From IMG/VR virus record IMGVR_UViG_3300032295_002579, positions 1-47,949 of that record: DNA of 47,949 bases; one strand, written 5' to 3'. The position numbers were made by a program, and so were the translations under genes. Every line of letters starts with the position of its first letter. Positions within the stretch are counted from its first letter, which is position 1. This document shows positions 1 through 47,949 of the stretch, in pieces. Origin of the DNA: a virus. Its lineage: Duplodnaviria > Caudoviricetes. The notes below the pieces were generated by a model. The model searched no databases and was not told the DNA's origin. It saw only the letters and a list, made by a program, of their open reading frames with translations.

Positions 1-2
1 TA

Positions 3-161
3 CAACGTAGAGCTGAATTGGGCGCTCAAGGGTTGTTGACTGGCAAGCGTGGTAGGCCTGTTAATCCAAATAGCCCTCGTCAACAACGTGTTCAAGCACT
101 TGCTGAAAAGCGCGCTAATGGTACTTTGAAATTGGGTCGACCAAAAGTTAAAAAAGACTAA
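3..161 (+). CDS. 3' end of a small basic protein with AT-hook-like GRP motifs (5'-truncated by window)
   Basis: Open frame 3-161 reads QRRAELGAQGLLTGKRGRPVNPNSPRQQRVQALAEKRANGTLKLGRPKVKKD*; followed by a terminator; absent from the ORF track. Confidence 0.7.
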   Translation, partial: QRRAELGAQGLLTGKRGRPVNPNSPRQQRVQALAEKRANGTLKLGRPKVKKD

Positions 162-182
162 CTAAAAAAGTCATAACTCAAT

Positions 183-212
183 AAAGGGCCTTCTTTGTGA
201 AGGCCTTTTTTT
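183..212 (+). terminator. Intrinsic terminator
   Basis: GGCCTTC-tttgt-GAAGGCC stem (187-205) followed by T7, 25 nt after the stop at 161. Confidence 0.85.
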
Positions 213-220
213 ATTGGTGC

Positions 221-355
221 GATATCGGGCCGATGGCAGTATGATAGCGGTATGCTAGCAGGCCCACGGCGAGCCGCTGTCAATCGATGCGCGGTTGGTA
301 GGCCGTGGGTGTGTGATGGAGAGAGCGACTCCGAACACTTTTCACCCACCACGCC
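221..355. other. GC-rich non-coding island with hairpin potential
   Basis: 78/130 G+C over 221-350 in a very AT-rich window; CCCACGGC 263-270 complements GCCGTGGG 302-309, AGCCGC 272-277 pairs with GCGGTT 291-296. Confidence 0.55.
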
Positions 356-431
356 TTGTATATACTTCTATATCTAACCCACAAGTACTCTTACTTTTTC
401 AAAATGACCCTTCAATTTAAAATCCACAAAA

Positions 432-463
432 TCACAACCAAATCCAAAACAAACTTTTACTTT
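432..463 (+). repeat. 32-bp direct repeat, copy 1 (copy 2 at 1139-1170)
   Basis: TCACAACCAAATCCAAAACAAACTTTTACTTT vs TCACAACCAAACCCAAAACAAACTTTTACTTT, 1 mismatch. Confidence 0.85.
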
Positions 464-554
464 TAAACACCAAATATATACCCCTTAAACTATGAAATTC
501 GTTGAATCTTGTGTCGTATTATCGACTAAGAAGTAAACCACATGACCTTATGTG

Positions 555-586
555 AAAAAAAGAAGTACGGTAAAATACCGCACTTC
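555..586 (-). terminator. Intrinsic terminator of the minus-strand gene 615-1022
   Basis: On minus strand GAAGTGCGGTA-ttt-TACCGTACTTC (one G.U pair) followed by T7. Confidence 0.8.
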
Positions 587-614
587 CCTTTAAATTAATA
601 GACTTTATTAAATT

Positions 615-1022
615 TTAATACCCGCCAAAGAAAATTTTACTTTCATTTAAAGATGAAGGACCTTGTTTTTGTTTGTCTTTGGGAGCTTGGTGACCTTTTT
701 CTTTTTCTTTAGTGCCAGCACCTTCTTTAAAGTCTCCAATGCCTTTAATTCCTGCTACTTTACTTTGCATCCAACCAGCAAATGCTTCAATGGCTTCTTT
801 CATTTTTACATCTTCGGCATAAGACATTCCTTCACTAGCTTTATAAAACAAAGCAGGCAACTTGGTAAAGTCAACATACTTGCCTCCAACTTGTTTTTTA
901 TAATTGGGATTGATGAAATCATCTTCTTTAAGACTATTCTTTTTTTCAGCTTTTACTTTCATTTTTTCTTGATAAGTAAGCTTATTTTCTACTAAATACT
1001 TTTTAAAGTTAAAGTTGTCCAT
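615..1022 (-). CDS. Hypothetical protein, probable head-associated (MDNFNFKKYLVENKL leader)
   Basis: 135-aa ORF with own upstream motifs and terminator; N-terminus resembles that of 39786 ORF, C-terminal peptide shared with 5883 ORF. Confidence 0.8.
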   Translation of the reverse strand: MDNFNFKKYLVENKLTYQEKMKVKAEKKNSLKEDDFINPNYKKQVGGKYVDFTKLPALFYKASEGMSYAEDVKMKEAIEAFAGWMQSKVAGIKGIGDFKEGAGTKEKEKGHQAPKDKQKQGPSSLNESKIFFGGY

Positions 1023-1037
1023 AGTTTTAATTTGACT

Positions 1038-1046
1038 ATAAATATT
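1038..1046 (-). promoter_or_regulatory. Class L motif AATATTTAT (putative late promoter)
   Basis: Same motif found upstream of 13 plus-strand genes; here inverted together with the gene. Confidence 0.65.
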
Positions 1047-1088
1047 ATAAAATCAAACAATACGTCAAAGAACATTGTGTACTCCCAC

Positions 1089-1118
1089 ATTATAAAATCT
1101 TTTTTCGAAAATGCCAAA
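1089..1118 (-). promoter_or_regulatory. Class E promoter-like TTTGG-N19-TATAAT
   Basis: Same spacing as copies at 7458 and 26162. Confidence 0.6.
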
Positions 1119-1138
1119 TTTTTCTAAAGACCCAATTT

Positions 1139-1170
1139 TCACAACCAAACCCAAAACAAACTTTTACTTT
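1139..1170 (+). repeat. 32-bp direct repeat, copy 2
   Basis: See 432-463. Confidence 0.85.
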
Positions 1171-1205
1171 CAATGAAAAAATATATACATAGTCATGTAG
1201 TCTAC

Positions 1206-1226
1206 TTGAGTTAACTCAATATTTAT
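1206..1226 (+). promoter_or_regulatory. 14-bp palindrome TTGAGTTAACTCAA overlapping class L motif AATATTTAT
   Basis: Perfect palindrome 1206-1219; motif 1218-1226; ATG at 1232. Confidence 0.55.
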
Positions 1227-1231
1227 CGACG

Positions 1232-4200
1232 ATGATTTCATTGAGTAAAATTTTCAAAACCAACAAACTTTCGTATATACTTAGGGAAAGTAAAGAAGAC
1301 GACTTTACTGTAGACGCTCCTAAAGATTGGAACATAAATGACTTAAAAATAGGAGACACCATTGTGCCCAACATGTGGAATCTAGAAAGAATAGAACAAG
1401 CCATTTCACAAGACATGATATCATTTCCCAATTGGTTTGCTGAGCCCCACACAATAGAATCTTTTACACACCATGAAGACGTTGCTTTTACTGATGGCAC
1501 TAAGAGATCTTTATACTTTTTAAAAATATTTTTACAACCCCAATATCAAATAAACATAGACCCTTTAAATGAGTCTCAAGACGAATTCAATATAGACACT
1601 CCTAAAGGGTGGGACATTGGAGAATTGAAAGTTGGAGATAAACTTATTCCCGACATGTTTCAACCTAACACAAATTTATATGATTGGGCTTCTAGTTTTG
1701 ACCTAACTCTTAAAAAAATTGACTTTAGAAACAATAAAATAACTTATATTCTTACCTATGTTAATGGTGAAACAAACACAGGAAAATGGAATTTAGATTA
1801 TTTTGAAAAAGACTTAGCACCTGGTTATGAATTGAAAAGACCATCATTAAGTGAATCAGATGACGAGTTTACTGTAGACGTGCCTGAAAGAGAAGGTTGG
1901 GACGAAACTGAATTAAGAGCAGGACACTACTTCAACATGTCTACAAATCCTGACTTTAGTGGAGTTTGGAACAATTTAGAAGATGTTCCTAAAAGTATAC
2001 GACATTTCATCAAACAGGTTATATACATAGGACCTAATGTAGGTCAATATAAAAGCCCTGAATATAAAGATCACGTAAATATAATCGCTTACAATTTTCC
2101 AACAGATAAAGACAAAAAAGATAAACTTTACGCTATATCTTTTGAAGAATTCAATAAAAGATGGAACAAAATGATGAATGCTTCTGTATATAGTTATTTA
2201 GAAGAGTCTCAAGATGAATTTAATGTTGATGCTCCTTTAGACTGGGATGAATATGATGGAAATGTTATAATTACTTATGAAATAGAAAATGAAGGAGAAG
2301 TTTATGTTCCTGTAGCAGATGAAGAAGAATTTGAACGTTTAAATCCAAACATTAAAATAAATTATGGTACAGAACCAATTTATGTAGATACTACTTATAA
2401 ATCAAAATCTGTAAACATAAATGAACTTATAAAAGAATTAGAAAATTATTCTGATGAATTGCTTCCATTTACAGGACCTAAAACAACTGAAAATTTTAAA
2501 ACATGGATAGGAAATGATGATTATTATTTATCATATGCTTATCAATTTTTAGATCCAACAGAAATAGAAAATAAATATAAAACTGATGATCGTAAGCCTG
2601 TTAGAGTTACCAAAAAAATGAAAGAAAACATATATTGGCGTTATGATGATGATATCGTTGATATAAAAATTTTAGACGTTCAATTTATTGACAACATAAA
2701 TGAAAGTAAAGACGAGTTTGCAGTAGACGCTCCTAAAGATTGGAACGTTATTGAACTGACTGTAGGAGATGAGGTTACACCTGATATGTGGAAAGAAACG
2801 CCTGATTCTCCTAATTCAATTCTTCTGACTAGTTTTGTTAAAGGAGGTACTTACAACGATGATGATCTAGATGCTATTGTTTTAAAAATATCTGGAAGGG
2901 ACTATGAATCTAGATGGGAACTTAATTATATAAATAGTTTGTTAAAACCTGAATATCTAATAGTTCCACCTACTGATTTATATGAATCAGACGAATTTAC
3001 TGTAGACGCTCCTAAAGATTGGAATAAAATTGAATTAACAGTAGGAAGTCTTATTACTCCTGACATGTACACAGATGAAGCTGTAGAAAGATGGAATTAT
3101 TTATCTAATCAAAAAATGGGATCAAAAACATGGGGACAAAGTGTAGGTTATTTTTGGACAAAGCCTCAAACAATTTATAAAGTATTTCCTACTTATGATG
3201 GTAATTATGACTTAGAACTTGAAAGTGGTTTAACTTTATTAAGTAGTGACCTAAAAGATCAATATTCAATTGTTTCAAATATGTTTGAATCTGAAGATGA
3301 ATATAATGTAGACGCTCCTAAAGAATGGAATTTTAAAGAATTAGGCATAGGAGACTCAATTGTGTCTGGTATGTTTAAAAATCCAAGATCAAGTAAACGT
3401 TTTTGGATGCCTGGAGTATCTGAAATGATAATTACAGAATTTGATCCTCAAAGACAATGGTTAGTAAGAGTAATGCCTAAAGGAGGAAACATTAAAACAG
3501 ATTTAGAACCTTGGAACATTTATAGTGTCAATCAAGAATTAAAAGATCAATATAAAATAGTATTTCCTGAAGACTTAGTAGAATCTACAGACGAATTCAC
3601 TGTTGATGCTCCTCAAGATTGGAGTGTAATTGAATTAAAAGTAGGAGACACTATTACTCCTGACATATGGGAAAGAGATAATTTTATTCAAGAAACTGTT
3701 ACTATTGCAGATATATGGTATGAACCCGAAACTGAGGAAGACTATGGGGGTTATATAGTTCGTTTAAATTTCCCACATGGTAGAATATATGATCTTGATT
3801 TAGATATATTAAATGATAATTTAAAATATCCATACCAAATATTTTCACCATTAAATGAAAGTGATGAATTTAGTGTAGACGTTCCTCAAGGTTGGAATAT
3901 TAAAGAATTAGGCGTAGGTGATATTTTAAATAATACCAATATGGAAATATCAGATGTTAATTTTTCTTATAAAATTACTGATTTTAAGAAAAATGAATTT
4001 GGATCTGATTTGGTAGGTATAATTAAATATGAAGTAGATGACAATGGAGTAAAACAACAAAATAAAAAACCTAGTTATTGGTATGTTTCTATGGTAAATA
4101 AAAAATTAAAACCTGGATATCAAGTAGTTGTTCCTGAACCATTAAAAGAATCTGATGATGATTTCAATGTTACACCTGATGAAAGTTGGAATGTTACATA

Positions 4201-5158
4201 CTTACAAGTAGGAGACAAAATTACCTACGACATGCTTAGAGATGGTTCTACAGATAAACGGTGGTTTAGTAAAAATAAAGACGCTTACATTGAACTTGAA
4301 GATTTTAAAAATGGAATGTATACTGTTAGTCAATACAATCCAAAAGATAACTCATTTTCACGTTATCGAGTAGTTCCTGAATGGTTTAATAATAGTACAT
4401 TAGATCCTCAATATAAACTTGATGTTCCATTAGATAACCAAGTAAATATGTTTGGTTTAGATGAATCTGATGATGATTTTACAGTAGATGCTCCTAAAGA
4501 ATGGGGTATTGAAGGACTAACAGTTGGAGATACTTTAGATCCTTCTAATCTTAAAATGCAAAATTTTAGAAAAAAATATGAAATTTTAGGCTTTATACAA
4601 AGACCCTGGGGAAATGACGTAAGACTTGGAGTATATGAATTAGTAGAAGAACCAATACCTGGAACTAGAAGAACAAGTAAACAATGGAAACAGGTAAAAG
4701 TTTATTATGCTAGTTTAAAAGGTTTAGAAGATTTATTGAAACCTGGTTATGAAATAGTACCTAACACAATAGTAGAATCTGATGACGATTTTACAGTAGA
4801 TGCTCCTAAAGAATGGAATTTAAATTATGAACAACCTATTAATATTACTATATCATATGAAGAAGAAGTAAGAGATAGAACTGGAAAATATGGAGTTTTA
4901 CTGAAATCTTATTTTACACAAACTAATTTAACAGAATTAGAACAAATATCTGGTTATAATTTTCCATATGATGAATTAACTCCTTCCAATGTTCAAAAAT
5001 TTATAATAGATGATCAAGATTTACTAATAGAAATAGAAGACATGGCAGAAAATTCAAATATTGAAGTAATTGAATCATATAATGGTTTTGATTTTGATAA
5101 TTACCAAGTTAGAGGTCTAAATAATTTTTATGTAGATGTTGAACTTCCTGTGGCTTGA
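1232..5158 (+). CDS. 1308-aa modular repeat protein, 12 units; putative protease-processed polyprotein
   Basis: Twelve [LIM]xES-acidic-FxVDAPxxW-type boxes separated by divergent modules, unit length about 92-166 aa. Confidence 0.9.
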   Translation: MISLSKIFKTNKLSYILRESKEDDFTVDAPKDWNINDLKIGDTIVPNMWNLERIEQAISQDMISFPNWFAEPHTIESFTHHEDVAFTDGTKRSLYFLKIFLQPQYQINIDPLNESQDEFNIDTPKGWDIGELKVGDKLIPDMFQPNTNLYDWASSFDLTLKKIDFRNNKITYILTYVNGETNTGKWNLDYFEKDLAPGYELKRPSLSESDDEFTVDVPEREGWDETELRAGHYFNMSTNPDFSGVWNNLEDVPKSIRHFIKQVIYIGPNVGQYKSPEYKDHVNIIAYNFPTDKDKKDKLYAISFEEFNKRWNKMMNASVYSYLEESQDEFNVDAPLDWDEYDGNVIITYEIENEGEVYVPVADEEEFERLNPNIKINYGTEPIYVDTTYKSKSVNINELIKELENYSDELLPFTGPKTTENFKTWIGNDDYYLSYAYQFLDPTEIENKYKTDDRKPVRVTKKMKENIYWRYDDDIVDIKILDVQFIDNINESKDEFAVDAPKDWNVIELTVGDEVTPDMWKETPDSPNSILLTSFVKGGTYNDDDLDAIVLKISGRDYESRWELNYINSLLKPEYLIVPPTDLYESDEFTVDAPKDWNKIELTVGSLITPDMYTDEAVERWNYLSNQKMGSKTWGQSVGYFWTKPQTIYKVFPTYDGNYDLELESGLTLLSSDLKDQYSIVSNMFESEDEYNVDAPKEWNFKELGIGDSIVSGMFKNPRSSKRFWMPGVSEMIITEFDPQRQWLVRVMPKGGNIKTDLEPWNIYSVNQELKDQYKIVFPEDLVESTDEFTVDAPQDWSVIELKVGDTITPDIWERDNFIQETVTIADIWYEPETEEDYGGYIVRLNFPHGRIYDLDLDILNDNLKYPYQIFSPLNESDEFSVDVPQGWNIKELGVGDILNNTNMEISDVNFSYKITDFKKNEFGSDLVGIIKYEVDDNGVKQQNKKPSYWYVSMVNKKLKPGYQVVVPEPLKESDDDFNVTPDESWNVTYLQVGDKITYDMLRDGSTDKRWFSKNKDAYIELEDFKNGMYTVSQYNPKDNSFSRYRVVPEWFNNSTLDPQYKLDVPLDNQVNMFGLDESDDDFTVDAPKEWGIEGLTVGDTLDPSNLKMQNFRKKYEILGFIQRPWGNDVRLGVYELVEEPIPGTRRTSKQWKQVKVYYASLKGLEDLLKPGYEIVPNTIVESDDDFTVDAPKEWNLNYEQPINITISYEEEVRDRTGKYGVLLKSYFTQTNLTELEQISGYNFPYDELTPSNVQKFIIDDQDLLIEIEDMAENSNIEVIESYNGFDFDNYQVRGLNNFYVDVELPVA

Positions 5159-5178
5159 TGTAAAATAATTATTATAAT
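5149..5178 (+). promoter_or_regulatory. Class E promoter-like TGTGG-N19-TATAAT
   Basis: Same spacing as other copies; ATG 6 nt after the hexamer. Confidence 0.5.
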
Positions 5179-5184
5179 AAGGTT

Positions 5185-5862
5185 ATGTGGACTGTAGTTT
5201 TAATATCAATTGGTATTTTATTTTTAAGTTTTTTACTTTTAGGGTACATTTCTCCTTACTTTAAAGATAATACAGATATTTTTACAATCCAAAAAGAAAA
5301 AATTAAAGAAGTTTTAGTTGAAAGAATTATTGAAAAAGAAGTAATTAAAGAAGTAGAAGTACCTGTAGAAAAAATCATTATTAAAGAGGTTCCTGTTGAA
5401 GTAATTAAAGAGGTACCTGTTGAAAAAATAGTTGAAATAATTAAGGAAGTAGAAGTACCTGTAGAAAAAATTGTAAAAGTAGAAGAAAGTGATTGGAAAA
5501 ATGTAGGTTTAGAACTTTATAACACAACAGATTTAGACTTGTTTCTTGAATTGTTAGAATCTTTAAAAGGAAAAGAAGTTTTACTAGTTACTGATGCTTC
5601 ATATGTAGTTGATGCTGATTTTAAAGACCATAAATCTTATAAAGGTACTTTAAATAATTTTGAAGTTTTAGAAGGAAGATTTCCTCATCAACCTATAGTA
5701 AAATTTAACATAAATGTGTCTTCATTTATTGGAACACCAGTCAATTTATCATGGATTTATGATAAATACAAATTAGAATTAGATTTTAGTAGTACAGAAT
5801 TAGTTCAAAACTTTCTAAAAACAGGAGTTCTCCAAAATGAATTGTTTCTTGTGAAAAATTAA
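5185..5862 (+). CDS. Membrane-anchored protein with VEK/KEVP low-complexity repeats
   Basis: Hydrophobic N-terminal segment followed by repeated KEV(E/P)VPVEKI units. Confidence 0.8.
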   Translation: MWTVVLISIGILFLSFLLLGYISPYFKDNTDIFTIQKEKIKEVLVERIIEKEVIKEVEVPVEKIIIKEVPVEVIKEVPVEKIVEIIKEVEVPVEKIVKVEESDWKNVGLELYNTTDLDLFLELLESLKGKEVLLVTDASYVVDADFKDHKSYKGTLNNFEVLEGRFPHQPIVKFNINVSSFIGTPVNLSWIYDKYKLELDFSSTELVQNFLKTGVLQNELFLVKN

Positions 5863-5882
5863 TATTTATATCATATATAATT

Positions 5883-7268
5883 ATGATTAAGTTAAAAGAT
5901 CTATTGTTAGAAGCTCCTGCTAAACCCGCTCCTGCTCCTGCTAAACCTGAAAGATCTACAGAACCTGATGTAGCTCCTGGAAGACCTGCTAAACCTCAAC
6001 CTAGAAGAAGATCAGTTCCTTCACCTGAAACTAGTCCTACTCCAGCACCTAAAGCAGAAAAACAGCAAGGTAAAAAAGAACCTGCTCATCAAGCTCCCAA
6101 AGACAAAGACAAACAAGGACCTTCTTCAGTTAACGAAGAAAGCGATGTAATGAAAAAAATTGTAGATCGTTACATGAAAGCTTTCAATAAATTAAGTGAA
6201 GCTGAATATGAAAAAATATTTGATCCTGAAACTTTAGGTAAATTAAAAGGGAGTGTTGCTCAAAGATTACAAGGAAAAAATCCAATGCAGATTGCAGGTA
6301 CTATGCAACAACTAGCTATGCAAGTAATGCAGTTAGAAAAAGGAAATGAAGACTTGTTAGAACAATTAGCTTATGATGTTGTATATGAAGCTTATCCTTA
6401 TTTAAAAAACAATGAAGATGTTATTGAAATAGATGCTAAAATTGTTCCTCAAAATCAAGTTAAAGATGCTTTAAAAAAAGATGAAGAAGATGAAGTGTGT
6501 TTAGCTTGTATGAGAAAAGAAGAAGAACAAGAAATGAAAGATGATATCTTAGCTGATTTAAAGAAAAGAAGACTAATAAATGCTATTACTCAGGGTGGTT
6601 CAACATTTAGTAAAACTGCTCATTATTTAAAACAAGAATATATCGATATTATTGGTGGAGAAGGAACTTCTGATAAATACAGAGATTTAATGCAAGCTTC
6701 TCTTGATATAATTGATTTTATAACTATGATGGCTGGCTCAGGTATGCCTGGTGGTGGAGCTGGAGGTGGAGGTATGGAAGATAGTGCTGTTGGAGCTGAA
6801 ACAGTTTTTTATGATTTTGAAAAAGAAAAATGGATTATCAAAGCAAGAGCTGTTTGTTTTCCTGTTTTAGTTTTAGAAATTGTTAAAGGAATGTATGAAA
6901 TCATTAGTTTATTTGGATTTAGTGATTTAGAAAGAGGAGAAAAAGTAGTTAGTAATGTAGATAAAATAGAAAATGAACCTACTGATATTGCTTATGGACA
7001 AATGATTACTAAAAATCTTTTTGATTTAATCAATAAATTAGAATCAAATGTTACACCTGATGAAAGAGACGACTTTTTACAAGACATTTATAAATTATCT
7101 AACGAAGAATTTATTAAATTAATTACTAACGTTATTAATAATAAGGTTGATACCAATCAAATGAATATGTTGAAAGGTAAATTTTCTCAAATGCGTCAAG
7201 ATAAAACAGCAGATGATGCTGATAATGCTTTATTTGAAAGATGGGCTAGAATAGCTGGGTTGAGATAA
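5883..7268 (+). CDS. Hypothetical protein with MIKLKDLLLE leader and Pro-rich N-terminus, probable head protein
   Basis: 461-aa ORF; class L motif at 5861-5869; ends ERWARIAGLR. Confidence 0.8.
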   Translation: MIKLKDLLLEAPAKPAPAPAKPERSTEPDVAPGRPAKPQPRRRSVPSPETSPTPAPKAEKQQGKKEPAHQAPKDKDKQGPSSVNEESDVMKKIVDRYMKAFNKLSEAEYEKIFDPETLGKLKGSVAQRLQGKNPMQIAGTMQQLAMQVMQLEKGNEDLLEQLAYDVVYEAYPYLKNNEDVIEIDAKIVPQNQVKDALKKDEEDEVCLACMRKEEEQEMKDDILADLKKRRLINAITQGGSTFSKTAHYLKQEYIDIIGGEGTSDKYRDLMQASLDIIDFITMMAGSGMPGGGAGGGGMEDSAVGAETVFYDFEKEKWIIKARAVCFPVLVLEIVKGMYEIISLFGFSDLERGEKVVSNVDKIENEPTDIAYGQMITKNLFDLINKLESNVTPDERDDFLQDIYKLSNEEFIKLITNVINNKVDTNQMNMLKGKFSQMRQDKTADDADNALFERWARIAGLR

Positions 7269-7296
7269 TTTGGATTTTTAAATATTATTTATTATA

Positions 7297-7431
7297 ACTA
7301 GTCATGTGGTAACACAGACTAGTAAGTCTTAAATTACATACGGAAAACCTATGGGCGGTTCTAAATGGTATGATTTTCCTTAAATCAATATATTTATGCT
7401 CAGTTTTTATTAATTAGTTTGTTTTCCTGAG
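7297..7431 (+). ncRNA. Candidate structured intergenic element
   Basis: ACTAGTC-a-TGTG-GTAA-CACA-GACTAGT hairpin with GNRA loop plus further complementary segments in a 190+ nt gap; TTTGG at 7269 upstream. Confidence 0.35.
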
Positions 7432-7457
7432 ATATGGGGGAGAAAAATAAATCTAAG

Positions 7458-7487
7458 TTTGGAAATAAATTCCCTAAATGTTATAAT
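7458..7487 (+). promoter_or_regulatory. Class E promoter-like TTTGG-N19-TATAAT
   Basis: ATG at 7495 lies 7 nt downstream of the hexamer. Confidence 0.65.
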
Positions 7488-7494
7488 AGAAGAT

Positions 7495-7851
7495 ATGATA
7501 GAAAAATTAATAGAACGAATTCAGGAATACCAGAAAAATAATGGTACTGAATACGAACCACAAATTATTTTATTTAAGTTATCAGGGTGTAACGTATGTA
7601 AGTCTTTAGAAACCAATTTAATGGTTGACGGATGGAGTTATGAATCATTTGATTTTATGGAAGATAAACACAGTGATATGGCTGATGAAGTAGAAATGAT
7701 TTTAAATTCAAACCATTACCCTATTGTGTGTATTACATACCCAGAAACTAAAATTATTATGCCTGAGTCTCCAGTTAGACATGATAAATTAATAACAAAT
7801 TTAAATACAGAAATATCATTTTATAAACAATTAACACCACATTTAATATGA
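7495..7851 (+). CDS. Glutaredoxin/thioredoxin-fold protein
   Basis: SGCNVC CxxC motif and YPIV cis-Pro-like motif; start moved from TTG 7459 to ATG 7495. Confidence 0.65.
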   Translation: MIEKLIERIQEYQKNNGTEYEPQIILFKLSGCNVCKSLETNLMVDGWSYESFDFMEDKHSDMADEVEMILNSNHYPIVCITYPETKIIMPESPVRHDKLITNLNTEISFYKQLTPHLI

Positions 7852-8090
7852 GAAACAAACGAAACGTACAAAGAACCTTAGGTGAAATAGAAGCTATTCA
7901 GTCTTCATTTATTCAGTTTATTCGCAACACTAAACTTACAGAAGGTGAAAGATCAATTTTAGAACGTCAAATTAAAGCATCACATGATGCCTTTGAACAA
8001 ATGAGAACTTTTTTAAATCAGGAAGATGAAGAATACAATACTCCTGTATTAAAAGCTCCCCAATATAATATTAACTCAGGAAGGTTTTAA
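7848..8090 (+). CDS. Hypothetical protein
   Basis: 80-aa ORF coupled to neighbours. Confidence 0.7.
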   Translation: MRNKRNVQRTLGEIEAIQSSFIQFIRNTKLTEGERSILERQIKASHDAFEQMRTFLNQEDEEYNTPVLKAPQYNINSGRF

Positions 8091-8093
8091 TTT

Positions 8094-8858
8094 ATGGAAC
8101 TTACAGCAGAAAAAATACTAGAAAACTGGAATCGATTTCTCTCAATTATAGATCAACACATTTCATCCCCCCGTAAAGAACAATTATTAGGTTTTTATCA
8201 AGAATACGAGGAACGATTTAGTCTTATGCCTGCCAGTCATAAACGTGATTATCACAACTGCTTTGCGGGGGGATATGTTGATCATGTTTTGAGAGTTATA
8301 GATTGTGCTCTTGAATTAGATAAAGTATGGCGTAAAGTAGGAGCTAAAGACACTTGGACTACAGAAGAACTAGTATTTTCTGCTTTAAACCATGATTTAG
8401 GAAAATTTGGAGACTTTGATCATGAAGCCGTAATTGAAAGTACAGATCAATGGCGTAAAGAAAAATTAGGTGAGTTATATCAATTCAATACTAAACTTAC
8501 TTATATGACTGTTCCTGATCGTGGACTCTGGATTTTAAGTGAATTAGGCATTTCTACAACACAGAATGAGTATTTAAGTATCAAATTACATGATGGTCTT
8601 TATGATCAAGCAAATGAACCCTACTTAAAATCATATATGTCTGAAACTAAACCTAGAACTAGTTTAATTTTCTTATTACATCAGGCTGATTTAATGGCAT
8701 CTAGAGTAGAATGGGAACATGAATGTTTAGATAATTTATATAAAGAACCCGTTAAAAAAACTACTAATTTTCAACCTAAAAAGTCAGCTCAAGAAAAAGC
8801 AGTTAGACAATTAGGAAATAAAAACAATGATTTATTAAACGCTTTAAAAAATTTATAA
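8094..8858 (+). CDS. HD-domain phosphohydrolase (YhaM-like pattern)
   Basis: PAS...YHNCFAGGYVDH, LNHDLGK, LHDG and LHQADLMAS motifs. Confidence 0.85.
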   Translation: MELTAEKILENWNRFLSIIDQHISSPRKEQLLGFYQEYEERFSLMPASHKRDYHNCFAGGYVDHVLRVIDCALELDKVWRKVGAKDTWTTEELVFSALNHDLGKFGDFDHEAVIESTDQWRKEKLGELYQFNTKLTYMTVPDRGLWILSELGISTTQNEYLSIKLHDGLYDQANEPYLKSYMSETKPRTSLIFLLHQADLMASRVEWEHECLDNLYKEPVKKTTNFQPKKSAQEKAVRQLGNKNNDLLNALKNL

Positions 8859-8859
8859 T

Positions 8860-9120
8860 ATGGGATTAATAGCAATTATACTTTGGATAGTAACCATTTT
8901 AGGTTATGTATTTTACAATCTTTGGCAGAGAATGTCTAAACTAGAAAAAATAGCTGAAGAACAAGCTACTTTTATTAGTCAAACTAAAAATGCCATATCT
9001 AATATTACTTATGCTTTTGATAAGATAGATGAAGAAAATGTTTTTAGAAGTAATGATTACGTAGGACAAATGTGGCTTGAATTAAAACAATTAAATGAAG
9101 CTCTTAAACAATATCAATAA
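8860..9120 (+). CDS. Small membrane protein with coiled tail
   Basis: N-terminal hydrophobic helix, 86 aa. Confidence 0.7.
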   Translation: MGLIAIILWIVTILGYVFYNLWQRMSKLEKIAEEQATFISQTKNAISNITYAFDKIDEENVFRSNDYVGQMWLELKQLNEALKQYQ

Positions 9121-9875
9121 TGAGTACTACATTAGATCCTAACGTGTATACTAAAAAAGGTACGTTAAGAAAAAGAAAACCAAAAAAAGATCGTAATTAT
9201 TTTACTCAAGAAACAGAAGATGCTATAGTAGAATTTGTAAAAGAAACAGATAAACCTAAAAGAGACAGAATTTATAGAGAAAAAATTCACTATGCTTTCT
9301 TTAAATTAACAGAAAATTTAATTCATACTTACAAATACTATTATACAGACAATCATACAGTAGAAGAATTACAACATAATGCTATAATATTTTTAATAGA
9401 ACGTTTAGAAAAATTTAAACCTGGAAAAGGAAAAGCATATTCATATTTTGGAACTATAGCTAAAAGATATTTTATATTTAATAATGCTAACAATTATAAA
9501 AAACTACAAATTCATCAAGACATAACTGAAACTATAAATGAAGAAGAAGGTACTCAAAAAGAATTAATAGTTGAAGCATTTGTAGAAAATCAATTAAGTA
9601 GTTTTTTAGATGTTTATGTTAAATACAATGAACAATATTTAATTAGACTTTATCCTAAAGAAAAAGAAAGACAAGTAGCCGACGCTATTTTAGAATTATT
9701 TCGTAAAAGAGAAAATCTAGATATATTTAATAAAAAAGCATTTTACATTTTTATTAAAGAAATGGTTGATGTAGATACAACTTTAATAACTAAAGTAATT
9801 AAAAAAATGAAATTGTTATATGCTGAATTATACAACCAATATAGTCGTGATGGAGTAGTAGAAAAACTTTTATAA
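9120..9875 (+). CDS. Phage sigma-factor-like protein (putative late sigma, gp55-like)
   Basis: Region-2-like segment EELQHNAIIFLIERLEKFKPGKGKAYSYFGTIAKRYF; lies just upstream of virion module. Confidence 0.65.
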   Translation: MSTTLDPNVYTKKGTLRKRKPKKDRNYFTQETEDAIVEFVKETDKPKRDRIYREKIHYAFFKLTENLIHTYKYYYTDNHTVEELQHNAIIFLIERLEKFKPGKGKAYSYFGTIAKRYFIFNNANNYKKLQIHQDITETINEEEGTQKELIVEAFVENQLSSFLDVYVKYNEQYLIRLYPKEKERQVADAILELFRKRENLDIFNKKAFYIFIKEMVDVDTTLITKVIKKMKLLYAELYNQYSRDGVVEKLL

Positions 9876-9893
9876 AACCATATTTATTTTAGT

Positions 9894-10232
9894 ATGGATT
9901 ACAATAAGATTATTTTTAAGAAAAAAACCATAGCTGATTTAATGCAAGAAGTTTACAATGATAAACAAGAAAAAGCAGATCAGTTAAAAAGCATGATTAG
10001 TCAATTGAAAAATTTAATTCAAGATGGTGGAGATGCTGTTATGATGGTTCCATTAATTAAAGAATACATGGATTTATTGATTAAAAACGATGAATCTGTT
10101 ATTAAAATAGTTCAAACCATTCAAAAGTTTGAAGCAGTAGCTGCTAGAACTGTAGAAGAAAATGGTGGAGTTATGTCTGAAAGAGACAAACAATTATTAT
10201 TTGAAAGTTTAGATAATTTAGGAATTTCATAA
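9894..10232 (+). CDS. Hypothetical helical protein
   Basis: 112-aa ORF; class L motif 9879-9887. Confidence 0.75.
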   Translation: MDYNKIIFKKKTIADLMQEVYNDKQEKADQLKSMISQLKNLIQDGGDAVMMVPLIKEYMDLLIKNDESVIKIVQTIQKFEAVAARTVEENGGVMSERDKQLLFESLDNLGIS

Positions 10233-10240
10233 AATTAAAA

Positions 10241-10759
10241 ATGTCAGAATCATCTAATTTTAACTCAGAAGGAACTACCATAAGTAATGCTGCTATTAGT
10301 AGTGTTGGAAATTCTTCACTTTTTAGTACTTTTAGAAATAGAAAAAAATATAGATATAGAGTAACAAATATAATTAATGATAAAAACGGAAATTGTATAT
10401 ATGTTGAATATGAAGATACTTTTCAAAATTACGGACAATCAAGTATAGCTAAAAGTAATCCTAATAATAGAGCTTATACTTCTAATTTTAATCTTCAGTC
10501 AAAACCAAAAATAGGAGAATACATAGATATATTCACATCAGCTGAACCTTATAGTGCTGCTTCAAATAAATCAACTCCTGTTTCAAAAACTTATTGGAAT
10601 AGTACTGGAGGACCTTTAAATATTTGGGATACTTTTGAAGGAGATAACATAAATTTAGATCCTACAGTTCCTGGACAAGCAAATGATACTCAAATGGCTT
10701 CATTAAATGTAGGAAATTATGATAAATCTTTAATAGGAATGGTACCTAAAAATGCTTAA
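10241..10759 (+). CDS. Hypothetical protein, possibly N-terminal OB-like part of a baseplate hub/spike
   Basis: KPKIGEYIDIF resembles the PxxGxxVxV motif of gp5/VgrG OB domains; position in baseplate module. Confidence 0.45.
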   Translation: MSESSNFNSEGTTISNAAISSVGNSSLFSTFRNRKKYRYRVTNIINDKNGNCIYVEYEDTFQNYGQSSIAKSNPNNRAYTSNFNLQSKPKIGEYIDIFTSAEPYSAASNKSTPVSKTYWNSTGGPLNIWDTFEGDNINLDPTVPGQANDTQMASLNVGNYDKSLIGMVPKNA

Positions 10760-10764
10760 TAAAA

Positions 10765-11814
10765 ATGTTTGAAGGAGCTAGTATAATACAAGGAAGAAAA
10801 AATAACAAAGTTATTTTAGATGAAACAGGAGGAATTATGGTTAATTCTGCTCAATCTAAAATACTAGTAAATTTTGAACAAAAAACTTCTTTACAGTCTC
10901 AAACTCCTGCTACTGTTACTTCTAATTTTGTTGTAGCTAAACCTACAGGAAGTACAAATAATATAACAGGATCTAAAGACATAATTCCTTTATATTATCC
11001 TACTGAAAGTAAAATTTCTCTCCCAACAGGATCTTTAATAGATATTTCAAGTATATTTTTACCTGAAGAAGAAGATTTAACTTTAGTTAGTTTATATAAC
11101 TCAGGTTCTATTTATGTTGCATCATCTATAAATCAAAATATTGATGAAGAACCTATAGGAGAAAGTAGATCACAAAAAGGAGAAGATAGACAATACTCAT
11201 CAGCAACATCACGTTTATCTAAAAATGAAACTATTGAAATTATAGAAGAAATATTTAAAAAAGTATTAAAGGTAAGTACTTTAACAGAAGGTCAAAAAAT
11301 ATTTGCTAAAGCTTGGAGACAAGCTGAAGGTGGTAATGCTGCTTTTAATGCTTTTAATACTACTCAACTTAAACCGGGTACTACTATTTATAATTCAATA
11401 GGAGTAAAAAATTATAAATCTAAAGAAGATGGAATAAATGCTAATGCTGAAACTTTATCTAGTTTAGGTGCTTATGTAGGTATAATAAATGGTTTAAAGA
11501 AAGTAAAAACTATAGATGATGCTATTACTTTAGCTAGAAAAGAAAGTAGTTGTTGTATAAGATCAACAGGATTTAAAGATGGAGGTTTTTATACATGGTC
11601 TGAAGGATATTATGAAACAAGAATATCAGAATGTGTAGAATATGATAAATATAAAAAAGGACAATCTTATACACTTTCACAACGACGAATAAAAGCTATT
11701 CAACAATTTAATGGATGTCCTCCTCCTAAATCTATTGTAGGTAAATATATTGATGCAGTATTAACAAGCTGGAAAAGGTCTGGGGAAAATTTTAACGCAG
11801 TAATATGGAAATAA
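10765..11814 (+). CDS. Baseplate-associated protein with lysozyme-like domain
   Basis: AWRQAEGG-NAFNTT-GVKNYKSKEDGINANAETL resembles lysozyme-fold muramidase/glucosaminidase motifs. Confidence 0.55.
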   Translation: MFEGASIIQGRKNNKVILDETGGIMVNSAQSKILVNFEQKTSLQSQTPATVTSNFVVAKPTGSTNNITGSKDIIPLYYPTESKISLPTGSLIDISSIFLPEEEDLTLVSLYNSGSIYVASSINQNIDEEPIGESRSQKGEDRQYSSATSRLSKNETIEIIEEIFKKVLKVSTLTEGQKIFAKAWRQAEGGNAAFNAFNTTQLKPGTTIYNSIGVKNYKSKEDGINANAETLSSLGAYVGIINGLKKVKTIDDAITLARKESSCCIRSTGFKDGGFYTWSEGYYETRISECVEYDKYKKGQSYTLSQRRIKAIQQFNGCPPPKSIVGKYIDAVLTSWKRSGENFNAVIWK

Positions 11815-11818
11815 ATAT

Positions 11819-12199
11819 ATGAATAGTATTTTAATATCATCAGAATTACTTTATATTTCATCATCAGTAAGTGGAACTTATGTTGAATCAGCAAAAGATA
11901 CTGTTATGTCAACAGCAGATTCTTTTACTATAAATGTTGGTCCACAAGGTAGTAAAAATATAATAAATACTTATAGAGTAAATAGTCCTTACATAGAATT
12001 AGGATATCAGTCAGATCCAACATTAACTTTACAAGCAGTTCCTAAAGGTGACATTTTAATTCAAAAATTAGAAGCTATGTTAGACATTATGAATGATATT
12101 GTAAATAATCCTGATGAAGTTAAAGCTATATCTGGAGAAATTGAAAATTTAAAGAAAAGTTTATCTGATATAAAATCAACCATAACTAAAACTCACTAA
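11819..12199 (+). CDS. Hypothetical protein, possible spike C-terminal part
   Basis: Beta-rich start then helical end; baseplate context. Confidence 0.5.
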   Translation: MNSILISSELLYISSSVSGTYVESAKDTVMSTADSFTINVGPQGSKNIINTYRVNSPYIELGYQSDPTLTLQAVPKGDILIQKLEAMLDIMNDIVNNPDEVKAISGEIENLKKSLSDIKSTITKTH

Positions 12200-13260
12200 T
12201 GGCTATAGACATAGAAAAATTAAAAAGCTATCAAACAGGAAGTAGAACTATTATTTCTAGTACTACTACTGTAATTCCTGGAGCTAGTATTTCTAATATA
12301 GCATCAGGTAGCTTACAAAAAACAATTCAAAGTGTTTCTAAATTAAGTAGTAAATCTAATGAAATATCTAGTTTTTTAAATGAAGCTAGTATAGCATCAG
12401 GTAATGGTCCTTTTAATTTATCTAAATTTGCTCGTGAATTTATTACAAAACAAAATAATGCTGATAAAACTCAAGGTAATACAACTAAAGTAACAGATTC
12501 AAAACCTATAACAAGGAAATCAAAACAACTAATAAAAAAAGTAGTAGATAATATTGTATCTAATTATCTTAGATCCGACCGATTACTTATAACTCTTGAA
12601 AAACAAATTAATAAAGTTTTAAAACAAAGCAATGTTACTTATATAACTATAGAAAATGGCCAAATTAAAGCTCAACCTATACAAAATAAAGAAATAGATC
12701 AAGTTATAAATAATTTTCAAAAAACAATTAATACTTATGTTGAAGCAGTAGATAAATACGCTAGAAGAATTTATAATACTGATCCTATTAGAACTACAAA
12801 TGATTTAAGAAATAACTTGAGTTTAAATCATATGGTTGATTTTATAAAAACAATAGTATCTATAGCTTTATTAATATTAAACTTAAAAATAAAAATAAGA
12901 AAAGCAAGAGACAAAGCAGCAGCAGCTAATGCTTTACTTACAACTCCTCCTCAACCTATAGTAGCGGCATCCTTTATTCAAGCTTCTTTAGTAAACACAG
13001 CAGACGAACAGAAAAAATTAGATGATTTAGCGGCTGCTCAAGAATTAATTTTAGGTATAAAAAATAAAATAGATTTTTATGGAGGAAAATACCAAAAATC
13101 TAAAAATAAATTATTAAACTTAAAAGCAACTATAGATAATTTTCAATCTCAACTATTCAATAGTGCTTTATCAGGAATAAATAATCAACTAACAGGTTCA
13201 ATAAGTCAATTATCTACTCAAGTTGATACTAGAGTAAATCAATTAACAGGTTCTTTATAA
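12199..13260 (+). CDS. Hypothetical helical virion-module protein
   Basis: 353-aa ORF, TAATG-coupled to previous gene. Confidence 0.7.
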   Translation: MAIDIEKLKSYQTGSRTIISSTTTVIPGASISNIASGSLQKTIQSVSKLSSKSNEISSFLNEASIASGNGPFNLSKFAREFITKQNNADKTQGNTTKVTDSKPITRKSKQLIKKVVDNIVSNYLRSDRLLITLEKQINKVLKQSNVTYITIENGQIKAQPIQNKEIDQVINNFQKTINTYVEAVDKYARRIYNTDPIRTTNDLRNNLSLNHMVDFIKTIVSIALLILNLKIKIRKARDKAAAANALLTTPPQPIVAASFIQASLVNTADEQKKLDDLAAAQELILGIKNKIDFYGGKYQKSKNKLLNLKATIDNFQSQLFNSALSGINNQLTGSISQLSTQVDTRVNQLTGSL

Positions 13261-13294
13261 AAAAATTACTAAATCAATATTTATATAATATATT

Positions 13295-13753
13295 ATGGAT
13301 ACTCAAAAATTTATTAAAATAGTACAAGAAGTAGTTCGTAATGAAGTTCGTGAAACTATTCGTAAAGAAGTTCGTATTGCTTTGAAAGAAGAATTATCTA
13401 AACAACCTCTTAAAGAACAATACAATCCAACTATTAATTCTTTAAAAAATAATTTAAAACCTAAATCAACAGGAAATGCTTTACAAGATATTTTAAATGA
13501 AACTGCTTATGAAGGTGAATGGAGAACTATGGGTGGTGGAACATATGGAGCTGAACAAGCTATGACCTTTAATTGGCAACAACAAATAATAAATGAATAT
13601 GGAGGATCTACAGCTCCTGTAGCTAAAGGAGGAATAGAAAATTTTATCCAAGCTAATAATAATGGAGCTCAAGACATAAGACAAGTACAAGTTAATGCTG
13701 TTCCTGATTTTAGTGATATGATGAAAGTAATGAAAAATAAAGGAATGCTTTAA
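13295..13753 (+). CDS. Hypothetical protein
   Basis: 152-aa ORF; class L motif 13276-13284. Confidence 0.75.
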   Translation: MDTQKFIKIVQEVVRNEVRETIRKEVRIALKEELSKQPLKEQYNPTINSLKNNLKPKSTGNALQDILNETAYEGEWRTMGGGTYGAEQAMTFNWQQQIINEYGGSTAPVAKGGIENFIQANNNGAQDIRQVQVNAVPDFSDMMKVMKNKGML

Positions 13754-14172
13754 TGTCTAATAGACCTGTATATCGATATAGTGACATTTCTCCTAATGCA
13801 ACTAAACAAAGAGAAATTGGAATTGGTGTACAATTTCAACCAAATAGTGTTTTTATTAGTACTTATACTACAAAACAGCAAGTAAAAAATCAATTAATTA
13901 ATTACATATTAACTAATCCTGGTGAAAGATTTTTTCAACCTTATTTTGGAAGTGGAATTAGAAATATTTTATTTCAACAAGAAGTAGATTTAGAAGGTTT
14001 AGAAGGTACATTACAACAAGGAATAGAAAATTATGTTCAAAATATTATAGTTAATAGTATTAATATTACTACTAATACTACTAGATCAAATGCTATTAAT
14101 ATAAACATAAATTATTCTATCAATAACATAACAGACGAACTCAACGTAGAATTAAATCCATCTGAAATATAA
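13753..14172 (+). CDS. Baseplate wedge protein, gp25-like
   Basis: VKNQLINYILTNPGERFFQPYFGSGIRNILF is the GPW/gp25 signature. Confidence 0.9.
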   Translation: MSNRPVYRYSDISPNATKQREIGIGVQFQPNSVFISTYTTKQQVKNQLINYILTNPGERFFQPYFGSGIRNILFQQEVDLEGLEGTLQQGIENYVQNIIVNSINITTNTTRSNAINININYSINNITDELNVELNPSEI

Positions 14173-16046
14173 TGGCTATACAATATATAAATAAAGACTT
14201 TCAACAGTTAAAACAAGCTTTAACTGATTATATCAAAAATAATTATCAAAATTATTCTGATTTTGGACCATCATCACCAGGTAATATGTTTAGTGATTTA
14301 TCTGCTTATGTAGGTGATGTATTATCATTTTACACTGATACTCAGGTTCAAGAAACTTTACTTCTAGAAGCAAAAGAAAGAAAAAATTTATTACCTATAG
14401 CATATAGTTTAGGATACAGCCCTAAAGTAACTAGACCATCTACTGTAGTTCTTGATGTATACCAATTAATACCTTCTGATGCATCATCTGCCTATGCACC
14501 TGATTGGAGATATGCGTTAAGAATACCCGAAAATTCGCTAATAAATAGCACATCTCAACCTAGTGTATCATTTATAACTCAAAATTTAGTTGATTTTAAT
14601 TATTCTAGTAGTTTTGATCCTACTGATGTAGCCGTTTATAGTTATTATAGTAGTACTTCAAATCCAATGTTTTATGTTTTAAAAAAACAAGTTGAGGCTT
14701 TTTCTGGAGAAATAAAAACTCAAAGTTTTAATTTTACTACTTTAGAACAATTTGCTAAAGTTACTTTAACAGATACTAACATTGTTCAAATTTTAGAAGC
14801 AGTAGACAGTGATGGTAATACTTGGTATGAAGTTCCTTATTTAGCTCAAGATACTATTGTAGATAAAACTTATAATATAAGTGTTTATGAACCTAATTAT
14901 TCTCAATATAATGATCAAGCTCCTTACATGTTGAGATTAAGAAAAGTTAATAAAAGATTTACAGCTCAATTTATTTCAGATACAGAATTAGAAATTAGTT
15001 TTGGAGCAGGAACAACAGGAAAAGACTCAGAATTAATTATTCCTAACCCAGATAATGTAGGTTTAGGAATTCAAGATGGAATAAGTAAATTTAATACAGC
15101 TTTTGATCCTTCAAACTTTTTTTACACAAATGAATATGGTCAAGCTCCTTATAATACAACAATTACTTTTACTTATGTTGTAGGAGGAGGAAGTGTTTCA
15201 AATGTGCCATCAAATGATATAAATCAAATAAACACAGTTAATCCTATTATTAATTCATATGGATTAGATCCCGTAGTTTTACAAACAGTAAGTGGTTCTA
15301 TTAGATTTAATAATGAAATTGGAGCAACAGGAGGAGGACCTGGTGATACATTAGAAGAAATAAGATTAAATACTTTAGCTAATTTTCCTACACAATTAAG
15401 AAACGTTACTAAAGAAGATTATTTAGTTAGAATTTTAAGTATGCCTAGTGAATTTGGATACATAAGTAAGGCATATGTAATTCAAGACTTAAATTTAAAT
15501 GCAGATAGAGACAATAGACAAGATATAACTCAATTTGGTTCAAATCCTTTAGCTTTAAGTGCTTATGTTTTAACAACAAATTTAGATAATAAATTAACTA
15601 CTACCAATTTAGCTGTTAAACAAAATTTAAAAACTTATTTAAGTCAATATAAAATATTAACAGATGCTGTAACAATTAAAGATGCTTTTTATGTTAATAT
15701 TGGAATTAATTTTGAAATACAAGTATTGCAAGGATTTAATGCTCAACAGGTACTTATAGGTTGTATAAATGCTTTAAAAGAATTTTTTAATACTAATTAT
15801 TGGTCTATTAATCAACCTATTATTATTTCTCAAGTAGAAAATGCTATTTCATGTAATAATGTAAATGGAGTAGCAGCTGTAAAAAATATTGAATTTGTAA
15901 ATAAATTTGGAGGTAATTATAGTCCTTACACATATGATTTAACTGGAGCTACTTTAGGAGGAATAATTTATCCTTCACTAGATCCTATGATTTTTGAAGT
16001 AAGATATCCTGATCAAGATATATCAGGACGAGTTGTTGGAGCATAA
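14172..16046 (+). CDS. Baseplate wedge subunit, T4 gp6/baseplate-J-like
   Basis: KDFQQLKQAL, AYVGDVLSFYTD, GGGPGDTLEEIR, RNVTKEDY motifs; follows gp25. Confidence 0.85.
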   Translation: MAIQYINKDFQQLKQALTDYIKNNYQNYSDFGPSSPGNMFSDLSAYVGDVLSFYTDTQVQETLLLEAKERKNLLPIAYSLGYSPKVTRPSTVVLDVYQLIPSDASSAYAPDWRYALRIPENSLINSTSQPSVSFITQNLVDFNYSSSFDPTDVAVYSYYSSTSNPMFYVLKKQVEAFSGEIKTQSFNFTTLEQFAKVTLTDTNIVQILEAVDSDGNTWYEVPYLAQDTIVDKTYNISVYEPNYSQYNDQAPYMLRLRKVNKRFTAQFISDTELEISFGAGTTGKDSELIIPNPDNVGLGIQDGISKFNTAFDPSNFFYTNEYGQAPYNTTITFTYVVGGGSVSNVPSNDINQINTVNPIINSYGLDPVVLQTVSGSIRFNNEIGATGGGPGDTLEEIRLNTLANFPTQLRNVTKEDYLVRILSMPSEFGYISKAYVIQDLNLNADRDNRQDITQFGSNPLALSAYVLTTNLDNKLTTTNLAVKQNLKTYLSQYKILTDAVTIKDAFYVNIGINFEIQVLQGFNAQQVLIGCINALKEFFNTNYWSINQPIIISQVENAISCNNVNGVAAVKNIEFVNKFGGNYSPYTYDLTGATLGGIIYPSLDPMIFEVRYPDQDISGRVVGA

Positions 16047-16059
16047 TATTTATTAGTAT

Positions 16060-17139
16060 ATGTATTCTCAATTATTTCCTTTACAAGATACAACTTTATA
16101 TTCATTGTACCCTGAAACCAATACAGGATTAGATCCTATATTAGAATTCACTAAACCTGATTATGAAAATGCATCTAGAATGTTAATTCAATTTGATCAA
16201 GGAGAAATAATAAATGTTTTAAATCAAATTAATTCTACTAAAACAACAGGTTCTTGGGAAGCTTATTTAAGAGTATATGCATCTGAATTAGAAAATTTAC
16301 CTACTATAGTTCCTATTTTAGTAAATCCTATTTCACAACAATGGGATCAAGGAACAGGAAAATTTGCAGATAGTCCTGCTACAGAAAATGGAGCAAGTTG
16401 GGTTGGTCCTAAACAGGGAATTTTATGGAATATAACAGCTTCAGGAGCAACAGGTTCTTACATTTCAGGTTCTATTGGAGGAGGAGCATGGTACACAAGT
16501 TCTTTAGTAACTCATTCTATTTCACAATACAGTTTACAAGATCTTTGGATTAATGTAACTCCTATTGTAACCCAATGGTCTTCATCTCTTATTCCTAACT
16601 ATGGATTTATTTTAAGAGTAAGTGAATCTGTAGAAAATAATCCTAATTACGAATATAAATTAAGTTATTTTAGTAGAGATACAAATACAATATTTCCTCC
16701 TTCTTTATTTTTTTATTGGAATACACAAGAGTGGGATCCTAATTTAACCAAATTACAAACAAATCAAGTATTTGATGTAGCTATTGGAAATAATGATGGA
16801 CTTTATTATCCTGAAAGTAATGTTAGATTTACTGTTGCTTCAAGAGATAAATATCCTCAAAGACAATTTGTAACTCAATCATTATACGAATTTAATAAAA
16901 CACTTCCTTCTCAAAGTTTTTATCAAATAGTAGATGTAGATACAAATGAAGCAGTAATACCTTTCAATAATCCTGGCACTTTAATAAGTGCTAATAAAAC
17001 AGGGTCCTATTTTAAAGTAGACATGAATACATTAGAACCTGAAAGATATTATACAGTACAAGTTAAAGTAAATATTGATGGTAGTACTTATGTTAAATCT
17101 CAAACTGATATGAAATTTAAAGTATCACAAACAGTGTAA
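16060..17139 (+). CDS. Virion structural protein, beta-rich
   Basis: DTTLYS...NTG...SRMLIQFD...NYGFILR pattern; class L motif 16045-16053. Confidence 0.65.
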   Translation: MYSQLFPLQDTTLYSLYPETNTGLDPILEFTKPDYENASRMLIQFDQGEIINVLNQINSTKTTGSWEAYLRVYASELENLPTIVPILVNPISQQWDQGTGKFADSPATENGASWVGPKQGILWNITASGATGSYISGSIGGGAWYTSSLVTHSISQYSLQDLWINVTPIVTQWSSSLIPNYGFILRVSESVENNPNYEYKLSYFSRDTNTIFPPSLFFYWNTQEWDPNLTKLQTNQVFDVAIGNNDGLYYPESNVRFTVASRDKYPQRQFVTQSLYEFNKTLPSQSFYQIVDVDTNEAVIPFNNPGTLISANKTGSYFKVDMNTLEPERYYTVQVKVNIDGSTYVKSQTDMKFKVSQTV

Positions 17140-17142
17140 GTT

Positions 17143-17484
17143 ATGGCAACAATTCCAACTCAGAAATTAATATATAGTAAAGAAATAAATAAGGTTTTAG
17201 ATCCACAGTTTTCAGCTTTGGTTCCTAAACCTGTTGAAGAAATTCCAACGGCAAGTATTCCTACAGTTGATGAATTTTTTGATAATTATGATATTTTATT
17301 TTATCAAATTCCTTTAACAGGAAGTAATTCACATGCTACTTTAATTGAAAGAAGTAGTGAGTATGTAGGATTAGATTTAAATGTTTTAATAGAACAAATA
17401 AATTTCTTAGAAGAACAAAATCAACAGTTACAAAAACAAATAGACGAATTTAATACAGGAGAATTTAACGAAACTAACGTATAA
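17143..17484 (+). CDS. Hypothetical virion-module protein with C-terminal coiled coil
   Basis: 113-aa ORF in operon. Confidence 0.7.
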   Translation: MATIPTQKLIYSKEINKVLDPQFSALVPKPVEEIPTASIPTVDEFFDNYDILFYQIPLTGSNSHATLIERSSEYVGLDLNVLIEQINFLEEQNQQLQKQIDEFNTGEFNETNV

Positions 17485-20400
17485 TGGCAATTATTGTAAA
17501 TAGTATAATAACCAATCCAAGCATTTTAGATCAAAATGAATCTAATTTAGTTGTGTCTAGAGAAATGACCAGATATTTTGGTCTGCCTCAAGATTATATT
17601 CAACTGTATATTTACAATAATGTTAATACTTTATTAAATAGTAATACTAATTTTCAACGTTATTCTGTAACTGAAAATAAAGAAATAAACTTTGATCCTG
17701 CTATTGATGTTGAAGAAGCAGGATTTAGATTAGGAACTTATAGAATGGTCTATAATTTTCTTAGATCTATTTTAACTAATACTTCTAATCTTAATTTATT
17801 TATAAAAAGTATTTCACCAGATAGAACAGAAATAAAATTAGCCTCTTCGATAGAATCAAATGATGTTTTTTATGCTAATACTATTAATTATATCAATTTA
17901 GTTCAAAGTAGAGATTATTTTATTGAATTTTATTTAGATTTTGGAAGTAATAATTTAATACCTGCTTTATCTATTGCTGCTGAACAAGATATTTCTGGTA
18001 ATAGTTATGCTATAATTAAATTAGTTGATCCTTTACCTCAAACGTATGCAATAAATAGTCCTTTAAATGCTGTAGAAAAAATAGTTGATACAAAGGAATA
18101 TCAAGCTGTTTTAACAGCAGATCCTATAGTACCTCAATTTCCATCATTAAGAGAAGCTAATTTTAGTTTAGATGTAGATTCCGTTAGAATTGGTTCAAGT
18201 GATTATTATAATTATAACCAAATAATAACTCAAACCGGATCTAATTCTCAATTTCAACAATTATTAGGATATATTTCCGCTTCCAATCCAAGAATAAATG
18301 TTGATTATACAAATTATTCTAATTTTATTCACTTTGGATCAGCTACTCAGATATTAGAAACTTTTAAGAACCAATTAGAAAAAATACAAATTTATCAAGG
18401 ATACATTAATTCTTTACCTCCTACTGATCCTAATTATATTATATTTACTAATAGAATAAATGGAATTTTACAACAATTTAATGGTTATGAAAATTATTTA
18501 TACAACGAATCTAGTAGCTATGCTTGGCCTAAGTATCCTGGAGATAAACCTTATGTAAATTATTCTGTAACTTCATCTCAAGCTATAACTTGGTACAATG
18601 AACAATATGAATCTGCTAGTTATTATGATGAATTTAATAATGATTATTTAGTTTATGGTTTACCTACTTACTTACAAGAAAGTCCTACATTTGATGAAGT
18701 AAAACCTTTTGTTAATTCAATGGGTCAATTATTTGACGACATTTGGATTTACATTAAGGCAATGACTGACTTGTGGAAAGCTGAAAATGCTTTAAATGAT
18801 GGTATTAGTAAAGATCTTGTAGCTAATGCTTTACAATCTTTAGGCATTCATCTTTATACAGATGGTGATCAAGATAATCTTTATGAATGGTTATATGGAG
18901 TAGATTCAAGTGGAAGTTATACATATCCAACTCAATCTTGGCAAGTAGGAGTTACAGCTTCTAAATACACAATGTCTGGTCAAGATGAAGCTAAAAGTAT
19001 TTTTAAAAGAATTTATGCTAACTTACCTACACTTTTAAAAAGTAAAGGAACTGATAAATTCATTAATTATTTAAATACAGCTTTTGGAATACCTGAAACT
19101 ATTTTATTTCCAATGGAATTTGGTGGTATAGATAAAACGTCTAATACTGCTGAATACAATTATTCAAGATTTACTTCTGCTTTACAATTTAGTCCTTATA
19201 AATATACTTTTGTTGAAAATTTAACGGGAAATCCATATGGAATTGATGGTTTAGAATTTAGATTTAAACCTACTCCATTAAATACTTCTAATACTCAAAC
19301 TTTATTAGTTGGAGCAAATCACACAACTCCATCAACTGCTAATTGGGGAATTATTTTAACCCCAACTAGTGTAAATGGTTATGATTATGCTAATGTAACT
19401 TTATATAACAATGGAATTACTAGTTCAGTTAGTTTACCTATTTTTGTAACAGGATCAGGTGATGACTATGATTGGTGGAATGTTGTTTGGCAAAATGAAG
19501 GAACAGGTTCTAAATTTTACGTAAAAAATGAATTAAATGGAGAAATAGGATTTAATGTTTCTGCTTCAAATCCTAATCCTGTTTTTGATAATATTAATAC
19601 TAGAATAGAATTAGGTAACGTAAATACATTATATGGAACTACTTTACCTAGTATTTTTGGTTCAGGAAATTGTTATTGTCAATTACAAGAATTAAGAGGA
19701 TGGACTACTGCTTTGAGTGAATCTGCTTTAAATGCTCACACTTTAAATCCTGAATCTTATGTAGGAAATAGTACTAGTTCTGCTTATAATGATTTATTAT
19801 TTAGATTTCCTTTAGGAAATGATCTGTATACTAATTTTGGAATAATAACAGGATCACAACCTCAACCTTCTTCTGATTATTTCTTATATTTTAATGGATC
19901 TTGGAATCAAGAAGATTATGTGTATTTTACTGAACAATATTATACTCAACCTGCTGTAGGTGGATATTCCGTTCCTAATACAGATAAAATAAGAATTGAA
20001 TCACAAACTTTAGCTACTAATAGATTACAACCATTAAAATCTGTAGTTTACAACAATCCTACTGCTAGTAGAACACTTGACATTCATTTAACTCAAGTAG
20101 GTTTTAGTCCACAAGATCAAATAAATAATGACATTATAGCTCAATTAGGTGATACTTATAATTTAGATCAAATTATAGGAGATCCTAGATTTAGTGATTT
20201 AAATTATTATCCGGGAATAGAACCTTTACAAGAACAATACTTTGAAAAATATTTATCAGCTTATAATTACAAAGATTTCATTCAATTAATTGAAACTTTT
20301 CATAAGTCTTTATTTAGATATTTAGCTGACTATGTTCCTGGAAGAACAAATAATGCTACTGGAGTTGTAATTAAACCTCACATTTTAGAAAGAAGTAAAA

Positions 20401-22550
20401 CAAGAAGATATGAACCTACTATAGATACAGCTTCTTACAGTGGTCAAACTTTAACAGTTAGTATTTCTGGGTCTAATTCAGGTGATTATTGTTGTACTAG
20501 AAATTCAACATTTAATGAAGCTTTCTTTGATGGAGAATTTAGTGGTTCTTTAATTCCTGTAGACAGTTATTATGAACAAAATAATCCTTTTACTAGAGCT
20601 CTTTGTGATTGTCATCGTTATCAAGTAACAAGTAATCAAGATTTTCTTTATGTTAATTGTAATGGAGAAATATTATTACAAAATATACCGGGACCTGCTT
20701 ATGAAGTTATTCAAATATATGCTTGTGCTGGAACCAATAATATAGTTTTTCCTTTAGGAGGAGCTCCATATATTCAAGATTTAGGAAGATTTGCTGAGCA
20801 ACAAGCTTTTGTTGAACAATATGAAGGATGGGATGCTTTAAATAATAATGTAGAACAAAATGTTATTTCTCAATTTAAAAAACAAAGACAACCTTCATTA
20901 CAAAATTTATTTGGACCTTGTTTTAGAACAAATGTAGGTAATGGATCAGGTTTTTCTGTTAATTTCCAATATGAAGATTGTGATGGAAATACTCAAACAG
21001 ATTCATTATCATCTTTTAGTGCTAAAACCATTAATTTAATATTAAATTCAGTAACGTTTAATGGATCTAATCCTGCTGCTTATTCTGTAGATTATAAAAC
21101 AAATTTAAATAATCAAATTACTTCATCTTATCAATGGCAAGATTCTTACTTGTCAGATGCAGGATATATTCGTTCTAGAGAATCAGGTTCAAGTACTACA
21201 TCACTTGGATTTAATCAAAATATTATAAATAGTCCTATTGGAAATATTCCTAATGTAGAAGAAAGTTTTCCTTATATGCTTTATTATGATTGGGCTACTA
21301 GTTCATTATCTGAAAGAGTAAATAGCAATAATATACATATAAGATACTTAATAGATGAAACAGGTAGTGTTTATACTCCTACTTATACTTCATCTTATTA
21401 TTGGACTGTAGATCAAGGTTTTGGAGAAAATACTCCCGTAGATATTACATTATTTGATCCTTTAACTCAAAGAATTAGTGCTACTAAGCAAACTACTGTA
21501 TATAGATCTTTAAGAAAATTTGAAACTGTTTTATACACAGATACCGGATCTTTAGGAAATACTTTTTTAGTTAATGGATTTTATCCAACTATGTCTTTCT
21601 TAGATTCAAATGGTTTTTTATATGGAGTTAATTTTAGAGTAAATTATGATGGAAGTGGATATACTCCTGTAAATTTTGAAGGTATAAAATTTAATCAAAT
21701 AATTAGTGATCCACAAGGAGGATGGAATTCTTCAAGATATGTTTATACATCTAAAGGTAATTCTTCTGATCAAGTAAATATATCAACCTATATTACTTTT
21801 GAAAATCAATTTTCACTTTCACCAGTTGTAAAAGTTAATTTATATAGAAACACAACATTATTAGAAAGCAAATCAGTAACCGTAGGACCATTACAAACTC
21901 GATTTATTTTAATTTCCAAAACTTCAGATTTTAATTTTAGTGATGAATTTTACGTAACATGTGAAGCCACTTTTGGAACTCTTAATGATTTATTAATAAA
22001 ATCACCATCATATTTTATTATTTCTAATGTTACTAATCCTCGTACTCCTCCTCCTAATGTAACTTCTTCTTATTTTACTAGTAGTTTTAACGGAACTGTA
22101 TTAACGGCTAGTAATGCTTTAAGTTATTATTATAACCAAGGATTTAGTCAATTATCTTTTACTAGTAGTGGATTTCAACCACCTATACCTTTTACTATAC
22201 AACGTTATGATCAAATAAGATTTGGTAGCAATGAAGAACAAGTTTATACAATTATATCTTCATCAATTTCCCAATCTTTTACAGCTGGTACTTCTACAGG
22301 AAGTTTATGTTTACATTTAGATAGAACACCTCAAGGACAAAATTTAAATTATTTTACTATAAGACGTTTGGTAGAAGAACCTAGCTTTATTATCGTAAAT
22401 AATAACACAAATGGAAATATTAATTCACCTAAATCAGATATTCAAATACAAGCACCTGGATTTATAATACCTACATATACATCAGAAACTTTGAAAAGTA
22501 ACATACCAACAATAATATCAAAACTATCATCAGAAGGATTAATTCCTTAA
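17484..22550 (+). CDS. Large baseplate/tail structural protein with possible LamG-like domain
   Basis: 1688 aa; LEFRFK...QLQELRGWTTALSE resembles concanavalin/LamG ends; baseplate context. Confidence 0.65.
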   Translation: MAIIVNSIITNPSILDQNESNLVVSREMTRYFGLPQDYIQLYIYNNVNTLLNSNTNFQRYSVTENKEINFDPAIDVEEAGFRLGTYRMVYNFLRSILTNTSNLNLFIKSISPDRTEIKLASSIESNDVFYANTINYINLVQSRDYFIEFYLDFGSNNLIPALSIAAEQDISGNSYAIIKLVDPLPQTYAINSPLNAVEKIVDTKEYQAVLTADPIVPQFPSLREANFSLDVDSVRIGSSDYYNYNQIITQTGSNSQFQQLLGYISASNPRINVDYTNYSNFIHFGSATQILETFKNQLEKIQIYQGYINSLPPTDPNYIIFTNRINGILQQFNGYENYLYNESSSYAWPKYPGDKPYVNYSVTSSQAITWYNEQYESASYYDEFNNDYLVYGLPTYLQESPTFDEVKPFVNSMGQLFDDIWIYIKAMTDLWKAENALNDGISKDLVANALQSLGIHLYTDGDQDNLYEWLYGVDSSGSYTYPTQSWQVGVTASKYTMSGQDEAKSIFKRIYANLPTLLKSKGTDKFINYLNTAFGIPETILFPMEFGGIDKTSNTAEYNYSRFTSALQFSPYKYTFVENLTGNPYGIDGLEFRFKPTPLNTSNTQTLLVGANHTTPSTANWGIILTPTSVNGYDYANVTLYNNGITSSVSLPIFVTGSGDDYDWWNVVWQNEGTGSKFYVKNELNGEIGFNVSASNPNPVFDNINTRIELGNVNTLYGTTLPSIFGSGNCYCQLQELRGWTTALSESALNAHTLNPESYVGNSTSSAYNDLLFRFPLGNDLYTNFGIITGSQPQPSSDYFLYFNGSWNQEDYVYFTEQYYTQPAVGGYSVPNTDKIRIESQTLATNRLQPLKSVVYNNPTASRTLDIHLTQVGFSPQDQINNDIIAQLGDTYNLDQIIGDPRFSDLNYYPGIEPLQEQYFEKYLSAYNYKDFIQLIETFHKSLFRYLADYVPGRTNNATGVVIKPHILERSKTRRYEPTIDTASYSGQTLTVSISGSNSGDYCCTRNSTFNEAFFDGEFSGSLIPVDSYYEQNNPFTRALCDCHRYQVTSNQDFLYVNCNGEILLQNIPGPAYEVIQIYACAGTNNIVFPLGGAPYIQDLGRFAEQQAFVEQYEGWDALNNNVEQNVISQFKKQRQPSLQNLFGPCFRTNVGNGSGFSVNFQYEDCDGNTQTDSLSSFSAKTINLILNSVTFNGSNPAAYSVDYKTNLNNQITSSYQWQDSYLSDAGYIRSRESGSSTTSLGFNQNIINSPIGNIPNVEESFPYMLYYDWATSSLSERVNSNNIHIRYLIDETGSVYTPTYTSSYYWTVDQGFGENTPVDITLFDPLTQRISATKQTTVYRSLRKFETVLYTDTGSLGNTFLVNGFYPTMSFLDSNGFLYGVNFRVNYDGSGYTPVNFEGIKFNQIISDPQGGWNSSRYVYTSKGNSSDQVNISTYITFENQFSLSPVVKVNLYRNTTLLESKSVTVGPLQTRFILISKTSDFNFSDEFYVTCEATFGTLNDLLIKSPSYFIISNVTNPRTPPPNVTSSYFTSSFNGTVLTASNALSYYYNQGFSQLSFTSSGFQPPIPFTIQRYDQIRFGSNEEQVYTIISSSISQSFTAGTSTGSLCLHLDRTPQGQNLNYFTIRRLVEEPSFIIVNNNTNGNINSPKSDIQIQAPGFIIPTYTSETLKSNIPTIISKLSSEGLIP

Positions 22551-22577
22551 TATTTATACTATATAATAATATAAAAA

Positions 22578-23243
22578 ATGGCGTATTTAAATAATGAATT
22601 TGTAACAGTAGACGCAGTTTTAACAACTAAAGGTAGAGAATTGTTAGCTCGTAATGATGGTTCTTTTAGAATCACTCAATTTGCTTTATCAGACGATGAA
22701 ATAGATTATACTCTTTATAATCCAAATCATCCATCAGGATCAGCCTATTATGGTGAAGCTATTGAAAAAATGCCTTTATTGCAAGCTTTTGTAGACAATA
22801 CTCAAGATATGAAATATCAATTGGTAACTTTGCCAAGAGGAACTGCTAAATTACCTGTATTGAACATTGGTGGTAGAGGTAGTATTAGTTTACAACAAGG
22901 AGCTACAATTACTTTTACTCCTACTACATTAAATTATTTGGGTACAATAGAAAGTGTTGAACCATTAGGTTATTTAGTTACAATTTCAAATCAAAATTTA
23001 GTAGCAAGTTTTACAGGAACAGGAGTTAATACAACTGCTTTACCAAGCATTTCTCCTACCCCTACAACTTCTGGAGCTCCGTTAAGTATTTCTCAAATAG
23101 GAACAGCGTTTACTTTAACAGCAACAACATTAAACGATATTTTTCCTACAGGTGTTACAAAAGTAACAACAACTATAAATTTCTTAGGAAGAAATTCAGG
23201 AGCCAGAATTAGCATTCCATTCACAGTTAACAAGAAAGTATAA
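22578..23243 (+). CDS. Tail/baseplate structural protein
   Basis: AVLTTKGRELLA...ITQFALSD start resembles tail-collar/fibre attachment proteins; class L motif 22549-22557. Confidence 0.6.
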   Translation: MAYLNNEFVTVDAVLTTKGRELLARNDGSFRITQFALSDDEIDYTLYNPNHPSGSAYYGEAIEKMPLLQAFVDNTQDMKYQLVTLPRGTAKLPVLNIGGRGSISLQQGATITFTPTTLNYLGTIESVEPLGYLVTISNQNLVASFTGTGVNTTALPSISPTPTTSGAPLSISQIGTAFTLTATTLNDIFPTGVTKVTTTINFLGRNSGARISIPFTVNKKV

Positions 23244-24268
23244 TGTCATACACCGTATTAACAGCCGACGATCAAACAGTAAGTAACGAAATAGTAGTAA
23301 GTGCTGCTTGGACCAATAATCAATACACTTTAACAAGTTTTTACACTAGTTCTGTTCAAGAACAAGGAGAAACAGGTAAATTTTATTTAAATGTTTATCA
23401 AACAGCTTCAACTAGTACTAGTGCAGAAAATCAATTTGCTATTGCTTATGGAAATTTAAATGGTTCAGGATCTTATTATTTTAATTCAGTAACACCTACC
23501 TATACTCCTACTAAAGACATTTATGGACAATATAAAGCTTTAATTTTAGGAGATGAAAATAGTAAATTTAATTTTGATTATGTTAGTGGTTCTGATGATT
23601 TTGTTGTTATTTCTGTAGCTAGAAGTAGATACAAACAAAGTTTTAACCCAGGAAGCTTAACATTGAATTTACAGAATGGATCAGGTGTTATTACATTAAC
23701 AGATAATAGCCAAGTTCAAACATCTGCTACTTTTATTAATAATACTCAATATTATACTTTAGTAAGTGGAAGTCAAGGAAGTGTAGTAAGTTCTACTCCT
23801 ACAGTTTCTGGAAGTTATGGTTATGTATTTCCTGATATGGGTTTAATTATGTTAAATCCAAATGCTTTACAATTACCTTTTGTAAGTGGTGGATTAAATG
23901 TTTCTTGGAACAGAACTCCATCTTCTACTACTCCTCCTAGTCCTTTTTATAACTACAACAATCGAATTGCTTTCAATTTAATAAGCAGCAGTGGAGCTTT
24001 TAGTTTACAATCATCTGAAGTATTGAGTAGTAATTTTCTTTTCTGTAGAGCTAGAAATGCAGAATACAACTATACAGCTAATCCTACTGTTATTGATAAC
24101 GATGGAAATTTAATTTATAATCAGTTAATTTATTCACCTGTTACTTACATTACAACTGTAGGTTTATATAATGACAGTAATGAATTGTTAGCTGTTGCTA
24201 AATTAAGCAAACCTTTACAAAAAGATTTTACTAAAGAAACTCTTGTAAGAGTTAAATTAGATTATTAA
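23243..24268 (+). CDS. Tail/baseplate structural protein
   Basis: C-terminal YITTVGLYNDSNELLAVAKLSKP...VKLDY. Confidence 0.65.
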   Translation: MSYTVLTADDQTVSNEIVVSAAWTNNQYTLTSFYTSSVQEQGETGKFYLNVYQTASTSTSAENQFAIAYGNLNGSGSYYFNSVTPTYTPTKDIYGQYKALILGDENSKFNFDYVSGSDDFVVISVARSRYKQSFNPGSLTLNLQNGSGVITLTDNSQVQTSATFINNTQYYTLVSGSQGSVVSSTPTVSGSYGYVFPDMGLIMLNPNALQLPFVSGGLNVSWNRTPSSTTPPSPFYNYNNRIAFNLISSSGAFSLQSSEVLSSNFLFCRARNAEYNYTANPTVIDNDGNLIYNQLIYSPVTYITTVGLYNDSNELLAVAKLSKPLQKDFTKETLVRVKLDY

Positions 24269-25290
24269 TGTCTGATACCGCATTAAAAAGATTAAATGTA
24301 AGTGACGTATTTACCATTCCTTATGAAGCAAATAAGTTATGGTCTATACCATCATCTAGCTTTGAAGATGATGGAATATTTTTTCAAATAGGAACATACA
24401 CAGATTCTCAAGACAAAACAACTTACACTTACTCAGATCTTTTATATAAATCGGTATTAGCAAATTATTATCCTACTTTTTATCCTACATTTTCTCACAG
24501 TACTGCTAGTTACAGTCAAACTATTTATTGGTCAACAAATTTAAGTACTGCTAGTTATAGTGGTTTACAAAATATAGGAAATCAAGTTACAACAGAAAAA
24601 TATTTTCCTACTACTAGTGGAAGTTTTATTTATACTTTAAATATTCCTACTAGTCTCTATTCAAATAAAATTGTTCCTACTACTTTTGAAATGTATGTAA
24701 GTGGAGGAAAAATATATGATGATGGAGAATATAACTTAAGATGGTCAGGTTCTAATCAAAGTAGCAGTATAAATACAATAATAAGTCAAAGTAGTTATGT
24801 AGGAAATTTATTTTATGAACAAGGATTAGGAGTATTAACCATAGTTCCTAATAGTATTATTCCTCCTCCACCTATTTCATATGATTGGGTAGTTATATGG
24901 ATGGAAAATACAGGAGCCGGAGGAACACCAGTTTGGGGAGGTACTTATAGCTATGTTAATGATTCTAATATTAGTGCTTCTATTAATCTTGGTCAAGGAA
25001 TATATAGTAATGTACTAGGAGCTTTATTTAAGAAAAAATCAGGAACAGGAACCTGGACAGTAAATGTAGGAACACCTATTACGTTTAACATTCAAAATCA
25101 CGTAGATCAAAGCCCAATTCCAGCAGATGCTAAATTTATATTTCCTGCCGGTTCTACAGGAGTTATAGCTGTTTTAGGAAGTGGAGCTGTAATAACTTAT
25201 ACTTCTCCTTTACCTAGTCCTACAGATGTTTATGGATATGCAGTATTAGGAAATACAAGTGGAGATGGAATTCAATATGCAGGAGTATAA
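24268..25290 (+). CDS. Structural protein: N-terminal part of a paralog of 23243 plus extra C-terminal domain
   Basis: IYDDGEYNL...VGNLFYEQGLGVLT parallels LTDNS...YGYVFPDMGLIML of 23243; PPPP linker then unrelated domain. Confidence 0.6.
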   Translation: MSDTALKRLNVSDVFTIPYEANKLWSIPSSSFEDDGIFFQIGTYTDSQDKTTYTYSDLLYKSVLANYYPTFYPTFSHSTASYSQTIYWSTNLSTASYSGLQNIGNQVTTEKYFPTTSGSFIYTLNIPTSLYSNKIVPTTFEMYVSGGKIYDDGEYNLRWSGSNQSSSINTIISQSSYVGNLFYEQGLGVLTIVPNSIIPPPPISYDWVVIWMENTGAGGTPVWGGTYSYVNDSNISASINLGQGIYSNVLGALFKKKSGTGTWTVNVGTPITFNIQNHVDQSPIPADAKFIFPAGSTGVIAVLGSGAVITYTSPLPSPTDVYGYAVLGNTSGDGIQYAGV

Positions 25291-25676
25291 TGACTAGTAG
25301 TTTATACATATCAAATATTCAATTTAAAAATAGTTATACACTATATGAACAAAATATGATTTGTAGAGTAAAAGACTATGAATTTAATACTAGTTACAAT
25401 CCAACTTTATCAACAGGTTCTGTAGGATTTATTTATGAATCAGCTTCTCTTTGGATTACTTCTTCTACTTTACCTTACAATTACACTGGAACTTATTATA
25501 CTTATCCTGATAACCAATTAAAAGACTTTGCAACGGCTAGTTATTTTAGTCCTTATGTAGGATCAATAGGTTTTTACAACGACTCAAATCAACTTTTAGC
25601 TGTAGCCAAAATGTCACAACCTGTTCCTTTATCAAACGAAACAGACATAACATTTATAGTTAAACTAGACTGGTAA
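25290..25676 (+). CDS. Structural protein: C-terminal part of a paralog of 23243
   Basis: CRVKDYEFNTSYNPT and IGFYNDSNQLLAVAKMSQP...VKLDW match the C-terminus of 23243. Confidence 0.7.
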   Translation: MTSSLYISNIQFKNSYTLYEQNMICRVKDYEFNTSYNPTLSTGSVGFIYESASLWITSSTLPYNYTGTYYTYPDNQLKDFATASYFSPYVGSIGFYNDSNQLLAVAKMSQPVPLSNETDITFIVKLDW

Positions 25677-26161
25677 TGAATACAATCAACAACATGTGGT
25701 ACTCATTTAAAAATGAGGGCATAAAATACTACACAGAATTAACAGATTTTCCTGAAAATACTTATGGATTCATTTATAAAATTACTCATTCTGAATCAAA
25801 ACAGTATTACATAGGAAAAAAAGTACTTTACAACACAACTAATGTTAAATTAGGAAAAAAAGAATTATTAAATTTACCTACTCAAAGAGGTAAAAAACCT
25901 TCAACTAAACAAATAATAAAAGAAAGCAATTGGCGTAATTATTATGGCAGCAATAAAGACTTTTTAGAATACATCAAAGCTGAAGGAGAAAATAATTTTA
26001 AAAAAGAAATACTTCATATTTGTCAAAATAAATTAGAATTAACTTATTGGGAAACTCATTATTTATTTATAAACAACGTTTTATTTGATGAATTAAGCTA
26101 CAACAGTAATATTTTAGGAAAATTTTATAAAGGAAAACTAATATTATTAGATCAATCATAA
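25676..26161 (+). CDS. GIY-YIG family nuclease
   Basis: YGFIYKITH...YYIGKK, YYGS, conserved E and terminal YN. Confidence 0.75.
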   Translation: MNTINNMWYSFKNEGIKYYTELTDFPENTYGFIYKITHSESKQYYIGKKVLYNTTNVKLGKKELLNLPTQRGKKPSTKQIIKESNWRNYYGSNKDFLEYIKAEGENNFKKEILHICQNKLELTYWETHYLFINNVLFDELSYNSNILGKFYKGKLILLDQS

Positions 26162-26191
26162 TTTGGTTTTTTTAGGTTTTCTTATTATTAT
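26162..26191 (+). promoter_or_regulatory. Class E promoter-like TTTGG-N19-TATTAT
   Basis: ATG at 26199 lies 7 nt downstream. Confidence 0.6.
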
Positions 26192-26198
26192 ATTAATA

Positions 26199-27125
26199 AT
26201 GGAAAACATCTTGCTTCTAAATTGTTTAGAAAGTGTTTTAGGAAAAGGAAAAAAAAGTAGTAGTGGTAACTATGCTTTTCATTGTCCTTTTTGCAATCAC
26301 CATAAACCTAAATTAGAAATTAAATTACAAACTAATTTAAAAGGTGAAAATCCATACCATTGTTGGGTTTGCAATGTAAAAGGTCTTCAACTACCTACAT
26401 TGTTTAAAAAAACAAAAACATCTAGAGAAAAAATATTTGAATTGAGAAGTATTTTAGGTGTTAGTCCAAAAGAAGACTTACAAAAACAATTTACAGACGT
26501 AAAATTACCAAAAGAATTTAAACACTTAATAGCAGACACAAGTTTAGAAGCAAAAATAGCTAAAAGTTATTTGAAAAAAAGAGGAATAACAGAAGTAGAA
26601 ATAATAAAATACAACATAGGACATGCAACTAGTGGACGTTACTCTAATCATATTATCGTTCCTTCTTTTGATGGACATAATAATATCAATTATTTTGTTG
26701 CCCGTAGTTTGGATCATAAGGCTTATAGAAAATACGACACACCAGAGTGCAATAAAAACGAAATTATTGGCTTTGAGGCATTCATTAATTGGGAAATGCC
26801 TATTATTCTTGTGGAGGGGGCATTTGACGCAATGGCTGTTCGTCGCAATGCTATTCCTTTGTTTGGCAAGACACTTTCTAACGCTTTAATGAAAAAACTC
26901 GTTGAATCTAGCGTAAAAACTATATATATCGCGTTAGACATTGATGCTAAAAAAGACGCGTTAGATCACGCGCAAACTTTACTGAATTACGGTAAAGAAG
27001 TTTATTGGGTTGATATGAAAAGTAAAGATCCAAGTGACTTAGGTTTTGAACAATTTACTAAATTATTACATGATGCTCAACCATTAACTTTTAGTGACAT
27101 CATGATGTTAAAAATGAATATATGA
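26199..27125 (+). CDS. DNA primase (Zn finger + TOPRIM)
   Basis: CPFCNH...HCWVC zinc finger; LVEGAFDA and ALDIDA TOPRIM motifs; start moved to ATG 26199. Confidence 0.9.
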   Translation: MENILLLNCLESVLGKGKKSSSGNYAFHCPFCNHHKPKLEIKLQTNLKGENPYHCWVCNVKGLQLPTLFKKTKTSREKIFELRSILGVSPKEDLQKQFTDVKLPKEFKHLIADTSLEAKIAKSYLKKRGITEVEIIKYNIGHATSGRYSNHIIVPSFDGHNNINYFVARSLDHKAYRKYDTPECNKNEIIGFEAFINWEMPIILVEGAFDAMAVRRNAIPLFGKTLSNALMKKLVESSVKTIYIALDIDAKKDALDHAQTLLNYGKEVYWVDMKSKDPSDLGFEQFTKLLHDAQPLTFSDIMMLKMNI

Positions 27126-27907
27126 TAGAAAAAGGACACAATATTGAAAAACATCCTTACTTAAAAAGGATTGTAGAACATAAAGGAGAACAAATCAACT
27201 TTTTAGATAGTAGATTTTACAAAACAGAAGATGGACAATACTATCCATCAGTAACTTCTATTTTAAACTTTTATCCAAAAAACAAGTTTTTTGAAAGTTG
27301 GTTAAAAGATGTTAGTCACAATAGTGATATTATTGTTAGAAAAGCAAGTGAAGAAGGAACTCAAGTTCACAATGCTATTGAAAAGTTTTTAGACGGTGAA
27401 GAAATCATTTGGATGGATGAACATAAACATGCTAAATACTCATTAGATGTTTGGAAAATGATTTTAAAATTTTCAGATTTTTGGAATACTTATAAACCAG
27501 AATTATTAGCTAGTGAAATTCACTTATTGAATCATGAACACAAATACGCAGGAACATGTGATTTAGTAGTAAAAATTGATGAAAAAGTTTATCTTTTAGA
27601 CATAAAAACATCAAATTCATTACATACTAGTTATAACTTACAACTGTCAGCTTATGCTAAAGCATGGAATGACACTTATCCTCAAGAAAAAATAGATGGA
27701 GTTGGTGTTCTGTGGTTAAAATCAAGTAAAAGAAAAAAGAATAAAGAAAATTTTAATGGTGAAGGGTGGGAAATAGTATTTCCTGACAAATCAATAGATG
27801 AGTATTTTACTATGTTTAAAAATATTTATGAAATATATTTATTAGAAAACCCAAACCAAAAACCCTTATTTGAAAGTTTACCTACTTCAGTTAAGTTAGA
27901 ACAATAA
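27122..27907 (+). CDS. PD-(D/E)XK (RecB/Cas4-like) exonuclease
   Basis: YPSVTSIL, GTQVH, YAGTCDLV, LDIKTS, QLSAYA. Confidence 0.85.
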   Translation: MIEKGHNIEKHPYLKRIVEHKGEQINFLDSRFYKTEDGQYYPSVTSILNFYPKNKFFESWLKDVSHNSDIIVRKASEEGTQVHNAIEKFLDGEEIIWMDEHKHAKYSLDVWKMILKFSDFWNTYKPELLASEIHLLNHEHKYAGTCDLVVKIDEKVYLLDIKTSNSLHTSYNLQLSAYAKAWNDTYPQEKIDGVGVLWLKSSKRKKNKENFNGEGWEIVFPDKSIDEYFTMFKNIYEIYLLENPNQKPLFESLPTSVKLEQ

Positions 27908-27920
27908 CATATTTATTGTT

Positions 27921-28760
27921 ATGATATCTCTGCGTTCTATGTTATTAGAAGTGTATGGTAGTCCTAAAGCTATCATTTTGTCAGGCGCAGCTGGAATAGG
28001 CAAATCAACTTTTGCTGATCTTTTAACTCCTTACATTCCTTCTAACTTTAAAGTTTTTAATCCTGATACTTTTAATCCTGAAGATGATCCTAACAAACCT
28101 AATATATCTAAAAATTCAAAAATAATTAGAACTCAAGCTATTCCTGGAGCTATAAACAACAAAGAAAGTTTTATTTATGACACTACAGGACAAAATTTTG
28201 AAGAAACAGCAAAAATTATTTTGGATGCTCAAAAAGCAGGTTATAAAGTAATGGTAATTATGTTTTATGGAAGTCCTATTATTAATTTTTTAAGAAATTT
28301 TAGTAGAAGTCGTAAGCTGCCTAAAGATGTAGTATTAGACAACTGGGCTAAAGTTTACAGAAACATACAAAACTACAAAAACGTACCAGGAATTGAGTAT
28401 CTTTTAGTTCAAACTGAACTTAGTCCTGCTGAAAAAAAAGAAGCAGCAAGATTTGAAGGAGCACTTAAATCAAAAGAAATAGAAGAATATTTTAAAAATT
28501 TAATAGCAACCGATCCTGATAGATTTAAGTCTAGTTTTAGCAAACCTAAAGACTCAGGAATAGAAAAAGCTGAAGACTTGCCTGATCCTGAAACTTTAAA
28601 AGCTAGAGAAGAAAAAAAGAAAGCAGCTGAAAAGAAATTTAGTGATACTATTAAAAATTTAAAAGATCAATTTAAAGAAGTAGAAAAATACTTAAAAATA
28701 ATAAAACCAGTAGACTATAAAACAGCAATAGGAGCAGTAAAAACATTTGCTAAACCATGA
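27921..28760 (+). CDS. P-loop kinase (zeta-toxin/polynucleotide-kinase-like) with MISLRSMLLE leader
   Basis: Walker A GAAGIGKST, FIYDTTG, RNFSRSR lid; class L motif 27908-27916. Confidence 0.75.
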   Translation: MISLRSMLLEVYGSPKAIILSGAAGIGKSTFADLLTPYIPSNFKVFNPDTFNPEDDPNKPNISKNSKIIRTQAIPGAINNKESFIYDTTGQNFEETAKIILDAQKAGYKVMVIMFYGSPIINFLRNFSRSRKLPKDVVLDNWAKVYRNIQNYKNVPGIEYLLVQTELSPAEKKEAARFEGALKSKEIEEYFKNLIATDPDRFKSSFSKPKDSGIEKAEDLPDPETLKAREEKKKAAEKKFSDTIKNLKDQFKEVEKYLKIIKPVDYKTAIGAVKTFAKP

Positions 28761-31700
28761 TAGACGTAAAAGAAATAGGAAAACAAATAGGAGAACAAAT
28801 AGTTAAAGAACCAATGATGTGTTGGTACCCTGGAGGGTTTAAGCCACCTCATAAAGGTCACTTTGCTGCAGCTCAACAATTAGCATCTAAACCTTATATT
28901 ACTCAAGTTAATGTATTGATAGGCCAAGGTATTAGAGACGGAATTACTGCTGAGCAAAGTAAAGCTATTTGGGACATTTATTTAAAAGCACAACCTAATC
29001 CTAAAATTAAAGTTGCAATTTCACAAACTAAATCGCCTATTAGAGACATTTATAGATGGTTTGCCGATGATTTGGAAAGAAAAGCATATGTAGCTGCTGC
29101 TGGAAAAGAAGCTACTGATTTAAAATACTTTGAAAATTTAAAAGAAGCTTTTGGAGACAGAGTATTTGAAGAAATAATTAATGATGAATTTGTAGACCAA
29201 GATGGAGAACGAGTTAGTGGAACTGAATTTAGAGCTACTATAAATCGTTTAAAAGAAACATATAATGCCGTTAAAGCTAATCCTGAAGATAAAAGAGCTT
29301 TAAATGATTATAATACTACTTACAATTATTTTAAGTCTTTATTCCCAGAATCTGTTATTCAAAAAGGTTACTTTGATGAAATTCAAAAGGTACTAGGAAT
29401 AAATTACCCTCCTCCTACTTCATTACAAGAAGACTCTCAACCCAATCCTAAAAATCAGCCTAAATGGGTTTGGTTAGAATATAAAAATAAAGAAAAATTA
29501 AATCCTTTAATATTTGATGAAGACGAAACAATAGACGAAAAAGTAAAAGAATTATTGTTAAAGATTGCTAATTATTTTTGGGAAAATTTAGAAATTCCTG
29601 AACCTTTTGAAGACGTTGTTTTAATAGGAAGTAGTGCTAATTACAATTATACTCCTACATCAGACATAGATGTACATATTATTGTTGATTTTAATAAATT
29701 TAAAGATCCTGAATTAGTTAAGAAGTATTTTGATAAAGCTAAAGCCAATTGGAATAAAGTACATGATTTAAAATTAGGAAAACACAATATAGAGTTATAT
29801 GTTCAAGATAAAAATGAAGAAAAAACAGCAGATGCTGGAATTTATTCATTAATGAATGATAAGTGGATTTATAAACCAACTTATAAACCAATAAATATTC
29901 CCAACAAAGACATAGAACAAAAAACAAAATTATTTAAACAACAAATAAATAAACTTGTAAAGCAAGGCAAAGACAACCCTGAAAAATCAATAGAACTTAT
30001 AAATAAAATAAAAGAACGCATTAAAAACTTTAGACAAGCAGGACTAGATAAGGCTGGTGAATATTCTATAGAGAATTTAGCGTTTAAAAACTTAAGAAAC
30101 ACAGGTTATCTTAAAAAATTGAGTGACTTAAAAAATCAATTGATAGATAAATCACTTTCTTTAACAGAATCTATTGATAAAAATTCTCTGTTTAACAATT
30201 TTATGTCTTATGCTTGTAATGAACTACAAATTCAAACACCGCCTACCCTCGAAATCAAACACATGGTGGGAGAAGAACAGCCCTCTTTTGGTGCTTATCT
30301 TCCCTCTGACCATCATATTTTTCTTAATCCTATTGGCAGAAATATTGTTGATGTACTCCGGACATTAGCTCATGAATTGGTTCATGCCAAACAAAATGAA
30401 TTAGGAATACTTACACCTACTTCAGGTGAAACTGGTAGTGAACATGAAAATGATGCTAATGCTATTGCAGGTATTTTAATGAGAGATTATGGAAAACAAA
30501 ATCCCGACATTTATAATATTGGAGTGTTACAAGAACAAGTTACAAAAACTTCTGTAATTTGTGATAAATGTGGCTGGTCTTGGAAGAAAAAAGATGGCGG
30601 TAAAGATTTATATGTTTGTCATAAATGTGGACATGATAATAATCCTAAATTAAATGAAGTAAAAAAAAACTTAAATGAAAATGTTGCAGGAATTGATAAT
30701 TTTTTAAATAAAACAATTCAAAAATTTCCTGAAACAGAAAAATACAAAGATACTATTGAAAAATTTATAGAATCATCAGGCGTAAAAAAAATTGAACTTA
30801 GCAATTTTAGTTTTGGTTATGATAATGCTTTAGGTTTATCATTACATGATGGAGTTTTATTAAACAATAAAATATTTAATTTAAATTTACCTACATTTTT
30901 ATATGTAGTATTTCATGAACTTGCTCATCAATATCAATTTAAAAAGTATGGAGATGACAAAATGTATGATTTATATAGAGGAAAAATTGATGTTAAAGAA
31001 GCAGCAGCTGCTATGAAAAATATTGAATTAATAGCTGATGAATTTGCTGTAAGAAAAATAAGAGAATTTATTAAATTAGGTCTGTTAAATAAAGAAGATG
31101 AAATAAAAAACCCAGTTTATAAAAATATTCCTTTATCTCATTTTGAACAATTGATTAATTTATTTGCTAAAAAATTAAAAACAAAAGGAGCTAAAAATCC
31201 AGATGAAATATCTGATGTTATTTATAATACGGTTAAGGCAAATCTTATTAAAAATGTTTTTGATAAAATTAAAGGAATGTTACAAGAATCTAAAAAAGAC
31301 AAACAACAAATAACAAGAATTTATTTTGATTTAGATGGTGTATTAGCAGGATTTGATAATCAGTTTAAAAAATATAATAAAGATGGTTTAGATTTTAAAT
31401 CATACATTAGAGAACATGGTAGTAATAAAGCATGGGACATAATTAATAAAGCAAAAACTAAATTTTGGTCTGAAATGCCTTGGAATCCTGGAGGAAAAGA
31501 ATTATACAATCGTGTTATGGAACTTGCTAAAGAAAAAAACATAGAAGTATGGATTTTATCAAGTCCTGGTTTAGATCCAAATGGAGATGCTAAAAAGGGT
31601 AAAGATGAGTGGGTAGATAAACACTTAAACATTCCTAAAAATAGAAGAGTATATAAACAAGCTAAAGACAAACACACAGAAGCAAAACCAGGTTACATGT

Positions 31701-31822
31701 TGATTGATGATATGGGTAAAAATGTTAGTGAATTTATAAATGCTGGTGGAACTGGCATAAAAAACAACCCAGAAGACTCAACTGAATCAATAAAAAAGTT
31801 ATATAAATTTAAATATGAGTAA
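28757..31822 (+). CDS. Multi-enzyme protein: HxGH cytidylyltransferase-like, Pol-beta-type nucleotidyltransferase, HExxH, Zn ribbon, second HExxH, HAD 5'-nucleotidase-like
   Basis: PGGFKPPHKGH; GSSANYNYTPTSDIDVH; LAHELVH; CDKC/CHKC; FHELAH; FDLDGVL...LIDD. Confidence 0.85.
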   Translation: MIDVKEIGKQIGEQIVKEPMMCWYPGGFKPPHKGHFAAAQQLASKPYITQVNVLIGQGIRDGITAEQSKAIWDIYLKAQPNPKIKVAISQTKSPIRDIYRWFADDLERKAYVAAAGKEATDLKYFENLKEAFGDRVFEEIINDEFVDQDGERVSGTEFRATINRLKETYNAVKANPEDKRALNDYNTTYNYFKSLFPESVIQKGYFDEIQKVLGINYPPPTSLQEDSQPNPKNQPKWVWLEYKNKEKLNPLIFDEDETIDEKVKELLLKIANYFWENLEIPEPFEDVVLIGSSANYNYTPTSDIDVHIIVDFNKFKDPELVKKYFDKAKANWNKVHDLKLGKHNIELYVQDKNEEKTADAGIYSLMNDKWIYKPTYKPINIPNKDIEQKTKLFKQQINKLVKQGKDNPEKSIELINKIKERIKNFRQAGLDKAGEYSIENLAFKNLRNTGYLKKLSDLKNQLIDKSLSLTESIDKNSLFNNFMSYACNELQIQTPPTLEIKHMVGEEQPSFGAYLPSDHHIFLNPIGRNIVDVLRTLAHELVHAKQNELGILTPTSGETGSEHENDANAIAGILMRDYGKQNPDIYNIGVLQEQVTKTSVICDKCGWSWKKKDGGKDLYVCHKCGHDNNPKLNEVKKNLNENVAGIDNFLNKTIQKFPETEKYKDTIEKFIESSGVKKIELSNFSFGYDNALGLSLHDGVLLNNKIFNLNLPTFLYVVFHELAHQYQFKKYGDDKMYDLYRGKIDVKEAAAAMKNIELIADEFAVRKIREFIKLGLLNKEDEIKNPVYKNIPLSHFEQLINLFAKKLKTKGAKNPDEISDVIYNTVKANLIKNVFDKIKGMLQESKKDKQQITRIYFDLDGVLAGFDNQFKKYNKDGLDFKSYIREHGSNKAWDIINKAKTKFWSEMPWNPGGKELYNRVMELAKEKNIEVWILSSPGLDPNGDAKKGKDEWVDKHLNIPKNRRVYKQAKDKHTEAKPGYMLIDDMGKNVSEFINAGGTGIKNNPEDSTESIKKLYKFKYE

Positions 31823-32405
31823 AGAAACCCTACTAAATAGACAGTTTACTGAACGAGAAGTTCAAAGAATGCGTAACATTGTTACGAAAAAAACAAATGA
31901 TCGTACCCATATTCAAGCAGGTTATGAGTCTAACATAAAAAGAAATGAGGGAGACATTTGGGAAGAAAATGGTAAAACATGGACTATAAAAAATGGCATA
32001 AAACGTACTGTAAGTAAAATGGCTAATTTTAAACAAGAAAGTATTATGCCTCTTTGTTGTCCTCAATGTAATGAACCCTTAGCAAGACAAAGTGAATATG
32101 TAAAACACATTTATAAACTAATGCATAAATGTCCGAAATGTGTAGCCCGTGAAGAAAGTGATTTAAAATTACAAGGAAAATTTGATGAATATGCATTGAA
32201 AATGCACGCTCAAAATCATTTAGATTTACTAGAAAACACAGAAAAAGAATTTGATGATTTTGTTAATAATGGTTTTGAAACATTTATGACTGAAAATGGA
32301 GAAGTAGAAACTTGGGATGGTAAAGGCTTAACACCAGAACAAATAAAAGAAACTAAACAGTGGATTGCTGAACAGAAAGCAAAAATTACTACATATTTAT
32401 CATAA
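31815..32405 (+). CDS. Hypothetical protein with Zn-finger-like CxxC pairs
   Basis: CPQC...CPKC. Confidence 0.75.
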   Translation: MSKETLLNRQFTEREVQRMRNIVTKKTNDRTHIQAGYESNIKRNEGDIWEENGKTWTIKNGIKRTVSKMANFKQESIMPLCCPQCNEPLARQSEYVKHIYKLMHKCPKCVAREESDLKLQGKFDEYALKMHAQNHLDLLENTEKEFDDFVNNGFETFMTENGEVETWDGKGLTPEQIKETKQWIAEQKAKITTYLS

Positions 32406-32420
32406 ACTAATATTATTCAT

Positions 32421-32765
32421 ATGCCATACAAAGCTAAAGGAAAATGTGTTTATAAAAAAACCAAAGAAGGAAAATTAGGTGCTAAAGTAGGATGTACTAA
32501 AGGATCTGTAAAACAATATTTAAAGGCACTTTATGCCAGTGATCCTAAAGCTGCTAAAAATGAGTTGGCTCAAATAGTAGAAGCTTTTAATGTAGAAAAG
32601 AAAAAAGAAACATTAATGGGTGAATTAGCTGAAATGCATGATAATGTTAAAAGCATGTATGAAGCTATGGATCATGAAGGTTATGAAGATACTTTATATG
32701 AAGTAGAAAAAATGCATCAAGAAATGAAACGACTCTACGCTGAAATAGCTAAATTAGAAAAATAA
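32421..32765 (+). CDS. Hypothetical protein, basic N-terminus and acidic helical C-terminus
   Basis: 114 aa; class L motif 32392-32400. Confidence 0.7.
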   Translation: MPYKAKGKCVYKKTKEGKLGAKVGCTKGSVKQYLKALYASDPKAAKNELAQIVEAFNVEKKKETLMGELAEMHDNVKSMYEAMDHEGYEDTLYEVEKMHQEMKRLYAEIAKLEK

Positions 32766-32766
32766 T

Positions 32767-33099
32767 ATGAGTGAAATTAGTCGCATGCAAGAATTAGCTG
32801 GTTTAAAAGAGCCTAAGCAAGAAGTTACCTTAAATCCTGGTTTAGTATTTAAATCAGAAGGTTTAAGAAACAATGCTGCTAAATGGTTATCTAATCCTGC
32901 TAATTATTCTAAAATGGCTAAAGAAGAAAAAATGTCTAAAGCTCCTTTTAATTTTGAAATGAAAGACTCAACAGGAATTGAATTTCCTTTGAGTAAAAAT
33001 AAAATAAAAGCTGAAAGATTAAAAAAAATAGTAGAAATTTTACGCAAAAAAATGCCTAATGTATTAGGTGCTGAAACAACTGAATATAAAACTAATTAA
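32767..33099 (+). CDS. Hypothetical protein with RMQELAGL motif
   Basis: 110-aa ORF in operon. Confidence 0.7.
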   Translation: MSEISRMQELAGLKEPKQEVTLNPGLVFKSEGLRNNAAKWLSNPANYSKMAKEEKMSKAPFNFEMKDSTGIEFPLSKNKIKAERLKKIVEILRKKMPNVLGAETTEYKTN

Positions 33100-33100
33100 A

Positions 33101-33712
33101 ATGAAAGATAACTTCGACATATATGAATGGAGAATACAACAAGCTTTAAAAGAAGCTGAATTTGATCCTAAAAAATCTGATTTAAATAAAGACGGTAAAT
33201 TATCATCATATGAAAAAAAGCGTGGTGAAGCTATTGCTAAAAATATGGATGAACAACCCGCTAAAATGGTTCATGATGCTGAAGACTTAGAAGAAGACTA
33301 CAGCTTAACTGAAGACGATTGGATGCAACGAGACGACGAATCAGACATGGCACACAGTCAACTTTATGCTATTAAAGACTTAGCTGGAGAATTGTGTAAT
33401 ATGATTGATGATGGTGAACAATTAGACGCTTGGGTACAAGCTAAGTTAACTAAAGCTGAAGACTACTTAAACTCAGTTTACAGATATTTAAGTGGAGAAG
33501 AAGCTGAAGTTAAAAGAGACATGAAACAAGACATGGGTTACGAAGACGACGTTATTTTAGGAGCTCAATTCATGGAAAGAAGAGGCGATACTGACTTTAG
33601 AAGAGCAAAAGCTGCAAAAAGACTTGGCACTCAAGGTGAAAAAAAGATATTTGGTGCTGGTGTTGCTGACGGTAAAAGAATCGAAAAAGAAAAACTATCA
33701 CGTCGTAAATAA
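33101..33712 (+). CDS. Hypothetical acidic protein with EF-hand-like loop
   Basis: DLNKDGKLSSYE; several LxE sites; start moved to ATG 33101 (MKDNFDIYEW). Confidence 0.7.
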   Translation: MKDNFDIYEWRIQQALKEAEFDPKKSDLNKDGKLSSYEKKRGEAIAKNMDEQPAKMVHDAEDLEEDYSLTEDDWMQRDDESDMAHSQLYAIKDLAGELCNMIDDGEQLDAWVQAKLTKAEDYLNSVYRYLSGEEAEVKRDMKQDMGYEDDVILGAQFMERRGDTDFRRAKAAKRLGTQGEKKIFGAGVADGKRIEKEKLSRRK

Positions 33713-35466
33713 TGAATATTAAAACTTTTCAAAAAATCTTTGATGAAGAATATCAAAAATTCCGTACCCAAAAGGAAACGGATAAAGCCTTTATTGAAAA
33801 GTTCAACACAGAAACCGACAAACCTGTTCCTACTTTTGAAGAAGATCCAATAGGATACATTTTATACAGTTATCCTACATTAAAAGAATACTTAGAAAAA
33901 CTTTTAACTAAAGACTTTTTAGACTATGTAACAGGTATTTACGTAATTGCTCCTATTCCTACTACTTTCAAAATTATATTACATAACAACCAGTTTTTTT
34001 ACATGATTTATATGGGAAGAACTTGGATGGCTAAAGTGTCTGGAAAAAAATACTACTTATTAAATGTAGGTGAAAGAGGAAGAGCAACAGAAGCTATAGC
34101 TCGTTTATTAGCTATGGGAGCTCCATTAGGATTAGCACCTTCTGGTGAAGCTTCAGAAAGCGCAACAACAGAAGTTCCGTTACCTTCAGAAGGAAGTAAT
34201 CCTTTTGCTAGTGCTGAAGCAGGAACAGAAACTCCACCAGCTGGAGAAGGCGCACCACCCTCTGAAGGTGGAGGAGCTCCTTTAACAGAATCAAAAAAAA
34301 AAGTCTTATTAGAAATAGGTAAAAAATATCCTATTGCTTTTCGTATTGCTTTAAAACAAATTTTATTATTGGAAGGTTCTATAAATCAAAACAGTGCTAA
34401 AGTAGTTCAAAGAATTTTAAGTTCTGAAGAAAATAAAGAATATGGATTTACTCCAATGACTAAATCTTCAAGAGTAGCTAATCCTAATAAAATTCCAACA
34501 GAACAATTTTTAGATTTACTGCAAAAATTATATCCAGAAGCTGACATTAAAATTATTCCGCCTAAAACAGGTATAAATCAAAAACCTTTTGGCAGTAGTA
34601 AATTTCCAATGTATAGTTTTGACACAGAATATGGTCCTGTAGGCATTATTTTAGCGTCAGGAATGAATAAAGGTGAAAAATACGAAAAAGAATTTGTAGA
34701 AAAAATGAAAGCTAATGTTGGTAAAAAAATTACTGACATAAAAGACGAAGAATTAGTACAACTTTACGATTATTTAGAAATAGATCCGTCAGCTTTAACA
34801 GAAAAAGACATAATACCTGCTGGAAAAACAGACACAAAAAGATCTATTAATTTCGATAAACCTGAAGACATTGGAAATAAAATAGCTGACATAATTATTA
34901 AATACAGTGGGCAAGATTACAACATTTCTTTAAAAGATCCTAAAGGAGACTACATTTATAATGGAGGAAATGTTAAATTTATAAAACAAAATAAAGAAGG
35001 CGGCATTTATTTTGATGAAGAAGCCTTTATTAAAGACAATAGTCCCATTAAACAAATATTTGAAGTAACAGGCATTAATCCTCAAAGAATAGCTGAAGGA
35101 TTAGAAAACTATGTTAAAAAAGAAGGTTTACCTTCACAATGGGAAACAATACAAGATTATGATGGCATTAAACTTGAAAAAATGTTAGCATCAAGTTATG
35201 GATATGGTTATTATTATGTAAGACAAGTAAAACCTGGCGAACTTTTAATAAAAGACATTAACAGTGAAGACGATATAACACAGTTAATAGGAGAAGTTAA
35301 ATCAGTTAAAGTAAAATATCCTAGCATTGCTAGTAAGTCTTGTGAAGCCAGAGTAGAAACTAATAGTCCTGAAGGAGGACAAAATACTTATCAAATAGAC
35401 ATAAGAAATTCAGCTGGAGGTATATTACCTTCAATAAAAGTTAAATCAATAGGAACTAAACAATGA
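33712..35466 (+). CDS. Two-part protein; C-terminal part resembles a restriction-endonuclease-like PD-(D/E)XK fold
   Basis: P/E/G-rich linker ending in LTES; GEKYE...IADIII...NISLK. Confidence 0.55.
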   Translation: MNIKTFQKIFDEEYQKFRTQKETDKAFIEKFNTETDKPVPTFEEDPIGYILYSYPTLKEYLEKLLTKDFLDYVTGIYVIAPIPTTFKIILHNNQFFYMIYMGRTWMAKVSGKKYYLLNVGERGRATEAIARLLAMGAPLGLAPSGEASESATTEVPLPSEGSNPFASAEAGTETPPAGEGAPPSEGGGAPLTESKKKVLLEIGKKYPIAFRIALKQILLLEGSINQNSAKVVQRILSSEENKEYGFTPMTKSSRVANPNKIPTEQFLDLLQKLYPEADIKIIPPKTGINQKPFGSSKFPMYSFDTEYGPVGIILASGMNKGEKYEKEFVEKMKANVGKKITDIKDEELVQLYDYLEIDPSALTEKDIIPAGKTDTKRSINFDKPEDIGNKIADIIIKYSGQDYNISLKDPKGDYIYNGGNVKFIKQNKEGGIYFDEEAFIKDNSPIKQIFEVTGINPQRIAEGLENYVKKEGLPSQWETIQDYDGIKLEKMLASSYGYGYYYVRQVKPGELLIKDINSEDDITQLIGEVKSVKVKYPSIASKSCEARVETNSPEGGQNTYQIDIRNSAGGILPSIKVKSIGTKQ

Positions 35467-36143
35467 TAAAATTAAGCAACTTACTATTAGAAGACACAAA
35501 TTGTTCTAATTGCAGTAGACCTAAAGCACCTTTACTAGTAGAATCAACAAAATCAACAAGTTTGTCAGAACACATGTTGTATCATGTGTACAACAAGTTG
35601 CCTTTAGTAGAAAATACTTTTAGATATAACAGTGAAGCATTTTTAAATTTATGGCAAGAAGCTCGTTGGTTACACGAAAACAAACAAGTAAAATTTCAAG
35701 GAACTGACGAAGAATTGTTGAATGAAACTGACTTAGGTCGTTTTGATTTTTATCAAGGCGAATTAGTTCCTTTAGATCTTTTATTAGAAGATGAATCAAT
35801 GGGAGCAGCCGAAGTAAACTCTATTACAGATGACCCTATAACAGAAAAAACAAAAACTGACAAAAAACAACCAGCTTTAGGAAAACCTAAACGTGGCGGT
35901 GCTAAAAAGTTCTATGTTTATGTAAAAGATCCTAAAACTAAAAGAATAAAAAAAGTAAGTTTTGGTATGGCTGGAGGCGGTTTAAGAGCTAAATTAAACA
36001 ATCCAAAAGCACGTCAAGCTTTTGCTAAAAGACACAATTGTGCTCAAGCTAAAGACAGAACAACGGCTCGTTACTGGTCATGTCGTCTTCCAAGGTATGC
36101 GCGTCTGTTAGGATTTAAAACCACTTTTAGCGGTTATTGGTAA
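35463..36143 (+). CDS. Hypothetical protein with MIKLSNLLLE leader and basic C-terminal domain
   Basis: KKFYVYVK...KKVSFG...RHNC...YWSC. Confidence 0.75.
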   Translation: MIKLSNLLLEDTNCSNCSRPKAPLLVESTKSTSLSEHMLYHVYNKLPLVENTFRYNSEAFLNLWQEARWLHENKQVKFQGTDEELLNETDLGRFDFYQGELVPLDLLLEDESMGAAEVNSITDDPITEKTKTDKKQPALGKPKRGGAKKFYVYVKDPKTKRIKKVSFGMAGGGLRAKLNNPKARQAFAKRHNCAQAKDRTTARYWSCRLPRYARLLGFKTTFSGYW

Positions 36144-36162
36144 TATTTATAATTATAGTACC

Positions 36163-37065
36163 ATGGACAAAAAAATTTTACTAAAGAAAATTTTATCAGA
36201 AGCTGTCAAGAGAAATCTTGAAGAAATGCCTCAAATACAAAGATTCTACACATTAACTGACGATTGGGAAGAAAAAGCTGAAGGTTTAAGATCTTTAGGT
36301 GGCATTAAAGTTCAAGATGCTATTTTAAAATTAGAGTCTATGGAAGACATGAATTACTTCACAAGAAGTGACATTCAACAAGTTTTTAAATTTGCTAGAC
36401 CTCAAGGCGCTAATAATTTTATTAAAACTCTTCTTCAACAAGGTGTTATTATGCCTGTAAGTGGTGCTAAAGTACAAGCTAAAAACTTAGGTGTAGATAG
36501 TGATGCTGATGACGAATTTAATGTTTCTGCTTTACCTGGACTAGACATTTCTCAAGGAATTGACTTAGAAAGTGCTTTGTCTAAAATTAAAATTGAAAAA
36601 AATACTCCTTGGTTTAATTTTATAATTAGAAAAACATATAAAGTTGAATTGCCTAGAGAAGAACAAAGAAAACTAGCAGTACAATATGGATCTTTAGCAA
36701 AAGGTTTATATGAAAAATACGGAGTTATGACTTATAATGTGCATGAAATACATTATAAAACAACACCTTACAGATTTTTAAAACCTTTTTTAGAAAAGAA
36801 ACACTACAAACAAATTCCTAGTGATGAACCTATTGTAATTAAAAGAGGAACATGGCAAGAACCGTCAACAAAATACAAAATAACTGATTTATTTCCTACT
36901 GTAGACGATTTTGAAAGATTTGTTGAAAATAATCCTAGAAGTTTTCAAATAAAATCAAAGCCAGCCAATTTTGATGAAATGGTTAGTAAAATAGAAAGTG
37001 ATGGTGGCACATTAGTTCTAACAAAAGAACAAAATGGAATTACCACTAATAATTACTTATCATGA
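36163..37065 (+). CDS. Hypothetical protein
   Basis: 300 aa; class L motif 36142-36150; ILSE and NLEE near N-terminus. Confidence 0.75.
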   Translation: MDKKILLKKILSEAVKRNLEEMPQIQRFYTLTDDWEEKAEGLRSLGGIKVQDAILKLESMEDMNYFTRSDIQQVFKFARPQGANNFIKTLLQQGVIMPVSGAKVQAKNLGVDSDADDEFNVSALPGLDISQGIDLESALSKIKIEKNTPWFNFIIRKTYKVELPREEQRKLAVQYGSLAKGLYEKYGVMTYNVHEIHYKTTPYRFLKPFLEKKHYKQIPSDEPIVIKRGTWQEPSTKYKITDLFPTVDDFERFVENNPRSFQIKSKPANFDEMVSKIESDGGTLVLTKEQNGITTNNYLS

Positions 37066-37787
37066 TTAAACTAACTAGTATAGTACATGAAATATTACAA
37101 GAAGATCGCTGTAAACGCATAGCAGATCGTCGTTATTCTAAACCTTCTGCTTATAAATCAGGTGCTATTGTTAGATGTCGTAAAGGTAAAATTTGGAAGG
37201 GGTTAAAAGAAGACATAGATCCTAAAGAAGCATATAATGCTACTAGTTCTTTACAAACTATTATAGACAACAAAAGAAATGTTGGTTATATTGTATTAGA
37301 TGAAATAAACAGTCCTAAAACTTTTTGGGAAATAATAGAAGAAAACAATTTAAAAAGTTTAAAAGTAAAATCAAAAGACAATCATGATGTTTACATAATC
37401 CACAGACCCGGTTATGAAAAAGACGCTGAAGAATTAAAAAATTTAGCTGAAAAATATGGAGGATATTTATCTATTAACGCTACTGATGATGAAACAAGAA
37501 GAATAGGTGAATTATTGGGTTATAAAAAAGAAGCTATAGATAGTTTTATTGAAAAAAGAAAAAACTTAAACGAAGCTAAAAAAGAAACACTTCGTACTTG
37601 GTTTAAAAGAAAAGGAGCACCTGGAAAAACAGGAGGTTGGGTAGATTGTAATACTTGTCGAAATGGTAAATGTAAACCTTGTGGTAGACAAAAAGGAGAA
37701 ACTAGAGCTAAATACCCATCATGTAGACCAACACCCAGCCAGTGTAAAAGACCAGGTAAAGGCAAAACTTGGGGCAAAACAAAATAA
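37062..37787 (+). CDS. Three-module protein with MIKL leader and basic Cys-rich ends
   Basis: Modules delimited by ILQE, GLKE and NLNE. Confidence 0.75.
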   Translation: MIKLTSIVHEILQEDRCKRIADRRYSKPSAYKSGAIVRCRKGKIWKGLKEDIDPKEAYNATSSLQTIIDNKRNVGYIVLDEINSPKTFWEIIEENNLKSLKVKSKDNHDVYIIHRPGYEKDAEELKNLAEKYGGYLSINATDDETRRIGELLGYKKEAIDSFIEKRKNLNEAKKETLRTWFKRKGAPGKTGGWVDCNTCRNGKCKPCGRQKGETRAKYPSCRPTPSQCKRPGKGKTWGKTK

Positions 37788-37804
37788 TAAAAATAACTAA
37801 AACA

Positions 37805-38200
37805 ATGAATATATTAGTAACTAAACAAAATAACATGGAACAATTTGCAAAATTGATATCGTTCTTATTTCATTCTAGAACTCAAGCACATATTTTTCAT
37901 TTACAAACAACTTCATTTGCTGAACATAAAGCATTAAATGATTATTATGACAATATCATTGATTTAGTAGATGGACTAGTAGAATCTTACCAGGGTAAAT
38001 ATGGTATTTTAAAAGGATACTCAAGCTATCCTAATTTAGAATACACTGACAAAAATAGAGTAATTATGTATTTTGAAGCTTTAGTAGAAAAAGTTTGTGC
38101 TTTAAGAGATTCTGTAACAGATTCGTATCTCCAAAACCAAATAGATACTGTTATGGAATTGTTAGAGTCTACTTTGTATAAACTAAAATGCTTAAGTTAA
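37805..38200 (+). CDS. Ferritin/Dps-like four-helix protein
   Basis: AHIFHLQT-SFAEHKALNDYYD...DGLVESYQG; start uncertain (ATG 37805 or 37835). Confidence 0.65.
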   Translation: MNILVTKQNNMEQFAKLISFLFHSRTQAHIFHLQTTSFAEHKALNDYYDNIIDLVDGLVESYQGKYGILKGYSSYPNLEYTDKNRVIMYFEALVEKVCALRDSVTDSYLQNQIDTVMELLESTLYKLKCLS

Positions 38201-38547
38201 TAGACATATTAAATACTATACTAGTAGAAAATGATCCTAAAGTAGGAACAGGTAAAAAACCTAAAGGATCAGGTCGTAGATTATACACAGATGAAAACCC
38301 TAAAGACACAGTTAAAGTTAAATTTAAAACAGTTCAAGACATAAAAAATACTTTATCTAAAGCCTCTTTTAAATCTAAATCACATGCCCGCCAGTCTCAA
38401 ATTATTAATTTAATTCACCAACGAGTAAGAGCAGCTTATAATAAAGCAAAAAATCCAGATGTAAAAGCAAGATTAAAACATGGTTTAGCTTACATTACTA
38501 AAAGAAAAGAAGCATCTAAAGAAAAAACTAAACGTTTAAATAAATGA
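38188..38547 (+). CDS. Basic hypothetical protein with MLKLIDIL...LVE leader
   Basis: 119 aa, K/R-rich. Confidence 0.75.
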   Translation: MLKLIDILNTILVENDPKVGTGKKPKGSGRRLYTDENPKDTVKVKFKTVQDIKNTLSKASFKSKSHARQSQIINLIHQRVRAAYNKAKNPDVKARLKHGLAYITKRKEASKEKTKRLNK

Positions 38548-38579
38548 TTAAATTAAAAGACATATTATTAGAAGCTAAA
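38526..38579 (+). repeat. 54-bp direct repeat, copy 1 (copy 2 at 39445-39498)
   Basis: AACTAAACGTTTAAATAAATGATwAAATTAAAAGACATATTAnnnGAAGCTAAA, 50/54 identical. Confidence 0.9.
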
Positions 38580-39434
38580 CAAGTAGGCAATTTATACCAC
38601 TTTACCTCAATATTAAACATATTTAATATTTTAAAAACCCAACATCTTCTTCCAAATACTGAAAATCAAATATCTACATCCCGTTCTTCTTCTCTAAATG
38701 TTTCCTCTTTTCAAGATGATAAATCAGATACACCTCAATGTCGTTTAATGCTTGATGGTGATAAAATAAGTAATAAATATAAAATTCAACCTTTTAAACA
38801 CTTTCCCGATGAAGAATCTTTTGAAGAACAAATAATTGTAAATGGTAAACCTTTTTATTTTTTACCTTATTTAAAAAGAATAGACATCTTTACAGGGAAT
38901 TCTATAAAAAATAAAGGAATAAAATTAATCCCTAAACTTGTAAAAGAATTAGAAATATTAAATATACCTTATAAAATATATACTACATCTACTACTAATC
39001 AAAATTCATATCTTCAACCAAAAACAGGTAATCCATCAAACATTAATTTTCCTAAAAAAGTTGAAATACTTACTTTAGAAGATCTCTATTACCCGGGAAT
39101 GAAATTAAAAAATATAACAACATATCGTAAATCAATTTCTGATTCAGGATATATTCCTTATTTAGAAAAAGTAGCAGAATCTCCAAAATATCCTGGATAT
39201 TATATAAAAACAGGATTTATGAGATATGCTGATGAACTAGATAAATATTATATCCATTATAATAAAAATGGACAAAAAATAAAAGGTATTAAAATGGTAC
39301 CTATACCTTTTTTAAATGATAAATCTTGGTTATCTAAATTTAAATATTTAGATAATGTTTACACAAAAAAATTTACTCCTGGCACTCATCCTGATGCTTA
39401 TCTCCTTATACCTAAAAATGAAGTAAATATTTAA
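38544..39434 (+). CDS. Protein with MIKLKDILLE leader, possible ADP-ribosyltransferase-like fold
   Basis: LYHFTS...ISTSRS...ESFEEQI arrangement. Confidence 0.5.
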   Translation: MIKLKDILLEAKQVGNLYHFTSILNIFNILKTQHLLPNTENQISTSRSSSLNVSSFQDDKSDTPQCRLMLDGDKISNKYKIQPFKHFPDEESFEEQIIVNGKPFYFLPYLKRIDIFTGNSIKNKGIKLIPKLVKELEILNIPYKIYTTSTTNQNSYLQPKTGNPSNINFPKKVEILTLEDLYYPGMKLKNITTYRKSISDSGYIPYLEKVAESPKYPGYYIKTGFMRYADELDKYYIHYNKNGQKIKGIKMVPIPFLNDKSWLSKFKYLDNVYTKKFTPGTHPDAYLLIPKNEVNI

Positions 39435-39444
39435 TTATAAAAAT

Positions 39445-39498
39445 AACTAAACGTTTAAATAAATGATAAAATTAAAAGACATATTAAGTGAAGCTAAA
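39445..39498 (+). repeat. 54-bp direct repeat, copy 2
   Basis: See 38526-38579. Confidence 0.9.
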
Positions 39499-39783
39499 AC
39501 AAAGTTTGAAGACTTTAGTGAAGCTCGCATGAATGGAGCTAAAAAAATAGCAGATAATGCACACGAAAAAGGAGGATTTGCTTTATTAACGTGGCATCAT
39601 TTTAAAGTTAAATTACCATATTATAAAAAAGCTACTGAAGGTAAATTAGACTTTGAAGAAGCTAAAAAAGAATTTGATGAAACTTATAAAAAAATTTCTT
39701 TAAATATGGATCAAATTGAATTTCAAAGAGAAGTAGGTCGTTTAGAAGTTTTAGGTGAGTTAATTATAAAAAATAAAAAATAA
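39463..39783 (+). CDS. Hypothetical protein with MIKLKDILSE leader
   Basis: 106-aa ORF. Confidence 0.75.
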   Translation: MIKLKDILSEAKTKFEDFSEARMNGAKKIADNAHEKGGFALLTWHHFKVKLPYYKKATEGKLDFEEAKKEFDETYKKISLNMDQIEFQREVGRLEVLGELIIKNKK

Positions 39784-39785
39784 AT

Positions 39786-40223
39786 ATGGATAACTTTAAT
39801 TTAAGAAAATATTTAGCTGAAGGTAAATTATATGAAGCTGCTATGGCTTGTCCATTACCTACCCAAAATTTAGAACTCAATACTAAAAACAGAGACTCAG
39901 CTATTAAAGCTGATTACATTAAATATGGTCCTTTAAATGTTGATGAACCAGGAAATTATTGGGAAGAATTAGCAGAACACTGGAACACAACAGTAGAAGC
40001 TGCTCAACAATCTTTATGTGCTAATTGTGCTGCATTTGACATTTCTCCAAGAATGGAAGATTGTATGCCTGGCCCAATATCAGATAATGATGGTAGACTA
40101 GGATACTGTTGGATGCACAGTTTTAAATGTCATTCAGCTCGTACTTGTAGAACGTGGGCTAAAGGTGGTCCTATAGTTAAAGATAGTATATCTTATGAGT
40201 GGCAAGAGCGCAAAGAAAGATGA
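39786..40223 (+). CDS. Cys-rich hypothetical protein with MDNFNLRKYLAE leader
   Basis: CANC...GYCWMHSFKCHSARTCRTW. Confidence 0.75.
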   Translation: MDNFNLRKYLAEGKLYEAAMACPLPTQNLELNTKNRDSAIKADYIKYGPLNVDEPGNYWEELAEHWNTTVEAAQQSLCANCAAFDISPRMEDCMPGPISDNDGRLGYCWMHSFKCHSARTCRTWAKGGPIVKDSISYEWQERKER

Positions 40224-40480
40224 AACCCTATACAGACTTAGAAGTTACAGACACCTATATTATTCGTGAATTTAACGAAAATATAGATCCTATAGAATTA
40301 AAATGGCATCGTGATTCTACGAACCGTACTGTTGAAATTATAGGTGAAACAGATTGGAAAGTACAATTAGACAATCAGTTACCTACGTCTATGAATCAAC
40401 CTATTTACATTCCTAGACACAAATGGCATCGTGTTATTAAAGGAACAGGAACACTTAAACTAAAAATAAATAAAAACTAG
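40220..40480 (+). CDS. Small cupin-like protein
   Basis: WHRD...IPRHKWHRVIKG; start moved to ATG 40220 (ATGA overlap). Confidence 0.6.
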   Translation: MKPYTDLEVTDTYIIREFNENIDPIELKWHRDSTNRTVEIIGETDWKVQLDNQLPTSMNQPIYIPRHKWHRVIKGTGTLKLKINKN

Positions 40481-40514
40481 TATTTTATAAAAATAATCAT
40501 ATTTATTACCAGCT

Positions 40515-40784
40515 ATGATTATTACTACTTTTGAACAATTTAGATATCTTCCTCAAAATAGAGGAAAAGATATGAAAACCATATACAACGAATGGTTACT
40601 TGAAGAAAGTAAATTGGTTTATTTAATGGAGGCTATTCAAATGATAACTCCTATGACTAATGGATTAGTAGGACCTGCCGGAGGTACAGAACCTGGTCCT
40701 GAATCAACTCCTCAACAAGAAATTGTTACGCAAACTGGAGTAGCATTAATAACACAAAACGGAATTTATTTAACAACACAATAG
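40515..40784 (+). CDS. Hypothetical protein
   Basis: 89 aa; class L motif 40498-40506; C-terminal (I/L)xTQxG repeats. Confidence 0.7.
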   Translation: MIITTFEQFRYLPQNRGKDMKTIYNEWLLEESKLVYLMEAIQMITPMTNGLVGPAGGTEPGPESTPQQEIVTQTGVALITQNGIYLTTQ

Positions 40785-40785
40785 A

Positions 40786-41643
40786 ATGTCAACAATAAAA
40801 ATTTCAGACTTACCAATAGCTGGCGCCTTAACAGGCACAGAGGTATTACCAATCGTTCAAAGTAACACAACTAGTCAAACAACTGTTCAAGATATTGTTA
40901 GTTTAGCAAGCGGAGCATCATCTTTTCCTTACACTGGTTCAGCTAGAATTACAGGAAGTTTAATAATCACTGGTAGCTTAATAGTATCTGGTTCAAATAC
41001 ATTTAGAAATGTAGGACCTTTAATTACGGGAGATCCTGGTAATTTTGCTACAAATGATTCTTTAGCTCAAGGATATCAAACATTAGCAACTGGTTCTTAT
41101 TCACATGCTGAAGGTAATCGAACTACAGCTATAGGAATAGGTTCACATGCTGAAGGAACAGGTTCAATAGCTAGAGGTCAGTATTCACATGCTGAAGGTG
41201 AATTAACATCTGCTATAGGAAATTATTCCCATACTAAAGGTCGTGGAACAATAGCATCAGGAAGTCATTCACATGCCGAAGGTTATTTTACAACAGCTTT
41301 AGGTGCTTATTCATATGCTGAAGGATATAATACAACAGCCGGTGGTGTAGTTTCTCATACTGCTGGTTGGGGAACCATAACTAATCAAGATGCTCAATTT
41401 GCTGTAGGTTATTTTAATGCCCTAATATCAGGATCAGCCCCTTCAGCATTTATGGTAGGTGTAGGAAGAGGCCCGGATGATAGATATAATGCTTTAGAAG
41501 TGTATGATGGTGATTATCAAGGAGGTATAGTAAGTAAAATAATTATACGCATGCCTTGGTTGCCTACATCTCCTGCTGGATTACCATCAGGTTCAGTTTG
41601 GAGAGATACATCAACTACTCCTAATACTTTAAGAATATTATAA
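40786..41643 (+). CDS. Tail fibre/adhesin-like protein with SHAEG (YadA-head-like) repeats
   Basis: Tandem 14-aa AxGxxSHAEGxxTx repeats. Confidence 0.8.
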   Translation: MSTIKISDLPIAGALTGTEVLPIVQSNTTSQTTVQDIVSLASGASSFPYTGSARITGSLIITGSLIVSGSNTFRNVGPLITGDPGNFATNDSLAQGYQTLATGSYSHAEGNRTTAIGIGSHAEGTGSIARGQYSHAEGELTSAIGNYSHTKGRGTIASGSHSHAEGYFTTALGAYSYAEGYNTTAGGVVSHTAGWGTITNQDAQFAVGYFNALISGSAPSAFMVGVGRGPDDRYNALEVYDGDYQGGIVSKIIIRMPWLPTSPAGLPSGSVWRDTSTTPNTLRIL

Positions 41644-41662
41644 TTAATAAAATATAATTAAA

Positions 41663-43450
41663 ATGTCAACCGTAACCATACCTAATCTTCCATCAGCCGG
41701 TGCCTTAACAGGTACTGAAGTACTACCAATCGTTCAAAATAACACAACTAGTAAAACCACAGTTCAAGCTATTGCTAATTTAGCAGGAACTTTCCCATAT
41801 ACGGGCTCAGCAAAAATTTCAGGATCTTTAAAAATAACAGGATCTGTAGAAAATGGAGAAAACAATATAGCTATAGGAGCTTATTCACATGCTGAAGGAT
41901 ATCGAGCAACAGCATTAGGAAGTTATTCTCATGCCGAAGGTATTTCATCAACGGCAGGAGGATTAGTTGCTATAGGAACTTATTCCCATACTGAGGGTAA
42001 TAACACAAAAACAGGAGTATTAGGAACGTACTATGCTGAATCTGTTGTAAATGGATTAATAACTTTAACTGGTTCTTATGGTGATATTAGTGCAAATTTT
42101 AATGCTGATAATAATTTAGTTTTAGATGATAGAAATTATGATGGAGTATACTCAGTATCTTTATTTAAAATAAGTCAATCATATTTTAATTCTACAAATA
42201 CTATTGTTGAATTATATGAAACTTCTGTAAATACAACAACAGCTTTGGTTAATGATTTAAATAATTTAGGATTTGGTAATGGAGGTTATACTATGGCTGG
42301 AGATTTTTCTCATGCTGAAGGGTCAAGAGTTTTTGCTGTAGGAAATTTTTCACACGCTGAAGGATTTGGTTCAATAGCTTTAGGACTTAGATCTCATGCT
42401 GAAGGTGGTGGTCAAACAATGACTATAGGAGATGGTTCTCATGCTGAAGGAGGAGGAACAACAGCAGCTGGACCCGGTTCTCATGCTGAAGGAGTTCAAA
42501 CATTAACTTTAGGAGACAATTCTCATGCTGAAGGATATGCTACAACAGCTATTGCTTGGTTTAGTCATACTGAAGGATATGCTACAACAGTAGGGTCAGG
42601 ATATGGAGGTCATGCAGAAGGTTGGCAAACATTTGTTGGAGCAGGAGGAGGATATGCTCATGCTGAAGGCTATCAAACAACTACTTTAGGGGCATATAGC
42701 CATGCTGAAGGATTAGGAACAGTAACTAATCAACAATACATGCACGCAACTGGTAGATATAATGCTACTGGTTCTACATCAGATTATGCTTATTTTGTTG
42801 TAGGAAAAGGAACATCTGACGGAGCCAGATCAAACGCTTTTAGAGTAAGTGGATCGGGCCAATGTTTAGCTGGAGGTACATTTACTAATGGTGGCGCTGA
42901 CTATGCTGAATATTTTGAATCATTTGGTGGGAATGCTATTCCTTTAGGAACAGTGGTTGAATTAACAGGAAGTTTTATTAAACCATGTACTGTAGCTGAA
43001 AATGCTATTGGTGTTATTTCAAATAAACCTTCTGTATTAGGCAACAGTGATGAAGGAACTGCTGATGAATGGACTGGAAAATACAAGAAAGATATTTGGG
43101 GTAATTATGAAATGGTAGAAGAAGAATATCAAGAAGTAGTAGGATTTGAACCTATAGAAAAAGAAATCCAAGTATTTATAAAACTTGATGAAAATAACAA
43201 TCCTATCTATAAGACAGAAATACAAAAAGCAGGTGCTACTCCTATTTACGAAACTAAAACTAAAATGGTTAGAGCTTTAAACCCAGACTATGATCCAACT
43301 ATTGCTTACATTCCAAGAGCAGAACGTCCTGAATGGAATGTTGTAGGTTTAGTAGGACAAATTAAAGTATTAAAAAATCAACCTGTTTCTAGCAAATGGA
43401 TTAAAATGAAATCTATAAGCAGTGAAGTAGACTTGTATTTTGTAAAATAA
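41663..43450 (+). CDS. Tail fibre/spike with SHAEG repeats and C-terminal intramolecular chaperone (Peptidase_G2-like)
   Basis: SHAEG repeats; GADYAEYFE...LNPDYDP...YIPRAERPEWNVVGLVGQ. Confidence 0.85.
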   Translation: MSTVTIPNLPSAGALTGTEVLPIVQNNTTSKTTVQAIANLAGTFPYTGSAKISGSLKITGSVENGENNIAIGAYSHAEGYRATALGSYSHAEGISSTAGGLVAIGTYSHTEGNNTKTGVLGTYYAESVVNGLITLTGSYGDISANFNADNNLVLDDRNYDGVYSVSLFKISQSYFNSTNTIVELYETSVNTTTALVNDLNNLGFGNGGYTMAGDFSHAEGSRVFAVGNFSHAEGFGSIALGLRSHAEGGGQTMTIGDGSHAEGGGTTAAGPGSHAEGVQTLTLGDNSHAEGYATTAIAWFSHTEGYATTVGSGYGGHAEGWQTFVGAGGGYAHAEGYQTTTLGAYSHAEGLGTVTNQQYMHATGRYNATGSTSDYAYFVVGKGTSDGARSNAFRVSGSGQCLAGGTFTNGGADYAEYFESFGGNAIPLGTVVELTGSFIKPCTVAENAIGVISNKPSVLGNSDEGTADEWTGKYKKDIWGNYEMVEEEYQEVVGFEPIEKEIQVFIKLDENNNPIYKTEIQKAGATPIYETKTKMVRALNPDYDPTIAYIPRAERPEWNVVGLVGQIKVLKNQPVSSKWIKMKSISSEVDLYFVK

Positions 43451-43465
43451 AATCAATAAAAAATA

Positions 43466-43502
43466 AAAAGAGAGCTCCAATATTTGGAGCTTTTCTTTTT
43501 TT
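43466..43502 (+). terminator. Intrinsic terminator after tail-fibre genes
   Basis: AGCTCCAA-tat-TTGGAGCT stem followed by T-rich run. Confidence 0.8.
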
Positions 43503-43511
43503 AAATATATT
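43483..43511 (+). promoter_or_regulatory. Class E promoter-like TTTGG-N18-TATATT
   Basis: ATG at 43519 lies 7 nt downstream. Confidence 0.5.
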
Positions 43512-43518
43512 ATAAGAA

Positions 43519-43641
43519 ATGGACAAAACAATTTACCAACTATATTTAGAAATGATTGTTAAAATCATTAAAGACACTCCTAATGATCAAGAATTAGGAG
43601 AAAAAATAAGAAAACTATATAATGATTTAATTAAACAATAA
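43519..43641 (+). CDS. 40-aa small protein (not in ORF track)
   Basis: MDKTIYQLYLEMIVKIIKDTPNDQELGEKIRKLYNDLIKQ*; fills the gap, stop 1 nt before next ATG. Confidence 0.7.
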   Translation: MDKTIYQLYLEMIVKIIKDTPNDQELGEKIRKLYNDLIKQ

Positions 43642-43642
43642 T

Positions 43643-43993
43643 ATGGAAATAAAAAAAGTAGATTACAAATTAGTAAAAGAAACTTTTGAAGAAATCAAAC
43701 CAGACTTATTAGATGAATATGCTACTTACTATGGTTGTTTAATTAAAAATGAATTAGTTGGAATAGTTTCATATGTAGAACAAGAACATGTAATTTACTT
43801 GTGTCATGCTTTTGTTAAAGAAGAATACAGAAACCAAGGAATATATAAAATGTTATGGAATTACAGAGACGCTAAAATACAAGAAACTGGAAAAATACCT
43901 TATGCACATTGTAATGTTAGCAGTTTAAAATATTTTATCAACAACGGATATAAAATAGAAAAAGCATTATTTAAAGTTATAAAAGAAAAATAA
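43643..43993 (+). CDS. GNAT acetyltransferase
   Basis: FVKEEYRNQGIY acetyl-CoA motif A; SLKYFINNGY. Confidence 0.8.
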   Translation: MEIKKVDYKLVKETFEEIKPDLLDEYATYYGCLIKNELVGIVSYVEQEHVIYLCHAFVKEEYRNQGIYKMLWNYRDAKIQETGKIPYAHCNVSSLKYFINNGYKIEKALFKVIKEK

Positions 43994-44054
43994 GTATGAC
44001 ACAGCCAATTAAGGCAAGTTTAGTATTTCTATTATTTAATATTTATTGTAAATA

Positions 44055-44453
44055 ATGGGAAGAAAAGCGGTCATTTCTTACTTTGCTCAAGAAACAGAAT
44101 TTGCTCAGGCAGCTGACATTTCTGTAAGTAGCTCGTATTCTAATCAAGCTTTAAGTGCGAGTTTAGCGGATTTTTCTGTGAGTAGTTCGTATGCAAATGA
44201 AGCTTTGAGTAGTTCGTATGCTTTAACAGCTTCTTACGTAGCTAACGCGTCTTCTTTTCCTTTTACTGGATCGGCTGTAATAACAGGAAGTTTAACAGTA
44301 ACAGGTTCAATAACAGCAACTGGAGGATTTACTGGTTCTTTATTTGGAACCGCTAGTTATGTTGCTACTGCTAGTTTTGTAACTACTTCTTCATTTTCTA
44401 CTACAGCTAGTTATGCATTAACTGCGTCATACATAGACGGAGGAACATTTTAA
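44055..44453 (+). CDS. S/T/A-rich tail-associated repeat protein
   Basis: xASYA and ITGS repeats; ends IDGGTF; class L motif 44038-44046. Confidence 0.7.
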   Translation: MGRKAVISYFAQETEFAQAADISVSSSYSNQALSASLADFSVSSSYANEALSSSYALTASYVANASSFPFTGSAVITGSLTVTGSITATGGFTGSLFGTASYVATASFVTTSSFSTTASYALTASYIDGGTF

Positions 44454-44455
44454 TT

Positions 44456-44890
44456 ATGGGAGAAATAATTCCAATAAATAAACAAATAGATGGATTCTTC
44501 TTAAATTCAATTGAAAAAATCAATTGGAATGAAGCTAATTATAATTGGAATACATTTTATGCAGACCAATATTATGCAGCATACATACTTGAAGAATTTG
44601 GAATAACTATTCCTAATCCACCTAATGCTGTACTTTGGAATCATGCTGTTTTATTAAATATTACTTTTATTGAAGGTAATGCTCCTCCTGAAACTTTTGA
44701 TCAAGGAAAAAAGAAAAAATTAAAGAAAAAAATAAAGTTAATATTTATGGTAGACGATATGGAATCGGTCTTTGAAAAAGAAAAGAACGATGAAGTTAAA
44801 GTCGAATTTAAAAATAAAGTAGAAAATATTTTAACAGAAAAGTTTGGCCAAAAAATAATATTAGAAAATGTTCAAATTATACACAGATAA
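44456..44890 (+). CDS. Hypothetical protein
   Basis: 144-aa ORF. Confidence 0.7.
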   Translation: MGEIIPINKQIDGFFLNSIEKINWNEANYNWNTFYADQYYAAYILEEFGITIPNPPNAVLWNHAVLLNITFIEGNAPPETFDQGKKKKLKKKIKLIFMVDDMESVFEKEKNDEVKVEFKNKVENILTEKFGQKIILENVQIIHR

Positions 44891-45449
44891 AATCAACACG
44901 TTTAAATGTAAAGTTGAAATAGAAGGAGCTTCTGAATCAACAGCTTTAGCTCGTTTAATTGTTGAAGGTGAAAGTCACAATTTAATGTTTGACGGAAAAA
45001 TTAAAGATAATATCTGTGAAGTAAACCTTGGTAAATTTAAAAACTTTGACAACTTTAAAAATAAAGGTTCTATGAAATTAGAAATTATAGCAGATGACAC
45101 TTATTTTGTTCCATGGAAATCTGAATATGAAGTAGAACAGTCTAAAAATGTAGTTGTTGAAATGATAGAAGAAAAAACTCCTTCAAAACCTCTTGTAGAA
45201 GTAAAAGAAGTTTCGTATACTGAAGATAAACCAAAAACTAATATTAAAGTTAATTCTGGTAATGACGGAGAAAAAATTTATAATTTGTTAGTAGAAAGAA
45301 AAGTAAAACTAAATAACTATAAAAATTTGAAAGGAATGTTGAAATACAACCCAACAGCAAAACAAATTGTAAAAGGTTATTTAAATGAAAATAAAATCTC
45401 TGGCCATAAATTAGAATCAACTTTAAAATATCTAGCAGATAAATTTTAA
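44868..45449 (+). CDS. Hypothetical protein, beta-rich N-terminal domain
   Basis: 193-aa ORF. Confidence 0.7.
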   Translation: MFKLYTDKINTFKCKVEIEGASESTALARLIVEGESHNLMFDGKIKDNICEVNLGKFKNFDNFKNKGSMKLEIIADDTYFVPWKSEYEVEQSKNVVVEMIEEKTPSKPLVEVKEVSYTEDKPKTNIKVNSGNDGEKIYNLLVERKVKLNNYKNLKGMLKYNPTAKQIVKGYLNENKISGHKLESTLKYLADKF

Positions 45450-45460
45450 GTTGAAAACTA

Positions 45461-45940
45461 ATGCCATTCACTTCAGGATCATTTAATTCAGGATCAATAG
45501 CTGATTTTACTAACACAGCCATAAGTAACACTTATCAGCGATTAGTACAAACTGATGGCACTTTATTAGCAGATGGCACAGGTAGTATTTTAAATAACTT
45601 AAATCTTCCTAATTTAAGTGTTAGTGGCAATTTATATGTAGGAGGCACTTTATATGCTGAAAATACTGTAACAGTTACTCAATCCTATTATTCAGGTTCT
45701 AATATATTTGGTGATCAATTAACAGATACTCATCAATTTACTGGTAGTATTTTATCAACAGGATCAAATGTTTTTAATGGAACAAATACTTTTATAGGAA
45801 TAACAGTAGCAACCGGATCTTTTACAGGATCTTTTACAGGAAGTTTGTTTGGAACTTCATCTTATTCTGATTATGCTATGAGTGCATCATATGCTTTAAC
45901 AGCATCATATGTTCCAATAATCGATGGAGGTACATTTTAA
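45461..45940 (+). CDS. Tail-associated repeat protein
   Basis: SGSNIFGD...DTHQFTGS, FTGSLFGT, ends IDGGTF. Confidence 0.7.
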   Translation: MPFTSGSFNSGSIADFTNTAISNTYQRLVQTDGTLLADGTGSILNNLNLPNLSVSGNLYVGGTLYAENTVTVTQSYYSGSNIFGDQLTDTHQFTGSILSTGSNVFNGTNTFIGITVATGSFTGSFTGSLFGTSSYSDYAMSASYALTASYVPIIDGGTF

Positions 45941-45952
45941 TATTTATATCAA

Positions 45953-46684
45953 ATGGCTTTAATATTCAAAAATACAGGTCAAGGCGGTAATATAACTATA
46001 AAAAATAATGGGTTAGGAGGTAGTTTAAGAGCTATTGAAAGTACTAGACCTATATCATCAGGTATTGCCTTTAGAGTATCTACAGCCTCAAGATATACAA
46101 GTGCTAGAACAGGGGATGCGGGATGGAGATGGCAAAACGGATGGTTTAATTATACTCCTCCAACAAATCCAAAAGTTATAGCAAGTTTAGATTATAATAC
46201 AAGCGGTGGTAAAGCTATTTTACAAACACCTTTAATAGTTAATGGAGTTTCAAGTACTATTAGATTTGTATCTGTAAAAGGTACGCAAGATTGGACTAGC
46301 ACAGGACAAAATGAAAACCTAATAACCATCGATAAATTATCAGGACTAGGAATATATCGCCCAGCCACTTCATCACAGAACTGGGAAAGTCAAATTGATG
46401 CTGCTTTAGCATTAAGTGTAACAGTAAATGGTATTCTTTATAGTGACTGGTATTTGGTATCGCTTGAAGAATTTTACGATTTATTTGATGGTTTTGCTGT
46501 TGGAAACAATTTTGTTGATCCTAACACAAGTGCTATCTACAAAATAAATGATGGAGGAGCTACATACGTAAGTAGTGAATATAGAAGACGAATATTTGCA
46601 GGAGGATATACATCAGATACTGCTATTGATAACAACCGTGGAATATTCATAACAAAAGACACAAGAAATTTAATTAGCGCATAA
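45953..46684 (+). CDS. Hypothetical, possible receptor-binding/lectin-like protein
   Basis: NWESQIDAALA...YSDWYLVSLEE resembles DWxLPxxxE motifs of Lcl/Mtd-like C-terminal domains; class L motif 45939-45947. Confidence 0.5.
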   Translation: MALIFKNTGQGGNITIKNNGLGGSLRAIESTRPISSGIAFRVSTASRYTSARTGDAGWRWQNGWFNYTPPTNPKVIASLDYNTSGGKAILQTPLIVNGVSSTIRFVSVKGTQDWTSTGQNENLITIDKLSGLGIYRPATSSQNWESQIDAALALSVTVNGILYSDWYLVSLEEFYDLFDGFAVGNNFVDPNTSAIYKINDGGATYVSSEYRRRIFAGGYTSDTAIDNNRGIFITKDTRNLISA

Positions 46685-46938
46685 TGAATTATCAAATACA
46701 AATACAATTTACAGGAACATACCAATTAGATTCAACAACAACCTGTGTTGATCCTTTAGTAATTGCTTACAGTGGAGCAGATGATTTTATAGACTCTGTT
46801 AATTTAACTTGTCTGTTTAATTCCTCTACATATTCTTATATTAGAGATATAGGAAGTTTTAATTACATAGATGAATGGACAAATCAAGATGTAATTGATT
46901 ATATAACTAATTACATGAATTCAATCCAAATAAATTAA
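46684..46938 (+). CDS. Small hypothetical protein
   Basis: 84 aa, TAATG-coupled. Confidence 0.65.
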   Translation: MNYQIQIQFTGTYQLDSTTTCVDPLVIAYSGADDFIDSVNLTCLFNSSTYSYIRDIGSFNYIDEWTNQDVIDYITNYMNSIQIN

Positions 46939-46951
46939 ATATTTATACTAA

Positions 46952-47949
46952 ATGAGCAGTACCATAATAATAAAAAATAGCGCAACATCAGGAAGTGTTC
47001 CTTCATCTTTGGTACAAGGTGAATTTGGTATTAATGTAACCGACGGTAAATTATACTACGGAAGTGGTTCAGGAAATGCTGTAAAAGAATTTAACTCTGC
47101 ATCTTATGCAAGTTTTGCTGTAAGTGCATCACATGCTTCTACTGCATCATACCTTAACCCATTAACACAAGATGTATTTATCACAGGCTCTCTAAATCTT
47201 TCAGGTTCAGAAACAATAACAGGCTCTTTATCTATCTCAGGATCAGGAAGTCTTTTATCAGTACAAGGTGATGAAGTTATCATTAGTGGTGATTTAATTG
47301 AATTAACAGGTAGTTTAAAAGTTTCAGGAAGTATAAGTGTTGCTAATCTCAACCCAGGTTCTGTGTTGTTTATAGGAAGTAATAATGAAATAACACAAGA
47401 TAACAGTAATTTTTACTGGAATAATATTACAAATAGGTTAAGTATTGGTACTTCAACAACAACAGCAAATCTATACTTAAAAGGACCTTCTAATACAGTA
47501 TCAGATACTATTTTTAGAGCAGAAAATTCATCTTCTACAGGAGGAGTAATTATAGACGGTACAGGAAATGTTGGTATTAGAACTTTTTCTCCTAGTTTTA
47601 CATTAGATGTAAGTGGTTCAACAAGAATAACTAATGGTTTAACTATAACAGGCTCTCTTATAGTAATAACTGGTTCTTCTGTTGAATTTCAGGTTCTGAA
47701 CACAGGAGTAAGAATAGGTAATTTAATAACCGATGTCCATACAGTTACAGGTTCATTAGGAATTAGTGGAAGTGTTATTGTAACAGGTAGCATATCTGCT
47801 ACTTCATTTACAGGTTCATTATTAGGTACAGCCTCCTTTGCAACTAGTGCCTCTCATGCTTCAACTGCCTCTTTTGTAAATCCTTTAATACAAACAGTTC
47901 AAATAACTGGTTCTTTAACTACAACTGGTTCAAATACTTTAATAGGAAA
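46952..47949 (+). CDS. Tail fibre-like protein, 3'-truncated by window (not in ORF track)
   Basis: MSSTIIIKNSATSGSVPSSLVQGEFGINVTDGKLYYG fibre-type N-terminus; TGS/ASHA repeats; class L motif 46938-46946. Confidence 0.8.
   Translation, partial: MSSTIIIKNSATSGSVPSSLVQGEFGINVTDGKLYYGSGSGNAVKEFNSASYASFAVSASHASTASYLNPLTQDVFITGSLNLSGSETITGSLSISGSGSLLSVQGDEVIISGDLIELTGSLKVSGSISVANLNPGSVLFIGSNNEITQDNSNFYWNNITNRLSIGTSTTTANLYLKGPSNTVSDTIFRAENSSSTGGVIIDGTGNVGIRTFSPSFTLDVSGSTRITNGLTITGSLIVITGSSVEFQVLNTGVRIGNLITDVHTVTGSLGISGSVIVTGSISATSFTGSLLGTASFATSASHASTASFVNPLIQTVQITGSLTTTGSNTLIG

Follow-up and report, generated by a model that had tools for sequence, protein, structure and literature searches.

The 1021-residue protein encoded in the window (the whole 47,949-nt stretch of DNA analysed), which comes from a freshwater phage whose head is of the T4 type, is probably, though by no means certainly, a capsid-targeted chain of cargo that would be carried in the virion and cut by the head protease. 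Because the joints between its modules carry the motif of T4-type head proteases and relatives swap modules at these same points, the chain is likely loaded, cut and injected with the DNA. In the mechanism that we propose, six independent modules would be held together by short flexible linkers, each ending in (L/I/M)-x-Glu. The chain would be synthesized late, alongside the structural proteins; its 13-residue leader is predicted to direct it to the prohead's scaffolding core, where cleavage behind every joint Glu by a serine prohead protease of the T4 gp21 type would release an NMNAT-like enzyme, a nucleotidyltransferase of the Pol-beta type, a pair of zincin-like domains, a small zinc ribbon and a 5'-nucleotidase. 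Injected with the DNA, these six pieces may be active before phage gene expression, with resynthesis of NAD+ and manipulation of nucleotides or defence signals as plausible early roles. An earlier note on this DNA had proposed a protease-processed virion payload; this proposal is supported in that all the computational checks it suggested were favourable, whereas cutting and presence in the virion are themselves inferred.

Module order and gene context

The single plus-strand open reading frame and every Glu codon position in the earlier note (E225 at 29429, E471 at 30167, E593 at 30533, E634 at 30656, E641 at 30677 and E844 at 31286) are borne out by the sequence, as is its six-domain enzyme chain in the order NMNAT-like, Pol-beta, HExxH-1, zinc ribbon, HExxH-2 and NT5C/HAD (Table 1). 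A second contig encodes a 98%-identical protein of 1021 residues (P0003). In the AlphaFold model, residues 4-16 of the polyprotein form a helix. The NMNAT-like domain, which spans about residues 20-220 and has a PPHKGH motif, matches Pfam CTP_transf_like below the cut-off (E 0.017) and NadD/NMNAT structures in Foldseek at E 1.6e-3 to 1.6e-2, while the Pol-beta module is matched by phrog_36119 over residues 240-469 (E 1.9e-48) and by Pfam NTP_transf_2 (22.9 bits; cut-off 21). The CxxC...CxxC pattern of the zinc ribbon can be read off the sequence at about residues 601-625. The NT5C/HAD domain matches phrog_2643 over residues 849-1014 (E 1.1e-22) and, in Foldseek, 5'(3')-deoxyribonucleotidases (mdN/cdN; E 5e-5 to 1e-3), and it is the final module in every whole protein tabulated.

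Against a role as head cargo, the gene adjoins primase and exonuclease genes, outside the head module; its start is overlapped by 4 bases by the upstream kinase gene. The candidate promoter element ATATTTAT is common to the kinase-polyprotein pair and to baseplate and fibre-like genes, and of its 19 copies on the plus strand, 12 are located 12-28 nt upstream of an ORF start, where about 0.7 would be expected.

Table 1 Features of the window discussed in the text (all on the plus strand; residue numbers refer to the polyprotein)
Feature	Position	Strand	Details
Repeat polyprotein	1232..5158	+	1308 aa; leader MISLSKIFKTNKLSYILRE; units about 91-203 residues, mostly about 100
Leader-bearing gene	5883..7268	+	MIKLKDLLLE
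ATATTTAT motif	27909..27916	+	Candidate late promoter element, 12 nt before kinase-polyprotein gene pair
Zeta-toxin-family P-loop kinase	27921..28760	+	Leader MISLRSMLLE; PF06414 E 1.6e-12, above cut-off
Polyprotein ORF	28757..31822	+	One open frame, stop codon included; 1021 aa
N-terminal leader	28757..28795	+	MIDVKEIGKQIGE, residues 1-13, ends I-G-E
NMNAT-like module	28796..29431	+	HIGH-motif nucleotidyltransferase, residues 14-225
Joint 1	29423..29431	+	L223-Q-E225
Pol-beta-type nucleotidyltransferase module	29432..30169	+	Residues 226-471
Joint 2	30161..30169	+	L469-T-E471
HExxH-1 module	30170..30535	+	Zincin-like, residues 472-593
Joint 3	30527..30535	+	L591-Q-E593
CxxC-CxxC zinc-ribbon cassette	30536..30658	+	Residues 594-634; ends L-N-E (joint 4a, 30650-30658)
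Spacer VKKNLNE	30659..30679	+	7 residues; ends in joint 4b (L639-N-E641)
HExxH-2 module	30680..31288	+	Minigluzincin/SprT-like, residues 642-844; 16-residue tail ends M-L-Q-E (joint 5, 31280-31288)
NT5C/HAD module	31289..31819	+	5'(3')-deoxyribonucleotidase-like, residues 845-1021
Leader-bearing gene	35463..36143	+	MIKLSNLLLE
Leader-bearing gene	37062..37787	+	MIKLTSIVHE
Stand-alone leader-bearing gene	38188..38547	+	MLKLIDILNTILVE leader, then domain
Leader-bearing gene	38544..39434	+	MIKLKDILLE
Leader-bearing gene	39463..39783	+	MIKLKDILSE

Position and conservation of L-x-E at the joints

The number of L-x-E tripeptides in the polyprotein is unremarkable (8 observed, about 6.3 expected from composition); the non-random part is their location and conservation. 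Six of the 8 sites fall at the five joints and every joint has the motif, confirming that the unrelated domains are joined at L-x-E. In an alignment of 46 homologue rows (A1), on which all per-joint counts are based, L-x-E is present in 45/45 rows at joint 1, 45/46 at joint 2 and 20/21 at joint 5, [LIM]-x-E in 34/37 rows at joint 3, and the I-x-E that ends the N-terminal leader (residues 11-13) in 44/45. The two in-domain sites (128-130 and 165-167), which lie in confident helices of the AlphaFold model (124-135 and 155-174), are present in 27 and 6 of 45 rows, respectively. Counting against cleavage, an [IL]-K-E at residues 418-420, within the Pol-beta module, is well conserved (44/46 rows), and a cut there, if any, would split the domain.

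The domain borders agree with the motif positions: the phrog_36119 match ends at residue 469, the NT5C domain starts at about 847, with a confident model from about residue 850, right after E844, and pLDDT falls below 50 at residues 225-244, 464-475 and 591-597, each flanked by confident domains. Low pLDDT near joints 4 and 5 is uninformative, since the whole HExxH-2 cassette is poorly modelled because only 2 rows of A1 contain it. With a whole-chain pTM of 0.33, the inter-domain arrangement is not fixed, and the model holds no fixed contacts between domains.

Exchange of cassettes at the joint Glu

We divided 120 homologous proteins of 579-1319 aa wherever L-x-E occurs and grouped the resulting pieces into clusters. 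These proteins differ by the insertion, loss or reordering of no fewer than ten further cassettes, with the joint Glu as breakpoint, and the flanking pieces are constant in length regardless of the adjacent cassette. One cassette, of 66+57 residues, separates NMNAT from NTase in P0091 but stands ahead of NT5C in P0027, P0029 and P0041, and the 41-aa zinc-ribbon cassette has three different positions or preceding neighbours, so that homologous modules do occur in other orders, a point that the earlier note had suggested checking.

Breakpoints of BLAST homology lie no more than 2 residues from L-x-E in 219 of 1166 cases, compared with 51.5 on average and at most 73 for random positions (200 draws) and with 14-58 for seven control tripeptides. 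Of 12 closely related pairs, 9 have their single-indel breakpoint at most 3 residues from a joint Glu. At joint 1, P0091 contains 160 additional residues, inserted at residues 224-226, and indel breakpoints are also found at joint 3, where the sequences part by cassette right after the Glu of ...IG[VM]L[NKQ]E. The 9 include P0004, whose identity to the query is 98% and in which 246 residues are inserted within residues 630-634, immediately ahead of the VKKNLNE spacer; lake-metagenome contigs in 2 of 4 runs switch sequence at 30649/30650, and beyond this point one of them follows the end of the P0004 cassette.

Leaders on separate genes

Eight genes of the window begin with L-x-E-type leaders such as MIKLKDILLE. 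The pattern M[IL][KSTND][LFV]..[ILMF][ILVF].E has six matches, all of them at ORF starts and none elsewhere in the six frames of the window; two further genes have longer leaders. Orthologous leaders are present in a 176-kb relative (G006). The polyprotein's own leader, MIDVKEIGKQIGE, is unlike the MIKL-type leaders, which counts against the cargo reading. In the 1308-aa protein each unit is preceded by [LIM]-x-E-S (11 core motifs counted), in line with the earlier note's comparison of the two chains. The product of the gene at 38188..38547 is 77% identical over 88 residues (E 2e-38) to a stretch of the L075 polyprotein, residues 215-302, where this cassette is internal and bounded by I-K-E and L-N-E.

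Stand-alone homologues of three modules, for which the earlier note had suggested a search, were found with N-terminal leaders of 10-20 residues that end in L-x-E just ahead of the domain, and in stand-alone HExxH-2 homologues the leader [LIV]-x-E aligns with E641 in 11 of the 12 aligned. Also against the cargo reading, leaders are absent from three stand-alone HExxH-2 homologues (L032, L042 and L043) and from the polyproteins of three other lineages (L064, L061 and L077), which start at the NMNAT domain; the stand-alone NTase homologues L036, L038, L039, L045, L047-L050, L052-L055 and L079 have no clear L-x-E leader and start MNNFQKIL.., MSN.QKIL.. or MAISKKII... Inside the leader-bearing proteins, L/I-x-E is not depleted, again a point against this reading. 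The linkers look like retained leaders of once-separate leader-cargo genes, so that the polyprotein is best described as leader-cargo units concatenated head to tail, with junction codons that double as recombination points.

These data also bear on a second explanation, which we consider fairly unlikely: that the protein is an uncut multidomain enzyme of the cytoplasm or virion, and its L-x-E linkers are scars of fused-gene leaders or conserved recombination joints. Consistent with this, the linker ...KIKGMLQE before SKK.. resembles the leader MKKVMGNLADLLLE that precedes ESD.. in the cultured Flavobacterium phage immuto (vB_FspM_immuto), where NT5C has a gene of its own, the polyprotein gene sits among replication and nucleotide-metabolism genes, and NMNAT and nucleotidase are described as ordinary phage metabolic genes (PMC9503650). 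A neutral scar, however, would decay, whereas the Leu and Glu of joints 1 and 2 are kept amid variable residues (45/45 and 45/46), new cassettes always bring or retain the motif, and the model (pTM 0.33) does not fix contacts between domains. Moreover, distant stand-alone NT5C proteins without leaders begin 4-9 residues before DxDG, which argues that the extra leader is lineage-specific and maintained.

A prohead protease in relatives

For the cargo chain proposed here, the protease is known only from relatives, as none was found in the window, a 29%-complete fragment. G006 (CheckV 100% complete), with a baseplate gp6-like protein and a polyprotein 82% and 76% identical to those of the window, encodes a Peptidase_S77 (E 4e-32) that is 33% identical to T4 gp21; its gene adjoins those of a gp23-like capsid protein and of an acidic, scaffold-like protein in which [LI]-x-E occurs 26 times. 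T4 gp21 is reported to cleave after L/I-X-E, and T4 capsid-targeting leaders to span 10-19 residues, of which positions 8 and 10 are determinants of processing (PMC9026906); in MIKLKDILLE these two positions are occupied by Leu and Glu, respectively.

Alternatively, the protein may be a polyvalent protein cut by its own zincin-like HExxH-1 and/or HExxH-2 before, during or after delivery, with the prohead protease uninvolved. HExxH-1 (HELVH at residue 539) is present in essentially all whole-protein architectures tabulated, its H539, E540, H543 and downstream E564 are invariant even in distant lineages, the HExxH-2 profile A3 (HELAH at residue 720) matches the minigluzincin proabylysin (4jiu; E 6.4e-4), and exactly such a role is predicted for the zincins of polyvalent proteins by Iyer et al. 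2017 (PMC5512222). On the other hand, both modules are below curated Pfam cut-offs (DUF6782 for HExxH-1 in 7/9 members; SprT-like for HExxH-2 in 10/13), and the eight leader genes and the 1308-aa repeat protein share (L/I/M)-x-E yet have no HExxH, so that a trans-acting enzyme would be required anyway. To our knowledge, zincins have no documented specificity for a P1 Glu after L/I-x. Precisely this specificity is documented for gp21-type proteases (PMC9026906). We regard self-cutting as distinctly improbable and retain cutting by the head protease as our working hypothesis.

Comparison with known systems

Indirect virion evidence comes from two homologues in the T4-like cyanophage S-CREM2: mass spectrometry of its CsCl-purified virions lists ORF154, a cytidylyltransferase/NMNAT homologue, together with ORF155 and ORF156, although the authors caution that non-structural proteins, when abundant, may be carried along in virion preparations (PMC10665884). 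ORF154 starts MKNFSSFLTE, a 10-residue leader ending in L-T-E, and is only weakly similar to the NMNAT module (E 0.004), whereas ORF156 is 36% identical to the Pol-beta NTase module (E 5e-46). The NMNAT-type gene thus comes before the NTase-homologue gene, matching the succession of modules 1 and 2; S-CREM2 also encodes an S77 protease. Unlike here, these are separate genes and do not form a polyprotein.

The internal proteins of T4 (IPI, IPII, IPIII) and Alt, as described in the parts of the source cited here, resemble the present case in having a capsid-targeting leader of 10-19 residues ending in L/I-x-E (Leu/Ile at 8, Glu at 10) that is common to unrelated cargo, including host-modifying enzymes, in a lineage with a gp21-type S77 protease (PMC9026906). 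T4 cargo, however, consists of single modules with one N-terminal cut, and in Alt also a C-terminal one (PMC9026906), whereas this family has up to a dozen modules per chain, the motif at every joint and cassettes shuffled among relatives. The polyprotein has no sequence similarity to the T4 internal proteins, and the leaders differ (MIKLKDILLE, MIDVKEIGKQIGE).

The polyvalent proteins of phages and conjugative elements (Iyer, Burroughs, Anand, de Souza and Aravind 2017, J Bacteriol) likewise combine disparate domains in one polypeptide, among them Pol-beta NTase and nucleotide-metabolism domains with at least one interspersed zincin-like HExxH domain, and both delivery with the DNA and proteolytic release of domains are predicted for them (PMC5512222). 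There, in contrast to our proposal, processing is predicted to be by the embedded metallopeptidase, and the sections of that work cited here give no defined junction motif, link to prohead-protease specificity or cassette exchange at joints (PMC5512222). PF18818 MPTase-PolyVal matches HExxH-1 at E 0.16, in only 2 of 9 members.

In the giant phages phiKZ, 201phi2-1 and SPN3US, ejection or inner-body proteins are cut by a gp21-related prohead protease, many of them after Glu in a short motif and some at multiple sites; these cuts remove propeptides, and the accounts, in the parts cited, do not portray the proteins as strings of unrelated enzymes in which each domain border carries a site (PMC9026906, PMC7411985, PMC10052503). 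The proposed cargo chain would be a new variant of both T4 internal-protein loading and polyvalent proteins.

Six modules in one reading frame

The polyprotein gene lies in a contig of 47,949 bp (CheckV completeness 29%) with a G+C content of ~29%, in which the + strand carries almost every gene and PHROG matches include T4-like baseplate wedge proteins (phrog_261, phrog_43, phrog_219), a primase and an exonuclease. From its sequence, we predict with moderate confidence that the product is a capsid-targeted cargo polyprotein, that a prohead protease would cleave it after the Glu of each joint, the (L/I/M)-x-E at which a module ends, and that the released pieces would be injected together with the DNA. 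An earlier note had called six domains in this frame, and PHROG, Pfam, Foldseek and motif comparisons bear these calls out (see the table). A homolog on another contig (P0003) is likewise 1021 aa long and 98% identical to the window protein.

Features of the window and of its 1021-residue polyprotein; A1 is the 46-row homolog alignment, in which row totals per site differ with coverage
Feature	Position or size	Evidence or remark
Polyprotein ORF	28757..31822 (+)	one frame of 1021 codons
NMNAT-like HIGH-motif transferase	residues about 20-220	PPHKGH at 30-35; Foldseek NadD/NMNAT E 1.6e-3 to 1.6e-2
Pol-beta nucleotidyltransferase (NTase)	residues 240-469	phrog_36119 E 1.9e-48; Pfam NTP_transf_2 22.9 bits vs cut-off 21
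HExxH-1	HELVH at residue 539	motif
Zinc ribbon CxxC...CxxC	residues about 601-625	direct sequence reading
HExxH-2	HELAH at residue 720	motif
NT5C/HAD nucleotidase	residues 849-1014	phrog_2643 E 1.1e-22; Foldseek 5'(3')-deoxyribonucleotidases (mdN/cdN) E 5e-5 to 1e-3
Joint 1	E225	motif in 45/45 A1 rows
Joint 2	E471	motif in 45/46 A1 rows
Joint 3 ([LIM]-x-E)	E593	motif in 34/37 A1 rows
Joint 5	E844	motif in 20/21 A1 rows
In-domain L-x-E	128	motif in 27/45 A1 rows
In-domain L-x-E	165	motif in 6/45 A1 rows
Variable cassette, zinc ribbon	41 residues, core-to-NT5C interval	
Variable cassettes	about 104, 117-126, 127, 142, 147, 155-157, 141-183 residues, core-to-NT5C interval	
Variable cassette	66+57 residues	
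DUF5661 cassette	60-89 residues, NMNAT-NTase interval	Pfam
Second polyprotein, 1308 aa	1232..5158 (+)	leader MISLSKIFKTNKLSYILRE
Leader gene	5883	MIKLKDLLLE
Leader gene	27921-28760 (+)	MISLRSMLLE; Zeta-toxin-family P-loop kinase, PF06414 E 1.6e-12; 4-base overlap with polyprotein start
Leader gene	35463	MIKLSNLLLE
Leader gene	37062	MIKLTSIVHE
Leader gene	38188	MLKLIDILNTILVE
Leader gene	38544	MIKLKDILLE
Leader gene	39463	MIKLKDILSE
ATATTTAT 12-28 nt upstream of an ORF start	27909-27916, 1219, 5862, 9880, 13277, 16046, 22550, 32393, 36143, 44039, 45940, 46939	
Gene	25676-26161 (+)	phrog_447 ('NAD synthetase', E 6e-28); homing-endonuclease families matched too
Gene	37769-38200 (+)	Dps-like starvation-inducible regulator family phrog_858, E 1.4e-25
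Interval of 562 nt	40224-40785	no ORF of at least 100 aa; between leader-gene cluster and fiber-like genes

The N-terminal module combines an (H/T)xGH motif with a Rossmann-like NMNAT fold (TM-scores of 0.52-0.61 to NadD/NMNAT targets in Foldseek). Because it scores 15.8 bits with the curated Pfam family CTP_transf_like, under the cut-off of 21, its substrate may be NMN or another. The NTase module reaches the gathering score of NTP_transf_2 and contains the GS...DxD motif, GSSANYNYTPTSDIDVH. Residues 424-454 of this module (window 30026-30118), which directly follow a conserved [IL]-K-E (418-420, 44/46 rows) with a low-confidence loop (426-436), are the stretch that varies least in the entire polyprotein family. 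The C-terminal module has FDLDG at residues 857-861 (DxDG motif), a HAD fold and the phrog_2643 family match; with Pfam NT5C it scores 22.2 bits, slightly under the cut-off of 24.8.

Both HExxH motifs and a downstream Glu are invariant in homologs, a zincin-like pattern. The HExxH-2 profile matched proabylysin (E 6.4e-4) and the HExxH-1 profile gave nothing under E 0.1 in the PDB; for these modules all Pfam zincin families, among them DUF6782 and SprT-like, were under cut-off, and MPTase-PolyVal gave E 0.16. A PDB sequence search with the whole polyprotein returned no match, and in Foldseek with the full-length model only the NT5C and NMNAT parts were named among the matches listed.

L-x-E motifs are placed at the joints

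The joint Glu codons are where the earlier note had located them. Its proposal that L-x-E marks every joint is borne out by the location and conservation of the motif, not by its number: the polyprotein contains eight L-x-E against ~6.3 predicted from composition, which is not above chance, whereas six of these eight sites fall at the five joints (E225, E471, E593, E634 together with E641, and E844), a non-random placement. The N-terminus, MIDVKEIGKQIGE, carries I-G-E at residues 11-13 (44/45 rows), as in a propeptide of ~10-19 residues ending in L/I-x-E. The AlphaFold2 model of the polyprotein (mean pLDDT 68.9, pTM 0.33) agrees with these borders at joints 1-3, to which linkers with pLDDT < 50 at residues 225-244, 464-475 and 591-597 correspond, all flanked by confident domains; both in-domain L-x-E sites lie inside confidently modeled helices. 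Because just two A1 rows hold the HExxH-2 cassette, it is poorly modeled and the model is uninformative around joints 4 and 5; the confident NT5C part starts at about residue 850, right after E844. Alternatively, the protein may function without cleavage, as a multidomain enzyme in which fused leaders have left the linkers as scars. This explanation is weakened because the Leu and Glu of the joints are almost perfectly conserved.

Cassettes are exchanged at the joints

The homolog search gave 270 matches, and among the 120 listed, lengths ranged from 579 to 1319 aa, the shortest probably being truncated by contig ends; the part shared among them is the N-terminal 58-62% of the polyprotein. Splitting these 120 proteins at each L-x-E and clustering the pieces revealed a constant core of NMNAT, NTase and HExxH-1, with NT5C in the final position in the whole proteins tabulated and variable cassettes in between. 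Modules also occur in other orders, a possibility that the earlier note had raised: the 66+57 cassette follows NMNAT in P0091, yet precedes NT5C in P0027, P0029 and P0041, and the zinc ribbon is preceded by HExxH-1 in P0005, by a 127-residue cassette in P0021 and by a 117-residue cassette in P0095. Pfam searches of nine long homologs named no variable cassette other than DUF5661, and when 23 cassette pieces were compared by BLAST with the full ORF sets of the window and G006, a complete relative (E 1e-3), only the polyprotein genes matched, with no stand-alone copies. Variable cassettes of three homologs (P0023 592-716, P0021 594-720, P0095 596-712), on which Pfam is silent, contain a DG.HR motif that may resemble that of ParB-like nucleases.

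The flanking pieces are constant in length whatever their neighbor, and therefore the breakpoints do not lie elsewhere than at the joints; after ...IY.IG[VM]L[NKQ]E, divergence by the next cassette is immediate. HSP ends gave 1166 breakpoints, 219 of them within two residues of an L-x-E, whereas random positions (200 draws) averaged 51.5 and never exceeded 73, and seven control tripeptides gave 14-58. Single-indel fits to 12 close pairs placed nine breakpoints within three residues of a joint Glu; the other three pairs (P0023/P0090, P0025/P0041, P0096/P0094) are not single indels and their breakpoints are meaningless. The cleanest indel is in P0004, 98% identical to the window protein, in which 246 additional residues (two cassettes) are placed in residues 630-634, and the G006 polyprotein is a 768-aa form from which exactly residues 595-839 are missing.

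The polyprotein gene occurs in metagenomes from lakes and other fresh waters that come from 12 studies, with no RNA run among the sequencing runs listed. In two of four lake-metagenome runs (X5 and X8), the match of contigs ends or begins at window 30649/30650, where the codons of joint 4a start, and in X8 the unlike sequence beyond, once translated, corresponds to the final part of the 142-residue P0004 cassette; sequence joints with sides of 21-24 letters were disregarded as unreliable. At window 30647-30660, contigs of both runs continue with other cassette or linker sequence, a population variation at joint 4a.

Leaders on neighboring and stand-alone genes

Eight further window genes begin with a short leader terminated by L-x-E, and a strict 10-residue leader pattern has six matches over the six frames of the window, all six at ORF starts. 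The leaders are retained in the G006 orthologs. The P-loop kinase whose gene overlaps the polyprotein start may be an additional cargo. The 1308-aa protein contains, by the pattern used, 11 DEF.VDAP-type units that start S(D/E)DEF.VDAPKDW, are spaced about 91-203 residues apart (mostly ~100) and each follow [LIM]-x-E-S; it has no Pfam or PHROG match, its G006 ortholog is 1537 aa long, and it is possibly a polyprotein of internal proteins in tandem. A second common N-terminus, MDNFNFKKYLVE, MDNFNLRKYLAE or MDNFDLKKFLIE, at window 615-1022 (-), window 39786-40223 (+) and G006 148605-149090, ends in L-x-E around residue 10-12 and possibly represents a further class of leader.

These genes bear on a second alternative, in which the embedded zincin modules themselves cut the polyprotein, as Iyer et al. 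2017 (PMC5512222) predict for polyvalent proteins. It is weakened because the motif also serves in the eight leader genes and in the repeat polyprotein, all of which lack HExxH; moreover, the zincin assignment of HExxH-1 and HExxH-2 is putative, drawn solely from motifs and sub-threshold matches.

Leader-bearing stand-alone homologs, for which the earlier note had suggested looking, exist for three modules: HExxH-2, NT5C and the cassette corresponding to window gene 38188. HExxH-2 alone matched in 41 of 80 related IMG/VR loci, mostly as stand-alone genes and in L010 and L021 as internal cassettes of longer proteins; 11 of 12 aligned stand-alone genes (the exception is L016) have a leader of 10-22 residues whose [LIV]-x-E aligns to E641, and three homologs (L032, L042, L043) begin at the domain without one. 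A search with the G006 capsid protein gave the Flavobacterium phage vB_FspM_immuto as the nearest relative in culture (49% identity). In this phage, which also encodes a 907-aa homolog, NT5C is a separate gene that starts with MKKVMGNLADLLLE immediately ahead of the domain; distant stand-alone NT5C proteins start 4-9 residues ahead of DxDG without a leader. The product of gene 38188 matches an internal cassette of the 682-aa L075 polyprotein with 77% identity (88 residues, E 2e-38); in that polyprotein, I-K-E and L-N-E flank the cassette. The listed stand-alone NTase homologs have no clear L-x-E leader, and polyproteins of three lineages begin without one. HExxH-2 is followed by a 16-residue tail, NLIKNVFDKIKGMLQE, which the stand-alone homologs lack and which seems to be a leader kept from the NT5C unit; the polyprotein would therefore be best read as concatenated leader-cargo units.

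The element ATATTTAT occurs in 19 + strand copies in the window, of which 12 sit 12-28 nt upstream of an ORF start compared with ~0.7 expected, and is a candidate late promoter element. The ORFs behind it include baseplate and fiber-like genes, the repeat polyprotein, gene 5883 and the kinase-polyprotein pair. Because it is common to structural and leader-bearing genes, it fits co-expression of the polyprotein with structural genes.

A prohead protease and virion proteins in relatives

Peptidase_S77, the family of T4 gp21-type prohead proteases, has no match in the window, which is uninformative because the window is a 29%-complete fragment. The protease is present in relatives, namely in G006, in immuto and in the T4-like cyanophage S-CREM2; of five further large contigs with homologous modules, three encode it. 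G006 (176,311 bp, CheckV 100% complete) is syntenic with the window (gp6-like protein 82%, polyprotein 76% identical). Its head module holds terminase and portal, the protease (Peptidase_S77 E 4e-32, phrog_207 match, 33% identity to T4 gp21 over 168 residues), an acidic scaffold-like protein of 466 aa with 26 [LI]-x-E sites, and a capsid protein similar to T4 gp23 (E 1e-29) whose N-terminus has L-L-E three times and I-V-E immediately ahead of a conserved TN..AG.TSG block.

According to PMC9026906, T4 gp21 cleaves after the Glu of L/I-X-E, the capsid-targeting leaders of T4 internal proteins have 10-19 residues, and residues 8 and 10 determine processing of the IPIII leader; in T4, an Asp at the cleaved position prevents processing. 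In MIKLKDILLE, positions 8 and 10 are Leu and Glu. For S-CREM2, PMC10665884 reports 52 proteins by mass spectrometry of CsCl-purified virions, including ORF154, ORF155 and ORF156 (Table 3 there), terms the cytidylyltransferase ORF154 an NMNAT homolog, mentions NMNAT-like proteins in virions of three further cyanomyoviruses, and cautions that abundant proteins possibly co-purify with virions. ORF156 is 36% identical to the window NTase module (E 5e-46); ORF154 starts with MKNFSSFLTE and is weakly similar to the NMNAT module (E 0.004). The detection of both in virions is indirect evidence for packaging of such modules. For immuto, a virion proteome is not apparent from the literature titles listed (10 of 736).

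Several findings count against the cargo reading: the polyprotein gene lies among replication genes, the NTase module contains the conserved [IL]-K-E, L/I-x-E is not clearly depleted inside leader-bearing proteins, some relatives are leaderless, and the window itself has no protease gene. The reading makes a prediction that can be checked in the cultured phages immuto and S-CREM2, namely neo-N-termini right after defined Glu residues.

Implications and relation to known systems

If the polyprotein is cut and packaged, one gene would put at least six pre-made activities in the capsid for delivery at DNA entry, and an NAD+-making enzyme in the cargo could pre-empt NAD+-depleting host defenses. 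Beyond this, we tentatively suggest, at somewhat less than even odds, that T4-type phages of lakes and the sea run an open plug-in cargo system with leader-cargo units, concatenation and recombination at the joints. Any protein could become capsid-bound via a 10-20-residue leader ending in a head-protease site, and leader-cargo units would be joined into polyproteins whose junction codons double as recombination points; populations would therefore constantly reshuffle their injected arsenal. This arsenal would be pre-made, delivered with the DNA in fixed stoichiometry, and comprise NAD+ resynthesis, nucleotidyl transfer, nucleotidase, zincin peptidases, a kinase, and nuclease-like and unknown cassettes. 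Through cassette exchange exactly at protease sites, evolution would have a simple means of altering it, and such joints would naturally suggest how one construct could load several foreign proteins into T4-type capsids.

In the literature as far as accessible, the concepts of T4 capsid targeting and of polyvalent proteins are both present, and we found no published union of the two via a junction motif; what appears new is the combination of a prohead-protease motif at all domain borders, concatenated leader-cargo units and cassette exchange at the joints, which we did not find in print there. The window polyprotein fits the definition of polyvalent proteins (Iyer et al. 2017), having disparate biochemical domains, its six modules, in one chain, with portal and terminase encoded in G006. 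By analogy, its system would work like the loading of internal proteins (IP) and Alt in T4. If the plug-in reading is true, the polyprotein would be the phage counterpart of an RNA-virus polyprotein, but cleaved by the capsid maturation protease.
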